Assembly (NCBI GenBank): GCA_963812605.1
Contig: CAWEWF010000006.1
Span: 64,001-128,000, forward strand
Direction: 5' to 3'
Source: an uncultured Verrucomicrobiae bacterium
GTDB taxonomy: Bacteria > Verrucomicrobiota > Verrucomicrobiia > Palsa-1439
Length of the DNA stretch: 64,000 bases
Below the pieces are notes generated by a model. It was not told where the DNA came from and searched no databases. It saw only the letters and a program-made list of their open reading frames with translations. Below are positions 1-64,000 of this stretch, in pieces. Numbering within the stretch: the first letter of the stretch is position 1; the number at the start of each line of letters is the position of its first letter. The position numbers and the translations under genes are program-made.

Positions 1-2979
<2,979 letters not shown>

Positions 2980-3008
2980 GAAGCGTAATGATACTAATGA
3001 TACTGTAG

Positions 3009-3338
3009 ATGAGCGTGCGAACTGAATCGAAAGTCCTGGCTCTGATGTGTGTTTTCTTTGGAGTCTTGTACGCCCAGATGATTCCCAAGATTTCTTCCAT
3101 CTGTGGCAATCTGGGACTCGGTCTACCGTTTTTTACTAGAGTAATTTTCTCGCCTGGCGCGGCTGGCTGGTCGCTAGCGTTCGGCGTGGTTGCTGGAATC
3201 GTTCTTTGGAAGGACTCTTGGAAGAGACTTCGAGTGCCCAATTCAATCTTTGCAATCACGCTCGCCACGATCGTGTGGACACTTTTAGCCGGTTTCCTCC
3301 CACCGATCATCGAGATTTTCAGGTTTGCTGCAGACTGA
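3009..3338 (+). CDS. Small membrane protein with GspF/PilC-like segments
   Basis: 109 aa, about three hydrophobic helices; MIPKISSICGNLGLGLPFFTRVI resembles the PilC/GspF periplasmic loop motif. Confidence 0.5.
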   Translation: MSVRTESKVLALMCVFFGVLYAQMIPKISSICGNLGLGLPFFTRVIFSPGAAGWSLAFGVVAGIVLWKDSWKRLRVPNSIFAITLATIVWTLLAGFLPPIIEIFRFAAD

Positions 3339-3355
3339 AACTGAGGAGAATCACA

Positions 3356-3631
3356 TTGATCACTGTTCGAATTGAGCATCACCCCGACAATGCGAAACTT
3401 GACCAGTTAGGGGTTGAAGCATGGCCCATCTGGGAGAAGGAAGTATCGGAGTTTCCTTGGCACTACGATGAAAAGGAAACGTGCTACTTGCTGGAAGGCG
3501 ACGTCACGGTAACGCCGGCAGGCGGAGAGCCGGTGCGTTTCGGCAAAGGTGATCTGGTCACCTTCCCCAAGGGCATGTCGTGCACATGGACGATGCACAA
3601 GGCCGTGCGCAAACACTACAAGTTCGGCTGA
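3356..3631 (+). CDS. Cupin domain protein (DUF861/EutQ-like)
   Basis: WPIWEKEVSEFPWHYDEKETCYLLEGDVTV..GDLVTFPKG; GAGGAG RBS upstream of TTG at 3356. Confidence 0.9.
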   Translation: MITVRIEHHPDNAKLDQLGVEAWPIWEKEVSEFPWHYDEKETCYLLEGDVTVTPAGGEPVRFGKGDLVTFPKGMSCTWTMHKAVRKHYKFG

Positions 3632-3820
3632 TCCCGCCAGGTCGGCAGCCACGCCCGCCTTTTTGCCAAGCTGGCAACTGGATGAATTGTCCGGTCAGAC
3701 CGTCGCCATAGACACACGCCGCGTTTGCCGAAGTTTTGGTTCGCAATGAACAATCCCGCTTCCCCCGGTAATCTCCGCACCCACTTCCAGACTTGACCCT
3801 CTCTGTTCGCGGATGTCATG

Positions 3821-3841
3821 ATAGATGTCAGTGACATCTAT
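3821..3841. promoter_or_regulatory. Putative PadR operator, copy 1
   Basis: Perfect inverted repeat ATAGATGTCA-G-TGACATCTAT just upstream of padR, overlapping a candidate promoter (TTGACC at 3793, CATGAT at 3817). Confidence 0.7.
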
Positions 3842-3847
3842 TATCGC

Positions 3848-4183
3848 ATGAAGATTGATCATTTTGCGAAGGATTTGGCGACGGGGTCTTACGACCTGCT
3901 GGTGTTGGATGCCTTGCAGGAGCGACCCGCGTACGGGTACGAGATCGTGCGCCGCATCTCCTTGCGGTCGAAACACATTCTCCGTTGGCATCTCGGGTCG
4001 GTGTACCACGTGTTGCATCACCTGGAACGCCAAGGCCTCGTTATTAGCCGCTGGAAGACTGTAGGACGAAGCCGCGAACGCAAGTATTACCGGCTGACCA
4101 CGCGCGGTCGCGCCGTCTGGCGTCGACAGCGTGCGCAGTGGCAATCCTTTAGCAAAGCGGTGAATGCCTTGCTCGGTCTGTAA
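3848..4183 (+). CDS. PadR family transcriptional regulator
   Basis: LLVLDAL..PAYGYEI..GSVYHVLHHLERQGLV..RKYYRLT winged-HTH signature. Confidence 0.92.
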   Translation: MKIDHFAKDLATGSYDLLVLDALQERPAYGYEIVRRISLRSKHILRWHLGSVYHVLHHLERQGLVISRWKTVGRSRERKYYRLTTRGRAVWRRQRAQWQSFSKAVNALLGL

Positions 4184-4368
4184 ATGCTCCTACATCCTTC
4201 ATCGAGAGGGCTGCGCTCTGACATGACCGTCATTCCGTGAATAGACGCGAGCCTTCGATTTCACTCAGTGCAATCCCCGCGCCTCCAACGAGCCCATCAA
4301 ACCGTCCTGGACCCAGCGGTATTGCGACGCGAAGCTAGGCCAACCGGTGTTTGTGTTGGTGTTACTGG

Positions 4369-4389
4369 ATAGATGTTAGTGACATCTAT
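4369..4389. promoter_or_regulatory. Putative PadR operator, copy 2
   Basis: ATAGATGTTAGTGACATCTAT, 20/21 identical to 3821-3841. Confidence 0.65.
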
Positions 4390-4452
4390 TAGACCAATGG
4401 GCCACAGACTGACTTGTGTCTGGGGTTGAGCCAGGAGGTGGACGACTGCCTT

Positions 4453-4555
4453 GTACTAGGTCCACATTGAAGTCGGTGGATGGCAGACCAATTCGCGATG
4501 CCCCTGCTCCGAACGCTTTCGTGGCTGTCCGTGTTTTCAAACTGACCCACTACCC
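4453..4555. repeat. Possible degenerate MITE-like element
   Basis: TCAAACTGACCCACTACC at 4537-4554 with a degenerate inverted partner near 4453-4471. Confidence 0.35.
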
Positions 4556-4635
4556 AACTCGCGAAAAGTTTGAGTCTTTTCGCGGGGCGTGCTAGGTTCC
4601 GAACAGTTACTCAACAAATTACAGGAGGCAAGGTG

Positions 4636-5154
4636 ATGAAAGCTGGCATTCTCGTGGTGGCGTCAATGATGGCGGTGGCAATCGTTTCCGCGCAAGCGGA
4701 GCCCGCAACGAAAGCGATTGCGGTGCTCTCGCCGACAAAGGGCAGCACCGTGTCCGGCACGGTGACGTTCACGAAGGTCGATGGCGGGATAAAAATCGTG
4801 GCCGACGTGGAGGGCCTGACTCCCGGCCTGCACGGCTTCCACATTCACGAGTTCGGCGACTGCAGCGCGCCCGACGCAACTTCGGCGGGCGGTCACTTCA
4901 ATCCGCATCACATGCAGCACGGCGGGCCTGATGCAGCCATGCGGCATGCCGGTGACTTCGGCAACCTCGAAGCGGACGCTTCCGGCAAGGCGCACTACGA
5001 GCGCGTGGACACCGTGATCTCCCTCGACGGCGCGGACTCCATCATCGGGCACGGCGTGATCGTGCATGCGGGCGCGGATGACCTGAAGACGCAGCCGACA
5101 GGCAACGCCGGCGCGCGCGTGGCATGCGGCGCCATCGGCGTGGCGAAACCGTAG
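4636..5154 (+). CDS. sodC: Cu/Zn superoxide dismutase with signal peptide
   Basis: HGFHIHE, GGHFNP, HAGDFGNL, GNAGARVACG motifs; AGGAGG RBS. Confidence 0.95.
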   Translation: MKAGILVVASMMAVAIVSAQAEPATKAIAVLSPTKGSTVSGTVTFTKVDGGIKIVADVEGLTPGLHGFHIHEFGDCSAPDATSAGGHFNPHHMQHGGPDAAMRHAGDFGNLEADASGKAHYERVDTVISLDGADSIIGHGVIVHAGADDLKTQPTGNAGARVACGAIGVAKP

Positions 5155-5193
5155 GGCTTGGGGAGCGGTGCGCTGGCCAACCGACCATCGCTA

Positions 5194-6099
5194 TTATTTT
5201 CCGACGGCATCGGGCGCGATAATCGCGGGCGAATTTGTTTTCGCCCGGCCGACCGTCGTGCCTGGTTCCGCCATCCTCCGCTCAAGTGTGCGACGAATGG
5301 ACGCCTGTCCTTGATCTGTTAGTTTGGCTGTCCATTGTCTGGCTTCGTCATTACGCCCCAGACGAATGCACGTACGCGCAAGGTTCGCGTACACGAATTG
5401 TCGCTGGTGATTATTCAGCGGCTGCTGGAGACAGAATTGCCACCCGTCGTACGCTCCCTGCCAATTCGGTTTGGGCATCATATAGAATGTCTCCGCATAG
5501 GTGCTGGCCATTTCGAAGTCCTGCGGCACGAGGTCGCGGGCCTGGCGGAATTGATCCAGACTGTGCTGGAAGATCTCTTCTTTGCTCCAACCGTACACCG
5601 CGTGCGACTCATTACGGAACATCTGGCACGTCGTCGCCCAGTTGAAGCGGAAGATCGGTTCGGTCGGCTCCAGATCGATGGCCTTTTGGTAGTACCGCAG
5701 CGCCTTGTCGGCGTGACCGTTGTGGCCATAATCATTGGCGAGGGCGTTGTACGCGTAGGCTTCGTGCGGATCGACCGCGATCGCCTTCTCCCACCAGCTG
5801 ACTCCTTCATTTTCACGATGCTGGTCGTAAAGCAGACTGCCGTAAGCAACCATCGCACGGGTGTGACCCGGGTGATCACTCAGGAAATGTTTGTAGTCGC
5901 CCTCCAGCCGGCGTTGTTCCGCTTTCCAGCGCGGGAGATCCGTGTCTGAGACCGTCTCGCTTTGCGCCTGAAGTTCCTCGCCGCGTGACAACAAGAAACG
6001 GAATTGTCGCTCCGCGTCGCGCGGGTCCTCTTCAGCCCGAACAACCTGTGAGAACAGTACCACCGCGAAGAAGCAAGTTGCCAGCAAACGCGTCGTCAT
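5194..6099 (-). CDS. Secreted tetratricopeptide repeat protein
   Basis: Signal peptide and TPR-like helices (WEKAIAVDP, YQKAIDLEP). Confidence 0.8.
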   Translation of the reverse strand: MTTRLLATCFFAVVLFSQVVRAEEDPRDAERQFRFLLSRGEELQAQSETVSDTDLPRWKAEQRRLEGDYKHFLSDHPGHTRAMVAYGSLLYDQHRENEGVSWWEKAIAVDPHEAYAYNALANDYGHNGHADKALRYYQKAIDLEPTEPIFRFNWATTCQMFRNESHAVYGWSKEEIFQHSLDQFRQARDLVPQDFEMASTYAETFYMMPKPNWQGAYDGWQFCLQQPLNNHQRQFVYANLARTCIRLGRNDEARQWTAKLTDQGQASIRRTLERRMAEPGTTVGRAKTNSPAIIAPDAVGK

Positions 6100-6102
6100 T
6101 CG

Positions 6103-6591
6103 TCAACGTCCCTTCCATTCCGCCGCGGGATTCTCCGCGTTGACACGCTTGTCCAATGGGTCATATTTTTCGGCAAGACCGAGTTCAAAGGGCTGGTTAT
6201 CGGGGTTCGGCGTGACCTGCCGGTATTGCGCATAACATTTGTAGCAAATCGTCACGTCGGGCAGAAACTTGAAGAGCAACCCATCCGCCAGGACAAATGC
6301 TGCCCAGACCAGCGTGCCTTCCACCAGGCGGTTCTTCCACGCGCAAAGCAAAAACAACAACGCGCCCACCATGAAGATGCTTACGCCCAGTGTGCGGTTG
6401 AAGTCCTTCTGCACGTATACCGTGTTGCAATCGCAGACGGCGCAGCGATCCACCATGTTATTCTGGCGCATCCGCTCCGTGATCCGCAGCCGAATCGTCT
6501 CGTGGCACAACGGACACGGCGATTCGTTCTGCGACAAATCGTCGAACTCCAACTCGTGCTTGCAGTGGGGACAGAGAAACTGAATCTTCAC
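6103..6591 (-). CDS. Membrane protein with several CxxC zinc-ribbon motifs
   Basis: CPHC, CPLC, CAVC, CYKC and two hydrophobic helices; adjacent to the TPR gene. Confidence 0.75.
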   Translation of the reverse strand: MKIQFLCPHCKHELEFDDLSQNESPCPLCHETIRLRITERMRQNNMVDRCAVCDCNTVYVQKDFNRTLGVSIFMVGALLFLLCAWKNRLVEGTLVWAAFVLADGLLFKFLPDVTICYKCYAQYRQVTPNPDNQPFELGLAEKYDPLDKRVNAENPAAEWKGR

Positions 6592-6665
6592 AACGTCAGC
6601 CTAACACAAGCCCACGCCCGTTCAAGACTGGACAACCCACCGCGCTTGGCGTATTCACCTGCCCG

Positions 6666-7778
6666 ATGAAAGCCGTCGTGCAACGTGTCGCCCGCGCGTC
6701 TGTCCGAATCGATGGCCAGACGGTCGGCGAAATCGGGCGCGGTCTGCTCGTGCTACTCGGCATTGGCAAGGACGACACCGCGGCGGATGCGGACTGGATG
6801 ATCAAGAAGCTGCTTGCGCTGCGCATTTTCCCAGATGATGCCAAGAACATGAATCGCTCGGTGACCGATATCGGCGGCGGGCTACTCATCGTGTCGCAGT
6901 TCACGCTGTACGGCGATGCCCGCAAAGGCACGCGCCCGAGTTTCACCGATGCGATGCCGCCCGCCGAAGCGGAACAGTTCTACAACGACTTCATGGTAAA
7001 ATTGCGCGCCGCCACGCCCTTGAAGGTCGCCGAAGGCAAATTCGCCGCGATGATGGACGTCGAATTGGTCAACGACGGCCCGGTGACGATTGTTTTGGAA
7101 AGCCCTGTTGGACAGGCGTCCCGCCTGTCGGCGCAAGCTGGACAACCGGCTGCAAGCGTAGCGCCTACGTCCACCGTTGAACAGGCGTCCCGCCTGTTCC
7201 AAGCCGGCCCCCCTTCGGTGTTTGTGCCGTTCGACCGCGATACTACCGTGGATACCAGCCGGCGGGACCTCCCGCACTGGCAACAGCGCGGACGCACGTA
7301 CTTCGTGACCTTCCGGCTCGCCGACTCTGTCCCCGCCGAGAAACTTAATCAATGGGAACAATTGGCTGACAAGAGCGTGGTCTTGCACGAGTTTCAGGAA
7401 TGGCTAGATCGCGGTCACGGCTCATGCTGGCTAAAGCAGTTGGAGTTGGCGACGATTGTGGAAAATGCGCTCTACAAATTTGATGGAGAACGTTACGCGC
7501 TCGGTGAGTTTGTTATCATGCCCACTCACGTGCATGTCCTGGTAACACCCCTTGGCCGGTATGAACTACCTGATATTCTACACTCATGGAAATCATACAC
7601 GGCGCATGAGATCAATCGCATGCTGAAACGCACCGGCAACATTTGGCAGGACGAGTCTTTTGACCACATCGTGCGCGATGAGCGGGCCTTGTTGCAGTTT
7701 ACGCAATACATTACTGCAAACCCCTCCCTGGCTGGCCTAAAAGAAGGTGAGTATCGTGTTGGTCGAGGAAAACGTTAA
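6666..7778 (+). CDS. dtd: D-aminoacyl-tRNA deacylase fused to a REP-associated tyrosine transposase (RAYT, Y1 HUH)
   Basis: aa 1-~147 Dtd (MKAVVQRV, SQFTL, NDGPVT); C-terminal RAYT (RRDLPHW, YFVTFRLADS, VIMPTHVHVL, WQDESFDHIVRD, YITANP). Confidence 0.9.
   Translation: MKAVVQRVARASVRIDGQTVGEIGRGLLVLLGIGKDDTAADADWMIKKLLALRIFPDDAKNMNRSVTDIGGGLLIVSQFTLYGDARKGTRPSFTDAMPPAEAEQFYNDFMVKLRAATPLKVAEGKFAAMMDVELVNDGPVTIVLESPVGQASRLSAQAGQPAASVAPTSTVEQASRLFQAGPPSVFVPFDRDTTVDTSRRDLPHWQQRGRTYFVTFRLADSVPAEKLNQWEQLADKSVVLHEFQEWLDRGHGSCWLKQLELATIVENALYKFDGERYALGEFVIMPTHVHVLVTPLGRYELPDILHSWKSYTAHEINRMLKRTGNIWQDESFDHIVRDERALLQFTQYITANPSLAGLKEGEYRVGRGKR
7107..7199. repeat. Two REP palindromes in the Dtd-RAYT linker
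   Basis: GTTGGACAGGCGTCCCGCCTGTC (7107-7129) and GTTGAACAGGCGTCCCGCCTGTTC (7176-7199). Confidence 0.85.
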
Positions 7779-7878
7779 ACAGGCATCTTGTCTGGCATTT
7801 GTGAATACGCATGCCAACAGGCGGGACGCCTGTTCAACACGGATCAGAAGCATTAATGGGCGGGACGCCCGCGCCACT
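7774..7878. repeat. REP cluster downstream of the RAYT domain
   Basis: 7816-7838 is the exact reverse complement of 7176-7198; GGGCGGGACGCCCGCGCCACT at 7858-7878 recurs at 10020-10040. Confidence 0.85.
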
Positions 7879-7883
7879 AATCC

Positions 7884-8675
7884 ATGAGAAAGCCCAACGA
7901 AAAGCATCCGGAGCCGCCGCTGACGTTTGGCGTGCCGCGCCATCTTGCCAATGTGACCGTCATCCTCGTCGAGCCGGCGGTGCCGGGCAATATCGGCTCG
8001 GCGGCGCGCGCGATGACCACGATGGGATTGACGGATCTCGTCGTGTTGAATGGCCCGAAGGATTTCCGCACGCACCTGCAAACCATCATGCTGGGACATG
8101 GCGCGGGCGAATTGCTGGCGAAAGCTCGCGCGGTGTCCACGTGGGAGGAAGCGACGGAGGGTCTGCACTGGCTCGTGGGCACGACGCACCGCAAACGCCG
8201 TCCGCAGTTTCCGCAAATTGTCGAAGCCCGACAGGCTGCGAAGAAAATCGTCGAGCTGACCCACAAACATCGCGTGGGGATCGTGTTCGGACGCGAAGAG
8301 GCGGGACTTTCCGACACCGAGCTGCGCCTCTGTCACGACATCGTCAGCGTGCCGCAAGCCGCCGAGCATCCGTCGTTAAACCTGTCGCAAGCGGTGATGC
8401 TGTTCGCCTACGAGGTTTATCTGGCCAGCATGGGCGACATCCCCAAACCGAAATACAACCTCGCGACAGTGCATGAAGTGGAATCGCTATTGCAACATCT
8501 GCAAGCGTCACTGGCCAAGATCGGTTTCCGCCCCCATCAAGGCGACCCCAATTCCTTCCTGCGCTCTCTCCGCCGCGCCATCGCCCGCGCCCCGCTCGAA
8601 AAACGCGACTGTAACGTCCTCCACCGCATCTGCCAGCAAATCGATTTCTACGTGGACGAGCATCCGAAGAAATAG
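7884..8675 (+). CDS. trmJ: TrmJ/LasT family SPOUT RNA methyltransferase
   Basis: PGNIGSAARAM, VFGREEAGLS, SLNLSQAV motifs. Confidence 0.88.
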   Translation: MRKPNEKHPEPPLTFGVPRHLANVTVILVEPAVPGNIGSAARAMTTMGLTDLVVLNGPKDFRTHLQTIMLGHGAGELLAKARAVSTWEEATEGLHWLVGTTHRKRRPQFPQIVEARQAAKKIVELTHKHRVGIVFGREEAGLSDTELRLCHDIVSVPQAAEHPSLNLSQAVMLFAYEVYLASMGDIPKPKYNLATVHEVESLLQHLQASLAKIGFRPHQGDPNSFLRSLRRAIARAPLEKRDCNVLHRICQQIDFYVDEHPKK

Positions 8676-8696
8676 AACGGGCGAGTTGTTAGGGCC

Positions 8697-9779
8697 TCAC
8701 GGCTTTCCTTCAGTTTCGCTAAGCGCAACAATCCGCTGGTTCTCGAACTTTTCATCTACAACTGTAATTCCACCGCCCCAGCCGGCACATACCAAGCCAA
8801 GCTTCCCCCAGTGAGCCATCACGACATTTGAATGTTGTTCCAGAACTTCTCCTTTTTGAGAGATCATCCGAGGACCAGTCCCGGGAATCTTCTTCCCACT
8901 TGCTACATCGATCACCCAGGCTGCGGTAGCAAAAATTCTCTTTCCGTCTGCGCTCCATGTGGGGTTAATGCCGCTGTGTTTACCATTGCGTTTGTCGTCA
9001 GGATTAGGCAGGAGGTGGGGATTTGCGCCGTCAATGCCCATGAGATACAACCCACCAGTCTTTGCATCCCCCATGTGAACGTAGGCGATCGTCTTACCGT
9101 CCGGCGAAACGGATGGTTGGCGATCACCAGGGCCTTCCGTGAGGTAAATGCGGTTTCTACCATCTATATCGCACTTGACGATTCTACCACGGCCACCTCC
9201 GCGCAAAGATTCAGCAAATACAAGCTGTTCCCCACCGGGCATCCAACTGGGACTGTCTATCGCTTGCAAATGCCCATCGATCATTGACGGTGTGATAGCG
9301 CGTTCCAAGCCGCTCCCGTCGAGACCCATCGTCCACAACCCTGTTACGTCACTGCCAGCAAAGAGTACGGATAGCGCGATCTTGTGTGTGTGTTTGTTCA
9401 GGTCCATCCAGCACGAATATCCTTGCGTGTCGATGGGGTAATTTGGATTCTTCCAAAGCTCCTTGATGTCGGTCTTCTCGCTCCCATCCGGCTTCATTTT
9501 GCAGAGATAGATACTAACGCCATGACGAATGTCCTCAGTTTTGCTGCCACTAAAAAGGTCACCAATGAGATAATGTTTGCGTGTGAACGAACTGACTTGT
9601 TTGAGGAAATAGATTTCGTATTCTGTCTCGCTGAAGTGTGGATTCTCGCCCGGCTTGCTCGGCAGCGTCATCGACGGACCCCAATCGGCGCAGAGATATT
9701 CAACGTTTTTGAATTCTCCGGCGAAGGTGACCGTAGATAAAGAGACCAGTAAGGTGCAAAGATGGAGACTTTTCGACAT
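8697..9779 (-). CDS. Secreted TolB-like beta-propeller protein
   Basis: Signal peptide; PD40-like repeats (PSWMPGG, PSVSPDGKTIAY, PTWSADGK). Confidence 0.75.
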   Translation of the reverse strand: MSKSLHLCTLLVSLSTVTFAGEFKNVEYLCADWGPSMTLPSKPGENPHFSETEYEIYFLKQVSSFTRKHYLIGDLFSGSKTEDIRHGVSIYLCKMKPDGSEKTDIKELWKNPNYPIDTQGYSCWMDLNKHTHKIALSVLFAGSDVTGLWTMGLDGSGLERAITPSMIDGHLQAIDSPSWMPGGEQLVFAESLRGGGRGRIVKCDIDGRNRIYLTEGPGDRQPSVSPDGKTIAYVHMGDAKTGGLYLMGIDGANPHLLPNPDDKRNGKHSGINPTWSADGKRIFATAAWVIDVASGKKIPGTGPRMISQKGEVLEQHSNVVMAHWGKLGLVCAGWGGGITVVDEKFENQRIVALSETEGKP

Positions 9780-9929
9780 AAACTGATTAGTCCCGCATAA
9801 CCGCAAGTTTCTGGTCATTTTCCCTCGCGCAGATAGTTTGGTAACGAAACCAGATCGATGGGGTCTTTTAATAGCGAAAACTTGTGCTCAAGGGAAGAGA
9901 TAACACCGGAGTGAAGCGCATACAAGTTT

Positions 9930-10040
9930 GTCACCCTGAGTGAAGCGAAAGGTCTAGCTCCGAGTGCGGGCCAGATTCTTCGCTTGGCTCAGAATGACAC
10001 CGCTCAGTAAAAAATAAACGGGCGGGACGCCCGCGCCACT
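9930..10040. repeat. REPIN-like inverted pair plus a REP copy
   Basis: GTCACCCTGAGTGAAGCGAAAGGTCT..AGATTCTTCGCTTGGCTCAGAATGAC (9930-9998), same family as the 28004-28320 ends; REP at 10020-10040. Confidence 0.8.
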
Positions 10041-10044
10041 ACTG

Positions 10045-10926
10045 CTACTTCACGTGTTCCCACGCGTGGTAGGAACTGCGGACGAGGGGGCCGGATTCGA
10101 CGTGGCGGAAGCTTAGTTGCAGGGCGTCGTCCTTGAAGGCGGCGAATTCTTCGGGCGTGACGTAGCGGGTGACGGTCAACTGGTCTTCGGACGGGCGCAG
10201 ATACTGGCCGAGCGTTAAAATATCGCAGCCGTGTTGGCGCAGGTCGCGGAAGATTTCCAGCAACTCTTCGCGGGTCTCGCCCAAACCGAGCATCAGACCC
10301 GATTTCGTCAGAATATCACCGCGAAATTCTTTCGCCATCTCCAGGACACGCAGCGAACGCTCGTACATCGCGCCGGGGCGCACTTGTTTGTACAGGCGCG
10401 GGACGGTTTCCATGTTGTGCGCTAGGACGGCGAGCGGAGTTTTCGCCACGCGCGCGATACAGGCTGACTCGCCGCGGAAATCCGGGATCAACATTTCCAA
10501 TTTGCAGTCCGGTAGCCGCGCATGAATCATTTCAATCGTGCGGCCGATGTGGTCCGCGCCCTGGTCGGGCAAATCATCGCGCGTCACGGAGGTGAGCACG
10601 CAATAATCGAGTTTCATCGCCGCGACAACCTCGGCGACGTGCTCGGGCTCGTCCGCATCGAGAAAGCCGGGCCGTCCCTTATCGACCGCGCAGAAATTGC
10701 AACGCCGCGTGCAAACGTCGCCCATGAGCATGAACGTCGCCGCGCCATGCGACCAGCACTCGCCCATGTTCGGGCATTTGGCCTCTTCGCAAACGGTGTG
10801 CAGCTTGAACTCGCGCAGGACGTTCTTCAGGTAGGCATAGCGTTCGCCGCCCGGCACGCGCTGCCGAATCCATGGCGGCAGGCGCCGCTGCGGCGTCGGC
10901 TCAATTGTGAGGAGTGCGGAGTCCAT
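10045..10926 (-). CDS. lipA: Lipoyl synthase
   Basis: CEEAKCPNMGEC and CTRRCNFC cluster motifs; RSSYHA C-terminus. Confidence 0.97.
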   Translation of the reverse strand: MDSALLTIEPTPQRRLPPWIRQRVPGGERYAYLKNVLREFKLHTVCEEAKCPNMGECWSHGAATFMLMGDVCTRRCNFCAVDKGRPGFLDADEPEHVAEVVAAMKLDYCVLTSVTRDDLPDQGADHIGRTIEMIHARLPDCKLEMLIPDFRGESACIARVAKTPLAVLAHNMETVPRLYKQVRPGAMYERSLRVLEMAKEFRGDILTKSGLMLGLGETREELLEIFRDLRQHGCDILTLGQYLRPSEDQLTVTRYVTPEEFAAFKDDALQLSFRHVESGPLVRSSYHAWEHVK

Positions 10927-11044
10927 TATTCGTGTGATACAGGATAAATCACCGCACCACATTTGTCACGCGCCACCAGCATTCGATAGTGTCTTAGATT
11001 ACCGGACTGGAGGACCACCCTCTCCCTACGCGGCCGATTTTTTG

Positions 11045-11177
11045 GGCGGTGTCTTAATTTGCATCCGCCAACTGTAGCCGAAGCGTAAGCTTCGGTGGTG
11101 GCAATGCGAATTCCCGAAGCTTACGCTTCGGCTACAAAACACGAACGATGAGCAATGCGGCAAATTAAGACAGTGCC
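11045..11177. repeat. Nested inverted repeats (REPIN within a MITE-like pair)
   Basis: Outer GGCGGTGTCTTAATTTGC / GCAAATTAAGACAGTGCC; inner perfect pair TGTAGCCGAAGCGTAAGCTTCGG / CCGAAGCTTACGCTTCGGCTACA (11073-11136). Confidence 0.8.
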
Positions 11178-11246
11178 ATTTTTTGAGTTGTTTTGAGCCT
11201 TCCGTGAGCAATACTGTCCAATTGCGAGTATCTTCCTGGCGGCGAG

Positions 11247-12656
11247 ATGAGCGGGCAAAACAAACCGCGGTTGACGATCTTCGAGGTCGCGCTATTCCTG
11301 ATAGTGCTGGCCATCGGCTGGGCGGCGCTCCGCGCTTTTCGCGTTGCCCGACAAGTCGACCAGATCCCCATCACTTTCCGCACCATGCCCGACGATTATT
11401 TCCGCATCGCGGATTATCTCGAACCGTCCATCGGCGAGTTGAATGACATCCTGCTGCATTACACGACGAAGCATGATCGCACCGAATGGGAGCGTTTCCA
11501 GCGCAAGAGCCAGGAATTGAAGGAGTGGCTGACCGACATGAAGGCGTCCACCCTGAAAACGAAGATCACCATGTTGCAGCCCGTCGAGATCACCACCGAC
11601 TTGAGCACGCTCCTCAATCAAATCGACACGGAATACGAGGCCTACCTGGTCGAGGCCCGGCGCGTGGCGAAGGAAACGGGGGCATTGGAGAATTCCGACC
11701 AGGGCGCCCCGAAACTGGACAAGGTCCGTCTGCAATCCCGGAAGCTGGTGGCGCTGGCCAGCCGGGCCCGTTCCCAGGGCCAGGCGATCCAGATTTTCCT
11801 GTCGGGCTCGAAATCCTGGTTCCCGTGGCTCCAGCACGTCCTGGTGGCGGCCCTGCTGTTGCTGGTCGCGTTCGGTATTTGGGTGACGCTGGTCGCCTAT
11901 CGTCGCGTGGTCTCCCCGTTGCGCCGCCGCCTGACGGAAAGCGACACCATTATCGAGCGCAGCCTGAAGATGGCGCACTTCGGCGAGCTCGCCGCCGGTG
12001 TCGCGCATGAAATCCGCAATCCCCTGACCGCGATCCGCGCGCGGCTGTTCACCCTGCAGAAAACCCTCGTGACCGGCACGCCCGCCCACGAAGACGCCCT
12101 GGTCATCCGCAACGAAATCGACCGCCTGAACCGCATCGTCACCGACTTTCTGCAACTCGCCCGTCCGGCCGAACCACGCCTGATGCCGATCACGCCCGAC
12201 AAATTATTGCACGAGATTCGCGACCTTTTTGCGCCGCAATGCGAGCGGCAAAACATCCAACTGAAAATCGACCCCGTGAACGGCGCGCAGTTTCTTGCCG
12301 ACCCGCAGCAAATGAAGCAGGTGTTGATCAACCTCATCCAAAACGCCGCGGACAGCATCGAGGTCGACGGCGTGATCACGTTGCGCGCGCGCCAGGACAC
12401 GCGCCCACTTCATGAGCGGACCGTCCAAGTCGTGGTCCTGGAAGTCAGCGATACCGGGGTGGGTATTCCTCCCGACGTACAAAACCGTCTTTTTGACCCG
12501 TTTTTCAGCACAAAAAAAGGCGGGACGGGCCTCGGCCTGTCAATTGCTGCACAAATTGTGAATAATCATCATGGTAAATTGGAATTCCACACGGAAGCGG
12601 GCCGCGGCACGACGTTCGCGATAGTGCTGCCCGCGACACAGGAACATCCATCGTGA
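11247..12656 (+). CDS. Membrane sensor histidine kinase
   Basis: Two TM helices; H-box AHEIRNPL; N, G1, F and G2 boxes. Confidence 0.95.
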   Translation: MSGQNKPRLTIFEVALFLIVLAIGWAALRAFRVARQVDQIPITFRTMPDDYFRIADYLEPSIGELNDILLHYTTKHDRTEWERFQRKSQELKEWLTDMKASTLKTKITMLQPVEITTDLSTLLNQIDTEYEAYLVEARRVAKETGALENSDQGAPKLDKVRLQSRKLVALASRARSQGQAIQIFLSGSKSWFPWLQHVLVAALLLLVAFGIWVTLVAYRRVVSPLRRRLTESDTIIERSLKMAHFGELAAGVAHEIRNPLTAIRARLFTLQKTLVTGTPAHEDALVIRNEIDRLNRIVTDFLQLARPAEPRLMPITPDKLLHEIRDLFAPQCERQNIQLKIDPVNGAQFLADPQQMKQVLINLIQNAADSIEVDGVITLRARQDTRPLHERTVQVVVLEVSDTGVGIPPDVQNRLFDPFFSTKKGGTGLGLSIAAQIVNNHHGKLEFHTEAGRGTTFAIVLPATQEHPS

Positions 12657-14104
12657 AAACGACGCCAAAAATCCTCATTGTCGAAGACGACACCTCGCTC
12701 GCCTGGTCCCTCAAGCACGTGTTGCAGGTGGAAGGCTACAGCGTCGAGACGGCTTTCAATACCGACGACGGACTGGTGCGCGCGCGGGACAATTCGTTCG
12801 ACGTCGTGGTGACCGACCTGCAATTGCCCGGCGCCAGTTCGGTCGGCGATAAAGCCGGGTTGGAACTCATCAACCGCCTGCGCGCGATCAAGCCGCAGCA
12901 GCCCATCATCCTCATGACCGCGCACCACACCACGGAAACAGCCATCGAGGCGACCAAGCTCGGCGCGTACGATTATCTGATGAAACCGTTCGACCCCGCC
13001 GAACTCCTCGACATGATCGACAAAGCCGTGGCCAGCAGCCGCCTGATCTCCGAACCAGTCGAACTGGGCGAGACGGCGGCGCCGAGCGATGCCATCGTCG
13101 GCGATAGCCGCGCCATGCAATCCGTGTACAAGGAAATCGGCCGTCTTGCCGCCAAGCCCGTCACCGTCCTGATTCGCGGCGAGACCGGCACCGGCAAAGA
13201 GTTGGTGGCCCGCGCGCTGTACCAGCACAGTGATCGGGGCAAACAACCTTTCATCGTGGTCAATTGCGTCGCCATTCCCGAGACGCTGCTCGAAAGCGAA
13301 TTGTTCGGGCACGAACAAGGCTCGTTCACGGGCGCCACTACGCGGCGTATCGGCCGTTTCGAGCAGGCCAATAACGGCACAATCTTCCTCGACGAAATCG
13401 GCGACATGACCATGAGCACGCAGGCCAAGTTGCTCCGTGTGCTGCAGGAGAAAACCATCCAACGGGTCGGCGGCAAGGAAACGATCGACGTCGACGTCCG
13501 CATCCTGGCCGCGACGCATCGCGACCTGGAAGTCGCCATCCGCGAGAACCAGTTCCGCGAGGACCTTTACTATCGCCTGAATGTCGCCGTCGTCACGCTC
13601 CCGCCGCTGCGCGAGCGCCGCGAAGACATTCCGGCGCTCGTCCGCCATTTCCTGCATTGCTACGGCGGAGACCTGGGCACTTTTAATGCCTCCATGTCCG
13701 CGGACGCCATCCAATTTCTCCAGCAACAACCGTGGGCCGGCAATGTGCGGGAACTGGAGAACGTCATCCGCAAAGCGTTGTTGCTGGCGCGGGGTTTCAC
13801 CGTCGGCCCCGACGAAGTGCGGGCGGCGATCGCGCAAACCAAGCTGCCCCGCCCCGCCGTTGACCAGACGCTGGCCAGTTATATCTCCGACCTGCTGGCG
13901 CGCGCCGTGCGCGGCGAGTTGGAGAATGTGTCCGATGCGGTATCCGAAGCGACCGAACGCGAATTGTACGCGCAGGCCATCCAACTCGCGCAAGGGAATC
14001 AGGTCAAGGCCGCCAAGTGGCTGGGGGTTTCTCGTCCGACGATGCGCGAAAAGCTGACGAACTACGGTTTGCACGCGAAGCGGGAGGCTTCCACGCCGGA
14101 ATAG
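12653..14104 (+). CDS. NtrC-family sigma-54-dependent response regulator
   Basis: Receiver domain; GETGTGKE and ESELFGHEQGSFTGA AAA+ motifs; C-terminal HTH. Confidence 0.95.
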   Translation: MKTTPKILIVEDDTSLAWSLKHVLQVEGYSVETAFNTDDGLVRARDNSFDVVVTDLQLPGASSVGDKAGLELINRLRAIKPQQPIILMTAHHTTETAIEATKLGAYDYLMKPFDPAELLDMIDKAVASSRLISEPVELGETAAPSDAIVGDSRAMQSVYKEIGRLAAKPVTVLIRGETGTGKELVARALYQHSDRGKQPFIVVNCVAIPETLLESELFGHEQGSFTGATTRRIGRFEQANNGTIFLDEIGDMTMSTQAKLLRVLQEKTIQRVGGKETIDVDVRILAATHRDLEVAIRENQFREDLYYRLNVAVVTLPPLRERREDIPALVRHFLHCYGGDLGTFNASMSADAIQFLQQQPWAGNVRELENVIRKALLLARGFTVGPDEVRAAIAQTKLPRPAVDQTLASYISDLLARAVRGELENVSDAVSEATERELYAQAIQLAQGNQVKAAKWLGVSRPTMREKLTNYGLHAKREASTPE

Positions 14105-14111
14105 CGTTGGC

Positions 14112-14900
14112 TCACGGCTCGTTCTGGACGGGATTCGTCAGCGTCCCGATCTTCTCAATTTCAATGGTCACGCTGTCGCCGGCGCGCAACCAGCACGGTG
14201 GTTTTCGTGCCATCCCAACTCCCTGCGGTGTGCCGGTCATAATCACCGTACGCGGCATCAACGTCGTGCTGCCGCTGAGAAACTCGATCAAGGTGGCAAC
14301 GTCGAAAATCATGTCGCGCGTGTTCGATTCCTGCCTGACTTCACCGTTGACGACCGTCTTGATCGCCAGCGTGTTTGGATTTGGAATCTCGTCGGCGGTG
14401 ACGAGGCAGGGCCCGAGCGGGCAGAAGGTGTCGAAGGTTTTGCCGCGGCACCACTGGCTGCCGCCGCGCTTGATCTGCCAGTCGCGGGCGCTGACATCGT
14501 TGCCGCACGTATAGCCCAGCACGTAGTCGAGCGCATTCTTCTTCGAAACATTCTTGGCAGGTTTGCCGATGACCACCGCCAATTCACATTCGTAATCCAC
14601 TTCCTCGCTCTTGAGGTGCGTCGGGATCAAGATCGGATCGCCGGGATTCTGCACGGTGCCGACTCCCTTGGTAAAGAGAACGGGGTACTCTGGTAACTTT
14701 GCGTTGGTCTCCTGCGCGTGACCCCGGTAGTTCAGCCCGATACACAGAATTTGCGCCGGCACAATCGGCGCAAGCAACTTCTTCACCTCGGCCCTCTCCG
14801 CTGTGACGGTAAACCGACCGAATATGTCGCCCTCAATGCGTTGGCCGTCAGCCCCGTGGCAAATCCGCCCGTTGGAATCCTGATAGCGAATAATCTTCAT
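14112..14900 (-). CDS. Fumarylacetoacetate hydrolase family protein
   Basis: CIGLNY, DYECEL, NDVSARDWQ, TGTPQGVG. Confidence 0.93.
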   Translation of the reverse strand: MKIIRYQDSNGRICHGADGQRIEGDIFGRFTVTAERAEVKKLLAPIVPAQILCIGLNYRGHAQETNAKLPEYPVLFTKGVGTVQNPGDPILIPTHLKSEEVDYECELAVVIGKPAKNVSKKNALDYVLGYTCGNDVSARDWQIKRGGSQWCRGKTFDTFCPLGPCLVTADEIPNPNTLAIKTVVNGEVRQESNTRDMIFDVATLIEFLSGSTTLMPRTVIMTGTPQGVGMARKPPCWLRAGDSVTIEIEKIGTLTNPVQNEP

Positions 14901-15095
14901 CGTTTTCCTCCGAAAAGTAGCGAATTCGACGGTAGCGGGTCGGGGTGCGATTGTCCAGCGGCACCAAGGCAGGAAATGTGTGCGTTTTCGACTTTTTTTC
15001 TTGCAAAATCAATCTGCATTCCCTATAGATAAAAGCGCTTTACCACTAGGCAAGTTGCGACTCGGAATTAACAAGTAGGACTGGGAGAAAACCAC

Positions 15096-18000
15096 TTGAA
15101 AACGATCCGCCTTTTTATCAGCATTCTGACGTCATTTGCGTGCACATTCATGGCGGTGAGTACCGCACGGGCCGCCGCCACGGCCAGCGACACCGCCTGT
15201 AACGACACCGGCGGGAACGGCACGACTGGCGGTAGCGGTTTTGCCGCTTGGGTAGTTAACATCGGGAGCGGAGGCGGTACTTATACAACGAGTGATTCCA
15301 CCATCAATGGCAACGGCTGCGGCACCGCGTGGGGAATTTTTTCCGGTAGTAGCGCGGTCCTAACGGAGTCCAAACGCTCATTTGCCAGTTCAGCCACTCT
15401 GTCGGTCGGCCAACAAATTACCGCTGACCTGCATAATGGCGGCGTCAACTCCGGTTCTGAGGGATTGAGTCTTTACAACTCCAGCGGCAATGCAGTTTTT
15501 GAGATGTTCTTCAGCAGTGGTTCGAGTACCTGGTCGATTAATGATTCTACTGGCGCCCATGCGGCGTCACCGTCAATTCCCTATGCCGGCAGCGGTTGCC
15601 GGGCCGTCTTCACCCTTACCGGCGCGACGACCTACTCTCTTACGGTGAAGGAGCCAGGTACGGGGACACAGACTACTTACGGTCCGTATACTGGAACGCT
15701 GGCCAGCCCGAGTGGCGGGCAAGCGATTACCACCTTGCGGTTCTATACCTTTAATATCGGTTCCGGTCAGAATCTTCAATTTAACAACATTGGCGCCAGT
15801 TGCCCGAACACGCTTGCGTTCACTTCACAGCCGGCCTCCGAGACCGTGGCGACCAACGACACCGCCCTATTCTCAGCGGATACTTTTGGCGACTCGGTCA
15901 CGCATCAATGGCAGTCCAGTTCCAATAGCGGCCTCTCCTGGAGCAACATCAGCGGGGCCACCAACACGATCAGCCTCACCGCCACGAATTACGAATCGGG
16001 TTTCTCCGTGGCCGCAACTTCGGCGAACAGCGGTTTCCAGTATCGAGTCATCGCAACCGACGCCTGCGGCAACACGATTACTTCCGCCGTGGCGACGTTG
16101 ACCTTGTCCGCCGTCACCGCGCCCGTCATCACTGCCCAGCCGACCAACACGACCGTATGCAGTGGTTCACCCGCGACATTCAGCGTGACGGCCTCGGGCA
16201 CATCCCCCGGCTATAACTGGTTCCAACAATCCAACGCGGGCTGGGGCGGCAGCAGCGCCTGGAGCGTCACGGCCAGCAACGCCGGCAGCGGCGTCTTCCT
16301 GGGCACTTCGACCAACAACAATTCGACCGCCTCATCCTTCTGCACCGGCTTCGGCAACAATGATATCGACAGCCCGATCACCGGGAACGCGCTCGGCATG
16401 TTTGGACCGGTCATCAAGGTTTCACGAACCTTCCCCAGCGCCCTGTCCGCGGGCCAGTGGTTCAGCATCGACATGGACAACGGCAGCGTCGACACCGGAG
16501 TTCAGAATGGATTCTCCCTGCACACGTCCCCCGGCGCCGGCAACGGCGTGTTGTTCTCCTTCTACTTCCTCGGCGGCCAGTCGAACTACAAGATTTTTGA
16601 CGGGACGGGCGAACACGACACCGGGATTCGGTTCACTCGCACCGGCCTGAGGGTCCAGATCCTTGTAGGAAGTGCCGTGGGCGGCACGAACACGTATTCG
16701 TTGTTCGTCCTGACGAACCAGTGCAGCGCCAGCAGCAACATTACCAACGTGTTTTCGGGCAGCTTCGAAACCAACGGGGCCCCCGGCTCGGTGTTGCTCT
16801 TTAACAACGACGGCGCGGGTGGATCCGCCAACGATCTTTTCTTCAATAACCTTCTTGCTGGCGCTGCGTACGATAACGCGGACAACTATTCGGCCCGCAA
16901 CTGGGCCAATGGCGGCAACGGCGGGGATCTGCCAATCACCGGCGCGAACGGCTCCAGCTACACGACCAATGCTCAAGCCAGCGGTACCTATTACGTCATC
17001 GTCACCAACGCCGCCGCCGCGGTCGTCTCTAGCACCGCGATGTTGACGGTCAATCCGACCCCGAACCTGAGCTTGTCCGAGACCGACGTAACCTGCAACG
17101 GAGGCAGCAATGGATCCGTCCAGGCCACGTTCTCGGGTGGGACTGGGACATTACAGGTGAACATCGATGGCGGTGCGTTCAGCGCGCAATCTTCGCCATA
17201 CACCTTTACTGGGCTTGGCAGTGGCTCGCACACGGTGAGCGTGCAAGGCACCACCGGTTGCTCGTCGAACCTGACCATCGTCGTCAACCAGCCGTCGGCC
17301 GTCACCATCTTTTCGACCTCGAAACAGGACAATACCGTTTGCGGTGGGAACGCTGGCAGCATCACCGTGACCGCGTCTGGCGGAACCGGTGCGTTGCAAT
17401 ACTCCGACAACGGCGGCGGGACTTATCAGGCATCGAACCAATTCACCGGGCTGGTTTCCGGCGCCTATAGCATCGTCGTCAAAGATGCCAACGGCTGCAC
17501 CAGCTCCGCCACCCCGGTCACCATCAATGATCCGAACGGGCCAAGCTTCACTTTTAGCCAGGCCAACGAGACCTGCAATGGGCAGTCCATCGGCAGTATC
17601 ACGGTAACAGCGTCCGGCGGCAGTGGCAGCGGGTACACCTATTCCAAGGATAACGGCGCGACGTTCCAGGCCGGCAATCAATTCACCGGACTGGCGGCGG
17701 GCAGTTACACCGTGGTGGTCAAGGATGGGAACGGATGCACCAGTGGCGGCCAGATTGTTACCATCACCCAACCGAGTGTCGTCACGTTCACGACGAGCCA
17801 GACCAACGAGACTTGCAATGGCCAATCCGCCGGTAGCATTACGGTAACGCCCTCTGGCGGCAGTGGCAGCGGGTACACCTATTCCATGGATAATGGCGTG
17901 ACGTTCCAGGCGGGCAACCAGTTCACCGGACTTTCCACCGGCACGTACCAGATTGTTGTGAAGGACGGCAACGGCTGCCTCAGCAGCGCCGTCCCGGTCA

Positions 18001-20657
18001 CCATTACCCAGCCGTCGGCGCTCAGTTGCTCGGTGAGTCCGTCAGTCGTCACCAATTGCGCGGGCAGTTCCCAGGTCTTCACGGTCAGCCCCAGCGGCGG
18101 CACCCCGGGTTACACGTACAGTTGGAGCGGCCCGAACAGCTTCAGCGCGACCGGCTCCTCGGCCACGAATAATAACCTGCAACCGGCCAGTGCGGGCACC
18201 TATACGGTTACCGTAACGGATGCGAATGGCTGCCAGTCCACCTGCACGGCCACCCTGACGGTCAACGTGGCCCCGTCGATTACCACACAGCCGACGAACT
18301 CGGCCGCTTGCATGGGTTCGCCGGCCAGTTTCTCGGTGACCGCGACCGGTTCGCCATTGAATTACGTCTGGCGCAAGCTCGGGTCGGGCTGGGGCGGCGG
18401 CGGTTGGAGCTTCGCGAATTCGGGCACGGCCAGTTCGGAATTCATCGGTTCCTCGACCGATAATGACTCCGGCGACACGGCCTCGAACGGCGGCACCGAC
18501 ATCAATACCGGCGGCAAGTCCTGGGGCTTGTTCAACAATGGCGGCGTAGCGGACGTTCAGCGGCCGTTGAACACCCCGCTGGCGGTCGGCCAGACCTTCA
18601 GCATCGATATGGACAACGGCAACATCCAGTCGGGCGGAACCGTCGGCTTTGGCCTCCAGAACACGTCGAACAGCAACAACCGTCTCGAGGTTTTCTTCGC
18701 GGGCGGCAACCCGGATTACACCGTGAGCGATAACGCCGGCTCCAATGATTCCAACATTGGGTTCACGCGCACCGGTATCCGCTGCCAGATCACGCTCACC
18801 AGCGTCGATACGTATTCCATTACAATCATCCGCTTCACCGGAAGCGTGTCGGCTCAAACCAACACGCTGACGGGCACCTTGAAGGGCACCGCGGGCACGG
18901 TCATCGATCGGCTGCGGCTGTTCAACGCGAACGCCGGTGATTGCGGGTTCGGGTGCAATGACAACACCCTGTATTTCAACAACGTCAGCTTCGGCTGCAA
19001 CGACGACAACGCGGGCAACTACGCGAGTTGGACAGCCGGCAGCGACCTCGGCCAAGGCCCGCTGGCCGATGGCGGCGATATTTCCGGCGCGACCACGGCC
19101 ACGCTGGCGATCAACCCGGCCAGCAATGCCGATGCGGGCAGTTATGACGTGTTCGTGACGAATTCTTGCGGCGTGGCGATCTCCAGCAACGCCACCTTGA
19201 CCGTCAATGCGAACCCGGGGCAGTACTCGGTCGGCGGCGGCGGCGCCTACTGCTCGGGCGGCAGCGGCGTTTCGGTGACGTTGAGCGGTTCGGACGCGGG
19301 CGTGAATTATCAATTGGAATTGAACGGCAATCCGACCGGCTCGCCGGTGACGGGCACGGGCGGCGCGCTCACCTTCAGCAACCAGACGGCGGCGGGCACG
19401 TACACGGTCGTCGCGGTCAATGCCACGTCCGGCTGCACCGCCACGATGACCGGCAATGCGTCGGTCACGATCAATCCCTCTCCGAGTTGCACGGTCACTC
19501 CGCCCAGTGCGGCGATCTGCGCTGACGGTTCCCAGACCTTCACGGTGAACCCGAGCGGCGGCACGCCGGGCTACATGTACCTGTGGAGCGATGGTTCAAC
19601 AGGAACGAGCATTACGACCAATGCGGCAGGTACCTACTCGGTGACGGTGACCGATTCCAATGGCTGCACGACGACCTGCAGCGCAATGTTGACGGTCAAT
19701 CCGACCCCAAGTTGCACGATCACTCCACCCAGTGCAGCGATTTGCGCCGGTGGTTCGCAGACCTTCACGGTGAACCCGAGCGGCGGCACCCCGGGTTACA
19801 CGTTCCTGTGGAGCGACGGCTCGACGGGAACGAGCATCACGACGAATGCGACGGGCACGTACTCGGTGACGGTGACTGATTCCAACGGCTGCACGTCGTC
19901 ATGCAGCGCAATGCTAACGGTCAATCCGCTGCCTTCAGCGCCGACGGCGGGCAACAACGGGCCAATCTGCGCCGGCACCACGCTCGATCTCAGCGCGTCG
20001 GCCCTGGCTGGCGCGACGTATAGCTGGACGGGCCCGAACGGCTTTGCCTCGTCGCAGCAGGATCCATCGATCACCAACGCGACCACGGCGGCGAGCGGAA
20101 CGTACCTGGTGACGGTCACGGACAGCAATGGCTGCACGTCCGCTGCCGGTTCAACGACGGCAACAGTCAACGCGAATCCGCCAGTGCCGACCGCCGGCAA
20201 CAACGGGCCGATCGTTGAAGGCAGCACGCTGAACCTGACGGCCAGCACCGTGGCCAATACGACCTATAGTTGGACCGGCCCGAACGGCTTCACATCAGCG
20301 GACCAGAATCCGTCGATCTCGAACGCCACGTCGGCCGCCAGCGGCGCGTATTTGGTGACCGTGACGGACAGCAACGGTTGCACAGCCGTTGGCTCGACGA
20401 CCGTGCTGGTTACGGCGCTGCAGATCACGTCGATCACGACGCAGGGCAGCGATATCCTCATCACGTGGGCGACCACCGGCGGGACAACCAACGCCGTGCA
20501 GGCAACACCCGGCAACCCGGGTTACAACACGAACTTCGTCGATATCAGCGCGCCGCTCCTCATCCTCGGCAGCGGGGACACCAGCACCAATTACCTCGAT
20601 GCCGGCGCCGCCACCAACTCCCCCGCGAAGTTCTACCGCATCCGGCTCGTGCCATAA
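15096..20657 (+). CDS. Large secreted Ser/Thr/Gly-rich protein with Ig-like, SprB-like and PKD-like repeats
   Basis: Signal peptide; repeated ITAQPTN, YTVTVTDSNGC and YSWTGPNGF units; C-terminal sorting-like domain ending KFYRIRLVP. Confidence 0.9.
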   Translation: MKTIRLFISILTSFACTFMAVSTARAAATASDTACNDTGGNGTTGGSGFAAWVVNIGSGGGTYTTSDSTINGNGCGTAWGIFSGSSAVLTESKRSFASSATLSVGQQITADLHNGGVNSGSEGLSLYNSSGNAVFEMFFSSGSSTWSINDSTGAHAASPSIPYAGSGCRAVFTLTGATTYSLTVKEPGTGTQTTYGPYTGTLASPSGGQAITTLRFYTFNIGSGQNLQFNNIGASCPNTLAFTSQPASETVATNDTALFSADTFGDSVTHQWQSSSNSGLSWSNISGATNTISLTATNYESGFSVAATSANSGFQYRVIATDACGNTITSAVATLTLSAVTAPVITAQPTNTTVCSGSPATFSVTASGTSPGYNWFQQSNAGWGGSSAWSVTASNAGSGVFLGTSTNNNSTASSFCTGFGNNDIDSPITGNALGMFGPVIKVSRTFPSALSAGQWFSIDMDNGSVDTGVQNGFSLHTSPGAGNGVLFSFYFLGGQSNYKIFDGTGEHDTGIRFTRTGLRVQILVGSAVGGTNTYSLFVLTNQCSASSNITNVFSGSFETNGAPGSVLLFNNDGAGGSANDLFFNNLLAGAAYDNADNYSARNWANGGNGGDLPITGANGSSYTTNAQASGTYYVIVTNAAAAVVSSTAMLTVNPTPNLSLSETDVTCNGGSNGSVQATFSGGTGTLQVNIDGGAFSAQSSPYTFTGLGSGSHTVSVQGTTGCSSNLTIVVNQPSAVTIFSTSKQDNTVCGGNAGSITVTASGGTGALQYSDNGGGTYQASNQFTGLVSGAYSIVVKDANGCTSSATPVTINDPNGPSFTFSQANETCNGQSIGSITVTASGGSGSGYTYSKDNGATFQAGNQFTGLAAGSYTVVVKDGNGCTSGGQIVTITQPSVVTFTTSQTNETCNGQSAGSITVTPSGGSGSGYTYSMDNGVTFQAGNQFTGLSTGTYQIVVKDGNGCLSSAVPVTITQPSALSCSVSPSVVTNCAGSSQVFTVSPSGGTPGYTYSWSGPNSFSATGSSATNNNLQPASAGTYTVTVTDANGCQSTCTATLTVNVAPSITTQPTNSAACMGSPASFSVTATGSPLNYVWRKLGSGWGGGGWSFANSGTASSEFIGSSTDNDSGDTASNGGTDINTGGKSWGLFNNGGVADVQRPLNTPLAVGQTFSIDMDNGNIQSGGTVGFGLQNTSNSNNRLEVFFAGGNPDYTVSDNAGSNDSNIGFTRTGIRCQITLTSVDTYSITIIRFTGSVSAQTNTLTGTLKGTAGTVIDRLRLFNANAGDCGFGCNDNTLYFNNVSFGCNDDNAGNYASWTAGSDLGQGPLADGGDISGATTATLAINPASNADAGSYDVFVTNSCGVAISSNATLTVNANPGQYSVGGGGAYCSGGSGVSVTLSGSDAGVNYQLELNGNPTGSPVTGTGGALTFSNQTAAGTYTVVAVNATSGCTATMTGNASVTINPSPSCTVTPPSAAICADGSQTFTVNPSGGTPGYMYLWSDGSTGTSITTNAAGTYSVTVTDSNGCTTTCSAMLTVNPTPSCTITPPSAAICAGGSQTFTVNPSGGTPGYTFLWSDGSTGTSITTNATGTYSVTVTDSNGCTSSCSAMLTVNPLPSAPTAGNNGPICAGTTLDLSASALAGATYSWTGPNGFASSQQDPSITNATTAASGTYLVTVTDSNGCTSAAGSTTATVNANPPVPTAGNNGPIVEGSTLNLTASTVANTTYSWTGPNGFTSADQNPSISNATSAASGAYLVTVTDSNGCTAVGSTTVLVTALQITSITTQGSDILITWATTGGTTNAVQATPGNPGYNTNFVDISAPLLILGSGDTSTNYLDAGAATNSPAKFYRIRLVP

Positions 20658-20817
20658 TTGAAGGTTGACACGTCATCAAGCATCTATAAACGGCTTCCTC
20701 GCTGGCAACAGTTGCGACCCGTGGTGAATCGGATTCGCAACCGACCCTGACTTGATTCACATCAATCTGTTGGGGGGATCACGGAACTCCGGATGCAACA
20801 CTGAAAGGACTTAGTGA

Positions 20818-21693
20818 TCAATCCAAAGCCGCAGCCAACATGTTTAAGTACTCGTTGGGCTTTACTTGGTGAGCAGTCGAAAGCGCTTGAATTGCATTGG
20901 AAGTCAATCGACACTTTCCACTTTCAATGCGACGAAGCTGTTTATCGCTTAGTCCAGAAATGTCACTCGGCTTGAGTTCTGCCTTTTCACGCACCTTTCG
21001 CGCTGCTCTACCGTAGCGGATGTTGAATTCCTGGGTTTTCTGACGTGCTTTGTGGGCCGCTTCCGGATCAACGATTTGCTCTAGTTGTTCCCAGCCAAGA
21101 TGTAGGTCAAGATCCGGCCAGTAGATGAAAGAGCCGTCTTTATCAATTTCAAAATTATGGATCTTGGACACAGCTGCGTTTTGGAATTCTGGAATGTCTG
21201 CAAGCAAAACATCTAGGCGATTCAAATCTGGAGAAATGACATGTAGAATTCCGTCCTCGACCTTCGCATCAAGAATACGCTCCTGCCTATCGACTGCCTG
21301 AAACGCTGAGGTTAGGCGCATCAGCAGAGAGTGAAGCCAGTCCATGCGATGTGTCTTTCCAGACCCATACTTGGCCTCCATCACATAGAAGCGTTGAGGT
21401 GTACGTATCTGCAAGTCAACAATTCGAGAAAGGAGTCTGTCTGTCGATACTCCTTCGTTGCGGAAGACAAGCAATCTTGTCGCCTGGGTGGCGTACTTAC
21501 GAAAAGTTTCTACAAAGGCGTCGTCCAATTCTTTCGACGAAACCAGCAGATACTCACCTGTGTCTCCGCCTCGGCCTTCGAATGATTTCCAGTTCTTGGA
21601 TACAGAGGCCGCTGCGCGAAGATCTGTTGTTTTCAACTCCGAAAACGTCTTTCCGTAGGTGATGATTCGAATGTTTCTTGATATGGTTTTCAT
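20818..21693 (-). CDS. DUF2442-like antitoxin with N-terminal extension and C-terminal XRE HTH
   Basis: NFEIDKDGSFIYWPDLDLHLGWE (DUF2442-like); VREKAEL..QLRRIESG HTH; overlaps the toxin stop. Confidence 0.75.
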   Translation of the reverse strand: MKTISRNIRIITYGKTFSELKTTDLRAAASVSKNWKSFEGRGGDTGEYLLVSSKELDDAFVETFRKYATQATRLLVFRNEGVSTDRLLSRIVDLQIRTPQRFYVMEAKYGSGKTHRMDWLHSLLMRLTSAFQAVDRQERILDAKVEDGILHVISPDLNRLDVLLADIPEFQNAAVSKIHNFEIDKDGSFIYWPDLDLHLGWEQLEQIVDPEAAHKARQKTQEFNIRYGRAARKVREKAELKPSDISGLSDKQLRRIESGKCRLTSNAIQALSTAHQVKPNEYLNMLAAALD

Positions 21694-21953
21694 GATGGCT
21701 TTACCTTGGTTTCCCACTCCTTCAGGATCTCATCGCGACAAACCTTTACCATCTCTTCCAAAGCTTTTCTGTCCTTTGCCGAGAACGCCTTGTCCCCCCA
21801 TTTGATCTTAAACATATTGCTTGAAGCCTCCAGAAAGTATACTCGCACTTCCCAGATGCCCTCCTTCTTGGCGTGGAAGTGCGGCGGATTGTGATCGTTC
21901 GACCAGAACCACAACTTCAGGCCAGAGATCGAGAAGCACTGTAATGTTGCCAT
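21690..21953 (-). CDS. DUF4160 family putative toxin
   Basis: GLKLWFWSNDHNPPHFHA..EILKEWE. Confidence 0.85.
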   Translation of the reverse strand: MATLQCFSISGLKLWFWSNDHNPPHFHAKKEGIWEVRVYFLEASSNMFKIKWGDKAFSAKDRKALEEMVKVCRDEILKEWETKVKPS

Positions 21954-22085
21954 TGCTCATGTTGAACGGTAGTGGCTGTATGGACATTTTGCAAGAAGTA
22001 CTTTACTAAATCTGTCCCGCCGTTTGAGGGAGGCGATCGTCTTCAGTGTGTCGTTTGGTTGTCAGTACAAGGCCAAAACTATAAG

Positions 22086-22378
22086 AGGAAATCGCGCTTG
22101 CACAGATTGACCTCCTCGATGCGCAAGTACAGAAGTTCGACCTCGAAGGCGGTTTACGCTTTGCTGAGCAAGTCGTCGTGAACGCCGCGCACATGTGCTC
22201 TGGCATGTCGACCGACCAGAAGCAACGGTTCCAACAGATCTTATTTCCAGAGGGTTTCCGAAAATGGCGAAATTGGAACCACTGTAACCTGCCCATCTTC
22301 AAGATGTTACAGCCGGAAAATGGGGCGATTTATGAAATGGCGACCCCAGCGGGATTCGAACCCGCGTTACCGCCGTGA
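22086..22378 (+). pseudogene. C-terminal remnant of a large serine-recombinase-like gene running antisense into tRNA-Glu
   Basis: EEIALAQIDL..QKQRFQQILFPEGF..ATPAGFEPALPP; no intact N-terminus. Family assignment is by resemblance only. Confidence 0.5.
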
Positions 22379-22415
22379 AAGGGCGATGTCCTGGGCCGGG
22401 CTAGACGATGGGGTC
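22338..22415 (-). tRNA. tRNA-Glu(TTC)
   Basis: GACCCCATCGTCTAGCCCGGCCCAGGACATCGCCCTTTCACGGCGGTAACGCGGGTTCGAATCCCGCTGGGGTCGCCA folds as a cloverleaf with CCA. Confidence 0.96.
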
Positions 22416-22526
22416 GTCGGAAAATGATGCCGTGCCGGCGGCCCGAATATAGCGGAACGAACGCGAATCGCAATGCGGAAGTTTACCCCGAGGATTTTCG
22501 GGCGCATCTCGGCAGTGCCACTGGAT

Positions 22527-22642
22527 TGTAGCCGCGAATCGCATTCGCGGCCCTTCCCCGCCGCGAAAATGTTTCGCGGCTACAAAGGGTGTCTCGCTTG
22601 ATCCCACCCGGAACAAACAAGCGGGCGGGACGCCCGCTCTAT
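22527..22642. repeat. REPIN-like pair and REP copy
   Basis: TGTAGCCGCGAATCGCATTCGCGG..CCGCGAAAATGTTTCGCGGCTACA; GCGGGCGGGACGCCCGC at 22621. Confidence 0.75.
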
Positions 22643-22644
22643 TT

Positions 22645-23206
22645 TTACACCGCCAGGATTTCTTTCTCCTTGTGGGACAGGACCGTGTCGATCTCCTTGA
22701 CGTACTCGTCGGTCTTGTTCTGGATCTCTTTCTCCGCGTGCTTGAGTTCGTCCTCGGTGATTTCCCCGTCCTTTTCCAACTTCTTGACCTGATCGTGCGC
22801 GTGCCGGCGCTCGCTGCGGATGGCGATGCGCCCTTCCTCGGCCATTTTCTTGCAGACCTTGTCCAATTCCTGACGGCGCTCCTGGTCGAGTTCCGGAATC
22901 GGGATGCGGAGGATTTTTCCGTCCACGCGCGGCGTGATGCCCAACTCCGACTTCATCAAGCGCCTTCTCCACGGCCTGCACGAGGCTCGCGTCCCAGGGT
23001 TGGACAACGATGAGGCGCGGTTCGGGCGTGGAGATGCCCGCCAATTCGCGCAACCGCATGTGCGAACCGTACGCCTCGACCTGGATGTTCTCCACGAGAG
23101 AGGTCGACGCTTTGCCCGTGCGAACGGTGGCGAATTCGCCATGGACGAATTCCACCGTCTTCATCATCTTCTCTTCCATCGAGTCGAGGGCTTCTTGCAA
23201 GGTCAT
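22645..23206 (-). CDS. frr: Ribosome recycling factor (one-base frameshift near 22960, probable sequencing error)
   Basis: N-half ATVRTGKAS..VQPWDAS in one frame; C-half SELGITPRVDGKILRIPIPEL..KEKEILAV in another. Confidence 0.9.
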
Positions 23207-23368
23207 ACCACCGACTTTATGGGAAACGGCTGGGCAGATTCAATCACGAATTGCGCGGCGAAGTTCAGGGTTCACGGGCGAAAGTTCTCGGTTCACGGTT
23301 GGCGGTTCGTGGTTTAGAATCTGCGGCGCTTGAAAATCGAACGATTTGAGGACATTGAGTTCCTGCTG

Positions 23369-23432
23369 GTAGGCCGCTTCTGCGAAGCGGCGAAATCCTC
23401 GGAAAACTCGCCGACTCACAGAGTCGGCCTAC
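23369..23432. repeat. REPIN-like pair
   Basis: GTAGGCCGCTTCTGCGAAGCGGCGA..TCGCCGACTCACAGAGTCGGCCTAC. Confidence 0.75.
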
Positions 23433-23453
23433 ATCAGACGTCCCAGGAATCAG

Positions 23454-24185
23454 TCACTCCGTGACCAGCGTGCCGATGGTTTCGCCGAGGAGGACGCGCT
23501 TGATATTGCCGCGCTTGAAGAGGTTGAAGACGACGATCGGGATCTTGTTGTCCATGCACAGGGAAAATGCCGTGGAATCCATCACGTTGAGCCGGCCCTT
23601 CAAGGCGTCCATGTAGCTGAGTTTGTCGTACTTCGTTGCGGTCGGGTCTTTTTTCGGATCCGCCGTGTACACCCCCTCCACTTTCGTCGCCTTGAGCAGG
23701 ACGTCCGCGCCGATCTCGCTGGCGCGCAACGCGGCGGTGGTGTCGGTGGAAAAATACGGGTTGCCGGTGCCAGCCGCGAAAATGACCACGCGGCCTTTTT
23801 CCAGGTGCCGCATCGCGCGACGGCGGATGAACGGTTCGGCCACGGCGCGCATCTCGATGGCGGATTGCACGCGGGTGTGGACGCCGTTCTTCTCGAAAGC
23901 GTCCTGGAGCGCCAGGGCGTTGATCACGGTGGCGAGCATGCCCATGTAATCGCCGGTGGTGCGGTCGAGCCCGTGTTTGGTGCCCGCGATCCCGCGAAAG
24001 ATGTTGCCGCCGCCGATGACCACCGCCAGATGGACATCAAGCTCGGTGACTTCCTTGATTTCCTGCGCGATGGAGTCGCAGGTTTCCGGTGAGATGCCGT
24101 GCTCGCGCGGACCTAGCAGCGCTTCGCCGCTCAACTTCAACATCACGCGCCGATATTTGGGCGGCGGTGCGGATGTCGTTGTCAT
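23454..24185 (-). CDS. pyrH: UMP kinase
   Basis: [24 protein letters not shown]. Confidence 0.97.
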
Positions 24186-24203
24186 CCTGGTAGTCTCCGT
24201 GAC

Positions 24204-24836
24204 TCAGGTTGTCGGTGTCGAGTCCAAAACTTCCTCACCCAACTGCCAGCGGGTGAAGCGCCGAATGACGATGTTTTCCTTCAACTGCGCGATCTTCGCC
24301 GTGATGTGGTCTTTGATGGTGACCTCGGGGTCCTTCACAAACGGTTGCTCCAGCAGGCAAACGGTCGAGTAAAACTTCTCCAGTTTGCCCGCAACGATCT
24401 TCTCGACTGCCTGCGGCGGCTTGTCCTTCACCTGGGCGAGATAGATTTCTTTCTCGCCGTCAACGATGACCGCGGGAACATCTTCACGTTTCACGTAGCT
24501 GGGGTTGGCCGCGGCGATGTGCTGCGTGATGTCCTTGACGAGTTCGCGGAAGCTCTCATTGCGCGCGACAAAGTCGGTCTCACAGTTGATTTCCACCAGG
24601 ACGCCGAGTTTGCTGCCGTGATGGATGTAGCTGGCGATGCAGCCTTCATTGGCGGTGCGCGACGCTTTCTTGCCGGCATCAGCCTTGCCCTTCTTGCGGA
24701 GAATCTTCTCGGCCTCGGCGAGGTCGCCCTTGGCTTCCTGCAGGGCCACTTTGCAGTCCATCATGCCCGCGCCGGTCTTGTCGCGCAGTTCTTTCACGAG
24801 CTTGGAGTCAATTGCTTGCATGGTTGTCGTAGTCAT
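24204..24836 (-). CDS. tsf: Elongation factor Ts (short form)
   Basis: VKELRDKTGAGMMDCK, EINCETDFVA. Confidence 0.96.
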   Translation of the reverse strand: MTTTTMQAIDSKLVKELRDKTGAGMMDCKVALQEAKGDLAEAEKILRKKGKADAGKKASRTANEGCIASYIHHGSKLGVLVEINCETDFVARNESFRELVKDITQHIAAANPSYVKREDVPAVIVDGEKEIYLAQVKDKPPQAVEKIVAGKLEKFYSTVCLLEQPFVKDPEVTIKDHITAKIAQLKENIVIRRFTRWQLGEEVLDSTPTT

Positions 24837-24861
24837 CTTGATTTCTGGCGTCGTAAGCGGC

Positions 24862-25650
24862 CTAGGCTGAGACGGCTGACTCCACCGGAACCAATACGGG
24901 CTCGACGGGCGGCGGGGCAGCTTCCACGGGCACCGGCGCGGGTGCGGGTGCGGGATACTTCTTGCCCAGTTCAGCCTGTGCTTCGGCAATGGTGTTGGCG
25001 ATCACGTTCGTGATCAGTTTGACCGCGCGAATGGCGTCGTCGTTCCCGGCAATCGGGTACGTGGCCTGATCGGGGTCGCAATTGGTGTCCACGACGGCAA
25101 TGATCGGGATGCCGAGGCGCTTGGCCTCGTGGATCGCGATGGCCTCGCGCATGATGTCGATCACGAACATCGCGGCGGGCGCCCGCTCCATTTTCACGAT
25201 GCCGTCGAGGTTGCGGTGCAGTTTGTTTTGTTCACGACGAAGGAATGCGACTTCTTTTTTCGGCAGATGTTCGCCCTCGGGCGACACGAGGAGACGGTCG
25301 ATTTCCTGCATCCGCTTGACGCTGTTGCGGATGGTGCGCAGATTCGTCAGGGTGCCGCCGAGCCAGCGGTCCACCACGTACGGCATGTTGGTGCGCGTGG
25401 CCGCTTCCTTGACTTCTTGTTGCGCTTGTTTCTTGGTGCCGACGAACAGCACGGAGCCCCCATTGAGCACGATCTCGTGAAGAAAACCGCAGGCGATCTC
25501 GATCTGGGTGAGGGTCTTGTTGAGGTCGATGACGTGAATTCCGTTACGGGCGGCGAAAATGAACTTTTTCATCTTGGGGTTCCACCGCTTGGTCTGATGA
25601 CCGAAATGAACCCCGGCTTCCAACAACTCTTCCACAGTTACGCTGGGCAA
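24862..25650 (-). CDS. rpsB: 30S ribosomal protein S2
   Basis: LLEAGVHFGHQTKRWNPKM; GGAGG RBS before TTG. Confidence 0.97.
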   Translation of the reverse strand: MPSVTVEELLEAGVHFGHQTKRWNPKMKKFIFAARNGIHVIDLNKTLTQIEIACGFLHEIVLNGGSVLFVGTKKQAQQEVKEAATRTNMPYVVDRWLGGTLTNLRTIRNSVKRMQEIDRLLVSPEGEHLPKKEVAFLRREQNKLHRNLDGIVKMERAPAAMFVIDIMREAIAIHEAKRLGIPIIAVVDTNCDPDQATYPIAGNDDAIRAVKLITNVIANTIAEAQAELGKKYPAPAPAPVPVEAAPPPVEPVLVPVESAVSA

Positions 25651-25850
25651 TGTATCCTCCGTAGTTTCATCCCGCAGCCGCACGACTTTTCATGGCGCGA
25701 GACATCCAGTCATTAAACGACTGGATTTTGGTTCAGTGTTTTTATGTCCCGAATCCCTTCGGAACGGTTCGCTCCTGCCGCGAACACTCGTGGCAGGACT
25801 AATCATAGTAATCGGCCAGACAGCCGCTTTGCAAGCGGAAAAGGGCGGTG

Positions 25851-27015
25851 TTACCGGGGGACGGAACCGCCCAGATTGGGCAGGAAATTTCGCGCGGCGG
25901 AGTCGTCGTACGAAAAGAGGACGAAACCCGGCGCGCCGAGCTGGCGGGTCATGGTGATTTGCGCCGACAACTGGCTCAGGCGGTCGAACTTCCAACTGCC
26001 GATGCCGACGACCACCTTGCGTCGCGGCGCCCACGTCTGTTCCTTTTGCACCTTGGCTTCAAAATCGCGCAAATCAGGGCATGTACGTCATCGTGCAAAC
26101 ATAATCCACGTACCCGCGGTCGAGCCAGAGCTTCCAGTCCTGGGCCTTTTCTTCGCGCGCGCGATCGAGGTCGGAGAAGACGGCGGCCGACACCGTCAGG
26201 TTTGGCCGGGCCTGTCGCGCCCGGGCGGAGAGGTCTTCGATCCAGGTGTTGATGACGTGTTGCCGCCAGTCGTTAAACTGCGCGACGTACGCGCCCTGCA
26301 GCACGGCTTCCGGCCAGCGTTTCACGTGCGTGCCGATACTGCGCTCAAATTCGCGGCGGCAATTGGCGCAGAAGCAGGAAGGCTGTTCGCAAAAGCGGAT
26401 GTAGTCGAATTGGATGCCGTCGACGGGATACCTCTTCACCATTTCCGTCACGGACGAGGCGATCAGCGCGCGGTTGGCTTCCTGCGAGGGACACAGCCAT
26501 GTGAAACCCGCCTGCATGACCGGGCGACCGTCGGGTCCGCGCATCACGCGGTCCGCCGCGACCAATTCCCGTTGATATTCAGGAGGCGCTTTGAACATGA
26601 ACGTAACGATTTGTTTGGCGTGCACCGCCAGCCCGCGCCGATGCGCCAACTCGATGCCGCGCGCCACCGGGTCGGGCGAACCGCTGACGATGCTGGGGAG
26701 AGCCCGGCTGTTTGGATAGAACGCCGCGCCACCGGAAGCCAGGTTGGCATAAATCGTATTAAAACCCGCGCGCTGCAGGTTCGCCGTCGCGCTGTCCCAG
26801 TCCAGCCGCATGGTGTCGCTGACCCAGACGCCGCGGACTTCAGGTGCGCGCGTCGGACGCAACACCGGCGCTGGCACCGGCCTCAGCTCCGGCGGCGGTG
26901 GTGGCGGCAGATTCGCAACGCTCGGGTGATGCGCTACCGTGCAAGAGCCGAATAACAAAATGACGCCGTAGGCGACAATCAGCGCGCCTGCGGGAAAGTT
27001 CCCCAACCTCCTCAT
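25851..27015 (-). CDS. GHL10/DUF187 glycoside hydrolase-like lipoprotein (frameshift at ~26077)
   Basis: PEVRGVWV, YPVDGIQFDYIRF, QDWKLWLDRG; C-terminus continues in ORF 25851-26072 after an extra C in ATGCCCTGA. Confidence 0.8.
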
Positions 27016-27132
27016 ATTCCTCCCTGTAACCGGAAGCACGGCAACGAGCTTGTGCGCTCCAGAAGTCGCGGCACTATAAGTGGAATCCCGTGATGTTGCC
27101 AAATGAAATGTTTGCTGTTACAACGGCCTTCG

Positions 27133-27987
27133 ATGCTTGGCAAACTTTCCATCCTCGGCCCCGGGCTTTTGGGCGGTTCCATCGGCCTTGCGGCCCGACA
27201 GCGGAAGGTCGCCAAGCGGGTGGTCATATGGGCGCGCCGTCCCGATGCCGCGGACCAGGCCTACAAGCTCGGGGCGGCGGATGAAGCGGTCACCGACCTG
27301 GCGAAAGCGGTCGCGGACGCGGAACTGGTCGTGCTGGCCACGCCGATCGGGGCCATGCGCGCGCTCGCCGAGCAGATGCGCCCTGCCCTGCCCGCAGGCT
27401 GCATCGTGACCGATGTCGGCAGCGTCAAATACACCGTTGTGACCGCGCTTTCCGACGCGTTGCAGGGCCAGGCCCGGTTCGTCGGCTCCCATCCGATGGC
27501 GGGCTCGGAACAATCCGGCATCGATGCCGCGCGGCGCGATCTCTTCGACAAAGCCGTCTGCATCGTCACCCCGCGCGAGGACACGGACAAGGCGGCGCTG
27601 AATGTGGTTTACGATTTTTGGAAGGCGCTCGGCTGCTCGGTCAAGACGCTCGCGCCGCTGGAACACGACGAGATGGTCGCGCGTACCAGCCATTTGCCGC
27701 ACGTCGTCGCCGCCGCGGTCGTCAACGTCGTCTGCAACAACGGCGACAAGCCGCTAAACTTTGTCGGCCCCGGTTTCAAGGATTTCACCCGCATCGCCAG
27801 CGGCCCCTTTGAGATGTGGACGGAAATCTGCCTCGAAAACCGCGAGGAAGTAGGCCGCGCGCTCGATCAGTTAATCGAGGAACTCGCCAAGGTCCGCGCC
27901 GCGGTCGAAAACTCCGACGCCGTCGAGTTGCGCACGATGCTGAAACGGGCCAAACATTTTCGGGATGAGCTGAGGTTCAAGGTATGA
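27133..27987 (+). CDS. tyrA: Prephenate dehydrogenase
   Basis: GPGLLGGS Rossmann motif, DVGSVK, HPMAGSE, SHLPH. Confidence 0.93.
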   Translation: MLGKLSILGPGLLGGSIGLAARQRKVAKRVVIWARRPDAADQAYKLGAADEAVTDLAKAVADAELVVLATPIGAMRALAEQMRPALPAGCIVTDVGSVKYTVVTALSDALQGQARFVGSHPMAGSEQSGIDAARRDLFDKAVCIVTPREDTDKAALNVVYDFWKALGCSVKTLAPLEHDEMVARTSHLPHVVAAAVVNVVCNNGDKPLNFVGPGFKDFTRIASGPFEMWTEICLENREEVGRALDQLIEELAKVRAAVENSDAVELRTMLKRAKHFRDELRFKV

Positions 27988-28003
27988 AAGCTTTTCTCCG
28001 CGA

Positions 28004-28320
28004 TGTCATTCTGAGCGCAGCGAGCCGAGTCAGACGAGACGCCGCTGTTGTTTGCGGCAAGGGTCTGGCTCGAATGCGGTCTAGAACCCATCTCATAAGT
28101 GGTGGGACAGGCCTCTGTGCCTGTCATACCCCATCGACACAGGGTAAGTGCCCTAATTTGGAGGGCCACGCTCTGTCGTGGCCGCCTGGAGCAAACGGAC
28201 GCGCGGGAGCGCGTCCCTCCAAACGACAAATTAGGACACTACCCGACACAGGCAGGGACGCCTGTGCCACCAACGGTTTATGGGACTATTTCTAGATTCT
28301 TCGCTTCGCTCAGAATGACA
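28004..28320. repeat. Nested composite of several REP/REPIN families
   Basis: At least four concentric inverted pairs (see findings). Confidence 0.85.
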
Positions 28321-28331
28321 TGCTTTTGCCA

Positions 28332-29570
28332 ATGAAACCGCTCTCTGATCCATACGAAATCAAGCCGTTGGCAAAGCCACGGGATTGCACAATCACGGTG
28401 CCCGGTTCCAAGAGCATCACGAATCGCGCATTGATTCTGGCCGCACTCGCAAGGGGAGGATGCATGCTGCGCGGCGCGTTGTGGGCTGACGATACACAGG
28501 TGATGGTGGATTCGCTGAACAAGCTAGGGATTAAGACTACGCACTCCGAACCGGACGAGAATTCTAACTGCGACATCGAAGTTGAAGGTCAGGACGGCAG
28601 AATTCCCGAACCTAAAGCGAACCTGTACGTCGGCAACGCTGGCACCGCAGCTCGTTTCTTAACTGCGCTGGTCTGTCTGGGCCACGGCGAGTACAAGATT
28701 AGCGGCGATGCGCGAATGCATGAGCGGCCAATGAAAGAGCTTTTCGACGCCCTTTGCTCACTTGGTGCGAACATTGAGACGAAAGATGGCCATCTGCCTG
28801 CAACGATCCATGCAAGAGGGCTGAAAAAAAAGGGCCAAATTACTATTAGCTTGGCACGGAGTAGTCAATTCCTCAGCGCGCTTTTGCTTATTTCAGGACG
28901 GATTGATCTGAACGTCAACGCCAGCATGGATAGTGAAGCCGAGTCATATGTAACCATGACCCAACTGTTGAGAGATCATTTTGACAACCCTCTAGGCCAT
29001 TCCGATTTTTTTATTGAACCGGATTTATCGAGCGCATCGTATTTTTTAGCGATTGGCCGTTTATTTTCGGACCAAGGCGGAAATGTAGAAATTGCGGGTT
29101 GGAGAGAACTGACCTACCCTCGTTTACAAATAGATAGCGAGTTTCCTACAATTTTACGCGATCTTTTCGCTTCATCGCCCGCCTCCTCCGAATTCCGAGT
29201 CTCCCGCGCGATTCACTTGGGCGACAGCATAATGACATTGGCAATTTGCGCGCTGTTTGCAAAGCAGCCACTGCGGATTTATGACGCGGCGAGGTTACGG
29301 CTGCAGGAGACAGATCGCATTAAGGCAATGGTCACGGAGTTGCAACGTGTTGGGGCGAAGGCGGAGGAGCATGAGGATGGCTTCACGGTTTGGCCTGCCG
29401 AACCCGGCCAACTCCACGGCGCGGACATTGAAACTTACGATGACCATCGGATGGCGATGTGTTTTTCTGTGTTAGGATTGAAAGTTCCGGGCATTCGGAT
29501 TAAGAATCCCGGTTGTGTGAGCAAAACGTTTCCAAATTTCTTCGAGAAACTGGAGCAACTGCGACAGTGA
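28332..29570 (+). CDS. aroA: EPSP synthase
   Basis: PGSKSITNR, GNAGTAARF, RLQETDRI, DHRMAM. Confidence 0.95.
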   Translation: MKPLSDPYEIKPLAKPRDCTITVPGSKSITNRALILAALARGGCMLRGALWADDTQVMVDSLNKLGIKTTHSEPDENSNCDIEVEGQDGRIPEPKANLYVGNAGTAARFLTALVCLGHGEYKISGDARMHERPMKELFDALCSLGANIETKDGHLPATIHARGLKKKGQITISLARSSQFLSALLLISGRIDLNVNASMDSEAESYVTMTQLLRDHFDNPLGHSDFFIEPDLSSASYFLAIGRLFSDQGGNVEIAGWRELTYPRLQIDSEFPTILRDLFASSPASSEFRVSRAIHLGDSIMTLAICALFAKQPLRIYDAARLRLQETDRIKAMVTELQRVGAKAEEHEDGFTVWPAEPGQLHGADIETYDDHRMAMCFSVLGLKVPGIRIKNPGCVSKTFPNFFEKLEQLRQ

Positions 29571-30286
29571 GCCTTCCCCCAACCGACAAAACCGTGGTGG
29601 TGGCGGTGGACGGGCCCGCTGCCAGCGGCAAGAGCACCGTGTCGCGGGCGTTGGCCCGGATGCTGGGCTACAACTATGTCGATACCGGGGCGATGTACCG
29701 CGCCATTACCTGGAAGGCGCTGCAGGAAGGCATCGACGTTGAGGACGCGATTGCGGTGATCGCGATGATGCACCGAATCAAGATCGCTTTTGAGATCGTC
29801 GACCACCAGGCGCACATGCTGATTGACGGCATTTATCCGGGCGAGGCCGTTCGCGACCCGCGCGTGACGGAGAAAGTCTCGACCATCGCGGCCATGCCCG
29901 AGGTGCGCCAGGTCCTCGTACAACATCAACGTTCGCTGACGAAACTCGGCAGCCTGGTGATGGAAGGACGCGACATCGGGACGGTGGTGTTTCCCAATAC
30001 GCCCTACAAATTCTATCTCGAAGCCAGCCCGGAAGTGCGGGCGCGGCGGCGCAAGCGAGACCTGGAGGCGATGAAGATCGACGCCAGCCATGACGGCGTG
30101 AAGGAAGCGCTCCAGCGCCGCGACAAAAAGGACACGGGCCGCAGCACGTCGCCATTGCAGATCGCGCTCGGCGCGACCGTGATCGAGAACTCGAATTTGT
30201 CGGTCGAAGAAAACGCCAAGGTGCTGCTGGACCACATTCGCCAGCAAGGCCAGCGCCGCGGCAGCTTCGGCGTCGGCGGCGCGTGA
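29567..30286 (+). CDS. cmk: Cytidylate kinase
   Basis: DGPAASGKST, DTGAMYRA, EGRDIGTVVFP. Confidence 0.96.
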   Translation: MSLPPTDKTVVVAVDGPAASGKSTVSRALARMLGYNYVDTGAMYRAITWKALQEGIDVEDAIAVIAMMHRIKIAFEIVDHQAHMLIDGIYPGEAVRDPRVTEKVSTIAAMPEVRQVLVQHQRSLTKLGSLVMEGRDIGTVVFPNTPYKFYLEASPEVRARRRKRDLEAMKIDASHDGVKEALQRRDKKDTGRSTSPLQIALGATVIENSNLSVEENAKVLLDHIRQQGQRRGSFGVGGA

Positions 30287-30290
30287 GCGC

Positions 30291-30929
30291 ATGAGGCAAC
30301 TCTGGTACCGGTTCTGCCGTGTCTGGTTTCGCCTCTACTTTTATTTGTATCATCGCGGCCGCGTCTATAACACCGAGCGGCTTCCCGCGGAGGGGGCGTT
30401 CATCCTGGCGGGGAACCACGTCAGCTTTCTCGACCCGCCATTTTTCGGGCTGGCCTGCCAGCGTGACGCCTATTTCATGGCGCGCGACACCCTCTTTCGC
30501 AATCCGCTGGCGAATTGGATTCTGCGGAGTTGGCACTGCGTGCCCATCAGTCGCGACCGCGGCGACATCGGCGCCATGCGGACCGTGTTGCGCATGCTCG
30601 GCGAAGGCAAAGCGGTATTGATGTTTCCCGAAGGCACGCGCAGCGAGGACGGCGGGCTTCAGGAGCCGCGCGCGGGCATCGGCATGATCGCAGCGCGGGC
30701 GAAAGTTCCGATCGTCCCCATGCGCATCTTCGGCACAGACCGCGCGCTGCCGCGGGGGACGAGTTTTCCCCGGCCCACGCGCGTGGAGATCAAGTTTGGC
30801 GATCCATTCCTCTATCCGCTGCCCGCGGATTTCGAGAAACTGCGCGGCGATGCGGTCAAGGCGGTCTACCTCGACATCGGGCGCGAAATCATGCGACGGA
30901 TTGCCGTTCTGGAGCCTCGGACCGAATAA
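30291..30929 (+). CDS. plsC: 1-acyl-sn-glycerol-3-phosphate acyltransferase
   Basis: NHVSFLD and FPEGTRS motifs. Confidence 0.9.
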   Translation: MRQLWYRFCRVWFRLYFYLYHRGRVYNTERLPAEGAFILAGNHVSFLDPPFFGLACQRDAYFMARDTLFRNPLANWILRSWHCVPISRDRGDIGAMRTVLRMLGEGKAVLMFPEGTRSEDGGLQEPRAGIGMIAARAKVPIVPMRIFGTDRALPRGTSFPRPTRVEIKFGDPFLYPLPADFEKLRGDAVKAVYLDIGREIMRRIAVLEPRTE

Positions 30930-31069
30930 AACGGATTGAGTGGCGACGCACATTACGCGAGTCGAATCGAAGCCGCCCTCAGCCGAAAAATAAGCGGTCG
31001 AAATGAGAGTCGGCTGTGCCCCCTCCTTGTGAGGCGCAGCCGACTCTCTTTCCCATCGGCCACCCGCTA

Positions 31070-31342
31070 TCACGGGGTGGATGGCCCCGGCGAAGGTGCG
31101 GTCGACGGCGGATTGGTTGTTGCTTGCGAGGCATCCGGCATTGGCGTCGGGGCCGGTGCTTCGTTCGTGGAAACGGAATTTGTCATTGGCGGGGACGTTG
31201 CGGTTTCCGGCGTATTATTCACGCTGGATGAGCTATTGGTAGACGGCAGGGTGGAGGTGTCCGTCTGCTGGTTGCATCCGCACAAGGCTGCTCCCACCAG
31301 GACACTGGCCACCGCGATTTGAACCTTTCCAGAGGGTTTCAT
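31070..31342 (-). CDS. Small Pro/Ser/Thr-rich lipoprotein
   Basis: Signal peptide with lipobox-like LCGC, low-complexity tail. Confidence 0.7.
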   Translation of the reverse strand: MKPSGKVQIAVASVLVGAALCGCNQQTDTSTLPSTNSSSSVNNTPETATSPPMTNSVSTNEAPAPTPMPDASQATTNPPSTAPSPGPSTP

Positions 31343-31571
31343 TTTCGTCCTTTCGTGTGGCTTTCTCCATATTATTTCGAGAACAGCCTAAAGGGAGAGA
31401 AGTAGTCAAACAATCGGCGTTCATTCGGATTCTCGCCTAGGAAGGAATCTGGCATGCGACCCTGCCAGAAAGGACTTGCTACGACTGGCTCCGGGCCTTA
31501 TAGTTCCTCGTCTCTTCAGCATTCCGCACCATCGTTGTGCCTTGCCAGAGGCAGGAGAAATAATCAGTCTA

Positions 31572-33239
31572 ATGTCGAATTCAATGGAGAAACTCTTTTC
31601 CGAGGTGAAGGAATTCACCGAGGGAATGCTTGTGAAAGGGCGCGTCCTCGAGGTGCGTCCGAATGAAGTGTTGGTGGATATTGGTTACAAGTCCGAGGGC
31701 TCGATTTCGCTCTCGGAATTCGATGAGCCCGAGACCGTCAAACAGGGCGATGAGATCGAAGTACTGTTGGAGAGCCTCGAGGACGACGACGGCATGGTCG
31801 TGTTGTCCTTCGCCCGCGCCGAGCAGAAGAAGAATTGGGACCGCATCGTCACAATTTGCACCGAGGGCGGCACCATCGACGGGAAGGTCCGCGGCAAGGT
31901 CAAGGGCGGTTTGATGGTCAACATCGGCGTCGACGCCTTCCTCCCCGCCTCGCAGATTGACGTGATTCCCCCGCGCAATCTCGACGAGTACATGGGCAAG
32001 ACTTTCAAATTCAAAGTCGTCAAGATCAACCAGGAGCGCCATAACATCGTTCTCTCACGGCGCGAGTTGATCGAGCAGGAACGGGAAGACAAGCGCCGCA
32101 CGCTGCTGTCGAGCATGCAGGTCGGCCAGATCCGCACCGGCGGGGTCAAGAACCTCACGGACTTTGGCGCGTTCATCGATCTCGACGGCCTCGACGGATT
32201 GCTCCACATCACCGATATGAGCTGGGGCCGCATCAATCATCCCTCCGAGTTGCTTAAAGTCGGCGAGACGATTGAGGTCATGATTCTGGAAGTTGATCGC
32301 GAGAAGGAACGCGTTTCGCTTGGCCTCAAGCAGCGGAACCGCAATCCCTGGGACAACGTCGAAGTCAAATATCCCGTGGGCAGCAAGGTGCGCGGCAAGG
32401 TCGTCAGCGTCGTGCCGTACGGCGCCTTCGTCCAGTTGGAGGACGGGGTCGAAGGCATGGTGCACGTCTCCGAGCTTTCGTGGACCAAGCGCGTAGCGCG
32501 GGCTTCTGATGTGTTGAAGGTGGGCGAGGAAATCGACGCGCTCGTGCTCGAGATCAAGCGCGAGGAACAGAAAATATCCCTCGGCATTCGCCAGCTCGAA
32601 GCCAATCCGTGGTCGCAAGTGCCCAAGAAATATCCGCCGGGCACGAAGATCACAGGCAAGGTGCGCAACCTCACGAATTTCGGCGCGTTTGTCGAAATCG
32701 AGGAAGGGATCGACGGCATGGTGCACGTCTCCGATATGTCGTGGTCGCGCAAGGTCACGAATCCCGCCGAACTGTTGAAAAAGGGCCAGACCGTCGAGGC
32801 CGTCGTGCTCGAAGTGGACAGCGGCAACCAGCGCGTTTCGCTCGGCATGAAACAACTGGAAGACGATCCATGGCGGAGCATCGACCAGCGTTACAAGATG
32901 GGCGATCTCGTGAAGGGCAAAGTCGTCAAGCTCGCGTCATTTGGCGCGTTCATCGAATTGCCCGACAAGCTCGAAGGTCTCGTCCACATCTCGCAGATCA
33001 GCGAGGATCATATCGACAAGATCAAGAATGTGCTCAAGGTAGGCGACGAAGTTTCTGCTCGCGTCATCAAGGTGGATGCTCCCGAGCGGCGCATCGGTCT
33101 GAGCATCAAGGCCGCCAATTACAGCACCGACCAACTCGAGGCCGAGAAAGAGCAGTATGAAGCCGCGCTCAAGCCGGGAGAGGCCATCGTCGATCTCGAG
33201 CACGCGTTCGAGCAGGCCGAAGAGGAGAAAAACCAGTAG
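31572..33239 (+). CDS. rpsA: 30S ribosomal protein S1
   Basis: Six S1 repeats (DFGAFIDL, GLLHITDMSW). Confidence 0.97.
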   Translation: MSNSMEKLFSEVKEFTEGMLVKGRVLEVRPNEVLVDIGYKSEGSISLSEFDEPETVKQGDEIEVLLESLEDDDGMVVLSFARAEQKKNWDRIVTICTEGGTIDGKVRGKVKGGLMVNIGVDAFLPASQIDVIPPRNLDEYMGKTFKFKVVKINQERHNIVLSRRELIEQEREDKRRTLLSSMQVGQIRTGGVKNLTDFGAFIDLDGLDGLLHITDMSWGRINHPSELLKVGETIEVMILEVDREKERVSLGLKQRNRNPWDNVEVKYPVGSKVRGKVVSVVPYGAFVQLEDGVEGMVHVSELSWTKRVARASDVLKVGEEIDALVLEIKREEQKISLGIRQLEANPWSQVPKKYPPGTKITGKVRNLTNFGAFVEIEEGIDGMVHVSDMSWSRKVTNPAELLKKGQTVEAVVLEVDSGNQRVSLGMKQLEDDPWRSIDQRYKMGDLVKGKVVKLASFGAFIELPDKLEGLVHISQISEDHIDKIKNVLKVGDEVSARVIKVDAPERRIGLSIKAANYSTDQLEAEKEQYEAALKPGEAIVDLEHAFEQAEEEKNQ

Positions 33240-33263
33240 CCGTTTCACCTCGAATCTAGTACA

Positions 33264-33307
33264 AGAAACCCAGCCCCGAAAGCTTTCGGGGCTGGGTTTC
33301 TGTTTTT
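33264..33307. terminator. Intrinsic terminator between convergent rpsA and hicA
   Basis: Perfect palindrome AGAAACCCAGCCCCGAAAGCTTTCGGGGCTGGGTTTCT followed by a T-rich tract. Confidence 0.85.
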
Positions 33308-33323
33308 ATACTCAGCCGAATGC

Positions 33324-33554
33324 TTAGAATCTCTTGAAATAAAAATCGTCGCGATTGATGCCAAGGTCTTCGACGATGTCGGCGATTATCCCGCGCGGTA
33401 CGTCACCGGGGTGGTAGGCGAACGTGATCAAGCGGTCGGAACGAAATGGATTGGAGTAATGACGATGGCTGCCACTGGTTCGCACGAGCACACATCCGAT
33501 TTCGCGCAGACGCCGTTCCAATTGCCGGGAGTTGTAGGAAGGATACTTGCCCAC
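33324..33554 (-). CDS. hicA: HicA-family toxin
   Basis: LVRTSGSHRHY..HPGDVPRGIIADI. Confidence 0.88.
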   Translation of the reverse strand: MGKYPSYNSRQLERRLREIGCVLVRTSGSHRHYSNPFRSDRLITFAYHPGDVPRGIIADIVEDLGINRDDFYFKRF

Positions 33555-33556
33555 GG

Positions 33557-33775
33557 CTAAACCGTCAGGACAAATCGGTCACGGAACGCGGGCGGGATCG
33601 GTCGTCCGGTTTCAAGCAAAGCTTCCAAATGCACTTTGGCGGCCTCTTGGAATCGAAGTATAGCTTCGCCGCGGTCACGACCGTGTGCATGACAGCCCGG
33701 CAAAAGCCGCGACTTGGCAATCCACAAGCCGTCTTCGTCTCGGCGCACCTGCATTCTCGATATCGGAACAATCAT
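33557..33775 (-). CDS. hicB: HicB-family antitoxin (short, no DNA-binding domain)
   Basis: DEDGLWIA..LPGCHAHGRDRGEA..GRPIPP. Confidence 0.85.
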   Translation of the reverse strand: MIVPISRMQVRRDEDGLWIAKSRLLPGCHAHGRDRGEAILRFQEAAKVHLEALLETGRPIPPAFRDRFVLTV

Positions 33776-33920
33776 GCTTCGTGAACAATACCCGATGTCC
33801 CGTGCATGGTCAATGCCGCCCTCAGGGCCAATCGTGCAGAATATTTTCAGTCTGGCTTCATATAGCGGCTGGTAATTCAGCTTGCCGCGCTTGCCAAGCG
33901 CGGCTACAACACGTCGAGAC

Positions 33921-35105
33921 ATGGGAACTCCCGACGAACAATTGGATCTTCTCGCACAGGGTTGCGAGAGCGTCGTCACCCGCGACGAGTTGAAGAAAAA
34001 ACTCGGGTTGGACCGGCCACTCCGCGTCAAACTCGGTTGCGACCCGACCGCACCCGATTTGCATCTCGGCCACAGCGTCGTGTTGCGCAAGCTCCGCCAG
34101 TTTCAAGACCTCGGCCACAAGGCGGTGCTGATCATCGGCGATTACACCGCGCTCGTGGGCGATCCGACCGGCCAGAACAAGACGCGACCTATGCTTAGCG
34201 AAGCCGATATCGACCGCAACGCGAAGACGTATTTCGACCAGGCCGGGAAGATTCTTGATACCGCTCCGGACAAACTGGAAATCCGCCGCAACAGCGAATG
34301 GCTGGCCGGGATGCGTCTGGTCGACGTGCTCAAGCTCATGAGCCAGATGAGCGTGGCGCGCATGCTGGAGCGTGACACCTTTGAGAAACGCTACAAGGCC
34401 GATGTGACCATTGGCCTTCACGAGTTTCTCTACCCGCTCATGCAGGGCCATGATTCGGTCATGGTCAAAGCGGATGTCGAACTAGGTGGGACCGACCAGT
34501 TATTCAATAACCTGGTCGGGCGCGACCTGCAGCGCGATGCGGGCCAGGAGCCCCAAGTCGTCATGATTCTCCCCATTCTCGAAGGACTCGACGGCGTCGA
34601 GAAGATGTCCAAGAGCAAGGGCAACTACATCGGCATCAGCGACACGCCCAAAGATATGTTCGGCAAGACCATGAGCATCGGTGATGAGGCGATGTGGAAG
34701 TGGTACGTGCTTCTCCTCAGCAAGACTCCGGGTGAAATTGCCGACTTGAAAAAGGGTCACCCGATGGAAGCGAAGAAGGCCCTCGCCCACGCCATCGTCG
34801 CGCAATATTACGATGCCACGTCCGCCGACCACGCGCGCGAGGATTTTGAGAAACAGTTTTCAAAAAAAGACCTGTCGGAAATCGCGGAGAAACTCAGTGT
34901 GCCAGCCGGTGAGATTTGGATTGTCGAGTTGGTAGAGAAAACCGGGAAGTTCAAAAGCCGTGGTGACATCCGCCGCATCATCCAACAGGGCGGCGTCACG
35001 TTGGACGGCCAGAAAATCACCGACGACAAGACCAAGGTCAATGTCCGCGATGGGCAGGTCCTCAAAGCCGGCAAGCTGGTCGTCGTCAAGCTGACGGTTG
35101 CCTAA
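33921..35105 (+). CDS. tyrS: Tyrosine--tRNA ligase
   Basis: DPTAPDLHLGH, GGTDQ, KMSKS, C-terminal S4 domain. Confidence 0.97.
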   Translation: MGTPDEQLDLLAQGCESVVTRDELKKKLGLDRPLRVKLGCDPTAPDLHLGHSVVLRKLRQFQDLGHKAVLIIGDYTALVGDPTGQNKTRPMLSEADIDRNAKTYFDQAGKILDTAPDKLEIRRNSEWLAGMRLVDVLKLMSQMSVARMLERDTFEKRYKADVTIGLHEFLYPLMQGHDSVMVKADVELGGTDQLFNNLVGRDLQRDAGQEPQVVMILPILEGLDGVEKMSKSKGNYIGISDTPKDMFGKTMSIGDEAMWKWYVLLLSKTPGEIADLKKGHPMEAKKALAHAIVAQYYDATSADHAREDFEKQFSKKDLSEIAEKLSVPAGEIWIVELVEKTGKFKSRGDIRRIIQQGGVTLDGQKITDDKTKVNVRDGQVLKAGKLVVVKLTVA

Positions 35106-35126
35106 CGCCGCCCTTTCTCGTACACT
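35098..35126 (+). promoter_or_regulatory. Sigma-70-type promoter for tRNA-like unit 1
   Basis: TTGCCT-N17-TACACT, 13 nt upstream of CGGGACG. Confidence 0.7.
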
Positions 35127-35139
35127 CCCTAACTTGGAC

Positions 35140-35198
35140 CGGGACGTAGCTCAGCTTGGATTAGAGCGTCCCGAGCACGAAGTGGCTCGGGAAGGTCG
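35140..35198 (+). ncRNA. tRNA-Pro-derived unit 1 (5' acceptor strand, D arm, replaced anticodon arm; no T arm)
   Basis: CGGGACGTAGCTCAGCTTGGATTAGAGCG TCCCGAGC ACGAAGTG GCTCGGGA AGGTCG. Confidence 0.7.
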
Positions 35199-35225
35199 CC
35201 GGATAGCTTTATATTGTAAAATGTA

Positions 35226-35311
35226 CGGGACGTAGCTCAGCTTGGATTAGAGCGTCCCGAGCATGAGGTGGCTCGGGAAGGTCGGAGGTTCAAATCCTGT
35301 CGTCCCGACCA
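35226..35311 (+). ncRNA. Full-length tRNA-like RNA with an 8-bp/8-nt hairpin in place of the anticodon arm
   Basis: Acceptor CGGGACG/CGTCCCG + ACCA; D arm; TCCCGAGC-ATGAGGTG-GCTCGGGA; T loop TTCAAAT (one G-G mismatch in the T stem). Confidence 0.8.
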
Positions 35312-35320
35312 CTTTTTCCC

Positions 35321-35641
35321 ATGTATTTTGTTTACATTCTCCAGAGCCTGAGCACTGACCGGTTCTACGTTGGTCAGTGCGATCACCTCATTGAGCGATT
35401 CCTTGAGCATCAGCGTGGCGCCAATCTGGCAACTCGCAATCGTGGCCCATGGTGGATGCCCTATTTCGAAATCCATTCCAGTCGCTCCGACGCTCTCAAA
35501 CGCGAACGTCAGATCAAATCCGCAAAGAGCGCGGAAAGCATACGCCGAATCATCAAGAGCGGTACGTCCGAATTGTACGCTTCGGAGCTCAGCTTGGATG
35601 AGAGCATCCCGAGCACATCAATGCTCCGGGAAGGTCGTTGA
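35321..35641 (+). CDS. Small stand-alone GIY-YIG nuclease
   Basis: YFVYIL..FYVG..R..EH..T..RGPW..E..A..RERQIK signature. Confidence 0.92.
   Translation: MYFVYILQSLSTDRFYVGQCDHLIERFLEHQRGANLATRNRGPWWMPYFEIHSSRSDALKRERQIKSAKSAESIRRIIKSGTSELYASELSLDESIPSTSMLREGR
35586..35637 (+). repeat. Degenerate tRNA-like unit 3, encoding the GIY-YIG C-terminal tail
   Basis: AGCTCAGCTTGGATGAGAGCA TCCCGAGCA CATCAA TGCTCCGGGA AGGTCG. Confidence 0.75.
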
Positions 35642-35666
35642 TATCGCCACCCCGTTCGCGTACACT
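35638..35666 (+). promoter_or_regulatory. Sigma-70-type promoter for tRNA-Pro
   Basis: TTGATA-N17-TACACT, exactly 540 bp after the first promoter. Confidence 0.7.
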
Positions 35667-35678
35667 CTTCCCCGGTTC

Positions 35679-35718
35679 CGGGACGTAGCTCAGCTTGGAT
35701 TAGAGCGCCTGCCTTGGG
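35679..35718 (+). tRNA. tRNA-Pro(TGG) 5' half, interrupted in the anticodon loop (probable att site)
   Basis: CGGGACGTAGCTCAGCTTGGATTAGAGCGCCTGCCTTGGG followed by non-tRNA sequence. Confidence 0.8.
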
Positions 35719-35834
35719 CGTCAAGAAAGCACTTTTCTGCTTTTAGCTATCGCTATCTTAGCCAATGTTTACGGCATTTTTCTGATTTCCGCTTTTGCCC
35801 GGTTTAGCCGAAATATGCCCCAAAAGACCAATGG

Positions 35835-35859
35835 AGTATCAAATGGCAGTATCAAATGG
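35835..35859. repeat. Tandem 12-bp direct repeat (possible integrase arm-type sites)
   Basis: AGTATCAAATGG C AGTATCAAATGG. Confidence 0.55.
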
Positions 35860-36087
35860 GCACTTCGATGAAAGCCCCTGCCGTCGGAGAAATTGGCGTC
35901 AATACGATCTGATACAAAGGAACCAAACCGAGTGCGGCGCTCGGAATATTCTTTCGGTCAGATTCAGAATTCCCAAATAACAAAACTCTTTTGCAGGGCC
36001 ATTGGGGTATGGATTCAACACGTCCAATCAGCATTAATGGGCGGAGGTTAAAACCTGCCGCCCACCAATGAAGAATCATAACTCTCG

Positions 36088-36783
36088 TTATGGAAGCAAC
36101 TGACGTTCCAAGGTCATCTGTCCGAATGGAAGAAGAGTGACGTTTGTAGATCCATTTTCAAAGATGACGTTGGCAACGCCAATCAGGTGCGCCTCGCCAG
36201 CAATTTCCTTGTCCTTAACTTTGTCATCCAAGTCTTTGACCGCCGCATCCGCGAAACCTCGGTCGTGTCCACGATCAATATCCACCAGTACCGCTCGCGG
36301 ACAACCATTTGTGGGATTCAGGTAAATCCTTCCAGCAACTGTCAGGAATCCACCCACCAAAAAGCCATTCGTATTAACGCCCATGCGCATGACAAAGCGT
36401 TCGTGGTTCGGACCCAGCGATGAAGCGCTGTCCTGGCCGGTCAAAGCGTAAACATTTGTGCTACTCGCAATGTCCAAGATGTTGCTCGAAAGAGCGGCGT
36501 CGAAGACAACTAATTTCGCCGACGCCGAGTCGCAGCTAATCTCCAAGGCCAATACACGGTTGGTCTGCACTACAGTGGGACTCTCGCCCAAAGCCAGATT
36601 AACCAAGTCATGCCCCGCAAAGGTATCGAACGCGAGCAGATCCGTGTTGGTAGCTACGGGATTTGGCACTTGAAATGCCGCGTTGACTACAGCGGTATCG
36701 CGGAATGTGCCGCCGTTTACCGAAACCGCGAACGCCATTACCACAAAAGCTGCCCCAATTCTTACCCATCCTTGTGCCTTCAT
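36088..36783 (-). CDS. Secreted hypothetical protein
   Basis: Signal peptide MKAQGWVRIGAAFVVMAFAVSVNG; AGGAG RBS. Confidence 0.75.
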   Translation of the reverse strand: MKAQGWVRIGAAFVVMAFAVSVNGGTFRDTAVVNAAFQVPNPVATNTDLLAFDTFAGHDLVNLALGESPTVVQTNRVLALEISCDSASAKLVVFDAALSSNILDIASSTNVYALTGQDSASSLGPNHERFVMRMGVNTNGFLVGGFLTVAGRIYLNPTNGCPRAVLVDIDRGHDRGFADAAVKDLDDKVKDKEIAGEAHLIGVANVIFENGSTNVTLLPFGQMTLERQLLP

Positions 36784-37043
36784 CGATGCATTACTCCTAA
36801 CTCGGTTTGTTTTACAGCCGGGATTGCTGGCCGAGTGCGCAGTCCCAACCACTTTCATAGACCCGTTTATTTAGTATGGGCGGTCCAATTTCCGGACGCT
36901 GATAATGTCTGGCGACGATTGGGCTTACAATCGGCTCTCAACGGAAAAATCCCTAGGATAGTCCCCTATATCGCGTTGCAGCGTGCAAGGGTTGCAGAAC
37001 CCGGCAATTTAATCGTCGATTGATGAAAGACGCGAGCTAGCTG

Positions 37044-37471
37044 CTAGTGTTGGGCGCTTCTTTGACGCCGGATTCTTTGTGTAACTTCCAGCTCCCAACC
37101 GCGACGCACAACGGGACGAAAACGCGACCAAGCATTTTCTTCGCCCGGGTACGCCCTTTCCCAATCTTCCTCCAATTTGGAATCCAGATCGCCGTTCCAA
37201 ACGGAGAACTGTTTCCCGTACCGCAATTGGGCTCCATACCCAAAGCGGTATGCAGGCTCGACTTCCTCAAAGGTAGGAATCTGGCGAGGAGGTATGGGTT
37301 CCTTGCCGGCTGCCTGCTTCAAAGTATCGCTTACTTGCTGATTGGTATCAGGCTCATTACCCCCAAAGTCGTGCTTCGTTTGATCCCAGTCGCGTTGCAC
37401 GGCGGTTTTGACTCGCTCCCAAGCCGTGTCGTTTTCTGGGTCCACCAAACTGGATTCTTGTACTTGCCCAT
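37044..37471 (-). pseudogene. Conserved hypothetical protein, frameshift near the 5' end
   Basis: MGKYKNPVWW in one frame continues as ENDTAWERVK..EPAYRFGYGA in another. Confidence 0.55.
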
Positions 37472-37651
37472 TCTGTTTCGCGCCTCCATGGTAGTCTTTT
37501 GGTTATACTGCGATTGTTCACGAACCTAAACCATGAGACTTGGGAGTTCTATGAGGCTGCGACCCGAATTGCTCATAGGCCGAATTCCTAAAGCTGGCCG
37601 TCAGGCTGGAGCGGCCGTTGACGAACATGCAGTAGCGGTGGAGAATAAGGC

Positions 37652-37888
37652 ATGGAGCCAATTTCAGAAACTTACCGAAATCATCAAATTGAAATCCTAG
37701 ATGAACCTTTCGCCATCGAGACTCTGGCAATGGGGACTCTATCGCCCAACATCGGGCGCAAGGCGGTCATAAAAGTCGACGGCGATGATGTCACCGATAA
37801 ATGTGATTCTGGCGACAAGTCATCGCCTGAATCGATGATTGCCAGCGCACGCCGATATGTCGATCAGAAGTTTTTCTCGAAAACGTAA
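37652..37888 (+). CDS. Small hypothetical protein
   Basis: 78-aa ORF with upstream purine-rich RBS. Confidence 0.55.
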   Translation: MEPISETYRNHQIEILDEPFAIETLAMGTLSPNIGRKAVIKVDGDDVTDKCDSGDKSSPESMIASARRYVDQKFFSKT

Positions 37889-38049
37889 ACACCAATACCC
37901 TCCACCCGCTGCTACCGAGTACAGTTGGTGCCCTAATCTGGCAATTTCGCAACTTGCGTCGGGTTGTATGAGTGAAATAAAATGCCGACGTGGCAAAGGT
38001 CCGTTTCGCTACTTCTCAGACTCAACCGTTCGTTTGAACCCGTGAAAGA

Positions 38050-38556
38050 CTAGTTGGCGATACGCTCCGCTGTGTTCTTAGTCATTACCCGACGGATGAG
38101 CTGCAAGGCTTCTTGGATGCGAAATGATTTGCGGATGTAGCCGTCAATCTGATGGCGGGCGAGGATCGGGCGCAATCGTAGTTCCTCAACGCCTGAAACA
38201 ATAATCACTTTCACGTCTGGACTCAGTTTCTTCAGGCATTCGAAAGTTTTGGATCCGTCAAGCTGCGGCATGTTGTAGTCCAGCAATACCAGGTGGAATT
38301 TGTCCTTCTCACGCGCGAACTTCTCGAGAGCCCTAACGGGATTCGCCTCTGAGATAACTTCGAATCCGAAGGGCTCGAGCAGTTGCGTGATAAGGGTGCG
38401 AAACTCGTCGTTATCGTCAATCGCCATAACTCGGAAGCTGGCGCTGGCCGGCGCAACTGAGTTGACCGCGTCGATGCCCAATTGTACGAGTGTGTCGGCT
38501 TGTTCAGTTGGTGGTAGCATCCAATCCTTTTTTTTGCGCGTATTGACATACAGCAT
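38050..38556 (-). CDS. Stand-alone response regulator receiver
   Basis: AIDD, LLDYNMPQLDG, IIVSG. Confidence 0.85.
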   Translation of the reverse strand: MLYVNTRKKKDWMLPPTEQADTLVQLGIDAVNSVAPASASFRVMAIDDNDEFRTLITQLLEPFGFEVISEANPVRALEKFAREKDKFHLVLLDYNMPQLDGSKTFECLKKLSPDVKVIIVSGVEELRLRPILARHQIDGYIRKSFRIQEALQLIRRVMTKNTAERIAN

Positions 38557-38862
38557 TACGCTTGCCAGCTTGATGGCGAACCGCCTTTCTTCCCTAAATC
38601 AGCAGTATCCGGTGGGCGCGACGACAGTTTCCATTCGCCGGTTGCGAATCTCCTATTCCGGCTTACGTTTCAACGGGGGAGTCGAGACGCTCTCTTTTGG
38701 GTAGGATTATTCAGCCGCATTGGGTCGGCTGGGTTTGCTAAAAGTGGAGCCTCGACTCTCCCTTTTATTTCCGTGGCCCACATCCTTCCCGCCAAAACGG
38801 GCGGATGATCCATTAAGGGTACTATAGCTCTTGCGGTTCGATTTCCACCCCGAGGATTTCAG

Positions 38863-39508
38863 TTAGCGATCCAGGATCTCGCTTATCTTTTTAAGGTCGA
38901 CGATGAACTTTTTAGTTTCGCGCTCTCGTGTCTTTCGGTCAGGAACGCGCAACAACGAAGAGGGGTGCACAGTGGCAAACACAAACGGCGCCAAAGAAGA
39001 TTCGACCAGTTTACCGCGATCTTTCATGACTCGGAAATCTCACCCTAAAAGAGTCTTGGCCGCTGTAGCGCCGAGGCAGACAATGATTCGTGGTTTAACA
39101 AGCGTGATCTCGGCGTCCAGCCAGGGCCGGCACGCTGCGATTTCCGCCGCATTGGGTGTGTCGTGCATGTGGCGCTTGCCTGCTGGTTTCCACTTGAAAT
39201 GCTTTACGACATTGGTCACATAAAGTTTGGAGCGATCAACGCCTGTCGGCCTGAAGAGAACGATCGAGAAGCTGTCCCGCGGTACCCACAAACGGTTTTC
39301 CTTCGATGTCCTCATGAAAACCCGGTTGCTCACCAACCAGCATCACTTTCGCGCTCGGTTTTCCCTCGCCGAAAACCGTTTGCTTTCCAAGCCTCCATAA
39401 ATGACATCCTTTGCACCCTTTGGCTGATTTCTGAAGCGAAGAAAATGTTAGATGGGCGGGAATCAAATCCGCCGCGGAGGCGGAATGTTTCTTTTTATTT
39501 GACTCCAT
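38863..39508 (-). pseudogene. UdgX-type family 4 uracil-DNA glycosylase, disrupted
   Basis: CKGC, GEQPG, TNVVKHFKW..GKRHMH, HPSSLLR; frameshift near 39245 and in-frame TGA at 39040-39042. Confidence 0.85.
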
Positions 39509-39715
39509 ACTTACTGTACTCCACTCTCAATGAGCGCTCATTTATTAGGATTGACGGACTTTTGCCTGGCTTACGAGCGGCCTCTTTTTGGCCACTGGCT
39601 TGTTCTCTGCGGCGACGCTCCCCGGGCCGTTCGCGATTTCTGAGGTTCACGCGGAGAACACTTATTCGGCCGTGTGCTCACAGTTTTTTGTTCCGTCACA
39701 AAGTTTCCTTCTTTC

Positions 39716-40762
39716 TTAACGAGAGTCACCTTTTGGGAATAGCACCTTGTCGGGGTGCGCTCTCAGTTCCACAAGCAATTGTTTGATGAGCTTCGTCTTG
39801 ATCCGACCGGCTTGCTTGGGATGAACGAGATACCGGACTATGGCCTCGACCCAAGTATTGTCGTTGATCCGGAAGAAAGCCGAAGGATGTTCACGCACTT
39901 CAAGTTCGTCCACCGGCGCTTGTGCCAGTAGGTGACGGAATTTATCCACACCCATTTTCATGTCCTCACCGATTTCTCGTTGGACAACTTTTTGCATCGT
40001 AGAAGCGACGAACTCGAAGTCGCTCTGGTAAGCTATCTGGAATTTGATTTCGTTCCAGACATACGGGAATAGTGGCCACGAATAATTGTAAACTGCAGTG
40101 TTGAATACCGACGAATTGGGAAATTGAATAATCCTCCCGCTCGGATGGTCGCTCGATAAATAATCACCACCGAACTCCCAAAGCCGTGTGTCCAAATAGC
40201 CAACTTCGATGACATCCCCGGAGGAGTCGCCAATCTTGATCCTGTCGCCGATTCCGTAAGGGTGACGGATCAAAATATAAATCCAGGCAAAAAAACTGGC
40301 CAGTGGGGACTGAAGAGCGAGTCCCAAGATGAGGGAACCGAGTCCCAGGGAAACCGCTGCAGCGTACCAATGTTGAAAAATCAGGGAAAGCGTGCTGAAA
40401 AGTAAAACAATTCCGGTGACCAGCCACAGGATTCTCTTCAGATTATACCGCGACGCAGCGTCTTCCAAATGCTCAATGGTATATATCTGAATCAAAAATG
40501 CCACGCAGACCGCCGCGGCACAAATAATGGCAGCCGTAACCGCGGACACAACAAGGGGAAAGGATTCTTTTGCGTGTGCGAATAATTGCGATGCCAAGAG
40601 CAAACGTATTACAATTAAAAGAGCGAGAATTGAGGCTGCGATAGCCAGAGACTGATGGTGGTCAACCGACGAATTTGTCAGACCGTCGTGTACGGACCTG
40701 GTCTGGCTTAGCTCGCGTTGTACGTCTTGTGGTTTGGGCTCTTCTGAGTTTTCCTGCTTCAT
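39716..40762 (-). CDS. MscS-family mechanosensitive channel
   Basis: GLALQ..PYGIGDRIKIG..GDVIEVG..FPNS. Confidence 0.88.
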   Translation of the reverse strand: MKQENSEEPKPQDVQRELSQTRSVHDGLTNSSVDHHQSLAIAASILALLIVIRLLLASQLFAHAKESFPLVVSAVTAAIICAAAVCVAFLIQIYTIEHLEDAASRYNLKRILWLVTGIVLLFSTLSLIFQHWYAAAVSLGLGSLILGLALQSPLASFFAWIYILIRHPYGIGDRIKIGDSSGDVIEVGYLDTRLWEFGGDYLSSDHPSGRIIQFPNSSVFNTAVYNYSWPLFPYVWNEIKFQIAYQSDFEFVASTMQKVVQREIGEDMKMGVDKFRHLLAQAPVDELEVREHPSAFFRINDNTWVEAIVRYLVHPKQAGRIKTKLIKQLLVELRAHPDKVLFPKGDSR

Positions 40763-40867
40763 TTGCTCTTGGCCAAATCCCTTTCGGCCGGACATGCCAA
40801 TGAACCTACATAAGATAGGCGACAACATCAATTGGGTCGGATGCGGATTGCTTTCTCGGAAAATGAC

Positions 40868-42157
40868 CTAAAAGGATGTTACCGCAAGGCCTACCGCGGC
40901 TGCGGCCATGACGCCTACTGCTGACCAACCCAAAAGATTCGTCCATGGCCCGTTGGTTTTATCACCCATGATTTTTGGATTATTTGAGATCAGCAAGATC
41001 AGGACGAGCAGCGGCGGAGCGAGAAATCCATTGATGACGGCCGTCCAAAAAAGGGCTTTCATCGGATTGATGCCCAGGAAATTTATAGAGACACCGAGTA
41101 AAGTGCAAACTAGCATCACCGTGTAGAATCGTTTTGCGGCGCCGAGCTTCGCATCAAGGCGGCCGCGCCATCCGAACATAGCGCAAACAGCGTAGGCTAC
41201 CGACCCCGTCAAAATAGGTACTGCCAGACAACCGGCTCCGATCAGACCGACTGCCAACAGAATGTACGCACCCTCGCCCGCCAATGGGCGCAATGCTTGC
41301 GCCGCATCGGTGGCTGATTGAATATCCGTCTTCCCGACTTTGAAAAGTGTGGCGCCGGAGGAAAGAATGATGAAATACATCACGACATTGGAAAAGAGCA
41401 TTCCGGTAATCGTGTCCCAACCAGCTGCCCGTAACTCTCCTTTTGTACTCCCCTTGCGCGCTGCCACTGTCGTTCGTCCTCGTTTAATGTCCTCTTCTAC
41501 TTCCTGATTGCTTTGCCAGAAGAAGAGGTAGGGCGAAATAGTGGTTCCCAAAATGGCAACAAGCGCCGACAGAAATTTCCCGTCGAGACTCAGGCGAGGC
41601 ACAAGAGTCCCGCGTATGACTTCCAGGAAATCAGGTTTGGCAAAGAGAGCAGCCCCAATGTAGGCGAATAGCGCAAGGCTCAACCACTTAAAGACTTGAG
41701 CGATTAAGCGATAAGAACCCCATACTTGAAGTGCCAGTAGAAGTAAGCCTACTGGCAACACCAGAACGCGGATCGGAATCGGTGCCAAAAGATTGATCGC
41801 CGCCGCTATCGCGCCGATGTCAGTTCCCGCGTTGATTGTATTCGCCACGGCTAGCGCGATGATGACCACAAATAGGAGCGAACGCGGATAGTGTTGTTTT
41901 AGTACGCCGGTCAATCCCCGACCAGTGACCATGCCGATTTTACCGCAAATATACTGTACAGCGGTCATTAGGGGAAAAGTGGCTAATGCGGTCCATAGAG
42001 TAGCGTACCCTAGAGAGGCACCCACTTGGGCGTAGGTTGCGATCCCCGAAGGATCATCATCGGACGCTCCAGTCACGAAGCCAGGGCCAAGTGTCTGCAA
42101 AAAGCGAACGAAGGGATTCTTTTTTTCTGCTCGCTCCTGATGCGGTTGTTTCGCCAT
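40868..42157 (-). CDS. NRAMP-like divalent metal transporter
   Basis: LGPGFVTGASDDDPSGIATY, GTTISPYLFFWQ. Confidence 0.9.
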   Translation of the reverse strand: MAKQPHQERAEKKNPFVRFLQTLGPGFVTGASDDDPSGIATYAQVGASLGYATLWTALATFPLMTAVQYICGKIGMVTGRGLTGVLKQHYPRSLLFVVIIALAVANTINAGTDIGAIAAAINLLAPIPIRVLVLPVGLLLLALQVWGSYRLIAQVFKWLSLALFAYIGAALFAKPDFLEVIRGTLVPRLSLDGKFLSALVAILGTTISPYLFFWQSNQEVEEDIKRGRTTVAARKGSTKGELRAAGWDTITGMLFSNVVMYFIILSSGATLFKVGKTDIQSATDAAQALRPLAGEGAYILLAVGLIGAGCLAVPILTGSVAYAVCAMFGWRGRLDAKLGAAKRFYTVMLVCTLLGVSINFLGINPMKALFWTAVINGFLAPPLLVLILLISNNPKIMGDKTNGPWTNLLGWSAVGVMAAAAVGLAVTSF

Positions 42158-42169
42158 AGCCGAGTTTGA

Positions 42170-43060
42170 CTATGCCGCTGTTGTTTCGCCGCCAAGCAGT
42201 GTCAAAACCTCGCCAGTGATGTAGCCGGAGTCCGCCTCGGAGGCAAAGAACACGTAGGCAGGAGCGATTTCTTCCGGCTGCGCTGGGCGACCCAGTGGAG
42301 TATCGGCTCCAAATAGTCGGATCTCCTTTTCGTTTTTTCGTTCGGCAGGGTTAAGCGGCGTCCACACAGGACCCGGTGCGACGCAATTCACTCGAATGCC
42401 GCGTTTAATCAACATTTTCGCCAGGGTCTTCGTGAATGCGTGAATTGCGCCCTTGGTAGAGGAGTAATCAAGGAGGCCCTCGCTGCCTTCCAAGCCAGTG
42501 ATGGAGCCGGTATCGATGATCACCGAACCTTTTTTCAGGTAAGGCAACACCGCTTGGACTATATGGAAATAGCCGTAGATATTTGTGCGGAAAGTCTTGT
42601 CCCACTGTCGCTCAGTGAGCTTTTCGATTTCGTCGCAGTGACATTGAAATGCGGCGTTGTTAACGACGATGTCGAGTTTGCCTAATTGTTCGAGCACCTT
42701 TTTGACGGCGTGCTTGCAGAAACTGGCGGAACGCACGTCCCCGCTAATATCTATCGCGCTACGACCGATGCTACGAACGGTTTCGACAGTAAGGGCCGCA
42801 TCCTTTCGTTCCTGAGGTAAATGCAAAATCGCCACGTCCGCGCCTTCCCGGGCCAAAAGTACTGCTACAGAACGCCCGATGCCGCTATCACCGCCGGTAA
42901 TTAGGGCGACTTTGTCATTCAGTTTGCCGGCCGCGTGATAATGTGACGCGAGAAATTGTGGCGGCGGATTGAGGCGGTACTCCTGTCCAGGAGGGCGCTG
43001 ATTTCGTTGTGATGGAAACGGAGGTTTTGGTTTGACGCTTGTAGAGCTTTTAGCCTTCAT
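42170..43060 (-). CDS. SDR oxidoreductase (YhdF/YghA general-stress type)
   Basis: TGGDSGIGR, NNAAFQ, YSSTKGAI, PGPVWTPL. Confidence 0.92.
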   Translation of the reverse strand: MKAKSSTSVKPKPPFPSQRNQRPPGQEYRLNPPPQFLASHYHAAGKLNDKVALITGGDSGIGRSVAVLLAREGADVAILHLPQERKDAALTVETVRSIGRSAIDISGDVRSASFCKHAVKKVLEQLGKLDIVVNNAAFQCHCDEIEKLTERQWDKTFRTNIYGYFHIVQAVLPYLKKGSVIIDTGSITGLEGSEGLLDYSSTKGAIHAFTKTLAKMLIKRGIRVNCVAPGPVWTPLNPAERKNEKEIRLFGADTPLGRPAQPEEIAPAYVFFASEADSGYITGEVLTLLGGETTAA

Positions 43061-43477
43061 ACTGGACAAAATATATGCCCACCTCCTGTGAAACAATGGG
43101 ACAACGGCTGATTGATGACTCGGAACAAAGCAGAGCGGTCACGGTCCCGTATTCCCTTAATGAGAGGAGGGAAGATGTAAAAGCGATCTGGCTTGGGGGC
43201 CAACTGCGGGGATAGCACACCCCGAGAAACGTGCCCGAACGAAGGGGAATGATTGCGACAATGTGCACAACTCCTATCGTCGCTTCGATTCTCACAACGG
43301 CCTCCATCTCACATCGCGCGAACCTACTGGCTCGGACGGATTCGGGGATCGCCGCCCTCTGCGTCGTGAGCGAAGCAACCTTACGGGTTGCACAAAGACA
43401 AATGGGGAGTATCATCGCAACGTCGAATCGCATAATCAAAGACGTTTTACGGCGCTTCTCGCGAATGGAGACAAACT

Positions 43478-43675
43478 ATGCCGCTGATTAATGTCGTAGT
43501 GACCCTGATTGTGGTCGGAGTCCTGCTCTGGCTTGTTAACAATTACATCCCGATGGATGGCAAAATTAAACAAATTCTTAACGTAGTGGTGGTGATTTGC
43601 GTAGTAGTTTGGCTGCTGTATGCTTTTGGAATTATCAATCACGCCGGGGATATTAAGGTTCCGCAGGTGCATTAA
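43478..43675 (+). CDS. Small membrane protein (Thivi_2564-like)
   Basis: LIVVGVLLWLVNNYIPMDGKIKQILNVVV; GGAG RBS. Confidence 0.8.
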   Translation: MPLINVVVTLIVVGVLLWLVNNYIPMDGKIKQILNVVVVICVVVWLLYAFGIINHAGDIKVPQVH

Positions 43676-43727
43676 GAAAGATTTCTCCATCGCCAGCGGG
43701 AAAATCTCGTTGTTAGAATGCTGCATC

Positions 43728-44187
43728 CTAGACACGGCGGATTCCGGAATTCAGCTTTTGTGCCGGGCCGTCAAGATCTGCCGAGGTTTCGGTGGAATCT
43801 AACCGAACGACCTTCATGCACATACGGGTGATCTCGTTGACAACACGCCGTAAATCCTTCCTCGGAAAGCGCTCCGCGATGAGTACTCGGACGCTGGTCG
43901 TAATGTCCTTGGACATTAACTCCAAGGTCTCCCGCTCGCTGCGCAGGAAATCGCGAAGCACTTGGCGCGGGTTGTCACCTGTGCGCAACACATCTAGGGG
44001 ACCATTGGACCTTGCCGTAGGCCGACGCGACGGGCAAATGATCGAGGACGGCGTATTCCCAACCGTGTTCGCCGACCCGCTTGCACAGCAGCACTTCGCT
44101 CTGGTTCAGATGCATCAACGACATGCACACTTCCCATGGACCGCGATCCCCAATCGAATCGGGTAATTCATAGAGACCAGGCAGCAT
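43728..44187 (-). pseudogene. Hypothetical element gene split into two overlapping ORFs
   Basis: ORFs 43975-44187 and 43728-43991 overlap in different frames downstream of the excisionase-like gene. Confidence 0.35.
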
Positions 44188-44410
44188 TTGGGATTCCAGT
44201 TGGCCGAGATTCTGTGCCGACGTTCTCGAGCTCGCGCAGCTTGTCGCCGATCATACAGAGCGCTTGGTAATCGCCTCTGATTGCCACAAACGCTTCAGAA
44301 TACGCGGCGTATTCCGTGTCGCTCATTCTTTTCAGAGAAGAGCGAGTTAATTCCTTTCGCCCCTGGCCATTTCTTTTGATCACGCGTCTCCTTTCCGTCC
44401 GCTCATTCAA
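44168..44410 (-). CDS. Hypothetical protein coupled to the excisionase-like gene
   Basis: Start overlaps the stop of the upstream gene. Confidence 0.5.
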   Translation of the reverse strand: MNERTERRRVIKRNGQGRKELTRSSLKRMSDTEYAAYSEAFVAIRGDYQALCMIGDKLRELENVGTESRPTGIPNAAWSL

Positions 44411-44633
44411 CCTTCAAGAGCTTGAGCAGTTCCGAGCGAGGAATGAGCAGTTTGCCACGCAATACCCGGCAAGCGCGGAGCTTCCCGCGCTGTATCATCC
44501 GATAGACGCTAAAGTAGTGGACACCCAAAAGTTGCGCAGATTCCTCAACGGAGTAGGCAAGGCGTTCTGAATCCGGCCGTGCGGGTGCCTGTGACGGAGT
44601 ATTCATTGCTCCATTGTTTCCTGACATGGACAC
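44403..44633 (-). CDS. Excisionase-like HTH_17 protein
   Basis: RLAYSVEESAQLLGVHYFSVYRMIQRGKL..LLIPRSEL. Confidence 0.88.
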   Translation of the reverse strand: MSMSGNNGAMNTPSQAPARPDSERLAYSVEESAQLLGVHYFSVYRMIQRGKLRACRVLRGKLLIPRSELLKLLKVE

Positions 44634-44691
44634 AGTTTAGAAGAAAACTCACTCTCTCCTTGTTCCCGTTTGGGAACAACTCGCATATGGG

Positions 44692-47600
44692 CTAGGTACA
44701 GCGCGGTTTCCCTGCCCGCATCACTCGCAAGGTAAAACCATTGCCATTCTCGAACGCTTCCACACGCGCTGTGATTTCCAGCACCGGATAGCGCACCGTC
44801 GCCAGCCCGTAACTGCGATAGGTGTCGGCGAACAACTCCGTTTCGACGATCCCTGTCCAGTCCGCGATAGTCATGAACTTCATCAGTTCACCTGTGACCT
44901 GTTGGTGTAGCCGATCCTCGATTATCAATCCGCAACAAGTCACGGTTTCACCGGTGTGCTCCGCCAAATTCGCCACCGCGCAGTAAGTGTCCCAAGCCAC
45001 ATCGGGATGCAATTCCAACGGATGCCCCGAAACCGGAAAATCCAGCAGTTCGGACTCCGCTCGTAATAGGTCCAGATGCGTTGGCTCGCTCAAATCCACC
45101 GGTGGACTGCGCTCGTGGCACGAGTCGTTCAGGAGCCACGCCTGTTCGCCGCAACGATTGCCACCCACGAGATGCTGAATCCCCCAGAACTGCTCGGTGC
45201 GGGATCGGCCAAAACCGTCGAACGCTCCAACCCGCGCCAGCAGCTCCAGTTCCTCACCGCTGGCGCCGACACGCTGACAGAAGTCCTCCAGCGAAACGAA
45301 CTCACCGCGCTCGCGCTGCGCGAGGATGCGCTCCTGTGTCCGTTCGGTTAGCCCTTTCACCCGCACCGCTGGTACCCGGATCTTGCCGCCGCGCACAGCA
45401 AAGCCAGGACCCGGGTCGTTGATCCAGGGGGATAGAAGTGGAATCCGCAAGCGGTGGCATTCGAGGATGTAAACCAAAGGACGGTAGAAGCCTTTGCCAT
45501 TGGTCAGCACAGCCGCCATAAACTCCGCCGGGTAGTAGTGCTTCAGCCAGGCCGCCTGGTACGCCTCGACCCCGTAGGCGGTTGAATGGGCCTTGCAGAA
45601 CGCGTAGCCACTGAAGCCACAAACCAGTTTCCAGACCTCGGCGATCTCTTCCTCGGTCCGACCCAGCCGTTTGGCGCACTCGGCAAACTCGACTCCGATT
45701 CTCTCGACTTCCATCCACTTCTCTTTGCCCAATGCGCGACGCAATACATCGGCCCGTCCCGGCGGCAGTCCCGCGAACGCCTCGCAGATCTGGAGAATGT
45801 GTTCCTCATATACGACCATTCCGTACGTGCTTTTTAGGCATTCCGATAGCGACACATGCGGATAGACGGTTGGTTCCAGCCCCTGATAGCGCCGCGTGAA
45901 GTGCTGTTTCTTATTTTCGTTGGCGGCACCTGGACGGATCACGCTGACGATGGCGATCAGCCCGTCGATCTCGCGCACGTTGCACATCCGGCACAATGAG
46001 AGCATCGCGGGACTCTCAATGTGATGCACCGCCCGTGCGCCGCCGTCTGCGATCATTTCCCATACGGCGGGATCTTCCCACGGCTCAAGACCTCCAAGGT
46101 CGACGGTAATCCCTCGCGAGACCAGCGACTGTCGGGCATCGCGCATCGCGGCGAGTCCACCCTGGGCCAGAATGTCGATCTTGACCAAGCCGATGGCTTC
46201 TACCGCATCCATATCGAAGTGTGTCGTCGGGTAGCCCTTGTTCGACTCGAAACACGGTACCAGATTGGTCATCGGCACGCTCGAAAGCACCAGCCCGCAC
46301 GGGTGCATCTTGGGGTAACGCGGGAAGCCATCGAGGAACTGTGCCATCTGCAACGCTGATTTGTACGGCTCTTCGTTGACCGGCAGATCCCGGACCTCCT
46401 GTGTTTGCGCGACCGCCTCAACGAGATCGTGGGCTGCGGCGTGCGGGATCTTCTCGGTGAACCGCCGCACCTGGTACTCCGACACACCAAGAACTTTGGC
46501 GACCTCAGCGAAGGCGCTGCGGGCTTGGAAAGTCGAGAATCCGCCGACGACCGCCGTGTGCATGGGACCGTAGCGCTCGAAGATCAGATCGACGACATCG
46601 TCCTTCCGGTCGTGGGCAAAATCGAGATCGATGTCCGGCAATTTGTTCAGCGCCATCCGATCCTTGTTAAGGAACCGGCGAAAGTAGAGATCGAAACGGA
46701 TGGGACAGACATCGCTGATCCGCAGGCAATAGCAGACAAGGGAATCCGCCGCGCTTCCGCGTGTAATCCACTCAATGCCACGGCACTGGCATTCCTGCAG
46801 GATGTCCCAGACCACGAGAAAATACTCCTCGTAACCGACCTCAGCGATGATCGCCAGCTCTTCCTCGACCTGCAGCAGTACTTCGGCTTCGCGACCTGAA
46901 TACCTTTGCCGCAGCCCATCAAGCACCAACTTCCGGAGGAACAACCGTGGACTCGTACCATCGGGCGGATTGAAGCAGGGAAAGTGCAGTCGCCCAAAAT
47001 CGAAGTCAAACGAGCAGCGATCGGCGATTTCGATAGTCCGAGCGAGCGTGTCGATGCGACCGTTGTATGCCTCCAGCACGTCGTCAGCCTTGGCGAAGTG
47101 AAAGTCGCCGCCGAGACGCTTGTCAGGATGCGCCTGTCGCAACAACGTCAGGGTCCGGACGCTCTGTACTACATCGTACTTCCAGCGGTCTGCCGGCTCG
47201 GCGTAGTGAATAGCGGGCAAGGCCACATCAGCCGCGTGGTAGAACCGTTGGGGGAAATGTCGCTTGAGTGTCTGATCGGAACCGACCGCGAGCAGGCCAG
47301 TCGTGTCTTGCTTCAGAAGGGTTTCCGGTCGAGTCAGGATCCGGCACAAGTTCCGGTAGCCCGTTGTGTTCTGGACGAAGAGCAGCAACCGCGAGCTTCC
47401 TCGACTCACTTCCGCGCCGATGATCGGTTTGATGCCGGCAGCCCTGGCGGCGGTCGCGAACTCCACAGCTCCGTGAAGATTGCCGATGTCGGTGATGGCA
47501 ACAGCGGGCAGATGACGCTGGACGGCGAGATCAACAATGGCTTGAATCGACAAGGTTGAGTTCAGAAAGGAATAGAAACTGTGGACATTCAGTGGAACAT

Positions 47601-48840
47601 AGGGGGTCGTGATGGAGTGGGTAGTGGTTCGTTTGGCCAGCTCTGAAGCGAACCTCCGCGAAGGCTTCATTCGCTCCGCCAGCAACAAGTCATGACCACG
47701 CATCACGGCCCTGCGCCCGTGACTTCCCCGAAGTTCATCAATCACTCTCGACAGGTGACGGCGCGCTTCGTGTTGTCGGGTATCGGCATCCAGCGGCAGT
47801 TCCGTGCGTACGAATCCCTCGTAAAGATTGGTGAACTTTAGCGACACGAGCCGCAGGCTAACGCGTCGTTTCCAGGCCTGTTTCAGCATCGGGCGGAACC
47901 GCGAATAAAGGTCCGTCTCAAGGTCCGTCGGTTCCGAGAGACTTTCACTGTGTTGGTCTTCGGCCATATCGTTGTACCGGACTTTGACTGTCACCGTCCG
48001 GACGCTCATGCCATCCTCTCTGACTTTGACCATCAGCCCGTCTGCCATACGTCGTAATGTCGCTTCGATGAATTCTTCGTTGGTGGTGTCCTCAGAAAAA
48101 GTCTCCTGTTGGCCGTAAGACTTGGCGGGAGCGGCTTCACGAATAACCGGGCGATCATCACGACCATTCGCGTATTCCCGGATTTGGAGAGCGCTACGCC
48201 CCAGGAGCATTGCCAGTAAATCAACGGGCGTGGCGGCAATCTGTCCAATGCGCGCCAGACCACCGGTGTTCAGGCGTTGCGCAGTCTTGGGTCCAATGCC
48301 TGGCAGCCAACGATTGGCGAGTGGATGAAGGAAATTCGTCTCCTGTCCGCGCGGAATCATCGTGAACGCAGCTGGCTTGTTTAATTTCGAGGCGATCTGG
48401 CTGATCAACTTGTTGCTGCCGATACCCTCGCTGACGGTGATCTTGAGGGACTGCTGGATGGCGGTACGGAGCGTCTGCGCAATGTCGGTGGGAGATTTCC
48501 TCGCACCCGTCAGGTCGAGGTAACCTTCATCGATGGAGCCGACCTCGACATCCGGGGTAAAATCGTGAGCGTAGGAGAACATCCAGCGGGAGAACCGTTC
48601 GTACTTCTCGTAGTCGCCCGGCAGCACGATCAATTTGGGACAAAGTCTGCGAGCCCGAACCGTCGGCATGGGCGTGAAGATGCCGAATTTCCGGGCCTCG
48701 TAAGAGGCTGAGGCGATGATGCCGCGCTTCTCGCCGCCAACCGCAATGGCCCTGCCGCGCAATCGAGGATCGGCGGCCTGCTCCACCGATGCGAAGAAGG
48801 CGTCGGCATCGAGATGGACGATGGCTCTTTGCATGGACAT
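44692..48840 (-). CDS. Y-family polymerase (DinB-like) fused to a C-family DnaE2-like polymerase
   Basis: HLDADAFFASVE and SIDEGYLD (Y family); PHP, RGSAADS, PDIDLDF, KIDIL, CKAHS and OB fold (C family) in one 1382-aa ORF. Confidence 0.92.
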   Translation of the reverse strand: MSMQRAIVHLDADAFFASVEQAADPRLRGRAIAVGGEKRGIIASASYEARKFGIFTPMPTVRARRLCPKLIVLPGDYEKYERFSRWMFSYAHDFTPDVEVGSIDEGYLDLTGARKSPTDIAQTLRTAIQQSLKITVSEGIGSNKLISQIASKLNKPAAFTMIPRGQETNFLHPLANRWLPGIGPKTAQRLNTGGLARIGQIAATPVDLLAMLLGRSALQIREYANGRDDRPVIREAAPAKSYGQQETFSEDTTNEEFIEATLRRMADGLMVKVREDGMSVRTVTVKVRYNDMAEDQHSESLSEPTDLETDLYSRFRPMLKQAWKRRVSLRLVSLKFTNLYEGFVRTELPLDADTRQHEARRHLSRVIDELRGSHGRRAVMRGHDLLLAERMKPSRRFASELAKRTTTHSITTPYVPLNVHSFYSFLNSTLSIQAIVDLAVQRHLPAVAITDIGNLHGAVEFATAARAAGIKPIIGAEVSRGSSRLLLFVQNTTGYRNLCRILTRPETLLKQDTTGLLAVGSDQTLKRHFPQRFYHAADVALPAIHYAEPADRWKYDVVQSVRTLTLLRQAHPDKRLGGDFHFAKADDVLEAYNGRIDTLARTIEIADRCSFDFDFGRLHFPCFNPPDGTSPRLFLRKLVLDGLRQRYSGREAEVLLQVEEELAIIAEVGYEEYFLVVWDILQECQCRGIEWITRGSAADSLVCYCLRISDVCPIRFDLYFRRFLNKDRMALNKLPDIDLDFAHDRKDDVVDLIFERYGPMHTAVVGGFSTFQARSAFAEVAKVLGVSEYQVRRFTEKIPHAAAHDLVEAVAQTQEVRDLPVNEEPYKSALQMAQFLDGFPRYPKMHPCGLVLSSVPMTNLVPCFESNKGYPTTHFDMDAVEAIGLVKIDILAQGGLAAMRDARQSLVSRGITVDLGGLEPWEDPAVWEMIADGGARAVHHIESPAMLSLCRMCNVREIDGLIAIVSVIRPGAANENKKQHFTRRYQGLEPTVYPHVSLSECLKSTYGMVVYEEHILQICEAFAGLPPGRADVLRRALGKEKWMEVERIGVEFAECAKRLGRTEEEIAEVWKLVCGFSGYAFCKAHSTAYGVEAYQAAWLKHYYPAEFMAAVLTNGKGFYRPLVYILECHRLRIPLLSPWINDPGPGFAVRGGKIRVPAVRVKGLTERTQERILAQRERGEFVSLEDFCQRVGASGEELELLARVGAFDGFGRSRTEQFWGIQHLVGGNRCGEQAWLLNDSCHERSPPVDLSEPTHLDLLRAESELLDFPVSGHPLELHPDVAWDTYCAVANLAEHTGETVTCCGLIIEDRLHQQVTGELMKFMTIADWTGIVETELFADTYRSYGLATVRYPVLEITARVEAFENGNGFTLRVMRAGKPRCT

Positions 48841-48850
48841 CTGCCTTCAG

Positions 48851-48942
48851 TCCGCCCCCTTCGTCGTCCCCGTTATCAGGATGTTGTGGGCCGGTTAAGG
48901 CACGGAGGTAGGGCCGACAACGAGGACGACGGTGAAGGTGGA
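48851..48942 (-). promoter_or_regulatory. Long RNA stem-loop between lexA and the polymerase gene
   Basis: 24 of 27 positions pair on the minus strand, including 4 G-U pairs. Confidence 0.6.
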
Positions 48943-48946
48943 TTGA

Positions 48947-49564
48947 TTATTTTCGTTTGCGCATCAAGGCCACCATTACCCCTTGGATGACCAGTTCAGT
49001 CGCGGGAATCAATTTGGGGTATTTGGGGTTTTCGGCTTTCAAGTACGGCTTGCCGCGTTCCGTTAAGTAAGTCTTCAGGGTGCTTTCGTTGTCAATCAGT
49101 GCCGCAACCGTGTCCCCGGGACGGGGCTCTAAGCCATGTTCGAAGACCGCAATATCCCCGTCGACGATGTACTTACCAATCATCGAATCGCCACGCACGC
49201 GAAGGGCAAAGGTGCGGGCTGTTGGACGGATGCCCAAAGTAGCGACATCCACACTGATGCAACCCTCGGCCTCTTGCTTCTGTTCCTCGGAATAACCCGC
49301 GGGGATCGTGCCATAGAGCGGGATGTCAACGACCTGGCTCCGCAGTTTGTCCAGTGCTGACACGACCTGCCAGGAGCGGGCACGACCGGGGCGGTGCTTG
49401 AGTGCGCCTTTGCCGATTAAAGCGCGGATGTGGTTGGCCGCTCCCGTGGCACTGCGAAAACTGAAATGCCGTGCGATTTCCCGCACGCTGGGAATTTGAC
49501 CCGTCGCCTGACGCTGTAAATCAATGAAGTCTAATATTTGCTGTTGGCGTTTGGTTAATTCCAT
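48947..49564 (-). CDS. lexA: LexA repressor
   Basis: LTKRQQQIL..PSVREIA wHTH; IPAG cleavage site; GDSM Ser and TLK Lys catalytic dyad. Confidence 0.95.
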   Translation of the reverse strand: MELTKRQQQILDFIDLQRQATGQIPSVREIARHFSFRSATGAANHIRALIGKGALKHRPGRARSWQVVSALDKLRSQVVDIPLYGTIPAGYSEEQKQEAEGCISVDVATLGIRPTARTFALRVRGDSMIGKYIVDGDIAVFEHGLEPRPGDTVAALIDNESTLKTYLTERGKPYLKAENPKYPKLIPATELVIQGVMVALMRKRK

Positions 49565-49607
49565 AGTGTACATTTGTACACTACACGCGTATACTTGCCG
49601 CTGTCAA
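49564..49607 (-). promoter_or_regulatory. lexA promoter with palindromic operator
   Basis: TAGTGTACA-TT-TGTACACTA (49564-49583); TTGACA -35 on the minus strand at 49607-49602. Confidence 0.75.
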
Positions 49608-49647
49608 GAGTCTCGAATGGACCGGGGGTTGCGACTACAATTAACTT

Positions 49648-50433
49648 ATGCTCGGCGCAGAAACACCAGCACACGCCACGCTCAAGAAACTGGCCGTTCA
49701 GTGGGCGCAACTGCAGCGATATCCCATCTGCGGAATCGAGGTCCGCCTCCCCCATTCCAACTACCGAGCAGATGTCGTGGCGTACCGGCCCGCAACCCAG
49801 CGACTCCCCTTCCCCGCCAATGGGAAGGCGCCGCATCGGTTGGTCCGTCAGCCCGTTGTTGGCAGGACGGCAGTGTTTGAATGCAAACAGGCCCGGTCCG
49901 ATTTCCTGAAGGACTCGCATTCAATCGACGAGACAACAAACCGGTTGAAGGCGCTTGATGAACGACGGTGGACGCTGGAGCGGCTGTTGGGAATGCACCA
50001 GCCGTCGTTACGGAAAGGAGAGTCGCTGTTTGCCGAATACGACGCCATCGACATCTCCAATTTCGAACACAAAACCTATCGAAAGGTGATTCGGGAGATT
50101 TCCATTTTGCAGGCTCGCCTCTATGGCAAGACCAAGTTTGACAAGGTCGCACGGTACTGCTGCGCGAATCTTTGTTACTTGGTGGTGGAGGACGGAATCC
50201 TCAAGTGTCACGAGGTGCCGTTGTACTGGGGGTTGCTGGTTCGGCGGGGCGAAGCACTACTGCTAAAGAGAATGCCGCTGTGGCAGGATGTACCGATACC
50301 GACTCGACTGGAACTGCTGCAGCGAATAGCCCTGACCGGGACACGACGATTGAACGGGGCCTCGGACCTGTCGGAGGTGCATTCGACGGACGAACGACCA
50401 CAGTCAAGAGGTTGGGTTAGTTCTGTTCAATGA
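49648..50433 (+). CDS. MmcB-like PD-(D/E)XK nuclease
   Basis: IEV..RADVVAY..VFECKQARSDFLKD..YCCANLCYLV..EVPLYWGLL; divergent from lexA. Confidence 0.65.
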   Translation: MLGAETPAHATLKKLAVQWAQLQRYPICGIEVRLPHSNYRADVVAYRPATQRLPFPANGKAPHRLVRQPVVGRTAVFECKQARSDFLKDSHSIDETTNRLKALDERRWTLERLLGMHQPSLRKGESLFAEYDAIDISNFEHKTYRKVIREISILQARLYGKTKFDKVARYCCANLCYLVVEDGILKCHEVPLYWGLLVRRGEALLLKRMPLWQDVPIPTRLELLQRIALTGTRRLNGASDLSEVHSTDERPQSRGWVSSVQ

Positions 50434-52069
50434 GTGCCATTGGAGGTTCGTTCATTACTTCTTGCACCTTGAGTTTTAACGCATCCGTAGTCACCGGTTT
50501 TTGGAGAAAAGGAATTTGTTTGTCGAACATCCCGTTGCGAATGCCAAGTTTCTGAGGGTAGGCGGAACAGAACAGGATTTTGGTTGTGGGAAAGCGCGAT
50601 CCAACCTTGAAAGCCAATTCCTTGCCACCCATAACTGGCATTACCAAGTCCGTCAATAGAAGATCGATTCTTTGTTCACTAGAACGCTCCAAGATCCGAA
50701 GAGCTTGCTCGCCGTTTTCTGCCTCGAGGACGGTGCACCCCATTTCCCGCAATATCGAAGTCATGAATTCCCGTATCACCTGTTCATCTTCCGCTACCAG
50801 CACGGTGGCAGGGCTCCGAGAAGAATCGGGCGACTCAGAAGACGCCGTTCCAATCAAAGCCTCTTGCTCAGCCTTCCTGTCGATAGCCCGATCGGGGTCA
50901 ATCGATTGATTGAGTTTTGGGGATTGTATTCGGGGCAAGTAGATCGCGAATGAAGTGCCCTTGCCCGGTTCGCTATGAACGACGATGTGGCCGCCGCTTT
51001 GGTGGATTGTTCCGTAGCATGTAGACAAGCCAAGACCCGTGCCCTTGCCGGGCTCCTTCGTCGTAAAGAATGGCTCGAACAAGTGTTTCCGTATTTCTTC
51101 TGTCATACGGTGCCCGTGTCCGTGACCTTGAGCATTATGTAATCGCCAAATGGAACCCCGGCATAGTGATTGATATTGTTTTGCGTAACGGTCAGATTGG
51201 CTGTGGCTACGGTAAGCGTTCCTCCGCTGGGCATGGCATCCCGCGCATTAATGACCAGGTTAATGACGACCTGTTCCAGGCTGTTTACATCGACCTCACA
51301 CCATCCAAGATCAGATTCTACGAGCGTAACAAATTGAATGCTGCTGCCCAACAACGGCGTCAGCATGGGCTTCATCGCGCTAATCGTAGCGCCAAGATTC
51401 AATGCCCCGGTTTTTAATTCCTGTTTGCGACTAAATGCCAAGAGACGTACCACGAGGGAACGCGCCTGGTCAGCTGCACTTTGAATATGCTGGAGCTTCG
51501 CACGTTGCAATGCACTTAGATCCTTCTCTCTAATCAGCAATTGAGATTGACCGAGGATGACAGTGAGGACGTTTTTGAAATCATGGGCAGCGCCGGCAGC
51601 CAAACGACCCATTGCTTCCATTTTTTGTGCCTGCCGTAATCGGTCTTCGCTTTGTTGTAATGCCAATTGGACCCGCCGTTGTTCCCGGCGGATATCTGCT
51701 TCCTGGAGTCTCCTGCTGAACAACGGGAGCGAGACGCGTCAAGTTGCTTTTCATGACGTAGTCGTGAGCTCCCCGTTTCATGGCCAATACTGCGGTCTCC
51801 TCGCCAACCGTGGCGGATACTAGAATAAATGGAATGTCGCGCCCGACCTCCTTGAAAACCTGAAGCGCCGCCAATCCGTCAAAATTTGGCATATGGAAAT
51901 CGCTGATAACGATCTGCCAATCCTCACTTTGTAATGCCGCTCGTAGGGTGGCCGCATCGTCTACGCGCTTATGCTGCGGTTCAAAGCCGTTTTTCTTGAG
52001 TTGGCGCAAGAGGAGGAAAACGTCTTTTTCTGAATCGTCTACAAACAGGACTCGCAGGGGTTCGCTCAT
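50417..52069 (-). pseudogene. Hybrid REC-HisKA-HATPase-REC kinase broken by two frameshifts
   Basis: Three overlapping ORFs 51581-52069, 51103-51723 and 50417-51106 carry consecutive domains. Confidence 0.85.
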
Positions 52070-54021
52070 TTACGTAGTTTCTCCTGCGGCCCCGGCCCGA
52101 CTTTGTTCGCAACGGCCAGCGTAAAACAAAATGTTGCGCCGTGGTCAATCGCGGCCGAGGCCCAAATTTTGCCGCCGTGGCGAGCGATGACACGCTGAAC
52201 TGTCGCGAGACCGATGCCGGTGCCTTGAAAGTCGGAAGCTTTGTGTAGTCGCTTGAAAGGCGAAAATAACTTTTGCGCCTGCTGCATATCAAAGCCGGCG
52301 CCATCATCGCGAACGTAGAAAACCTGTTCACCGTTTGATTGCAATAACGAGCCGACTTCGATACGCGCGCGCGGTTGCTTGGAAGTGAACTTCCAGGCGT
52401 TATTGAGGAGGTTCTCCAATACGACGCGGAGGAGCTGCGGATCGGCTTCCGCGATTAGGTCGTTGGCGATCACGAAATCAACCGCTCGCTCCGGTGCGCT
52501 CGCCTTCAGATGATCAGCAATGTCGGCTGCCATCAGACTCAAATCGACTTCTTGGCGGAACATTTCGGTGCGCATCATTTTGGAAAGGGCCAGCAAGGCG
52601 TCAATAATCTCGCCCATTTGATGACAACTATTGCGGACGTGTTTCAGATGGTCCAATCCCTCTGTGTCCAAGCGGTCAGCGTAGTCCTCGATGAGGACCT
52701 GACTGAAGCCATCTATATTTTGCAATGGGGAACGAAGATCGTGGGATACGGAATAGCTGAAGGCTTCGAGTTCTTTATTGGCCGCTTCCAGCTCCGCGGC
52801 GCGTTGTCCGAGTTCTTCATTGAGATGAATGACTTTTTGTTCGGTTTGTTTACGCTCGCTGATGTCGCGAAGGGCGCTGGTGACGAGGATGCCTTGTTCG
52901 GTCTCCAGCGGTTTCATGGAGATTTCGATGGGCAATTCGCGCCCATCTTTGTGGATGGCGCTCAATTCGATACTCGTGCCCATCATCTGCTCACCGCGAT
53001 TGCCAAAGTAAATAGCGTACTGCTGCAGGTAGGTTTTCCGATAGCGCTCGGGGACAAGGATGGCAACGGTTTGACCGGCAAGGTCCTGGGAGGTGTAGCC
53101 GAGCAGTTTTTCCGTGTGGGAATTGCTGACGACAATTTTACCCTCCTTGTTAACGATCACGATTGCGTCTGGTGAGGATTCGAGAAAGCCGTTTAGTTTT
53201 TCCCCGAGCTTGCCGTTCTCCAGCATCAACCAATAGGTGGTGAAGCTGCATAATAGCAAAACAACGGAGGCCAGCGAACCGGCCTCGACCAAGGCCACTT
53301 TGACAATATGCGCGTGCTGTGACGCGGCGGTGGTTTGGACGACAATCTGGGTTTGGGCAGCCTGGTCCAACACCTGAAGCTTGGCCGCAATGGTTTGCAT
53401 GCTGTCGTACCCCTGATCGGCGAACCCGCGTTGTCCGACGGCCCGAAAAACATTTTTGTTACCTAGGTCCACCATTTGTTTGAGCACGGCCAGATGGGCG
53501 AGGATTAGATTGTTGAGTTCTTCGAACTGCTTGGAAGTGGCGGCTGTTCCACGCAACATGTTCTGGAGGTTTTCGAGTTCAGGACGCACGGATTGTACCG
53601 CACCGTAATACTGATCTAGGTGCGATTGCTTGCCGGAGATGGCAAAGCCACGGGCGCCGCTTTCGGCTTCGTGCAAGGTGGCGGTCAGGGAATGCAGGTC
53701 GAGAAGTAATTGTCCTGTGCGTCCAATTGCATTACGTATCTCCTGTTCCTGAGCAAAATTATCAAAGACGCGCTGACCTAAGGAAACCAGTGCGTAAATT
53801 GTGCCGAAAAGAACTGCAGCGGGAAGCAAAATACTCCGGCAACGTTCTCGTATTCGTGGCTTCTTCGCTCGCGGGGTTAGCTGAGTCTGGGCAACTCTAG
53901 GAACAGCAGGAAGGGCTTCGTTCGCGGTCGGCGGCGACCCGATCCTAGCCCCGTCCGGCACGCTGGACTTTGCGCCCTCGACAAACACATCTCTATTCTG
54001 TAGTTCCTCAGTAAGATTCAA
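52066..54021 (-). CDS. CHASE3-PAS sensor histidine kinase
   Basis: AESGARGF (CHASE3-like), PAS, SVSHDLRSPL, NAWKFT, GIGLATVQR. Confidence 0.9.
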   Translation of the reverse strand: MNLTEELQNRDVFVEGAKSSVPDGARIGSPPTANEALPAVPRVAQTQLTPRAKKPRIRERCRSILLPAAVLFGTIYALVSLGQRVFDNFAQEQEIRNAIGRTGQLLLDLHSLTATLHEAESGARGFAISGKQSHLDQYYGAVQSVRPELENLQNMLRGTAATSKQFEELNNLILAHLAVLKQMVDLGNKNVFRAVGQRGFADQGYDSMQTIAAKLQVLDQAAQTQIVVQTTAASQHAHIVKVALVEAGSLASVVLLLCSFTTYWLMLENGKLGEKLNGFLESSPDAIVIVNKEGKIVVSNSHTEKLLGYTSQDLAGQTVAILVPERYRKTYLQQYAIYFGNRGEQMMGTSIELSAIHKDGRELPIEISMKPLETEQGILVTSALRDISERKQTEQKVIHLNEELGQRAAELEAANKELEAFSYSVSHDLRSPLQNIDGFSQVLIEDYADRLDTEGLDHLKHVRNSCHQMGEIIDALLALSKMMRTEMFRQEVDLSLMAADIADHLKASAPERAVDFVIANDLIAEADPQLLRVVLENLLNNAWKFTSKQPRARIEVGSLLQSNGEQVFYVRDDGAGFDMQQAQKLFSPFKRLHKASDFQGTGIGLATVQRVIARHGGKIWASAAIDHGATFCFTLAVANKVGPGPQEKLRK

Positions 54022-54320
54022 ATGCGTGATCCTCTGGCGGTTGAATAGCCTAATTCATGCCAGAAAACCTTCGACGACAGACCTTTGCGCTAGGAAAAAC
54101 GCCTAGGAACCTCATAATTAATATGCTCCGCCTGACTAGGTACGAACTGTCCACTAGATCCCGCAACTTCGGCATGCGGATATCTCTCATCCAACCCGAA
54201 TTTTTTAACATTATCGGTTTAGCGAAAAAAGGGTGGCGACGAGGTTGATAATTCTAAATTGGGGTCTACCTCAACCTTTACCGGCTTGAATTAACCTATT
54301 AGTCGGACGAGATTGGGCGA

Positions 54321-55043
54321 ATGTGCGGTCGCTTCACTCTGTCCGCTGACTTGAAGAAAGTGGCCGAGCGTTTTGGCGCGCCTCCATTGCCTGAGTGGGG
54401 TTCGTCCCCGCCGCTGGACCCAATACCAGGTCATCTCAGTACTACTTTGGGGCCGCGCTACAACATCGCGCCGACGCAATCCGTGATTGTGGTGGGTGAT
54501 GACGGCAAACGGTACCTGAAGCCGATGCGATGGGGGCTGATACCGAGTTGGGTGAAGGATCCGGCAATCGGAAATCGGATGATCAATGCCCGCGCCGAGA
54601 CCATTGCCGAGAAACCCGCGTTCCGTGCAGCGCTGAGGAAGCGTCGCTGCCTCATTCCCGCCGACGGATTCTTCGAGTGGCAGAAGCTCGGCAAACTGAA
54701 GCAGCCTGTCCGCATCGTATTGAAAAACCGTGAGACGTTTGGATTCGCTGGATTGTGGGAGAAGTGGAAATCACCCGAAGGCGAAGAAATCACATCATGC
54801 ACCATAATTACGACCGAAGCCAACGAGCTGCTCAAAACAGTCCATGATCGCATGCCCGTAATTCTCACACGTGAAGATGAGGCGGTATGGCTTGATCCCA
54901 AAACCCAGGAAACTGAGAAGTTGCTGCCGTTACTGAAGCAGTATCCGTCCGACAAGATGGAATTTTACCCTGTGTCACGAGACGTAAATTCGCCAGCCGT
55001 TGACAAACCGAGCAATATCGAGCCGATTAAAGATGGCCTGTGA
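54321..55043 (+). CDS. SRAP (YedK/HMCES-like) abasic-site protein
   Basis: N-terminal MCGRF, RYNIAPTQ, INARAET, GFFEW, HDRMP. Confidence 0.95.
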   Translation: MCGRFTLSADLKKVAERFGAPPLPEWGSSPPLDPIPGHLSTTLGPRYNIAPTQSVIVVGDDGKRYLKPMRWGLIPSWVKDPAIGNRMINARAETIAEKPAFRAALRKRRCLIPADGFFEWQKLGKLKQPVRIVLKNRETFGFAGLWEKWKSPEGEEITSCTIITTEANELLKTVHDRMPVILTREDEAVWLDPKTQETEKLLPLLKQYPSDKMEFYPVSRDVNSPAVDKPSNIEPIKDGL

Positions 55044-55228
55044 TGCTTCGGAGTTTTATCGAATGGTGTACGCACAAGGTGCCGACGCTTGTGCCGGGAT
55101 CTCGCGTTGTTATGCTGAATAAGCAAATACAGTGACCGCGGTTGGTGGATTGGCAAGCGCTATTGACGGAGAGATTCCGTAGGAATACGATGCTCTGCGA
55201 TGTTTTGAAGCTATGATGAAGGTAGCGC

Positions 55229-55402
55229 ATGAACCAACGCACGACACTCCTAACCTGTAGCTGCCTGGAATTTACCAAACCAGTTTCATGGTTTAAGAAG
55301 GTCAGCTTCAAATGCCCTACCTGTGATGGCCTGATTGACGACAAGCTGCTCCAGGAATTAGCAACAGCAGGAGCGGCAATCCTGCGTCGGCAACTCCTAT
55401 GA
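55229..55402 (+). CDS. Possible 57-aa zinc-ribbon microprotein
   Basis: MNQRTTLLTCSCLEFTKPVSWFKKVSFKCPTCDGLIDD.. (below the ORF-track cutoff). Confidence 0.35.
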   Translation: MNQRTTLLTCSCLEFTKPVSWFKKVSFKCPTCDGLIDDKLLQELATAGAAILRRQLL

Positions 55403-55646
55403 AACAGCATTCTCGCATCAAAGCCCTGTCGAACCGTTAGCGCGACAAGGGAGCCGCCTTCTACGCGGGCAAGACATTCATGGTTGTGAGCTGGGAAAAA
55501 CGGCGAACGACCGGAATTTAGAATTGATCGAAACATAAATGACCGAAAGGAGCGAAGGTGAAAAGAATATTGCGATTGTTTGCGTGCTTCGACTTTGGGA
55601 TTGCTGGCGGCAAGTAAGCGCTGGTGTGCAGTTGGTTACGCCGCGC

Positions 55647-56189
55647 TCATTGGTGTTGACCGCCCCGTGACAAGATCTCCCATTTCTTCAGATCGAATTC
55701 GGATTGGCTCGATAGCCCGCTTTGATGCGCCCGATAAAGCGCTAGGACTTGGTCGATTGCTTCTGCTTGTTTGTCCTTTGGCTTGCCCCGCATCGCGACT
55801 TTGGCACGCGACAACTCACTTGCAGTCAAGGCACCCACTCGGACCAACGCAACCAGTCCTTCCGGCCCCTTGGTGGCTTCTGTTGGCGGGACAGCACCGT
55901 CCAACTTGTCGGTTGGCTCCTTTTCTGCCCCGGGTACACCGCGAAAACGCGTCTCGGCACTGGCGCCGCCGTGATAGATCTCCATGATCTCCCGGCCGCG
56001 AGCGCTGTCAGTCGGTACTAACTGGGACCCAGAGCAGACCAAGCACAGATTCTTGCTCAGGGGCGGAATGAATGACTCACTGACAGAGCCGCAGTTGGGG
56101 CAGATGTACTCGTATCGAGCGGGGTTTCTGAGTTCATACCAGACCCCGAATATCATGCACACCACGACAGCAATGACGAAAGCCAACAT
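55647..56189 (-). CDS. Membrane-anchored zinc-ribbon protein with SHOCT-like tail
   Basis: N-terminal TM helix, CPNC/CLVC, GLSSQSEFDLKKWEIL. Confidence 0.6.
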   Translation of the reverse strand: MLAFVIAVVVCMIFGVWYELRNPARYEYICPNCGSVSESFIPPLSKNLCLVCSGSQLVPTDSARGREIMEIYHGGASAETRFRGVPGAEKEPTDKLDGAVPPTEATKGPEGLVALVRVGALTASELSRAKVAMRGKPKDKQAEAIDQVLALYRAHQSGLSSQSEFDLKKWEILSRGGQHQ

Positions 56190-56415
56190 AGCAAGACTCC
56201 CTTTGGCAGCCGAGAACTGTAGCCGTCAACAAGAAAAGTCAGACTCTGGTATCTGTTCTCCGTGGCCAGGGTTGCTGCTAGCGCCGTACCATGAGTAGCA
56301 CAATTGTACAGGCGACTATCCCAAGCTAGGGCGATCAGTCGCTTCTCATTGCGGGTATATGCGGCTCCGCCAGAATTCTCGGAATCCCTGGAAATTTCTC
56401 TGGTGGCCATAAGAT

Positions 56416-56658
56416 TTACTCCGCCTGCGAAACCTGTATCGTTCTGCTTTCAAAGTCCTTGCCGTCAAATCGGTCAACTGCTCTTCATGCCTCCTTTTCA
56501 GTCGCCATCTCCACGAATCCAATTACCTTTGAGATGCGCGTGGGGCCGTCCGTGACTACATCGCAGGTGATGACTCTTCCTGCCCCTTCGAACAGTTGCT
56601 GTAGTTGAGAGTCGGTGGTGTCGACCGACAGACGGTGAACATGTAAAAGCGTTGACAC
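56416..56658 (-). pseudogene. RRM RNA-binding protein with an in-frame stop
   Basis: TTDSQLQQLF..G.V..IGFVEMATEKEA*RAVDRFDGKDFESRTIQVSQAE. Confidence 0.7.
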
Positions 56659-56749
56659 CTGGTTTTCTTTTCCTCTCTTTGTGGAAGGATAGAGGATCGA
56701 CCGATTCTGCGCCATTGGGGGAAATCCGAAAGTGTTTTAGGAAGTAGGC

Positions 56750-57223
56750 CTAGATGCTGCGTGGCTTCCCCGCCCGAGGCACCCGCAATGTGTATCCGTT
56801 GCCATTTTCCCAGCGCCAGTGATAAAAAGGAGTGAAGGTCAGTCCCCCAGCGATAAACCCGACGACATCATTCGTCCGCCGGGATTTGAAAAATGAACCA
56901 TGTCCGCAATCGTGGAAGATGATGAAGATACGAACCACGAATCCGCCCGCCAACACTACTAGCGGCACTGTCAGCCAGACGGAAATCGCCAGGCTGCGAT
57001 ACATGTGGTACCAAAGTAGAGCATAGCCGCCGAAGGTGTTGACGATTAGCCAGACAGCGCGCACCGTCGACGGGTGCTGGCAGCGCTCCGCAATTTCCTT
57101 CCAAACGGGTGTTTCCGACAGATCTTGTTTGGCGTCGCATGTGTGTCTCGACCTTCTAAAGGTACTCCAAGACGACAGGAACTGCAATTCGAGGCAGTTC
57201 AACGTTACGACTGCTGCTGCCAA
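56750..57223 (-). pseudogene. Truncated fatty-acid desaturase fused to a DnaE2-like C-terminal tail
   Basis: RIFIIFHDCGHGSFF desaturase His box, then ENGNGYTLRVPRAGKPRSI. Confidence 0.75.
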
Positions 57224-57811
57224 ATCGCATCCCTAGCCATGTCATTGCCCCCGCGCCGTTAGGCAGTTCGGCTGAACATCCACAGGCAACTGAGGAATAA
57301 TATTAACCCAATCAATACTACCAAGCCTTTCTGGGAGCGAATGGACAGAGTCGATGTTGGGTTTGAAAAAACACCCAGCAAGTGGTTGTATCCGGCAGTC
57401 TCGGATTTGCCTTGCACTCGGTTCCTACAGACAATCACCCAAACCGGAGCGATCAGCCGCTCCTCGGCGCGAGTAGATGCGGCTCGGTCAGAATTTCCGG
57501 ACTTCTTTGTTGTTGGCATACGGCTTCCTCCCCACCCGCGTTTCACTTTGAGGACCCGCCCTTCTTGAGGCGTATTGCGCATGCAAGTATGACCATTTCT
57601 GAAAAACTGTCAATCTAACAATCGTCCTGCAAGGCACAATTTTACTGCCTTAACAGCCGATGCGCCGCCATAGCCCAGTATTCATAGCAACGATTCCGGG
57701 CAGTTCGCTCCTTGCCCACCACTGCCGAATGGCGTTTAGCGCAACCAAATTTGAGCCAATGGACTTTCGCTGTTGTTGGCGGTAGACTTTAAGAAGAAAG
57801 AGAGGTTTTCT

Positions 57812-58048
57812 ATGAAGAATCCTACCGAAGAACAAGTCAGGAAACGCGCTTATGAAATTTACATGAGACAGGAAAACCATGGAAAAGACGTGGACAACTG
57901 GCTGGAGGCCGAACGCGAACTCAAGCTAATGTCAGAAGTTGACGCACCAGAAGCAACCGTTGCGAAACGAGAATCGACCAGAGGGGGCGAAGATGTGAAC
58001 GCCACAGTCAGTTCAGGACGGAAGGGAGAATTCAAGAAAGGGTTCTGA
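57812..58048 (+). CDS. DUF2934 domain protein
   Basis: EEQVRKRAYEIY..DNWLEAEREL; GAGG RBS. Confidence 0.88.
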   Translation: MKNPTEEQVRKRAYEIYMRQENHGKDVDNWLEAERELKLMSEVDAPEATVAKRESTRGGEDVNATVSSGRKGEFKKGF

Positions 58049-58101
58049 CAGGGTGAACTTTGCTTCAATTGCGAATACCCCGCGACTATAAAGGGATCAG
58101 T

Positions 58102-58236
58102 GGCATAGCGGGTTAGACCGGAGATCTCGTGGATGTTGAGTTTTGCCATAAGAACCTGCCGATGTTTGTCGACAGTCTTGGTGCTGATACCAAGTTCCGT
58201 CGTGGTCGCGTTGTTGGTCTTGCCTTCGGCAATCAG
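58102..58236 (-). pseudogene. LuxR/NarL HTH fragment
   Basis: LIAEGKTN..ELGISTKTVDKHRQVLMAKLNIHEISGLTRYA with no receiver domain. Confidence 0.75.
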
Positions 58237-58424
58237 CCATTACCAGTAACGCGAATTGGCGTGGGCAAAGGAATTGAACCTGGTGGTGTGATGGGCATAA
58301 GTGCCTTGTCAGGTGAGTGTCAGGGTGATAGTTTTTGGCGAGGCAGGTTCATGGGGGAACTGACGGCTGGATCCGGCGGGAAGTATTTGGGCAATTGGCA
58401 TTATGGTTGCTACTTGATGCAATC

Positions 58425-58856
58425 ATGCCATCCACAGACCAGTCCGAGTTGACGAAGCCTTACGCTAACATTTACGAATTTAAAACGCTTCTCTTGGTGG
58501 ACGATGATCGCCAGTTGGCGGAAACTCTCCAGTGGATCCTGGCTAGCGAGAACTTCCTCGTGGAGGTTGCTCATAATGGTGATGAAGCAATGGCGAAGAT
58601 TTCAGCCAATCATTACGATGCGGTCGTCTGTGACATCATGATGCCGCAGATGAAAGGCGACGATTTTTTTCGCCAAGCCACAGAGATCCGACCGGGATTC
58701 AAAAGTCGCTTCATCTTCATGACTGGCTTTGGCAATGATCCAGAAGTCCGTTGCTTTCTGGCTAAGTCCGGCGTGAAGTGCCTGAGCAAACCATTTCCCG
58801 TCAAGAAACTGATTGAATGCGTCAGGGAACTGCTCGCCGCTCCGACCGTCTCCTAG
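58425..58856 (+). CDS. Stand-alone response regulator receiver
   Basis: LLVDDD, CDIMMPQMKG, FMTG, KPF. Confidence 0.88.
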   Translation: MPSTDQSELTKPYANIYEFKTLLLVDDDRQLAETLQWILASENFLVEVAHNGDEAMAKISANHYDAVVCDIMMPQMKGDDFFRQATEIRPGFKSRFIFMTGFGNDPEVRCFLAKSGVKCLSKPFPVKKLIECVRELLAAPTVS

Positions 58857-58970
58857 GCCTAATTTCAACCCGTCTGACCTGTTCGTCATGTATGCCTAGA
58901 CTACTACTCCCTGTGGACAAGGAACTTGGAAGAAGTTCAAGCTGGCAAGCTGATTGCTATTTGCAGAAGC

Positions 58971-59387
58971 ATGCCTCGCAGCAATCGAAGCAAAAAAGAT
59001 TGCGTTCTTGTCATTGACGACGAGAAAGCAATTCTCGAAACGATCAAGGACGTCGTGGAATGCTATGGTTTCAAAGTGCTTACGGCTTCCAGTGGAAAGG
59101 AAGCCATAGCTGTCTTTCGCAATAACCGGAACGACATCGGGATGGTTTTGTTAGATTACTTGCTACCCGATATGTCAGGCGAATGGATCTTTGAGAATCT
59201 GCGAGCCCTGCATCCAGGCGTACGCGTGGTTCTATTGACCGGTTGCGAAGAATCGGTGGCTGATCGAATGCTCAAAAGGGGCCTCCGGGGGTACCTTCAA
59301 AAGCCCTTTGATTTACCTGAGTTTATCCAGAGCGTTCGCGACGCAATCAATGCCCCTGCGCTAGACACAGAACAATTGCTCGCCTGA
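58971..59387 (+). CDS. Stand-alone response regulator receiver
   Basis: LVIDDE, LDYLLPDMSG, LTG, QKPF. Confidence 0.88.
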   Translation: MPRSNRSKKDCVLVIDDEKAILETIKDVVECYGFKVLTASSGKEAIAVFRNNRNDIGMVLLDYLLPDMSGEWIFENLRALHPGVRVVLLTGCEESVADRMLKRGLRGYLQKPFDLPEFIQSVRDAINAPALDTEQLLA

Positions 59388-59432
59388 ACAGAACATAATT
59401 CCCTCAGATCTGCGGCTATTGACTCATCTGTC

Positions 59433-59663
59433 CTAACGCTTGCCGGCCTTGCGGCCGCCTTTCCGAGAGGCTGCCTGATTCGGCTTTTTACCGCGACCCG
59501 AGCCGCCGTTCTTCTTGCCGCCGTGGTCGGTTTTATTCACGGTCGCCCATGCGCGACGTTCGGCTTCTTTCGTACTGAGGCCACGTTTTTCGTAACCTTC
59601 CTCGATATGTTCGGCCTTGCGTTTTTGTTTGTCGGTGTATTTTGCTTTGCTGCCGCGCGGCAT
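59433..59663 (-). CDS. Small basic stress-type protein
   Basis: MPRGSKAKYTDKQKRKAEHIEEGYEKRG..AERRAWATVNK; GAGGAGG RBS. Confidence 0.82.
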   Translation of the reverse strand: MPRGSKAKYTDKQKRKAEHIEEGYEKRGLSTKEAERRAWATVNKTDHGGKKNGGSGRGKKPNQAASRKGGRKAGKR

Positions 59664-59757
59664 GTTGTTCCTCCTCTTTTTTGTCCGTGCGCAAGTCCTG
59701 AAAGCGCTGTGCTCTTTCAGCTTTGGTCTAGCACCCACTTTAGACCGCCCAGTTTTT

Positions 59758-60258
59758 TTAGACCTGCGCCTCCGCTTGATTGTAAGCGTTCTCATTCACG
59801 GATAAGGCGATTTCGCTGAGCTTCTCATCTGCCGCGCTCTCTTCTTTGAGCGTTTGCTGTAATAATTCTTCTCCCTTGACGTCCCCTAGTTGCTTCGCGA
59901 AGGCAACCAGCGTACCGTAGGCCGCGATTTCATAATGTTCCACGCGTTGTGCCGCGCCAATCAGCCCCGCATCCTTCAAGGCGCCTTCGCCGTCCTCGTC
60001 GATCATCTCGCTGCCTTCTTTGACGAGTCCTTTCATTGCATTGCAGGTTTTCGCCTCGGGCTTCATGCCGAGGTTAGCGAACACCTGCTCGATGCGCTTA
60101 ACATGGCCTTCGGTTTCGGAGAGATGCGATACAAATGCCGTCCGTAGTTGTGTCGAACTGGATGCCTCCGCCATTTTGGGCAATGCCTTCACAAGTTGTT
60201 GCTCGGCATCGTACACATCCATCAACTCATCCAGGTACAAATCTCGGAAGTTTTCCAT
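59758..60258 (-). CDS. DUF892/YciF ferritin-like protein
   Basis: YDAEQQLVKALPKM, AQRVEHYEIAAYGTL. Confidence 0.93.
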   Translation of the reverse strand: MENFRDLYLDELMDVYDAEQQLVKALPKMAEASSSTQLRTAFVSHLSETEGHVKRIEQVFANLGMKPEAKTCNAMKGLVKEGSEMIDEDGEGALKDAGLIGAAQRVEHYEIAAYGTLVAFAKQLGDVKGEELLQQTLKEESAADEKLSEIALSVNENAYNQAEAQV

Positions 60259-60489
60259 GACTGAATCCCCTTGTTAATATTTGTTTCTAAGTTCATCAGC
60301 ATTATTGATGACATGGGCAGGTGTGACAATCCGTCGGGACGCCGTTTTTCTGCTAAGAAGAAAGCAATTTTAGCTCTAGGAGATGCGCCTAAAATGCGTC
60401 CGTTTCCTCCAATCCCGATCAAAGAAAGAGAACCTCAATGAGAACGCAAAATGCTAAAAGCATCTCGTGCCAGCCTCTGGAATGGGGGG

Positions 60490-62112
60490 TCATTCCTTCT
60501 GAATCACTGGAACCCAACACGACACGATTACTCCGCCACCATCATCGTTGTGAACTGATAGCCTACCATCCATCATATGGGCGCGATATCGCATGATACG
60601 CAGTCCCATGCCAGTCGAGCCTGGCGCGCCAGCCGGCAGTCCGACGCCGTCGTCTTTGACGGTAAGCATCCATGCTGCCTTTTGTCTCGATAACCGGACG
60701 AGAATCTGTTTTGCTTTCGCGTGTTTGACGGCATTGTGGAGAGCTTCCTGCGCGATGCGATAAAGCTGGATCACTTGTCCATCGTGCAATCCTGCGAGAT
60801 CCTCCTCGGCTTCAACGTCGCACCGCACCCCGAAGCTTTCCTGGTTTCGGCGCGCGAGTTCCAAGAGAGCCACCAGCAACCCGTATTTCTCGACTTCGAC
60901 CGGATAAAAACCCTTTGCCAATTGTCTTGCCTTGTCGGCGCTTCCTCGCAGCATCATTTCCAGCCGCTGTGCCTCAGTGGCTTGTTTCGGTGCTGCTTTC
61001 ATCAGATTCATTTTCAGCACATCCAGCATCATCGCGATGCCAGTCAACTCCTGCCCCAACCCGTCGTGCAATTCCTGGCCTAGCCGCTCTTGTTCAGCCT
61101 CCGCAGCCCCTGCAACCTCGGCTTCCAATCGCTTTCGCTCGGCGGCCTCCGTTTGCAATTGCTGAGTCTGCTCGGCGACGCGCGATTCAAGAGTAAGCCG
61201 CCACCTCCCAAGTTCGTCTTCCATACGTTTGCGCTGGGTAATGTCGCGCGCAATTTTCGATGCCCCGATGATCTTTTGGTTGGAGTCGATCACGGGAGAG
61301 ATTGTTAGCGATATATCGAGCAATGCACCGTCTTTTCGGCGACGGACGGTCTCGTAATGTTCTACGGACTCTCCCCGTCGGATACGCTCCAGAATCCCAG
61401 TCTCTTCATCGGATCGCTCGGGCGGTATGAGCATGGTTATCGATTGGCCAATTGCTTCCTGAGCCGTGTAACCGAACAATCTTTCTGCCCCCTTGTTCCA
61501 AGTCATGATGATACCGTTCAGGTCCTTGCTGACGATGGCGTCATCCGATGATTCTACAATCGCGGCTAGTCTGGCGCGCGCCTCTTCTGCTTGTTTGCGC
61601 TCGGTTATGTCCAACAACATATTGACGCCACCAGTGATGGTTCCGTCCGGATCCCGCAATGGCGTTGGATACGGCGTAAACCAGATGCGCTTGCCATCGG
61701 GTCGTTCGGCGATCGCTTCCACGTCGCGCAGAATACGGCCTTCCTTTAGCGCAATCGCCATCGGGCATTTATCATGCGGCATTGGCGTGCCATCGGGATA
61801 ATAGAGCTTCCAGGTTACGCACCACTGATCGCTGCCCAGTTGTGGCGTTCGGCCAGAGAATTCCACAGCGGCCGCGTTGAAGTGCGTGAGTCGCCCTTCC
61901 GCATCGGTGGTGTAAATCGCTACCGGCAACGCGTCGATCATCTGCCGAAAACGGCGTTCGCTTTCGGGCAGCGTTCGCTCAACTTCCTTCTGATCGGGAG
62001 GTATGGCACCCAGAGGTTGTGTTAATCCGACCTCAGGGCACATGCTCTCCAACAGAATGTGTCCCTCCACTTGTGCTGCTAACGGTGAACTCTTCGCCAT
62101 GTTGCCCTCCAT
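60490..62112 (-). CDS. PAS-PAS HisKA_3 (NarX-type) sensor kinase
   Basis: Two PAS/PAC domains; QELHDGLGQ, QEALHNAVKHA, GMGL. Confidence 0.9.
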   Translation of the reverse strand: MEGNMAKSSPLAAQVEGHILLESMCPEVGLTQPLGAIPPDQKEVERTLPESERRFRQMIDALPVAIYTTDAEGRLTHFNAAAVEFSGRTPQLGSDQWCVTWKLYYPDGTPMPHDKCPMAIALKEGRILRDVEAIAERPDGKRIWFTPYPTPLRDPDGTITGGVNMLLDITERKQAEEARARLAAIVESSDDAIVSKDLNGIIMTWNKGAERLFGYTAQEAIGQSITMLIPPERSDEETGILERIRRGESVEHYETVRRRKDGALLDISLTISPVIDSNQKIIGASKIARDITQRKRMEDELGRWRLTLESRVAEQTQQLQTEAAERKRLEAEVAGAAEAEQERLGQELHDGLGQELTGIAMMLDVLKMNLMKAAPKQATEAQRLEMMLRGSADKARQLAKGFYPVEVEKYGLLVALLELARRNQESFGVRCDVEAEEDLAGLHDGQVIQLYRIAQEALHNAVKHAKAKQILVRLSRQKAAWMLTVKDDGVGLPAGAPGSTGMGLRIMRYRAHMMDGRLSVHNDDGGGVIVSCWVPVIQKE

Positions 62113-62517
62113 GAGGAAACCTAATGAATTGCTCGGATATGACTGGTTTGTGGCAAGTCTGCATGAAACAGCGAAGTGTGTCTTCCTGGTTTCATCTTGA
62201 GCTTCTTCACCTTACTAATTATCTCGAGAATCAGCTTGGTTCGATCTGCAAGAGGAACACGTACGCTCGCACTCAGCCCTATTATGTAGAGCCAGCTGGG
62301 AATGCCAATCAGAACGAGCCCTATTTTATACTAGGAAAACTTCCTAGAAAAAAGGCCCTTTGGAGAGCGCTCAAATCAGTTACGCCGTATGCTCATTGAG
62401 AAAGCCTGTCTCGGCACAGCATTAGGAGTCGTTCTTATGATGACATGGGGCCTTTGACAACTAGCGGAGCGCCCGAAAGCCCACTATCATGCAATACTCG
62501 AAAGGAGGATTCGAAAA

Positions 62518-64000
62518 ATGAAACCAGGGAACAATCTTCAAATTGATGGGAAAACGGTGCCTGTCTCCAATTTGGACAAAGTTCTTTATCCATCTTGCAA
62601 TTTCACCAAGGGCGAAATCATTGATTACTACATTCGCATCAGCCGGTTCTTTTGCCTCATCTAAAAGACCGCCCTCTTAGCCTTAAACGCTACCCGGGGG
62701 GTGTCGAAAAAGAATACTTCTATGAAAAGCGTTGCCCTCCGTATCGTCCCAAATGGGTAAAAACCATAGGAATGTGGAGCGAGGGAAATCAGGAGACCAT
62801 TCACTTTTGTGCTGTGGACAACCTGCCCTCCCTGGTCTGGGCGGCTAATTTAGCGAACTTGGAACTGCACACCTATCTATGCAAGCGTCAAAAATTGACG
62901 AAACCTACCGTTGTGGCGTTTGATTCGGATCCGGAGACGGCACCGATGTCCTGAATTGTGCCAGCCTCGCGCTCGCCCTGCGTTCTTTGTTTCAACGGCT
63001 GGATTTGGAGTGTTTCGTCAAGACCTCCGGCTCAAAGGGACTGCAGATCTACGTCCCCTTAAATACGCCAGTGACTTTCGACGAGACGAAGCAATTCGCC
63101 AAGGCCATAGCGGAAGAATTAGCCACGCAGTTACCACATCAGGTCACCGCAGACATGAAAAAGAGTCTTCGTCGCGGGAAGATATTTGTGGATTGGAGTC
63201 AAAACGACCAACACAAGACCACGGTCTGTGTCTATTCGTTGCGCGGTAAGGAAAAACCAACGGTTTCGACACCATTGAAATGGTCCGAACTGCAAGCGGC
63301 GCTCGCCGACAAGAATGCCGACGCGCTGGTGTTCACGTCCTCGATGGTGTTAGACCGCACCAAGCGTTTGGGCGATCTGTTTGCGCCGGTACTATCGATG
63401 AAGCAGAAGTTGCCTAAATTGAAGAGCCTCATGAAAGCGCTGGCTCACGACGCAACGGGTAATCTTGCGCAATACAAAAACAAACGGGATTTTAGCCAAA
63501 GCTCCGAACCCAGTGGCGACCTTTCTGAGAAGTCCAACAGCGCACTTTTCGTTATCCAGAAACATGCCGCCAGTCATCTTCACTATGACTTCCGGCTGGA
63601 AGCGGACGGTGTTCTAAAATCTTGGGCCGTTCCCAAGGGTTTACCACTCCGAAAGGGCGAAAAGCGGCTTGCCATCCAAGTCGAAGACCACCCATTTGAC
63701 TACGCGCGGTTTGAAGGGACAATTCCCAAAGGCAATTACGGTGGCGGAACGGTTATGGTGTGGGACATCGGTAACTATGCGGTCGTGGACAAAGACATTG
63801 GGGAAGCGTTAAGGGCGGGCAGCATACATTTGCGCTTGGAGGGTAAGAAACTTCGCGGAGATTGGACGCTGGTCCGCCTGAAGAAGGCTGAGGAAAAGAA
63901 ACAGCCTTGGTTGTTCATTAAGAGCGGCTCTGACCATAAGCGGATCACTTCCCAAGTGGAGGACCAGTCCGCTCTGAGCCATCGTTCAATGACAGAGATC
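62518..64000 (+). pseudogene. ligD: LigD-like NHEJ protein (Pol then PE domain), two frameshifts, 3' partial
   Basis: SNLDKVLYP, KRYPGG, KTSGSKGLQ (Pol); FVIQKHAASHLHYDFRLE..SWAVPKG..EDHP (PE); frameshifts near 62645 and 62935. Confidence 0.85.

What the first reader, a model, noticed from the sequence alone, without database searches (positions are those of the whole stretch)
35098..35718. GIY-YIG nuclease embedded in tRNA-Pro-mimic units with a swapped anticodon arm
Seen: four copies of the tRNA-Pro 5' sequence in about 600 bp. Three (35140, 35226, 35586) have the anticodon arm replaced by a TCCCGAGC-N8-GCTCGGGA-type hairpin with different loop sequences (ACGAAGTG, ATGAGGTG, ACATCAAT). All three continue to AGGTCG. 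The 35226 copy keeps the T arm, acceptor stem and CCA, so it could be processed like a tRNA but cannot decode normally. The GIY-YIG gene starts 9 nt after that CCA, and its C-terminal tail is translated from the third unit. Two canonical promoters (TTGCCT-N17-TACACT, TTGATA-N17-TACACT) lie exactly 540 bp apart and frame the cassette. CGTCCCG right after the D arm can also pair with the 5' CGGGACG, giving an alternative fold. Inference: a nuclease plus tRNA-like RNA/DNA hairpin system, either a selfish element that copies and remodels the host tRNA locus, or decoy/guide RNAs (e.g. anticodon-nuclease-resistant mimics). I know of no described system with this architecture.
Basis: partly seen in the sequence, partly recalled or inferred. 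Interest (0 to 1): 0.85.

Follow-up and report, generated by a model that had tools for sequence, protein, structure and literature searches.

The report
Hairpin nuclease cassette nested in tRNA copies
A small nuclease gene sits among broken copies of a proline tRNA gene whose anticodon arm has been replaced by the DNA hairpin that such nucleases bind; the nuclease-hairpin pair was described in 2025, but its habit of living inside tRNA gene copies seems not to have been.

Summary
There are four copies of the tRNA-Pro 5' half in 600 bp, and three carry a TCCCGAGC-loop-GCTCGGGA-type hairpin in place of the anticodon arm. A 106-aa GIY-YIG ORF starts 9 nt after the CCA of the second copy.

The hairpin is not an anticodon mimic. 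Its core is that of the NTS/SRM hairpins that flank genes of the Ssn family. These are small single-domain GIY-YIG nucleases that bind such hairpins only in single-stranded DNA (Chenal 2025, PMC11893778).

The architecture is general. Of 80 homologous loci from many phyla, 62 have a same-strand tRNA within 200 nt. Fifty-three have YCCCG..CGGGR hairpins near the gene. The commonest hairpin position replaces tRNA positions 27-43 exactly.

Within this genus, empty sites (4 of 18 genomes) and occupied sites (6 of 18) show a roughly 350-bp cassette as an insertion polymorphism after tRNA-Pro(TGG).

The window's version is rearranged. Relatives have a true tRNA-Pro where unit B lies. The fourth copy is the left stump of the real tRNA-Pro, which is split by a 67-kb integrase-type island.

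Decoy or guide RNA is unlikely. The link between tRNA genes and these cassettes was not found in print.

Verdict: a new variant of a known kind.

The parts
33882..35105 (+). tyrS (tyrosyl-tRNA synthetase). Upstream neighbour and synteny anchor.
   Evidence: Pfam tRNA-synt_1b 239.5 bits and S4. The same neighbour lies before tRNA-Pro in L010, L012, L013 and L120.
35098..35126 (+). Promoter-like site P1 (TTGCCT-17-TACACT). Left copy of the 540-bp-spaced repeat.
   Evidence: Sequence. Repeat family D3, 35111-35127 / 35651-35667. Below the threshold of the promoter scan.
35140..35198 (+). Unit A: tRNA-Pro positions 1-29, hairpin 35169-35192 (8-bp stem, 8-nt loop), then AGGTCG. No T arm and no 3' acceptor strand.
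   Evidence: the hairpin dominates the ssDNA fold. The same unit is at the same place in L013.
35226..35311 (+). Unit B: full-length pseudo-tRNA-Pro. The anticodon arm is replaced by hairpin 35255-35278. The T arm has one mismatch. The acceptor and CCA are kept.
   Evidence: Rfam tRNA 42.2 bits with a 14-nt insert. Not called by ARAGORN. Orthologous loci have a true tRNA-Pro(TGG) here.
35321..35641 (+). Small single-domain GIY-YIG nuclease gene (106 aa; orthologues 86-88 aa), Ssn-like.
   Evidence: Pfam PF01541 43.5 bits. Invariant Y16, G18, R26, H30 and E62 in 14 homologues. dN/dS 0.08-0.12 against four orthologues. Nearest solved structures are UPF0213 1ZG2/1YWL and Slx1.
35578..35637 (+). 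Unit C: degenerate tRNA-Pro 5' half, imperfect hairpin 35607-35631, then AGGTCG. It lies inside the 3' end of the ORF.
   Evidence: weak fold, z -1.1.
35638..35666 (+). Promoter-like site P2 (TTGATA-17-TACACT). Probably the native promoter of the real tRNA-Pro.
   Evidence: 9 of 12 matches. (repeat D3).
35679..35719 (+). Unit D: the first 41 nt of the real tRNA-Pro(TGG), ending after the anticodon loop. Left junction of the island.
   Evidence: Identical by eye to the first 41 nt of the intact tRNA at C6:166888-166966. The same junction is present in G008 (L120).
35720..64000 (.). Left part of a ~67-kb inserted island. It runs on to C6:166887, beyond the window.
   Evidence: tyrS and the CBS gene are ~0.9 kb apart in G011/G010 but 68.8 kb apart here. 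An integrase-like ORF lies 52 nt from the intact tRNA (PF00589 24.8 bits, below the cut-off of 27.1).
35835..35859 (+). Two copies of AGTATCAAATGG just inside the island. A further copy lies near its other end. Possibly recombinase arm sites.
   Evidence: (family D4). Also present in G008.

Best explanation
The locus holds an Ssn-type cassette: a small single-domain GIY-YIG nuclease gene together with its cognate hairpin motifs. This cassette has colonised the tRNA-Pro(TGG) gene.

The 'tRNA mimics' are duplicated pieces of the tRNA gene that flank the nuclease gene. In them, the nuclease's own hairpin (base TCCCG...CGGGA, with a variable upper stem and loop) sits exactly where the anticodon arm was.

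By analogy with Neisseria SsnA, the protein would bind this hairpin when the DNA is single-stranded and cut a few nucleotides upstream. Single strands arise during replication, transformation and conjugation. Breaks next to short tRNA repeats would then be repaired by recombination with the neighbouring tRNA copies. That would account for the tandem units, the concerted evolution of true and pseudo copies, the gain and loss of the cassette, and its persistence at a highly conserved, safe site.

The gene is probably transcribed with the tRNA unit from the tRNA promoter.

The window shows a rearranged state:
- Unit B is a recombinant, made of a tRNA 5' half, the hairpin and a tRNA 3' part.
- Units A and C are truncated copies.
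- Unit D is the stump of the real tRNA. It was cut by an unrelated integrase-type 67-kb island that restored an intact tRNA-Pro at its far end.

Shown: the anatomy, the generality across phyla, the insertion polymorphism, and purifying selection on the gene. Inferred: ssDNA binding and cleavage at the hairpin, co-transcription, and the recombination mechanism.
For: 1. Protein. It is a GIY-YIG domain only. Catalytic-type residues are invariant in 14 homologues, at Y5, Y16 and E62. The paper's mutated residues are Y6, Y17 and E64 in the 94-aa SsnA. dN/dS is 0.08-0.15 among divergent orthologues.

2. Hairpin. The core TCCCG..CGGGA equals the core of the NTS, quoted in PMC11893778 as CGTCATTCCCGCGMAVGCGGGAATCYRG. 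The paper reports hairpins flanking ssn genes on both sides. Here they lie on both sides of the ORF (units A and B upstream, unit C downstream).

3. Generality.
- 26 of 28 loci from relatives (L008-L035) have a same-strand tRNA beside the gene.
- 62 of 80 loci from many phyla have a tRNA within 200 nt, and all of these are on the gene's strand.
- By my arithmetic from 65 tRNA genes in 4.17 Mb, chance would give about 0.6%.
- 53 of 80 loci have at least one YCCCG..CGGGR hairpin with a stem of 6 bp or more within 450 nt of the gene.
- Hairpin density is 1.16/kb near the gene against 0.11/kb further away. The backwards control gives 0.

4. Position in the tRNA copy.
- Of 114 hairpins in the 80 loci, 73 have a flank matching a tRNA of that locus.
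- 35 of them (15 with both flanks mapped, 20 with one) sit exactly at the boundaries of positions 26|44, in 19 loci.
- The backwards-flank control gives 4.
- 95 of 114 stems are 7 bp or longer, and there are 81 distinct hairpin sequences.

5. The same hairpin base occurs beside Ala, Gly, Gln, Ser, Asp and Met tRNAs in Bacteroidota, Gammaproteobacteria and Patescibacteria. It is therefore not derived from the tRNA-Pro acceptor stem.

6. Insertion polymorphism in the genus.
- 6 of 18 genomes carry the cassette between tRNA-Pro and the CBS gene.
- 4 of 18 have the tRNA about 80 nt before CBS with no gene and no hairpin.
- G014 keeps what looks by eye like a decayed ORF start.
- G009 keeps hairpin units without a gene.

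7. The own genome has 7 small GIY-YIG matches, and 5 lie beside a tRNA or a tRNA fragment. One paralogue's hairpin, an 18-nt palindrome, has 14 exact copies dispersed in the genome. This resembles NTS in Neisseria.
Against: 1. The paper's own degenerate SRM search sequence matches 0 of the 80 loci. It matches none of the window's hairpins; its single window hit, at 51705, is unrelated. In the whole genome it gives 31 hits against 18 in the backwards control. The flanks here come from the tRNA and differ from NTS flanks, so by that published criterion these are not SRMs.

2. Membership of cd10448, and homology to Neisseria SsnA at the paper's threshold, could not be tested. The nearest solved structures are UPF0213 proteins, which may be a sister group.

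3. No biochemical data exist for this protein. ssDNA specificity is extrapolated from four tested homologues in Proteobacteria.

4. GIY-YIG enzymes only cut. Nothing here shows how an arm is replaced so precisely or how the cassette moves.

5. 27 of the 80 loci show no such hairpin, and 18 of 80 have no tRNA within 200 nt.

6. The TCCCGAGC type has only three perfect copies plus one imperfect, all at this tRNA locus. It is not a dispersed repeat.
Confidence: 0.68

Rival explanations
1. The units are tRNA-like RNAs with a function of their own. They could be decoys for anticodon nucleases, guides for the nuclease, or processing or stabilising signals for the mRNA. In this view the hairpin is an RNA structure.
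For: - Unit B passes the Rfam tRNA threshold (42.2 bits) and keeps the acceptor stem and CCA.
- The ORF starts 9-10 nt after a tRNA 3' end in all Pro(TGG) orthologues. The transcript must therefore be processed at a tRNA.
- The adjacent tRNA is always on the gene's strand: 62 of 62 adjacent cases.
Against: - In L008-L012 the upstream unit is a normal tRNA-Pro, and the hairpin-bearing downstream unit has a non-pairing 5' acceptor strand.
- Pseudo-copies across phyla usually lack positions 1-12 or the 3' acceptor strand.
- Units A and C lack a T arm, and unit B has a T-stem mismatch.
- Neisseria SsnA did not interact with RNA (PMC11893778, section 8).
- There is no hit to known defence families (PADLOC, 0 of 3 proteins).
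Confidence: 0.08
2. The gene is a classical free-standing homing endonuclease (like phage T4 SegB) that cuts double-stranded tRNA-gene DNA in genomes lacking it and is copied in by repair. The tRNA duplications are co-converted flanks, and the hairpins make the resident copy immune.
For: - Empty and occupied sites exist at the same tRNA within a genus.
- The cassette is flanked by tRNA homology.
- SegB is a GIY-YIG homing enzyme in a tRNA cluster (PMC2330249; abstract seen).
- There is a weak, sub-threshold likeness to group I intron endonucleases (TIGR01453, 18.8-21.2 bits against a cut-off of 56).
Against: - The protein is the bare catalytic domain (76-106 aa), without the DNA-binding domain that gives homing enzymes their long sites.
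- An intact, presumably cleavable tRNA copy stays next to the gene.
- The hairpin base is conserved across phyla and tRNA isotypes. This fits a recognition motif better than immunity mutations.
- The same hairpins also occur dispersed away from tRNAs.
Confidence: 0.12
3. A passive neighbourhood. The small GIY-YIG is a housekeeping repair nuclease (UPF0213/Slx1-like) that merely uses tRNA promoters. The hairpins are ordinary REP or terminator elements that accumulate in tRNA-flanking repeats for unrelated reasons.
For: - The nearest solved relatives are UPF0213 proteins and Slx1.
- The published SRM pattern does not match.
- REP-like copies of similar hairpins are dispersed in the genome.
Against: - The gene is patchy: 21 of 41 related genomes have a match, with several divergent copies per genome at different tRNAs.
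- It is polymorphic within a genus.
- Hairpin density is ten times higher within 450 nt of the gene than in the rest of the same loci.
- Different gene copies carry different hairpin variants.
Confidence: 0.1
4. The repeated units are an assembly artefact of a metagenome-assembled genome.
For: - The genome is a 15-contig MAG, 90% complete.
- No listed public contig bridges the junction between unit A and unit B.
Against: - Contigs from two runs match without differences across unit B into the ORF, and across the ORF into unit C. They may come from the source sample.
- Unit A and the hairpin units recur at the same locus in other genomes (L013, L009).
- The architecture recurs in 80 independent records.
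Confidence: 0.02

Closest known systems
Ssn nucleases with NTS/SRM hairpin repeats (Chenal et al. 2025, Nat Commun, PMC11893778; outline, sections 8, 10 and 17, and passages read)
   Same: - A small single-domain GIY-YIG protein (94 aa in Neisseria; 76-106 aa here).
- Catalytic Tyr/Tyr/Glu at matching positions.
- The gene is flanked on both sides by hairpin repeats with the core TCCCG..CGGGA.
- The hairpin variant differs between paralogues.
- Some variants are dispersed in the genome.
- The authors themselves call the repeat-gene-repeat layout IS-like.
   Different: - Here the hairpins lie inside duplicated tRNA gene pieces, mostly in place of the anticodon arm.
- Their flanks come from the tRNA rather than the CGTCAT / ATCYRG flanks of NTS.
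- The published SRM pattern matches 0 of 80 loci.
- The word tRNA does not occur in the paper's main text. Its supplements could not be seen.
- cd10448 membership is untested.
CGTC-tagged palindromic repeats, including Neisseria dRS3 (Di Nocera et al. 2013, PMC3733652; passages read)
   Same: - Short palindromic repeats with a conserved head next to the stem.
- In many units here the tRNA's last two bases before the arm plus the hairpin's first two read CGTC.
- Found in several phyla, including relatives of this one.
   Different: That paper describes dispersed intergenic or intragenic repeats without a dedicated enzyme. It reports no placement inside tRNA gene copies. Its four mentions of tRNA concern protein genes.
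REP elements with RAYT transposases, and IS200/IS605
   Same: An enzyme gene flanked by the hairpins it recognises in single-stranded DNA, plus non-autonomous copies elsewhere. This comparison is made by the Ssn authors.
   Different: Those enzymes are HUH tyrosine transposases that cut and rejoin DNA. A GIY-YIG domain only cuts. No transposase-like protein is present here.
Phage T4 SegB, a GIY-YIG homing endonuclease in a tRNA gene cluster (PMC2330249; abstract only)
   Same: A GIY-YIG nuclease gene lodged among tRNA genes and inherited together with them.
   Different: SegB is a larger dsDNA site-specific enzyme of a phage. It has no cognate hairpins and no pseudo-tRNA copies with swapped arms.
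UPF0213 proteins (PDB 1ZG2, 1YWL) and the Slx1 nuclease domain
   Same: The closest solved sequences to a profile of 14 of these proteins. E-values are 1.3e-15 and 4e-14 for the UPF0213 proteins, and 7e-10 for Slx1.
   Different: UPF0213 proteins have no described function or hairpin partner. Slx1 works with Slx4 on branched DNA and has an extra zinc-finger domain.
Integrase-type genomic islands in tRNA genes (relevant to unit D only)
   Same: - A direct repeat of part of the tRNA at both ends.
- A tyrosine-recombinase-like ORF beside the tRNA.
- The same junction in a second genome.
   Different: The repeat is the 5' part of the tRNA up to the anticodon loop, so the intact gene lies at the far end and the stump keeps the old promoter. 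From general knowledge, the 3' part is the usual target.

Membership tests
Ssn family (PMC11893778) | Single-domain GIY-YIG protein of about 90-100 aa | tested here: met
   Pfam GIY-YIG covers residues 1-71 of 106 and is the only family hit. Homologues are mostly 76-102 aa, with a few shorter truncated forms and one of 119 aa.
Ssn family (PMC11893778) | Conserved catalytic Tyr, Tyr and Glu (Y6, Y17, E64 in Neisseria SsnA) | tested here: met
   Y16, R26, H30 and E62 are invariant in 14 homologues, and Y5 is present in the window protein.
Ssn family (PMC11893778) | Assignment to CDD cd10448, or tblastn E < 1e-10 to N. meningitidis SsnA | not testable with these tools
   There is no CDD library and no named Neisseria sequence on hand. 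The control genomes do not include Neisseria.
Ssn family (PMC11893778) | Gene flanked by hairpin-forming inverted repeats on both sides | tested here: met
   Hairpins lie at 35169-92 and 35255-78 (upstream) and 35607-31 (downstream). 53 of 80 homologous loci have such hairpins within 450 nt.
Ssn family (PMC11893778) | Repeats match the published degenerate SRM search sequence | tested here: not met
   0 of 80 loci match, and none of the window's hairpins do. The genome gives 31 hits against 18 in the backwards control. The core is shared but the flanks and stem details differ.
Ssn family (PMC11893778) | Binds and cuts only single-stranded DNA near the hairpin | not testable with these tools
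   This needs the purified protein and oligonucleotides.
tRNA (Rfam RF00005), for unit B | Cloverleaf scoring above the gathering threshold | tested here: met
   42.2 bits against 29.
tRNA (Rfam RF00005), for unit B | 5-bp anticodon stem with a 7-nt loop carrying an anticodon | tested here: not met
   Unit B has an 8-bp stem with an 8-nt loop, which Infernal reads as a 14-nt insert. ARAGORN makes no call.
Free-standing GIY-YIG homing endonuclease | Catalytic domain joined to a DNA-binding domain that reads a long dsDNA site | tested here: not met
   There is no second domain. TIGR01453 scores only 18.8 bits against a cut-off of 56.
Known anti-phage defence proteins (PADLOC) | Match to a defence-system model | tested here: not met
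   0 families for 3 proteins. PHROGs also gives 0.
tRNA-targeting integrative island (unit D) | Direct repeat of a tRNA segment at both ends, plus a tyrosine recombinase | tested here: inconclusive
   The 41-nt repeat and the synteny break are clear. The recombinase hit is below Pfam's cut-off (24.8 against 27.1 bits).

The most novel reading that the evidence does not exclude
Small Ssn-like nuclease cassettes form a cross-phylum class of mobile elements that use tRNA genes as their home. They duplicate the tRNA gene and actively substitute one of its arms (usually the anticodon arm, sometimes the T arm) with the nuclease's own hairpin.

In this reading the nuclease recognises the cloverleaf arms that a tRNA gene forms as single-stranded DNA. 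tRNA genes would then be the ancestral target, and perhaps the birthplace, of the TCCCG-type palindromic repeats found dispersed in many bacteria.
Probability: 0.35. Interest if true: 0.8.

Novelty: new variant of a known kind. Interest (0 to 1): 0.62.

Why it matters
The Ssn nucleases were described only in 2025, and how their gene-plus-hairpin modules spread is open. This finding suggests a concrete, testable answer.

In at least six phyla, genes of this kind sit directly beside tRNA genes. They lie between a true tRNA copy and a pseudo copy, and their hairpin takes the place of a tRNA arm.

That points to three things:
- tRNA genes as the landing site, or as universal homology arms, of the cassette.
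- A source for a widespread class of palindromic repeats that had no known enzyme.
- An explanation for many odd 'pseudo-tRNA' and truncated-tRNA calls next to small GIY-YIG genes in genome annotation.

It also gives ready-made natural substrates for defining new ssDNA cleavage specificities: the hairpin with its tRNA flanks.

Tried and rejected
- A census of hairpins defined by 5- or 6-mers was swamped by chance matches.
- A search for 20-nt tRNA end copies with up to 3 mismatches in the own genome found only 3 tRNAs. It missed the shorter repeats later seen by eye.
- Hypothesis rejected: that the hairpin stem is copied from the tRNA-Pro acceptor stem (CGGGA/TCCCG). The same base occurs beside other isotypes and phyla.
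- NCBIfam gave only a sub-threshold TIGR01453 match. PADLOC and PHROGs gave nothing.
- tblastn of the protein against 72,556 plasmids found no match, so no named canonical Ssn locus could be reached that way.
- The control genomes of the genome search hold no Neisseria.

Sequencing runs:
- No run held more than 0.29 of the sampled words.
- The two RNA runs covered only the T arm and acceptor part, which is shared with tRNA-Pro of other organisms. They also covered the island junction at 90-95% likeness.
- This says nothing about expression. No contig listed bridges units A and B.

Literature:
- Searches found no description of small GIY-YIG genes beside tRNA genes or of hairpins replacing tRNA arms.
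- The library lacks most subscription journals, and the supplements of PMC11893778 could not be seen.

Not attempted:
- A statement that proteins beside the same isoacceptor are each other's closest relatives rests only on reading the translations beside the tRNA calls.
- I did not predict a structure or a complex. Pfam and PDB matches made the fold clear, and no protein partner is claimed.

Full report
**What is there.**

The window is G000:C6:64001-128000 of a 4.17-Mb, 15-contig genome. The closest public records are Verrucomicrobiia MAGs.

Downstream of tyrS (33882-35105) lie, on the + strand:
- A promoter-like site.
- Unit A (35140-35198).
- Unit B (35226-35311).
- A 106-aa ORF (35321-35641).
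- Unit C (35578-35637, inside the ORF's 3' end).
- A second promoter-like site (35638-35666).
- Unit D (35679-35719).

Units A and B consist of the first 29 nt of tRNA-Pro, an 8-bp/8-nt hairpin of the TCCCGAGC...GCTCGGGA type, and AGGTCG. Unit B goes on through a T arm, the 3' acceptor strand and CCA. Unit C is a degenerate copy with an imperfect hairpin.

The exact hairpin pattern occurs nowhere else in the genome, and the control gives 0. Rfam's tRNA model matches only unit B (42.2 bits, with a 14-nt insert in the anticodon loop). ARAGORN calls no tRNA here.

**Unit D and the island.**

Unit D is the real tRNA-Pro(TGG) sequence, broken off right after the anticodon loop. The intact gene lies 67 kb further on, at C6:166888-166966. 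It is followed by a fifth, 5'-truncated hairpin unit.

In two relatives (G011, G010), tyrS, tRNA-Pro, the nuclease gene, a hairpin unit and a CBS-domain gene lie within about 0.9 kb. Here tyrS and that CBS gene are 68.8 kb apart.

An ORF with a weak tyrosine-recombinase match abuts the intact tRNA (24.8 bits, below Pfam's cut-off of 27.1). The same left junction, including a doubled 12-nt repeat just inside, is present in another genome of the genus that has no nuclease gene there (G008, L120).

So the fourth copy is the stump left by an integrative island, not part of the nuclease system.

**What relatives show.**

The protein has homologues in 21 of 41 related genomes, counting this one.

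In 26 of the 28 loci fetched from other genomes, a tRNA gene lies directly beside the ORF on the same strand. The isotypes are Pro, Thr, Met, Gly, Ser, Arg, Gln and Ala.

The five orthologous loci L008-L012 (64-80% identity) have a normal tRNA-Pro(TGG) exactly where unit B is, with the ATG 9-10 nt after the CCA. After the ORF they have a pseudo-copy with these features:
- The 5' acceptor strand no longer pairs.
- The anticodon arm is replaced by a TCCCGAG...CTCGGGA hairpin with a different loop.
- The T arm and 3' acceptor strand are identical to the true tRNA. In L008 the T arm is itself replaced by a second hairpin.

A sixth locus, L013 from G012, has unit A, a true tRNA, a hairpin unit and a truncated gene. 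Unit A there has the same loop as in the window.

Unit B is therefore a recent recombinant, not a conserved RNA gene.

**Empty and occupied sites.**

All 18 genomes of the genus have the CBS gene. Upstream of it:
- 6 carry the cassette (one of them truncated).
- 4 have tRNA-Pro about 80 nt before the gene, with neither nuclease nor hairpin.
- 3 have another insert.
- 4 have no tRNA within 1.5 kb.
- The own genome has the tRNA plus a hairpin unit.

Aligning an empty site with an occupied one shows an extra ~350 bp. It consists of about 9 nt, the ORF, a degenerate tRNA 5' part, the hairpin, and a second copy of the tRNA's last 33 nt.

G014 keeps what looks by eye like the decayed start of the ORF. 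G009 keeps hairpin units without a gene. The cassette is gained, lost and decays, as a mobile or selfish element would.

The gene itself is under purifying selection (dN/dS 0.08-0.15 among divergent orthologues). dS is near saturation, so these figures are rough.

**Across phyla.**

A scan of one genome per species found 201 relatives, and the best 80 were fetched. They come from Verrucomicrobiota, Kiritimatiellae, Bacteroidota, Gammaproteobacteria, Ignavibacteria, Patescibacteria and others.

- 62 of 80 have a tRNA within 200 nt of the ORF. Every one of those is on the ORF's strand. The few opposite-strand tRNAs are 299 nt or more away.
- From 65 tRNA genes in 4.17 Mb, I estimate about 0.6% by chance.
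- 64 of 80 loci hold extra copies of 11 nt or more of a tRNA of the locus. This is an upper bound, because some matches are T-loop words shared between different tRNAs.
- The typical pattern is that tRNA positions 1-26 and/or 44-76 are kept, and 27-43 are replaced.

The replacing sequence is a hairpin with the same base in all these phyla: TCCCG...CGGGA or CCCCG...CGGGG. The upper stems and loops vary (16 cases printed).

Counted over the 80 loci:
- 53 have such a hairpin (perfect stem of 6 bp or more) within 450 nt of the ORF.
- That is 99 hairpins in 85 kb near the gene, against 15 in 141 kb further away. The same regions read backwards give none.
- Of all 114 hairpins, 73 have a 12-nt flank that matches a tRNA of the locus. 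Backwards flanks give 4.
- 35 sit exactly at the boundaries of the anticodon arm.
- Other recurrent places are the T arm and the 5' side of the anticodon arm.
- 95 of 114 stems are longer than the 6 bp demanded, and 81 sequences are distinct.

The structure is therefore maintained while the sequence above the base changes.

**What it is.**

A literature search led to Chenal et al. 2025 (PMC11893778). That paper makes these points:
- Small single-domain GIY-YIG proteins of CDD family cd10448, named Ssn, are site-specific nucleases of single-stranded DNA.
- N. meningitidis SsnA (94 aa) binds the NTS repeat, a hairpin whose quoted consensus contains TCCCGCG...GCGGGA. It binds only as ssDNA, not as dsDNA or RNA, and cuts a few nt upstream (section 8).
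- Homologues across phyla are flanked by related hairpins, called SRMs. 71% have at least one and 42% have them on both sides (passages).
- Each tested homologue cut near its own repeat as ssDNA, with some cross-specificity among them (section 10).
- The authors note that repeat-gene-repeat looks like an insertion sequence.

Earlier, Di Nocera et al. 2013 (PMC3733652) had grouped such repeats, including Neisseria dRS3, as CGTC-tagged REPs without a dedicated enzyme.

The window's gene and hairpins fit this picture in several ways:
- Protein size and domain content.
- Catalytic residues.
- Hairpin core.
- Hairpins on both sides of the gene.
- Different hairpin variants for different paralogues in one genome.
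- For one paralogue, 14 exact dispersed copies of its 18-nt palindrome.

**What does not fit, and what could not be tested.**

- The paper's degenerate SRM search sequence (section 17) matches none of the 80 loci and none of the window's hairpins. The flanks here are tRNA sequence, and several stem positions fall outside that pattern.
- I could not test cd10448 membership or similarity to SsnA itself.
- The nearest solved structures are UPF0213 proteins and Slx1.

I therefore file the system as working like Ssn/SRM and probably belonging to that family or a sister group, not as a proven member.

**How it probably works.**

Shown:
- The cassette's anatomy.
- Its strict co-orientation with, and abutment to, tRNA genes.
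- The arm-for-hairpin substitution.
- The polymorphism.
- Selection on the protein.

Inferred:
- The protein binds its hairpin in ssDNA and nicks just upstream, which in these units is the D-arm part of the tRNA copy.
- Such breaks, flanked by 26-33-nt tRNA repeats, are repaired by recombination with the neighbouring copies.
- That would give tandem arrays (units A and B here, and 7-9 units in L048), identical T-arm segments in true and pseudo copies within each genome, and loss or gain of the cassette.
- Because tRNA genes are nearly identical between related species, a cassette bracketed by tRNA sequence could also enter an empty site by homologous recombination of incoming single strands.
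- Replacing the arm breaks the repeat into short blocks, which would slow deletion of the gene.
- Transcription from the tRNA promoter, with tRNA 3' processing, would deliver an mRNA with a 9-nt leader.

None of these steps is demonstrated. How the arm is replaced so exactly remains unexplained.

**Rivals.**

- A classical dsDNA homing endonuclease is possible. It is disfavoured by the lack of a DNA-binding domain and by the conserved hairpin.
- A passive neighbourhood of a housekeeping nuclease is disfavoured by the patchy, polymorphic distribution and the tenfold local enrichment of hairpins.
- An assembly artefact is very unlikely.

**Novelty.**

Seven full-text searches found no paper that links small GIY-YIG genes, or these repeats, to tRNA genes or to replaced tRNA arms. 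The Ssn paper's main text does not contain the word tRNA. Subscription journals are mostly outside the library.

On this basis the nuclease-hairpin pair is known. Its nesting in tRNA gene copies is a new variant that I could document in many phyla.

Noticed in passing
window 35720-64000, continuing to G000:C6:166887 (L123 up to 9888): A ~67-kb island inserted in tRNA-Pro(TGG). Both ends carry a 41-nt direct repeat of the tRNA's 5' part. An integrase-like ORF (below Pfam's cut-off) lies 52 nt from the intact tRNA. Cargo in the window includes Nramp, SDR, MscS-like and response-regulator genes. The same left junction occurs in another genome of the genus (L120).
   Followed up: partly
window 35835-35859 and G000:C6:~166823: AGTATCAAATGG is doubled just inside the island's left end and occurs once near its right end. 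It is also doubled in G008. These may be recombinase arm sites.
   Followed up: no
window 33274-33291 and 13 other places in G000: The 18-nt palindrome CCCCGAAAGCTTTCGGGG has 14 exact copies in the genome, and 9 share the same flanks (REP-like). One copy replaces the anticodon arm in the pseudo-tRNA after the paralogous GIY-YIG gene at C14:406259.
   Followed up: partly
G000:C14:406145-406580 (L004): A paralogous cassette: intact tRNA-Pro(CGG), a GIY-YIG gene, then a pseudo-copy in which both the anticodon arm and the T arm are replaced by hairpins. It is followed by a repeat of the acceptor 3' strand plus 17 nt of downstream flank.
   Followed up: partly
G000:C7:23770-24090: tRNA-Gly(CCC) is flanked on both sides by hairpin-bearing pseudo-tRNA-Gly units, without any GIY-YIG gene. 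Relatives have such a gene at this tRNA (L014, L028). These are possibly non-autonomous relics.
   Followed up: no
G000:C14:750058-756692: An array of about 20 tRNA genes within 6.6 kb, duplicating many isotypes found elsewhere in the genome.
   Followed up: no
G000:C1:366126, C6:257073, C6:322950, C12:11: A repeated unit made of two TCCCG-type hairpins back to back, once at a contig end. This may be the end of a repeated element.
   Followed up: no
G000:C14:714385-714489: A partial GIY-YIG match (first 34 profile positions) 124 nt after tRNA-Val(GAC). This looks like a truncated further cassette.
   Followed up: no
L048 844-1373 (Chitinophagaceae MAG): Seven tandem 83-nt units before the true tRNA-Ser(GGA) and the GIY-YIG gene. 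Each holds tRNA-Ser positions 1-27, a TCCCGAT...ATCGGGA hairpin and positions 36-51. Two more units lie downstream.
   Followed up: partly
G000:C7:53509-53587: ARAGORN reports a tRNA with an undetermined two-base anticodon. A CCCCGAA-type hairpin lies about 110 nt upstream.
   Followed up: no
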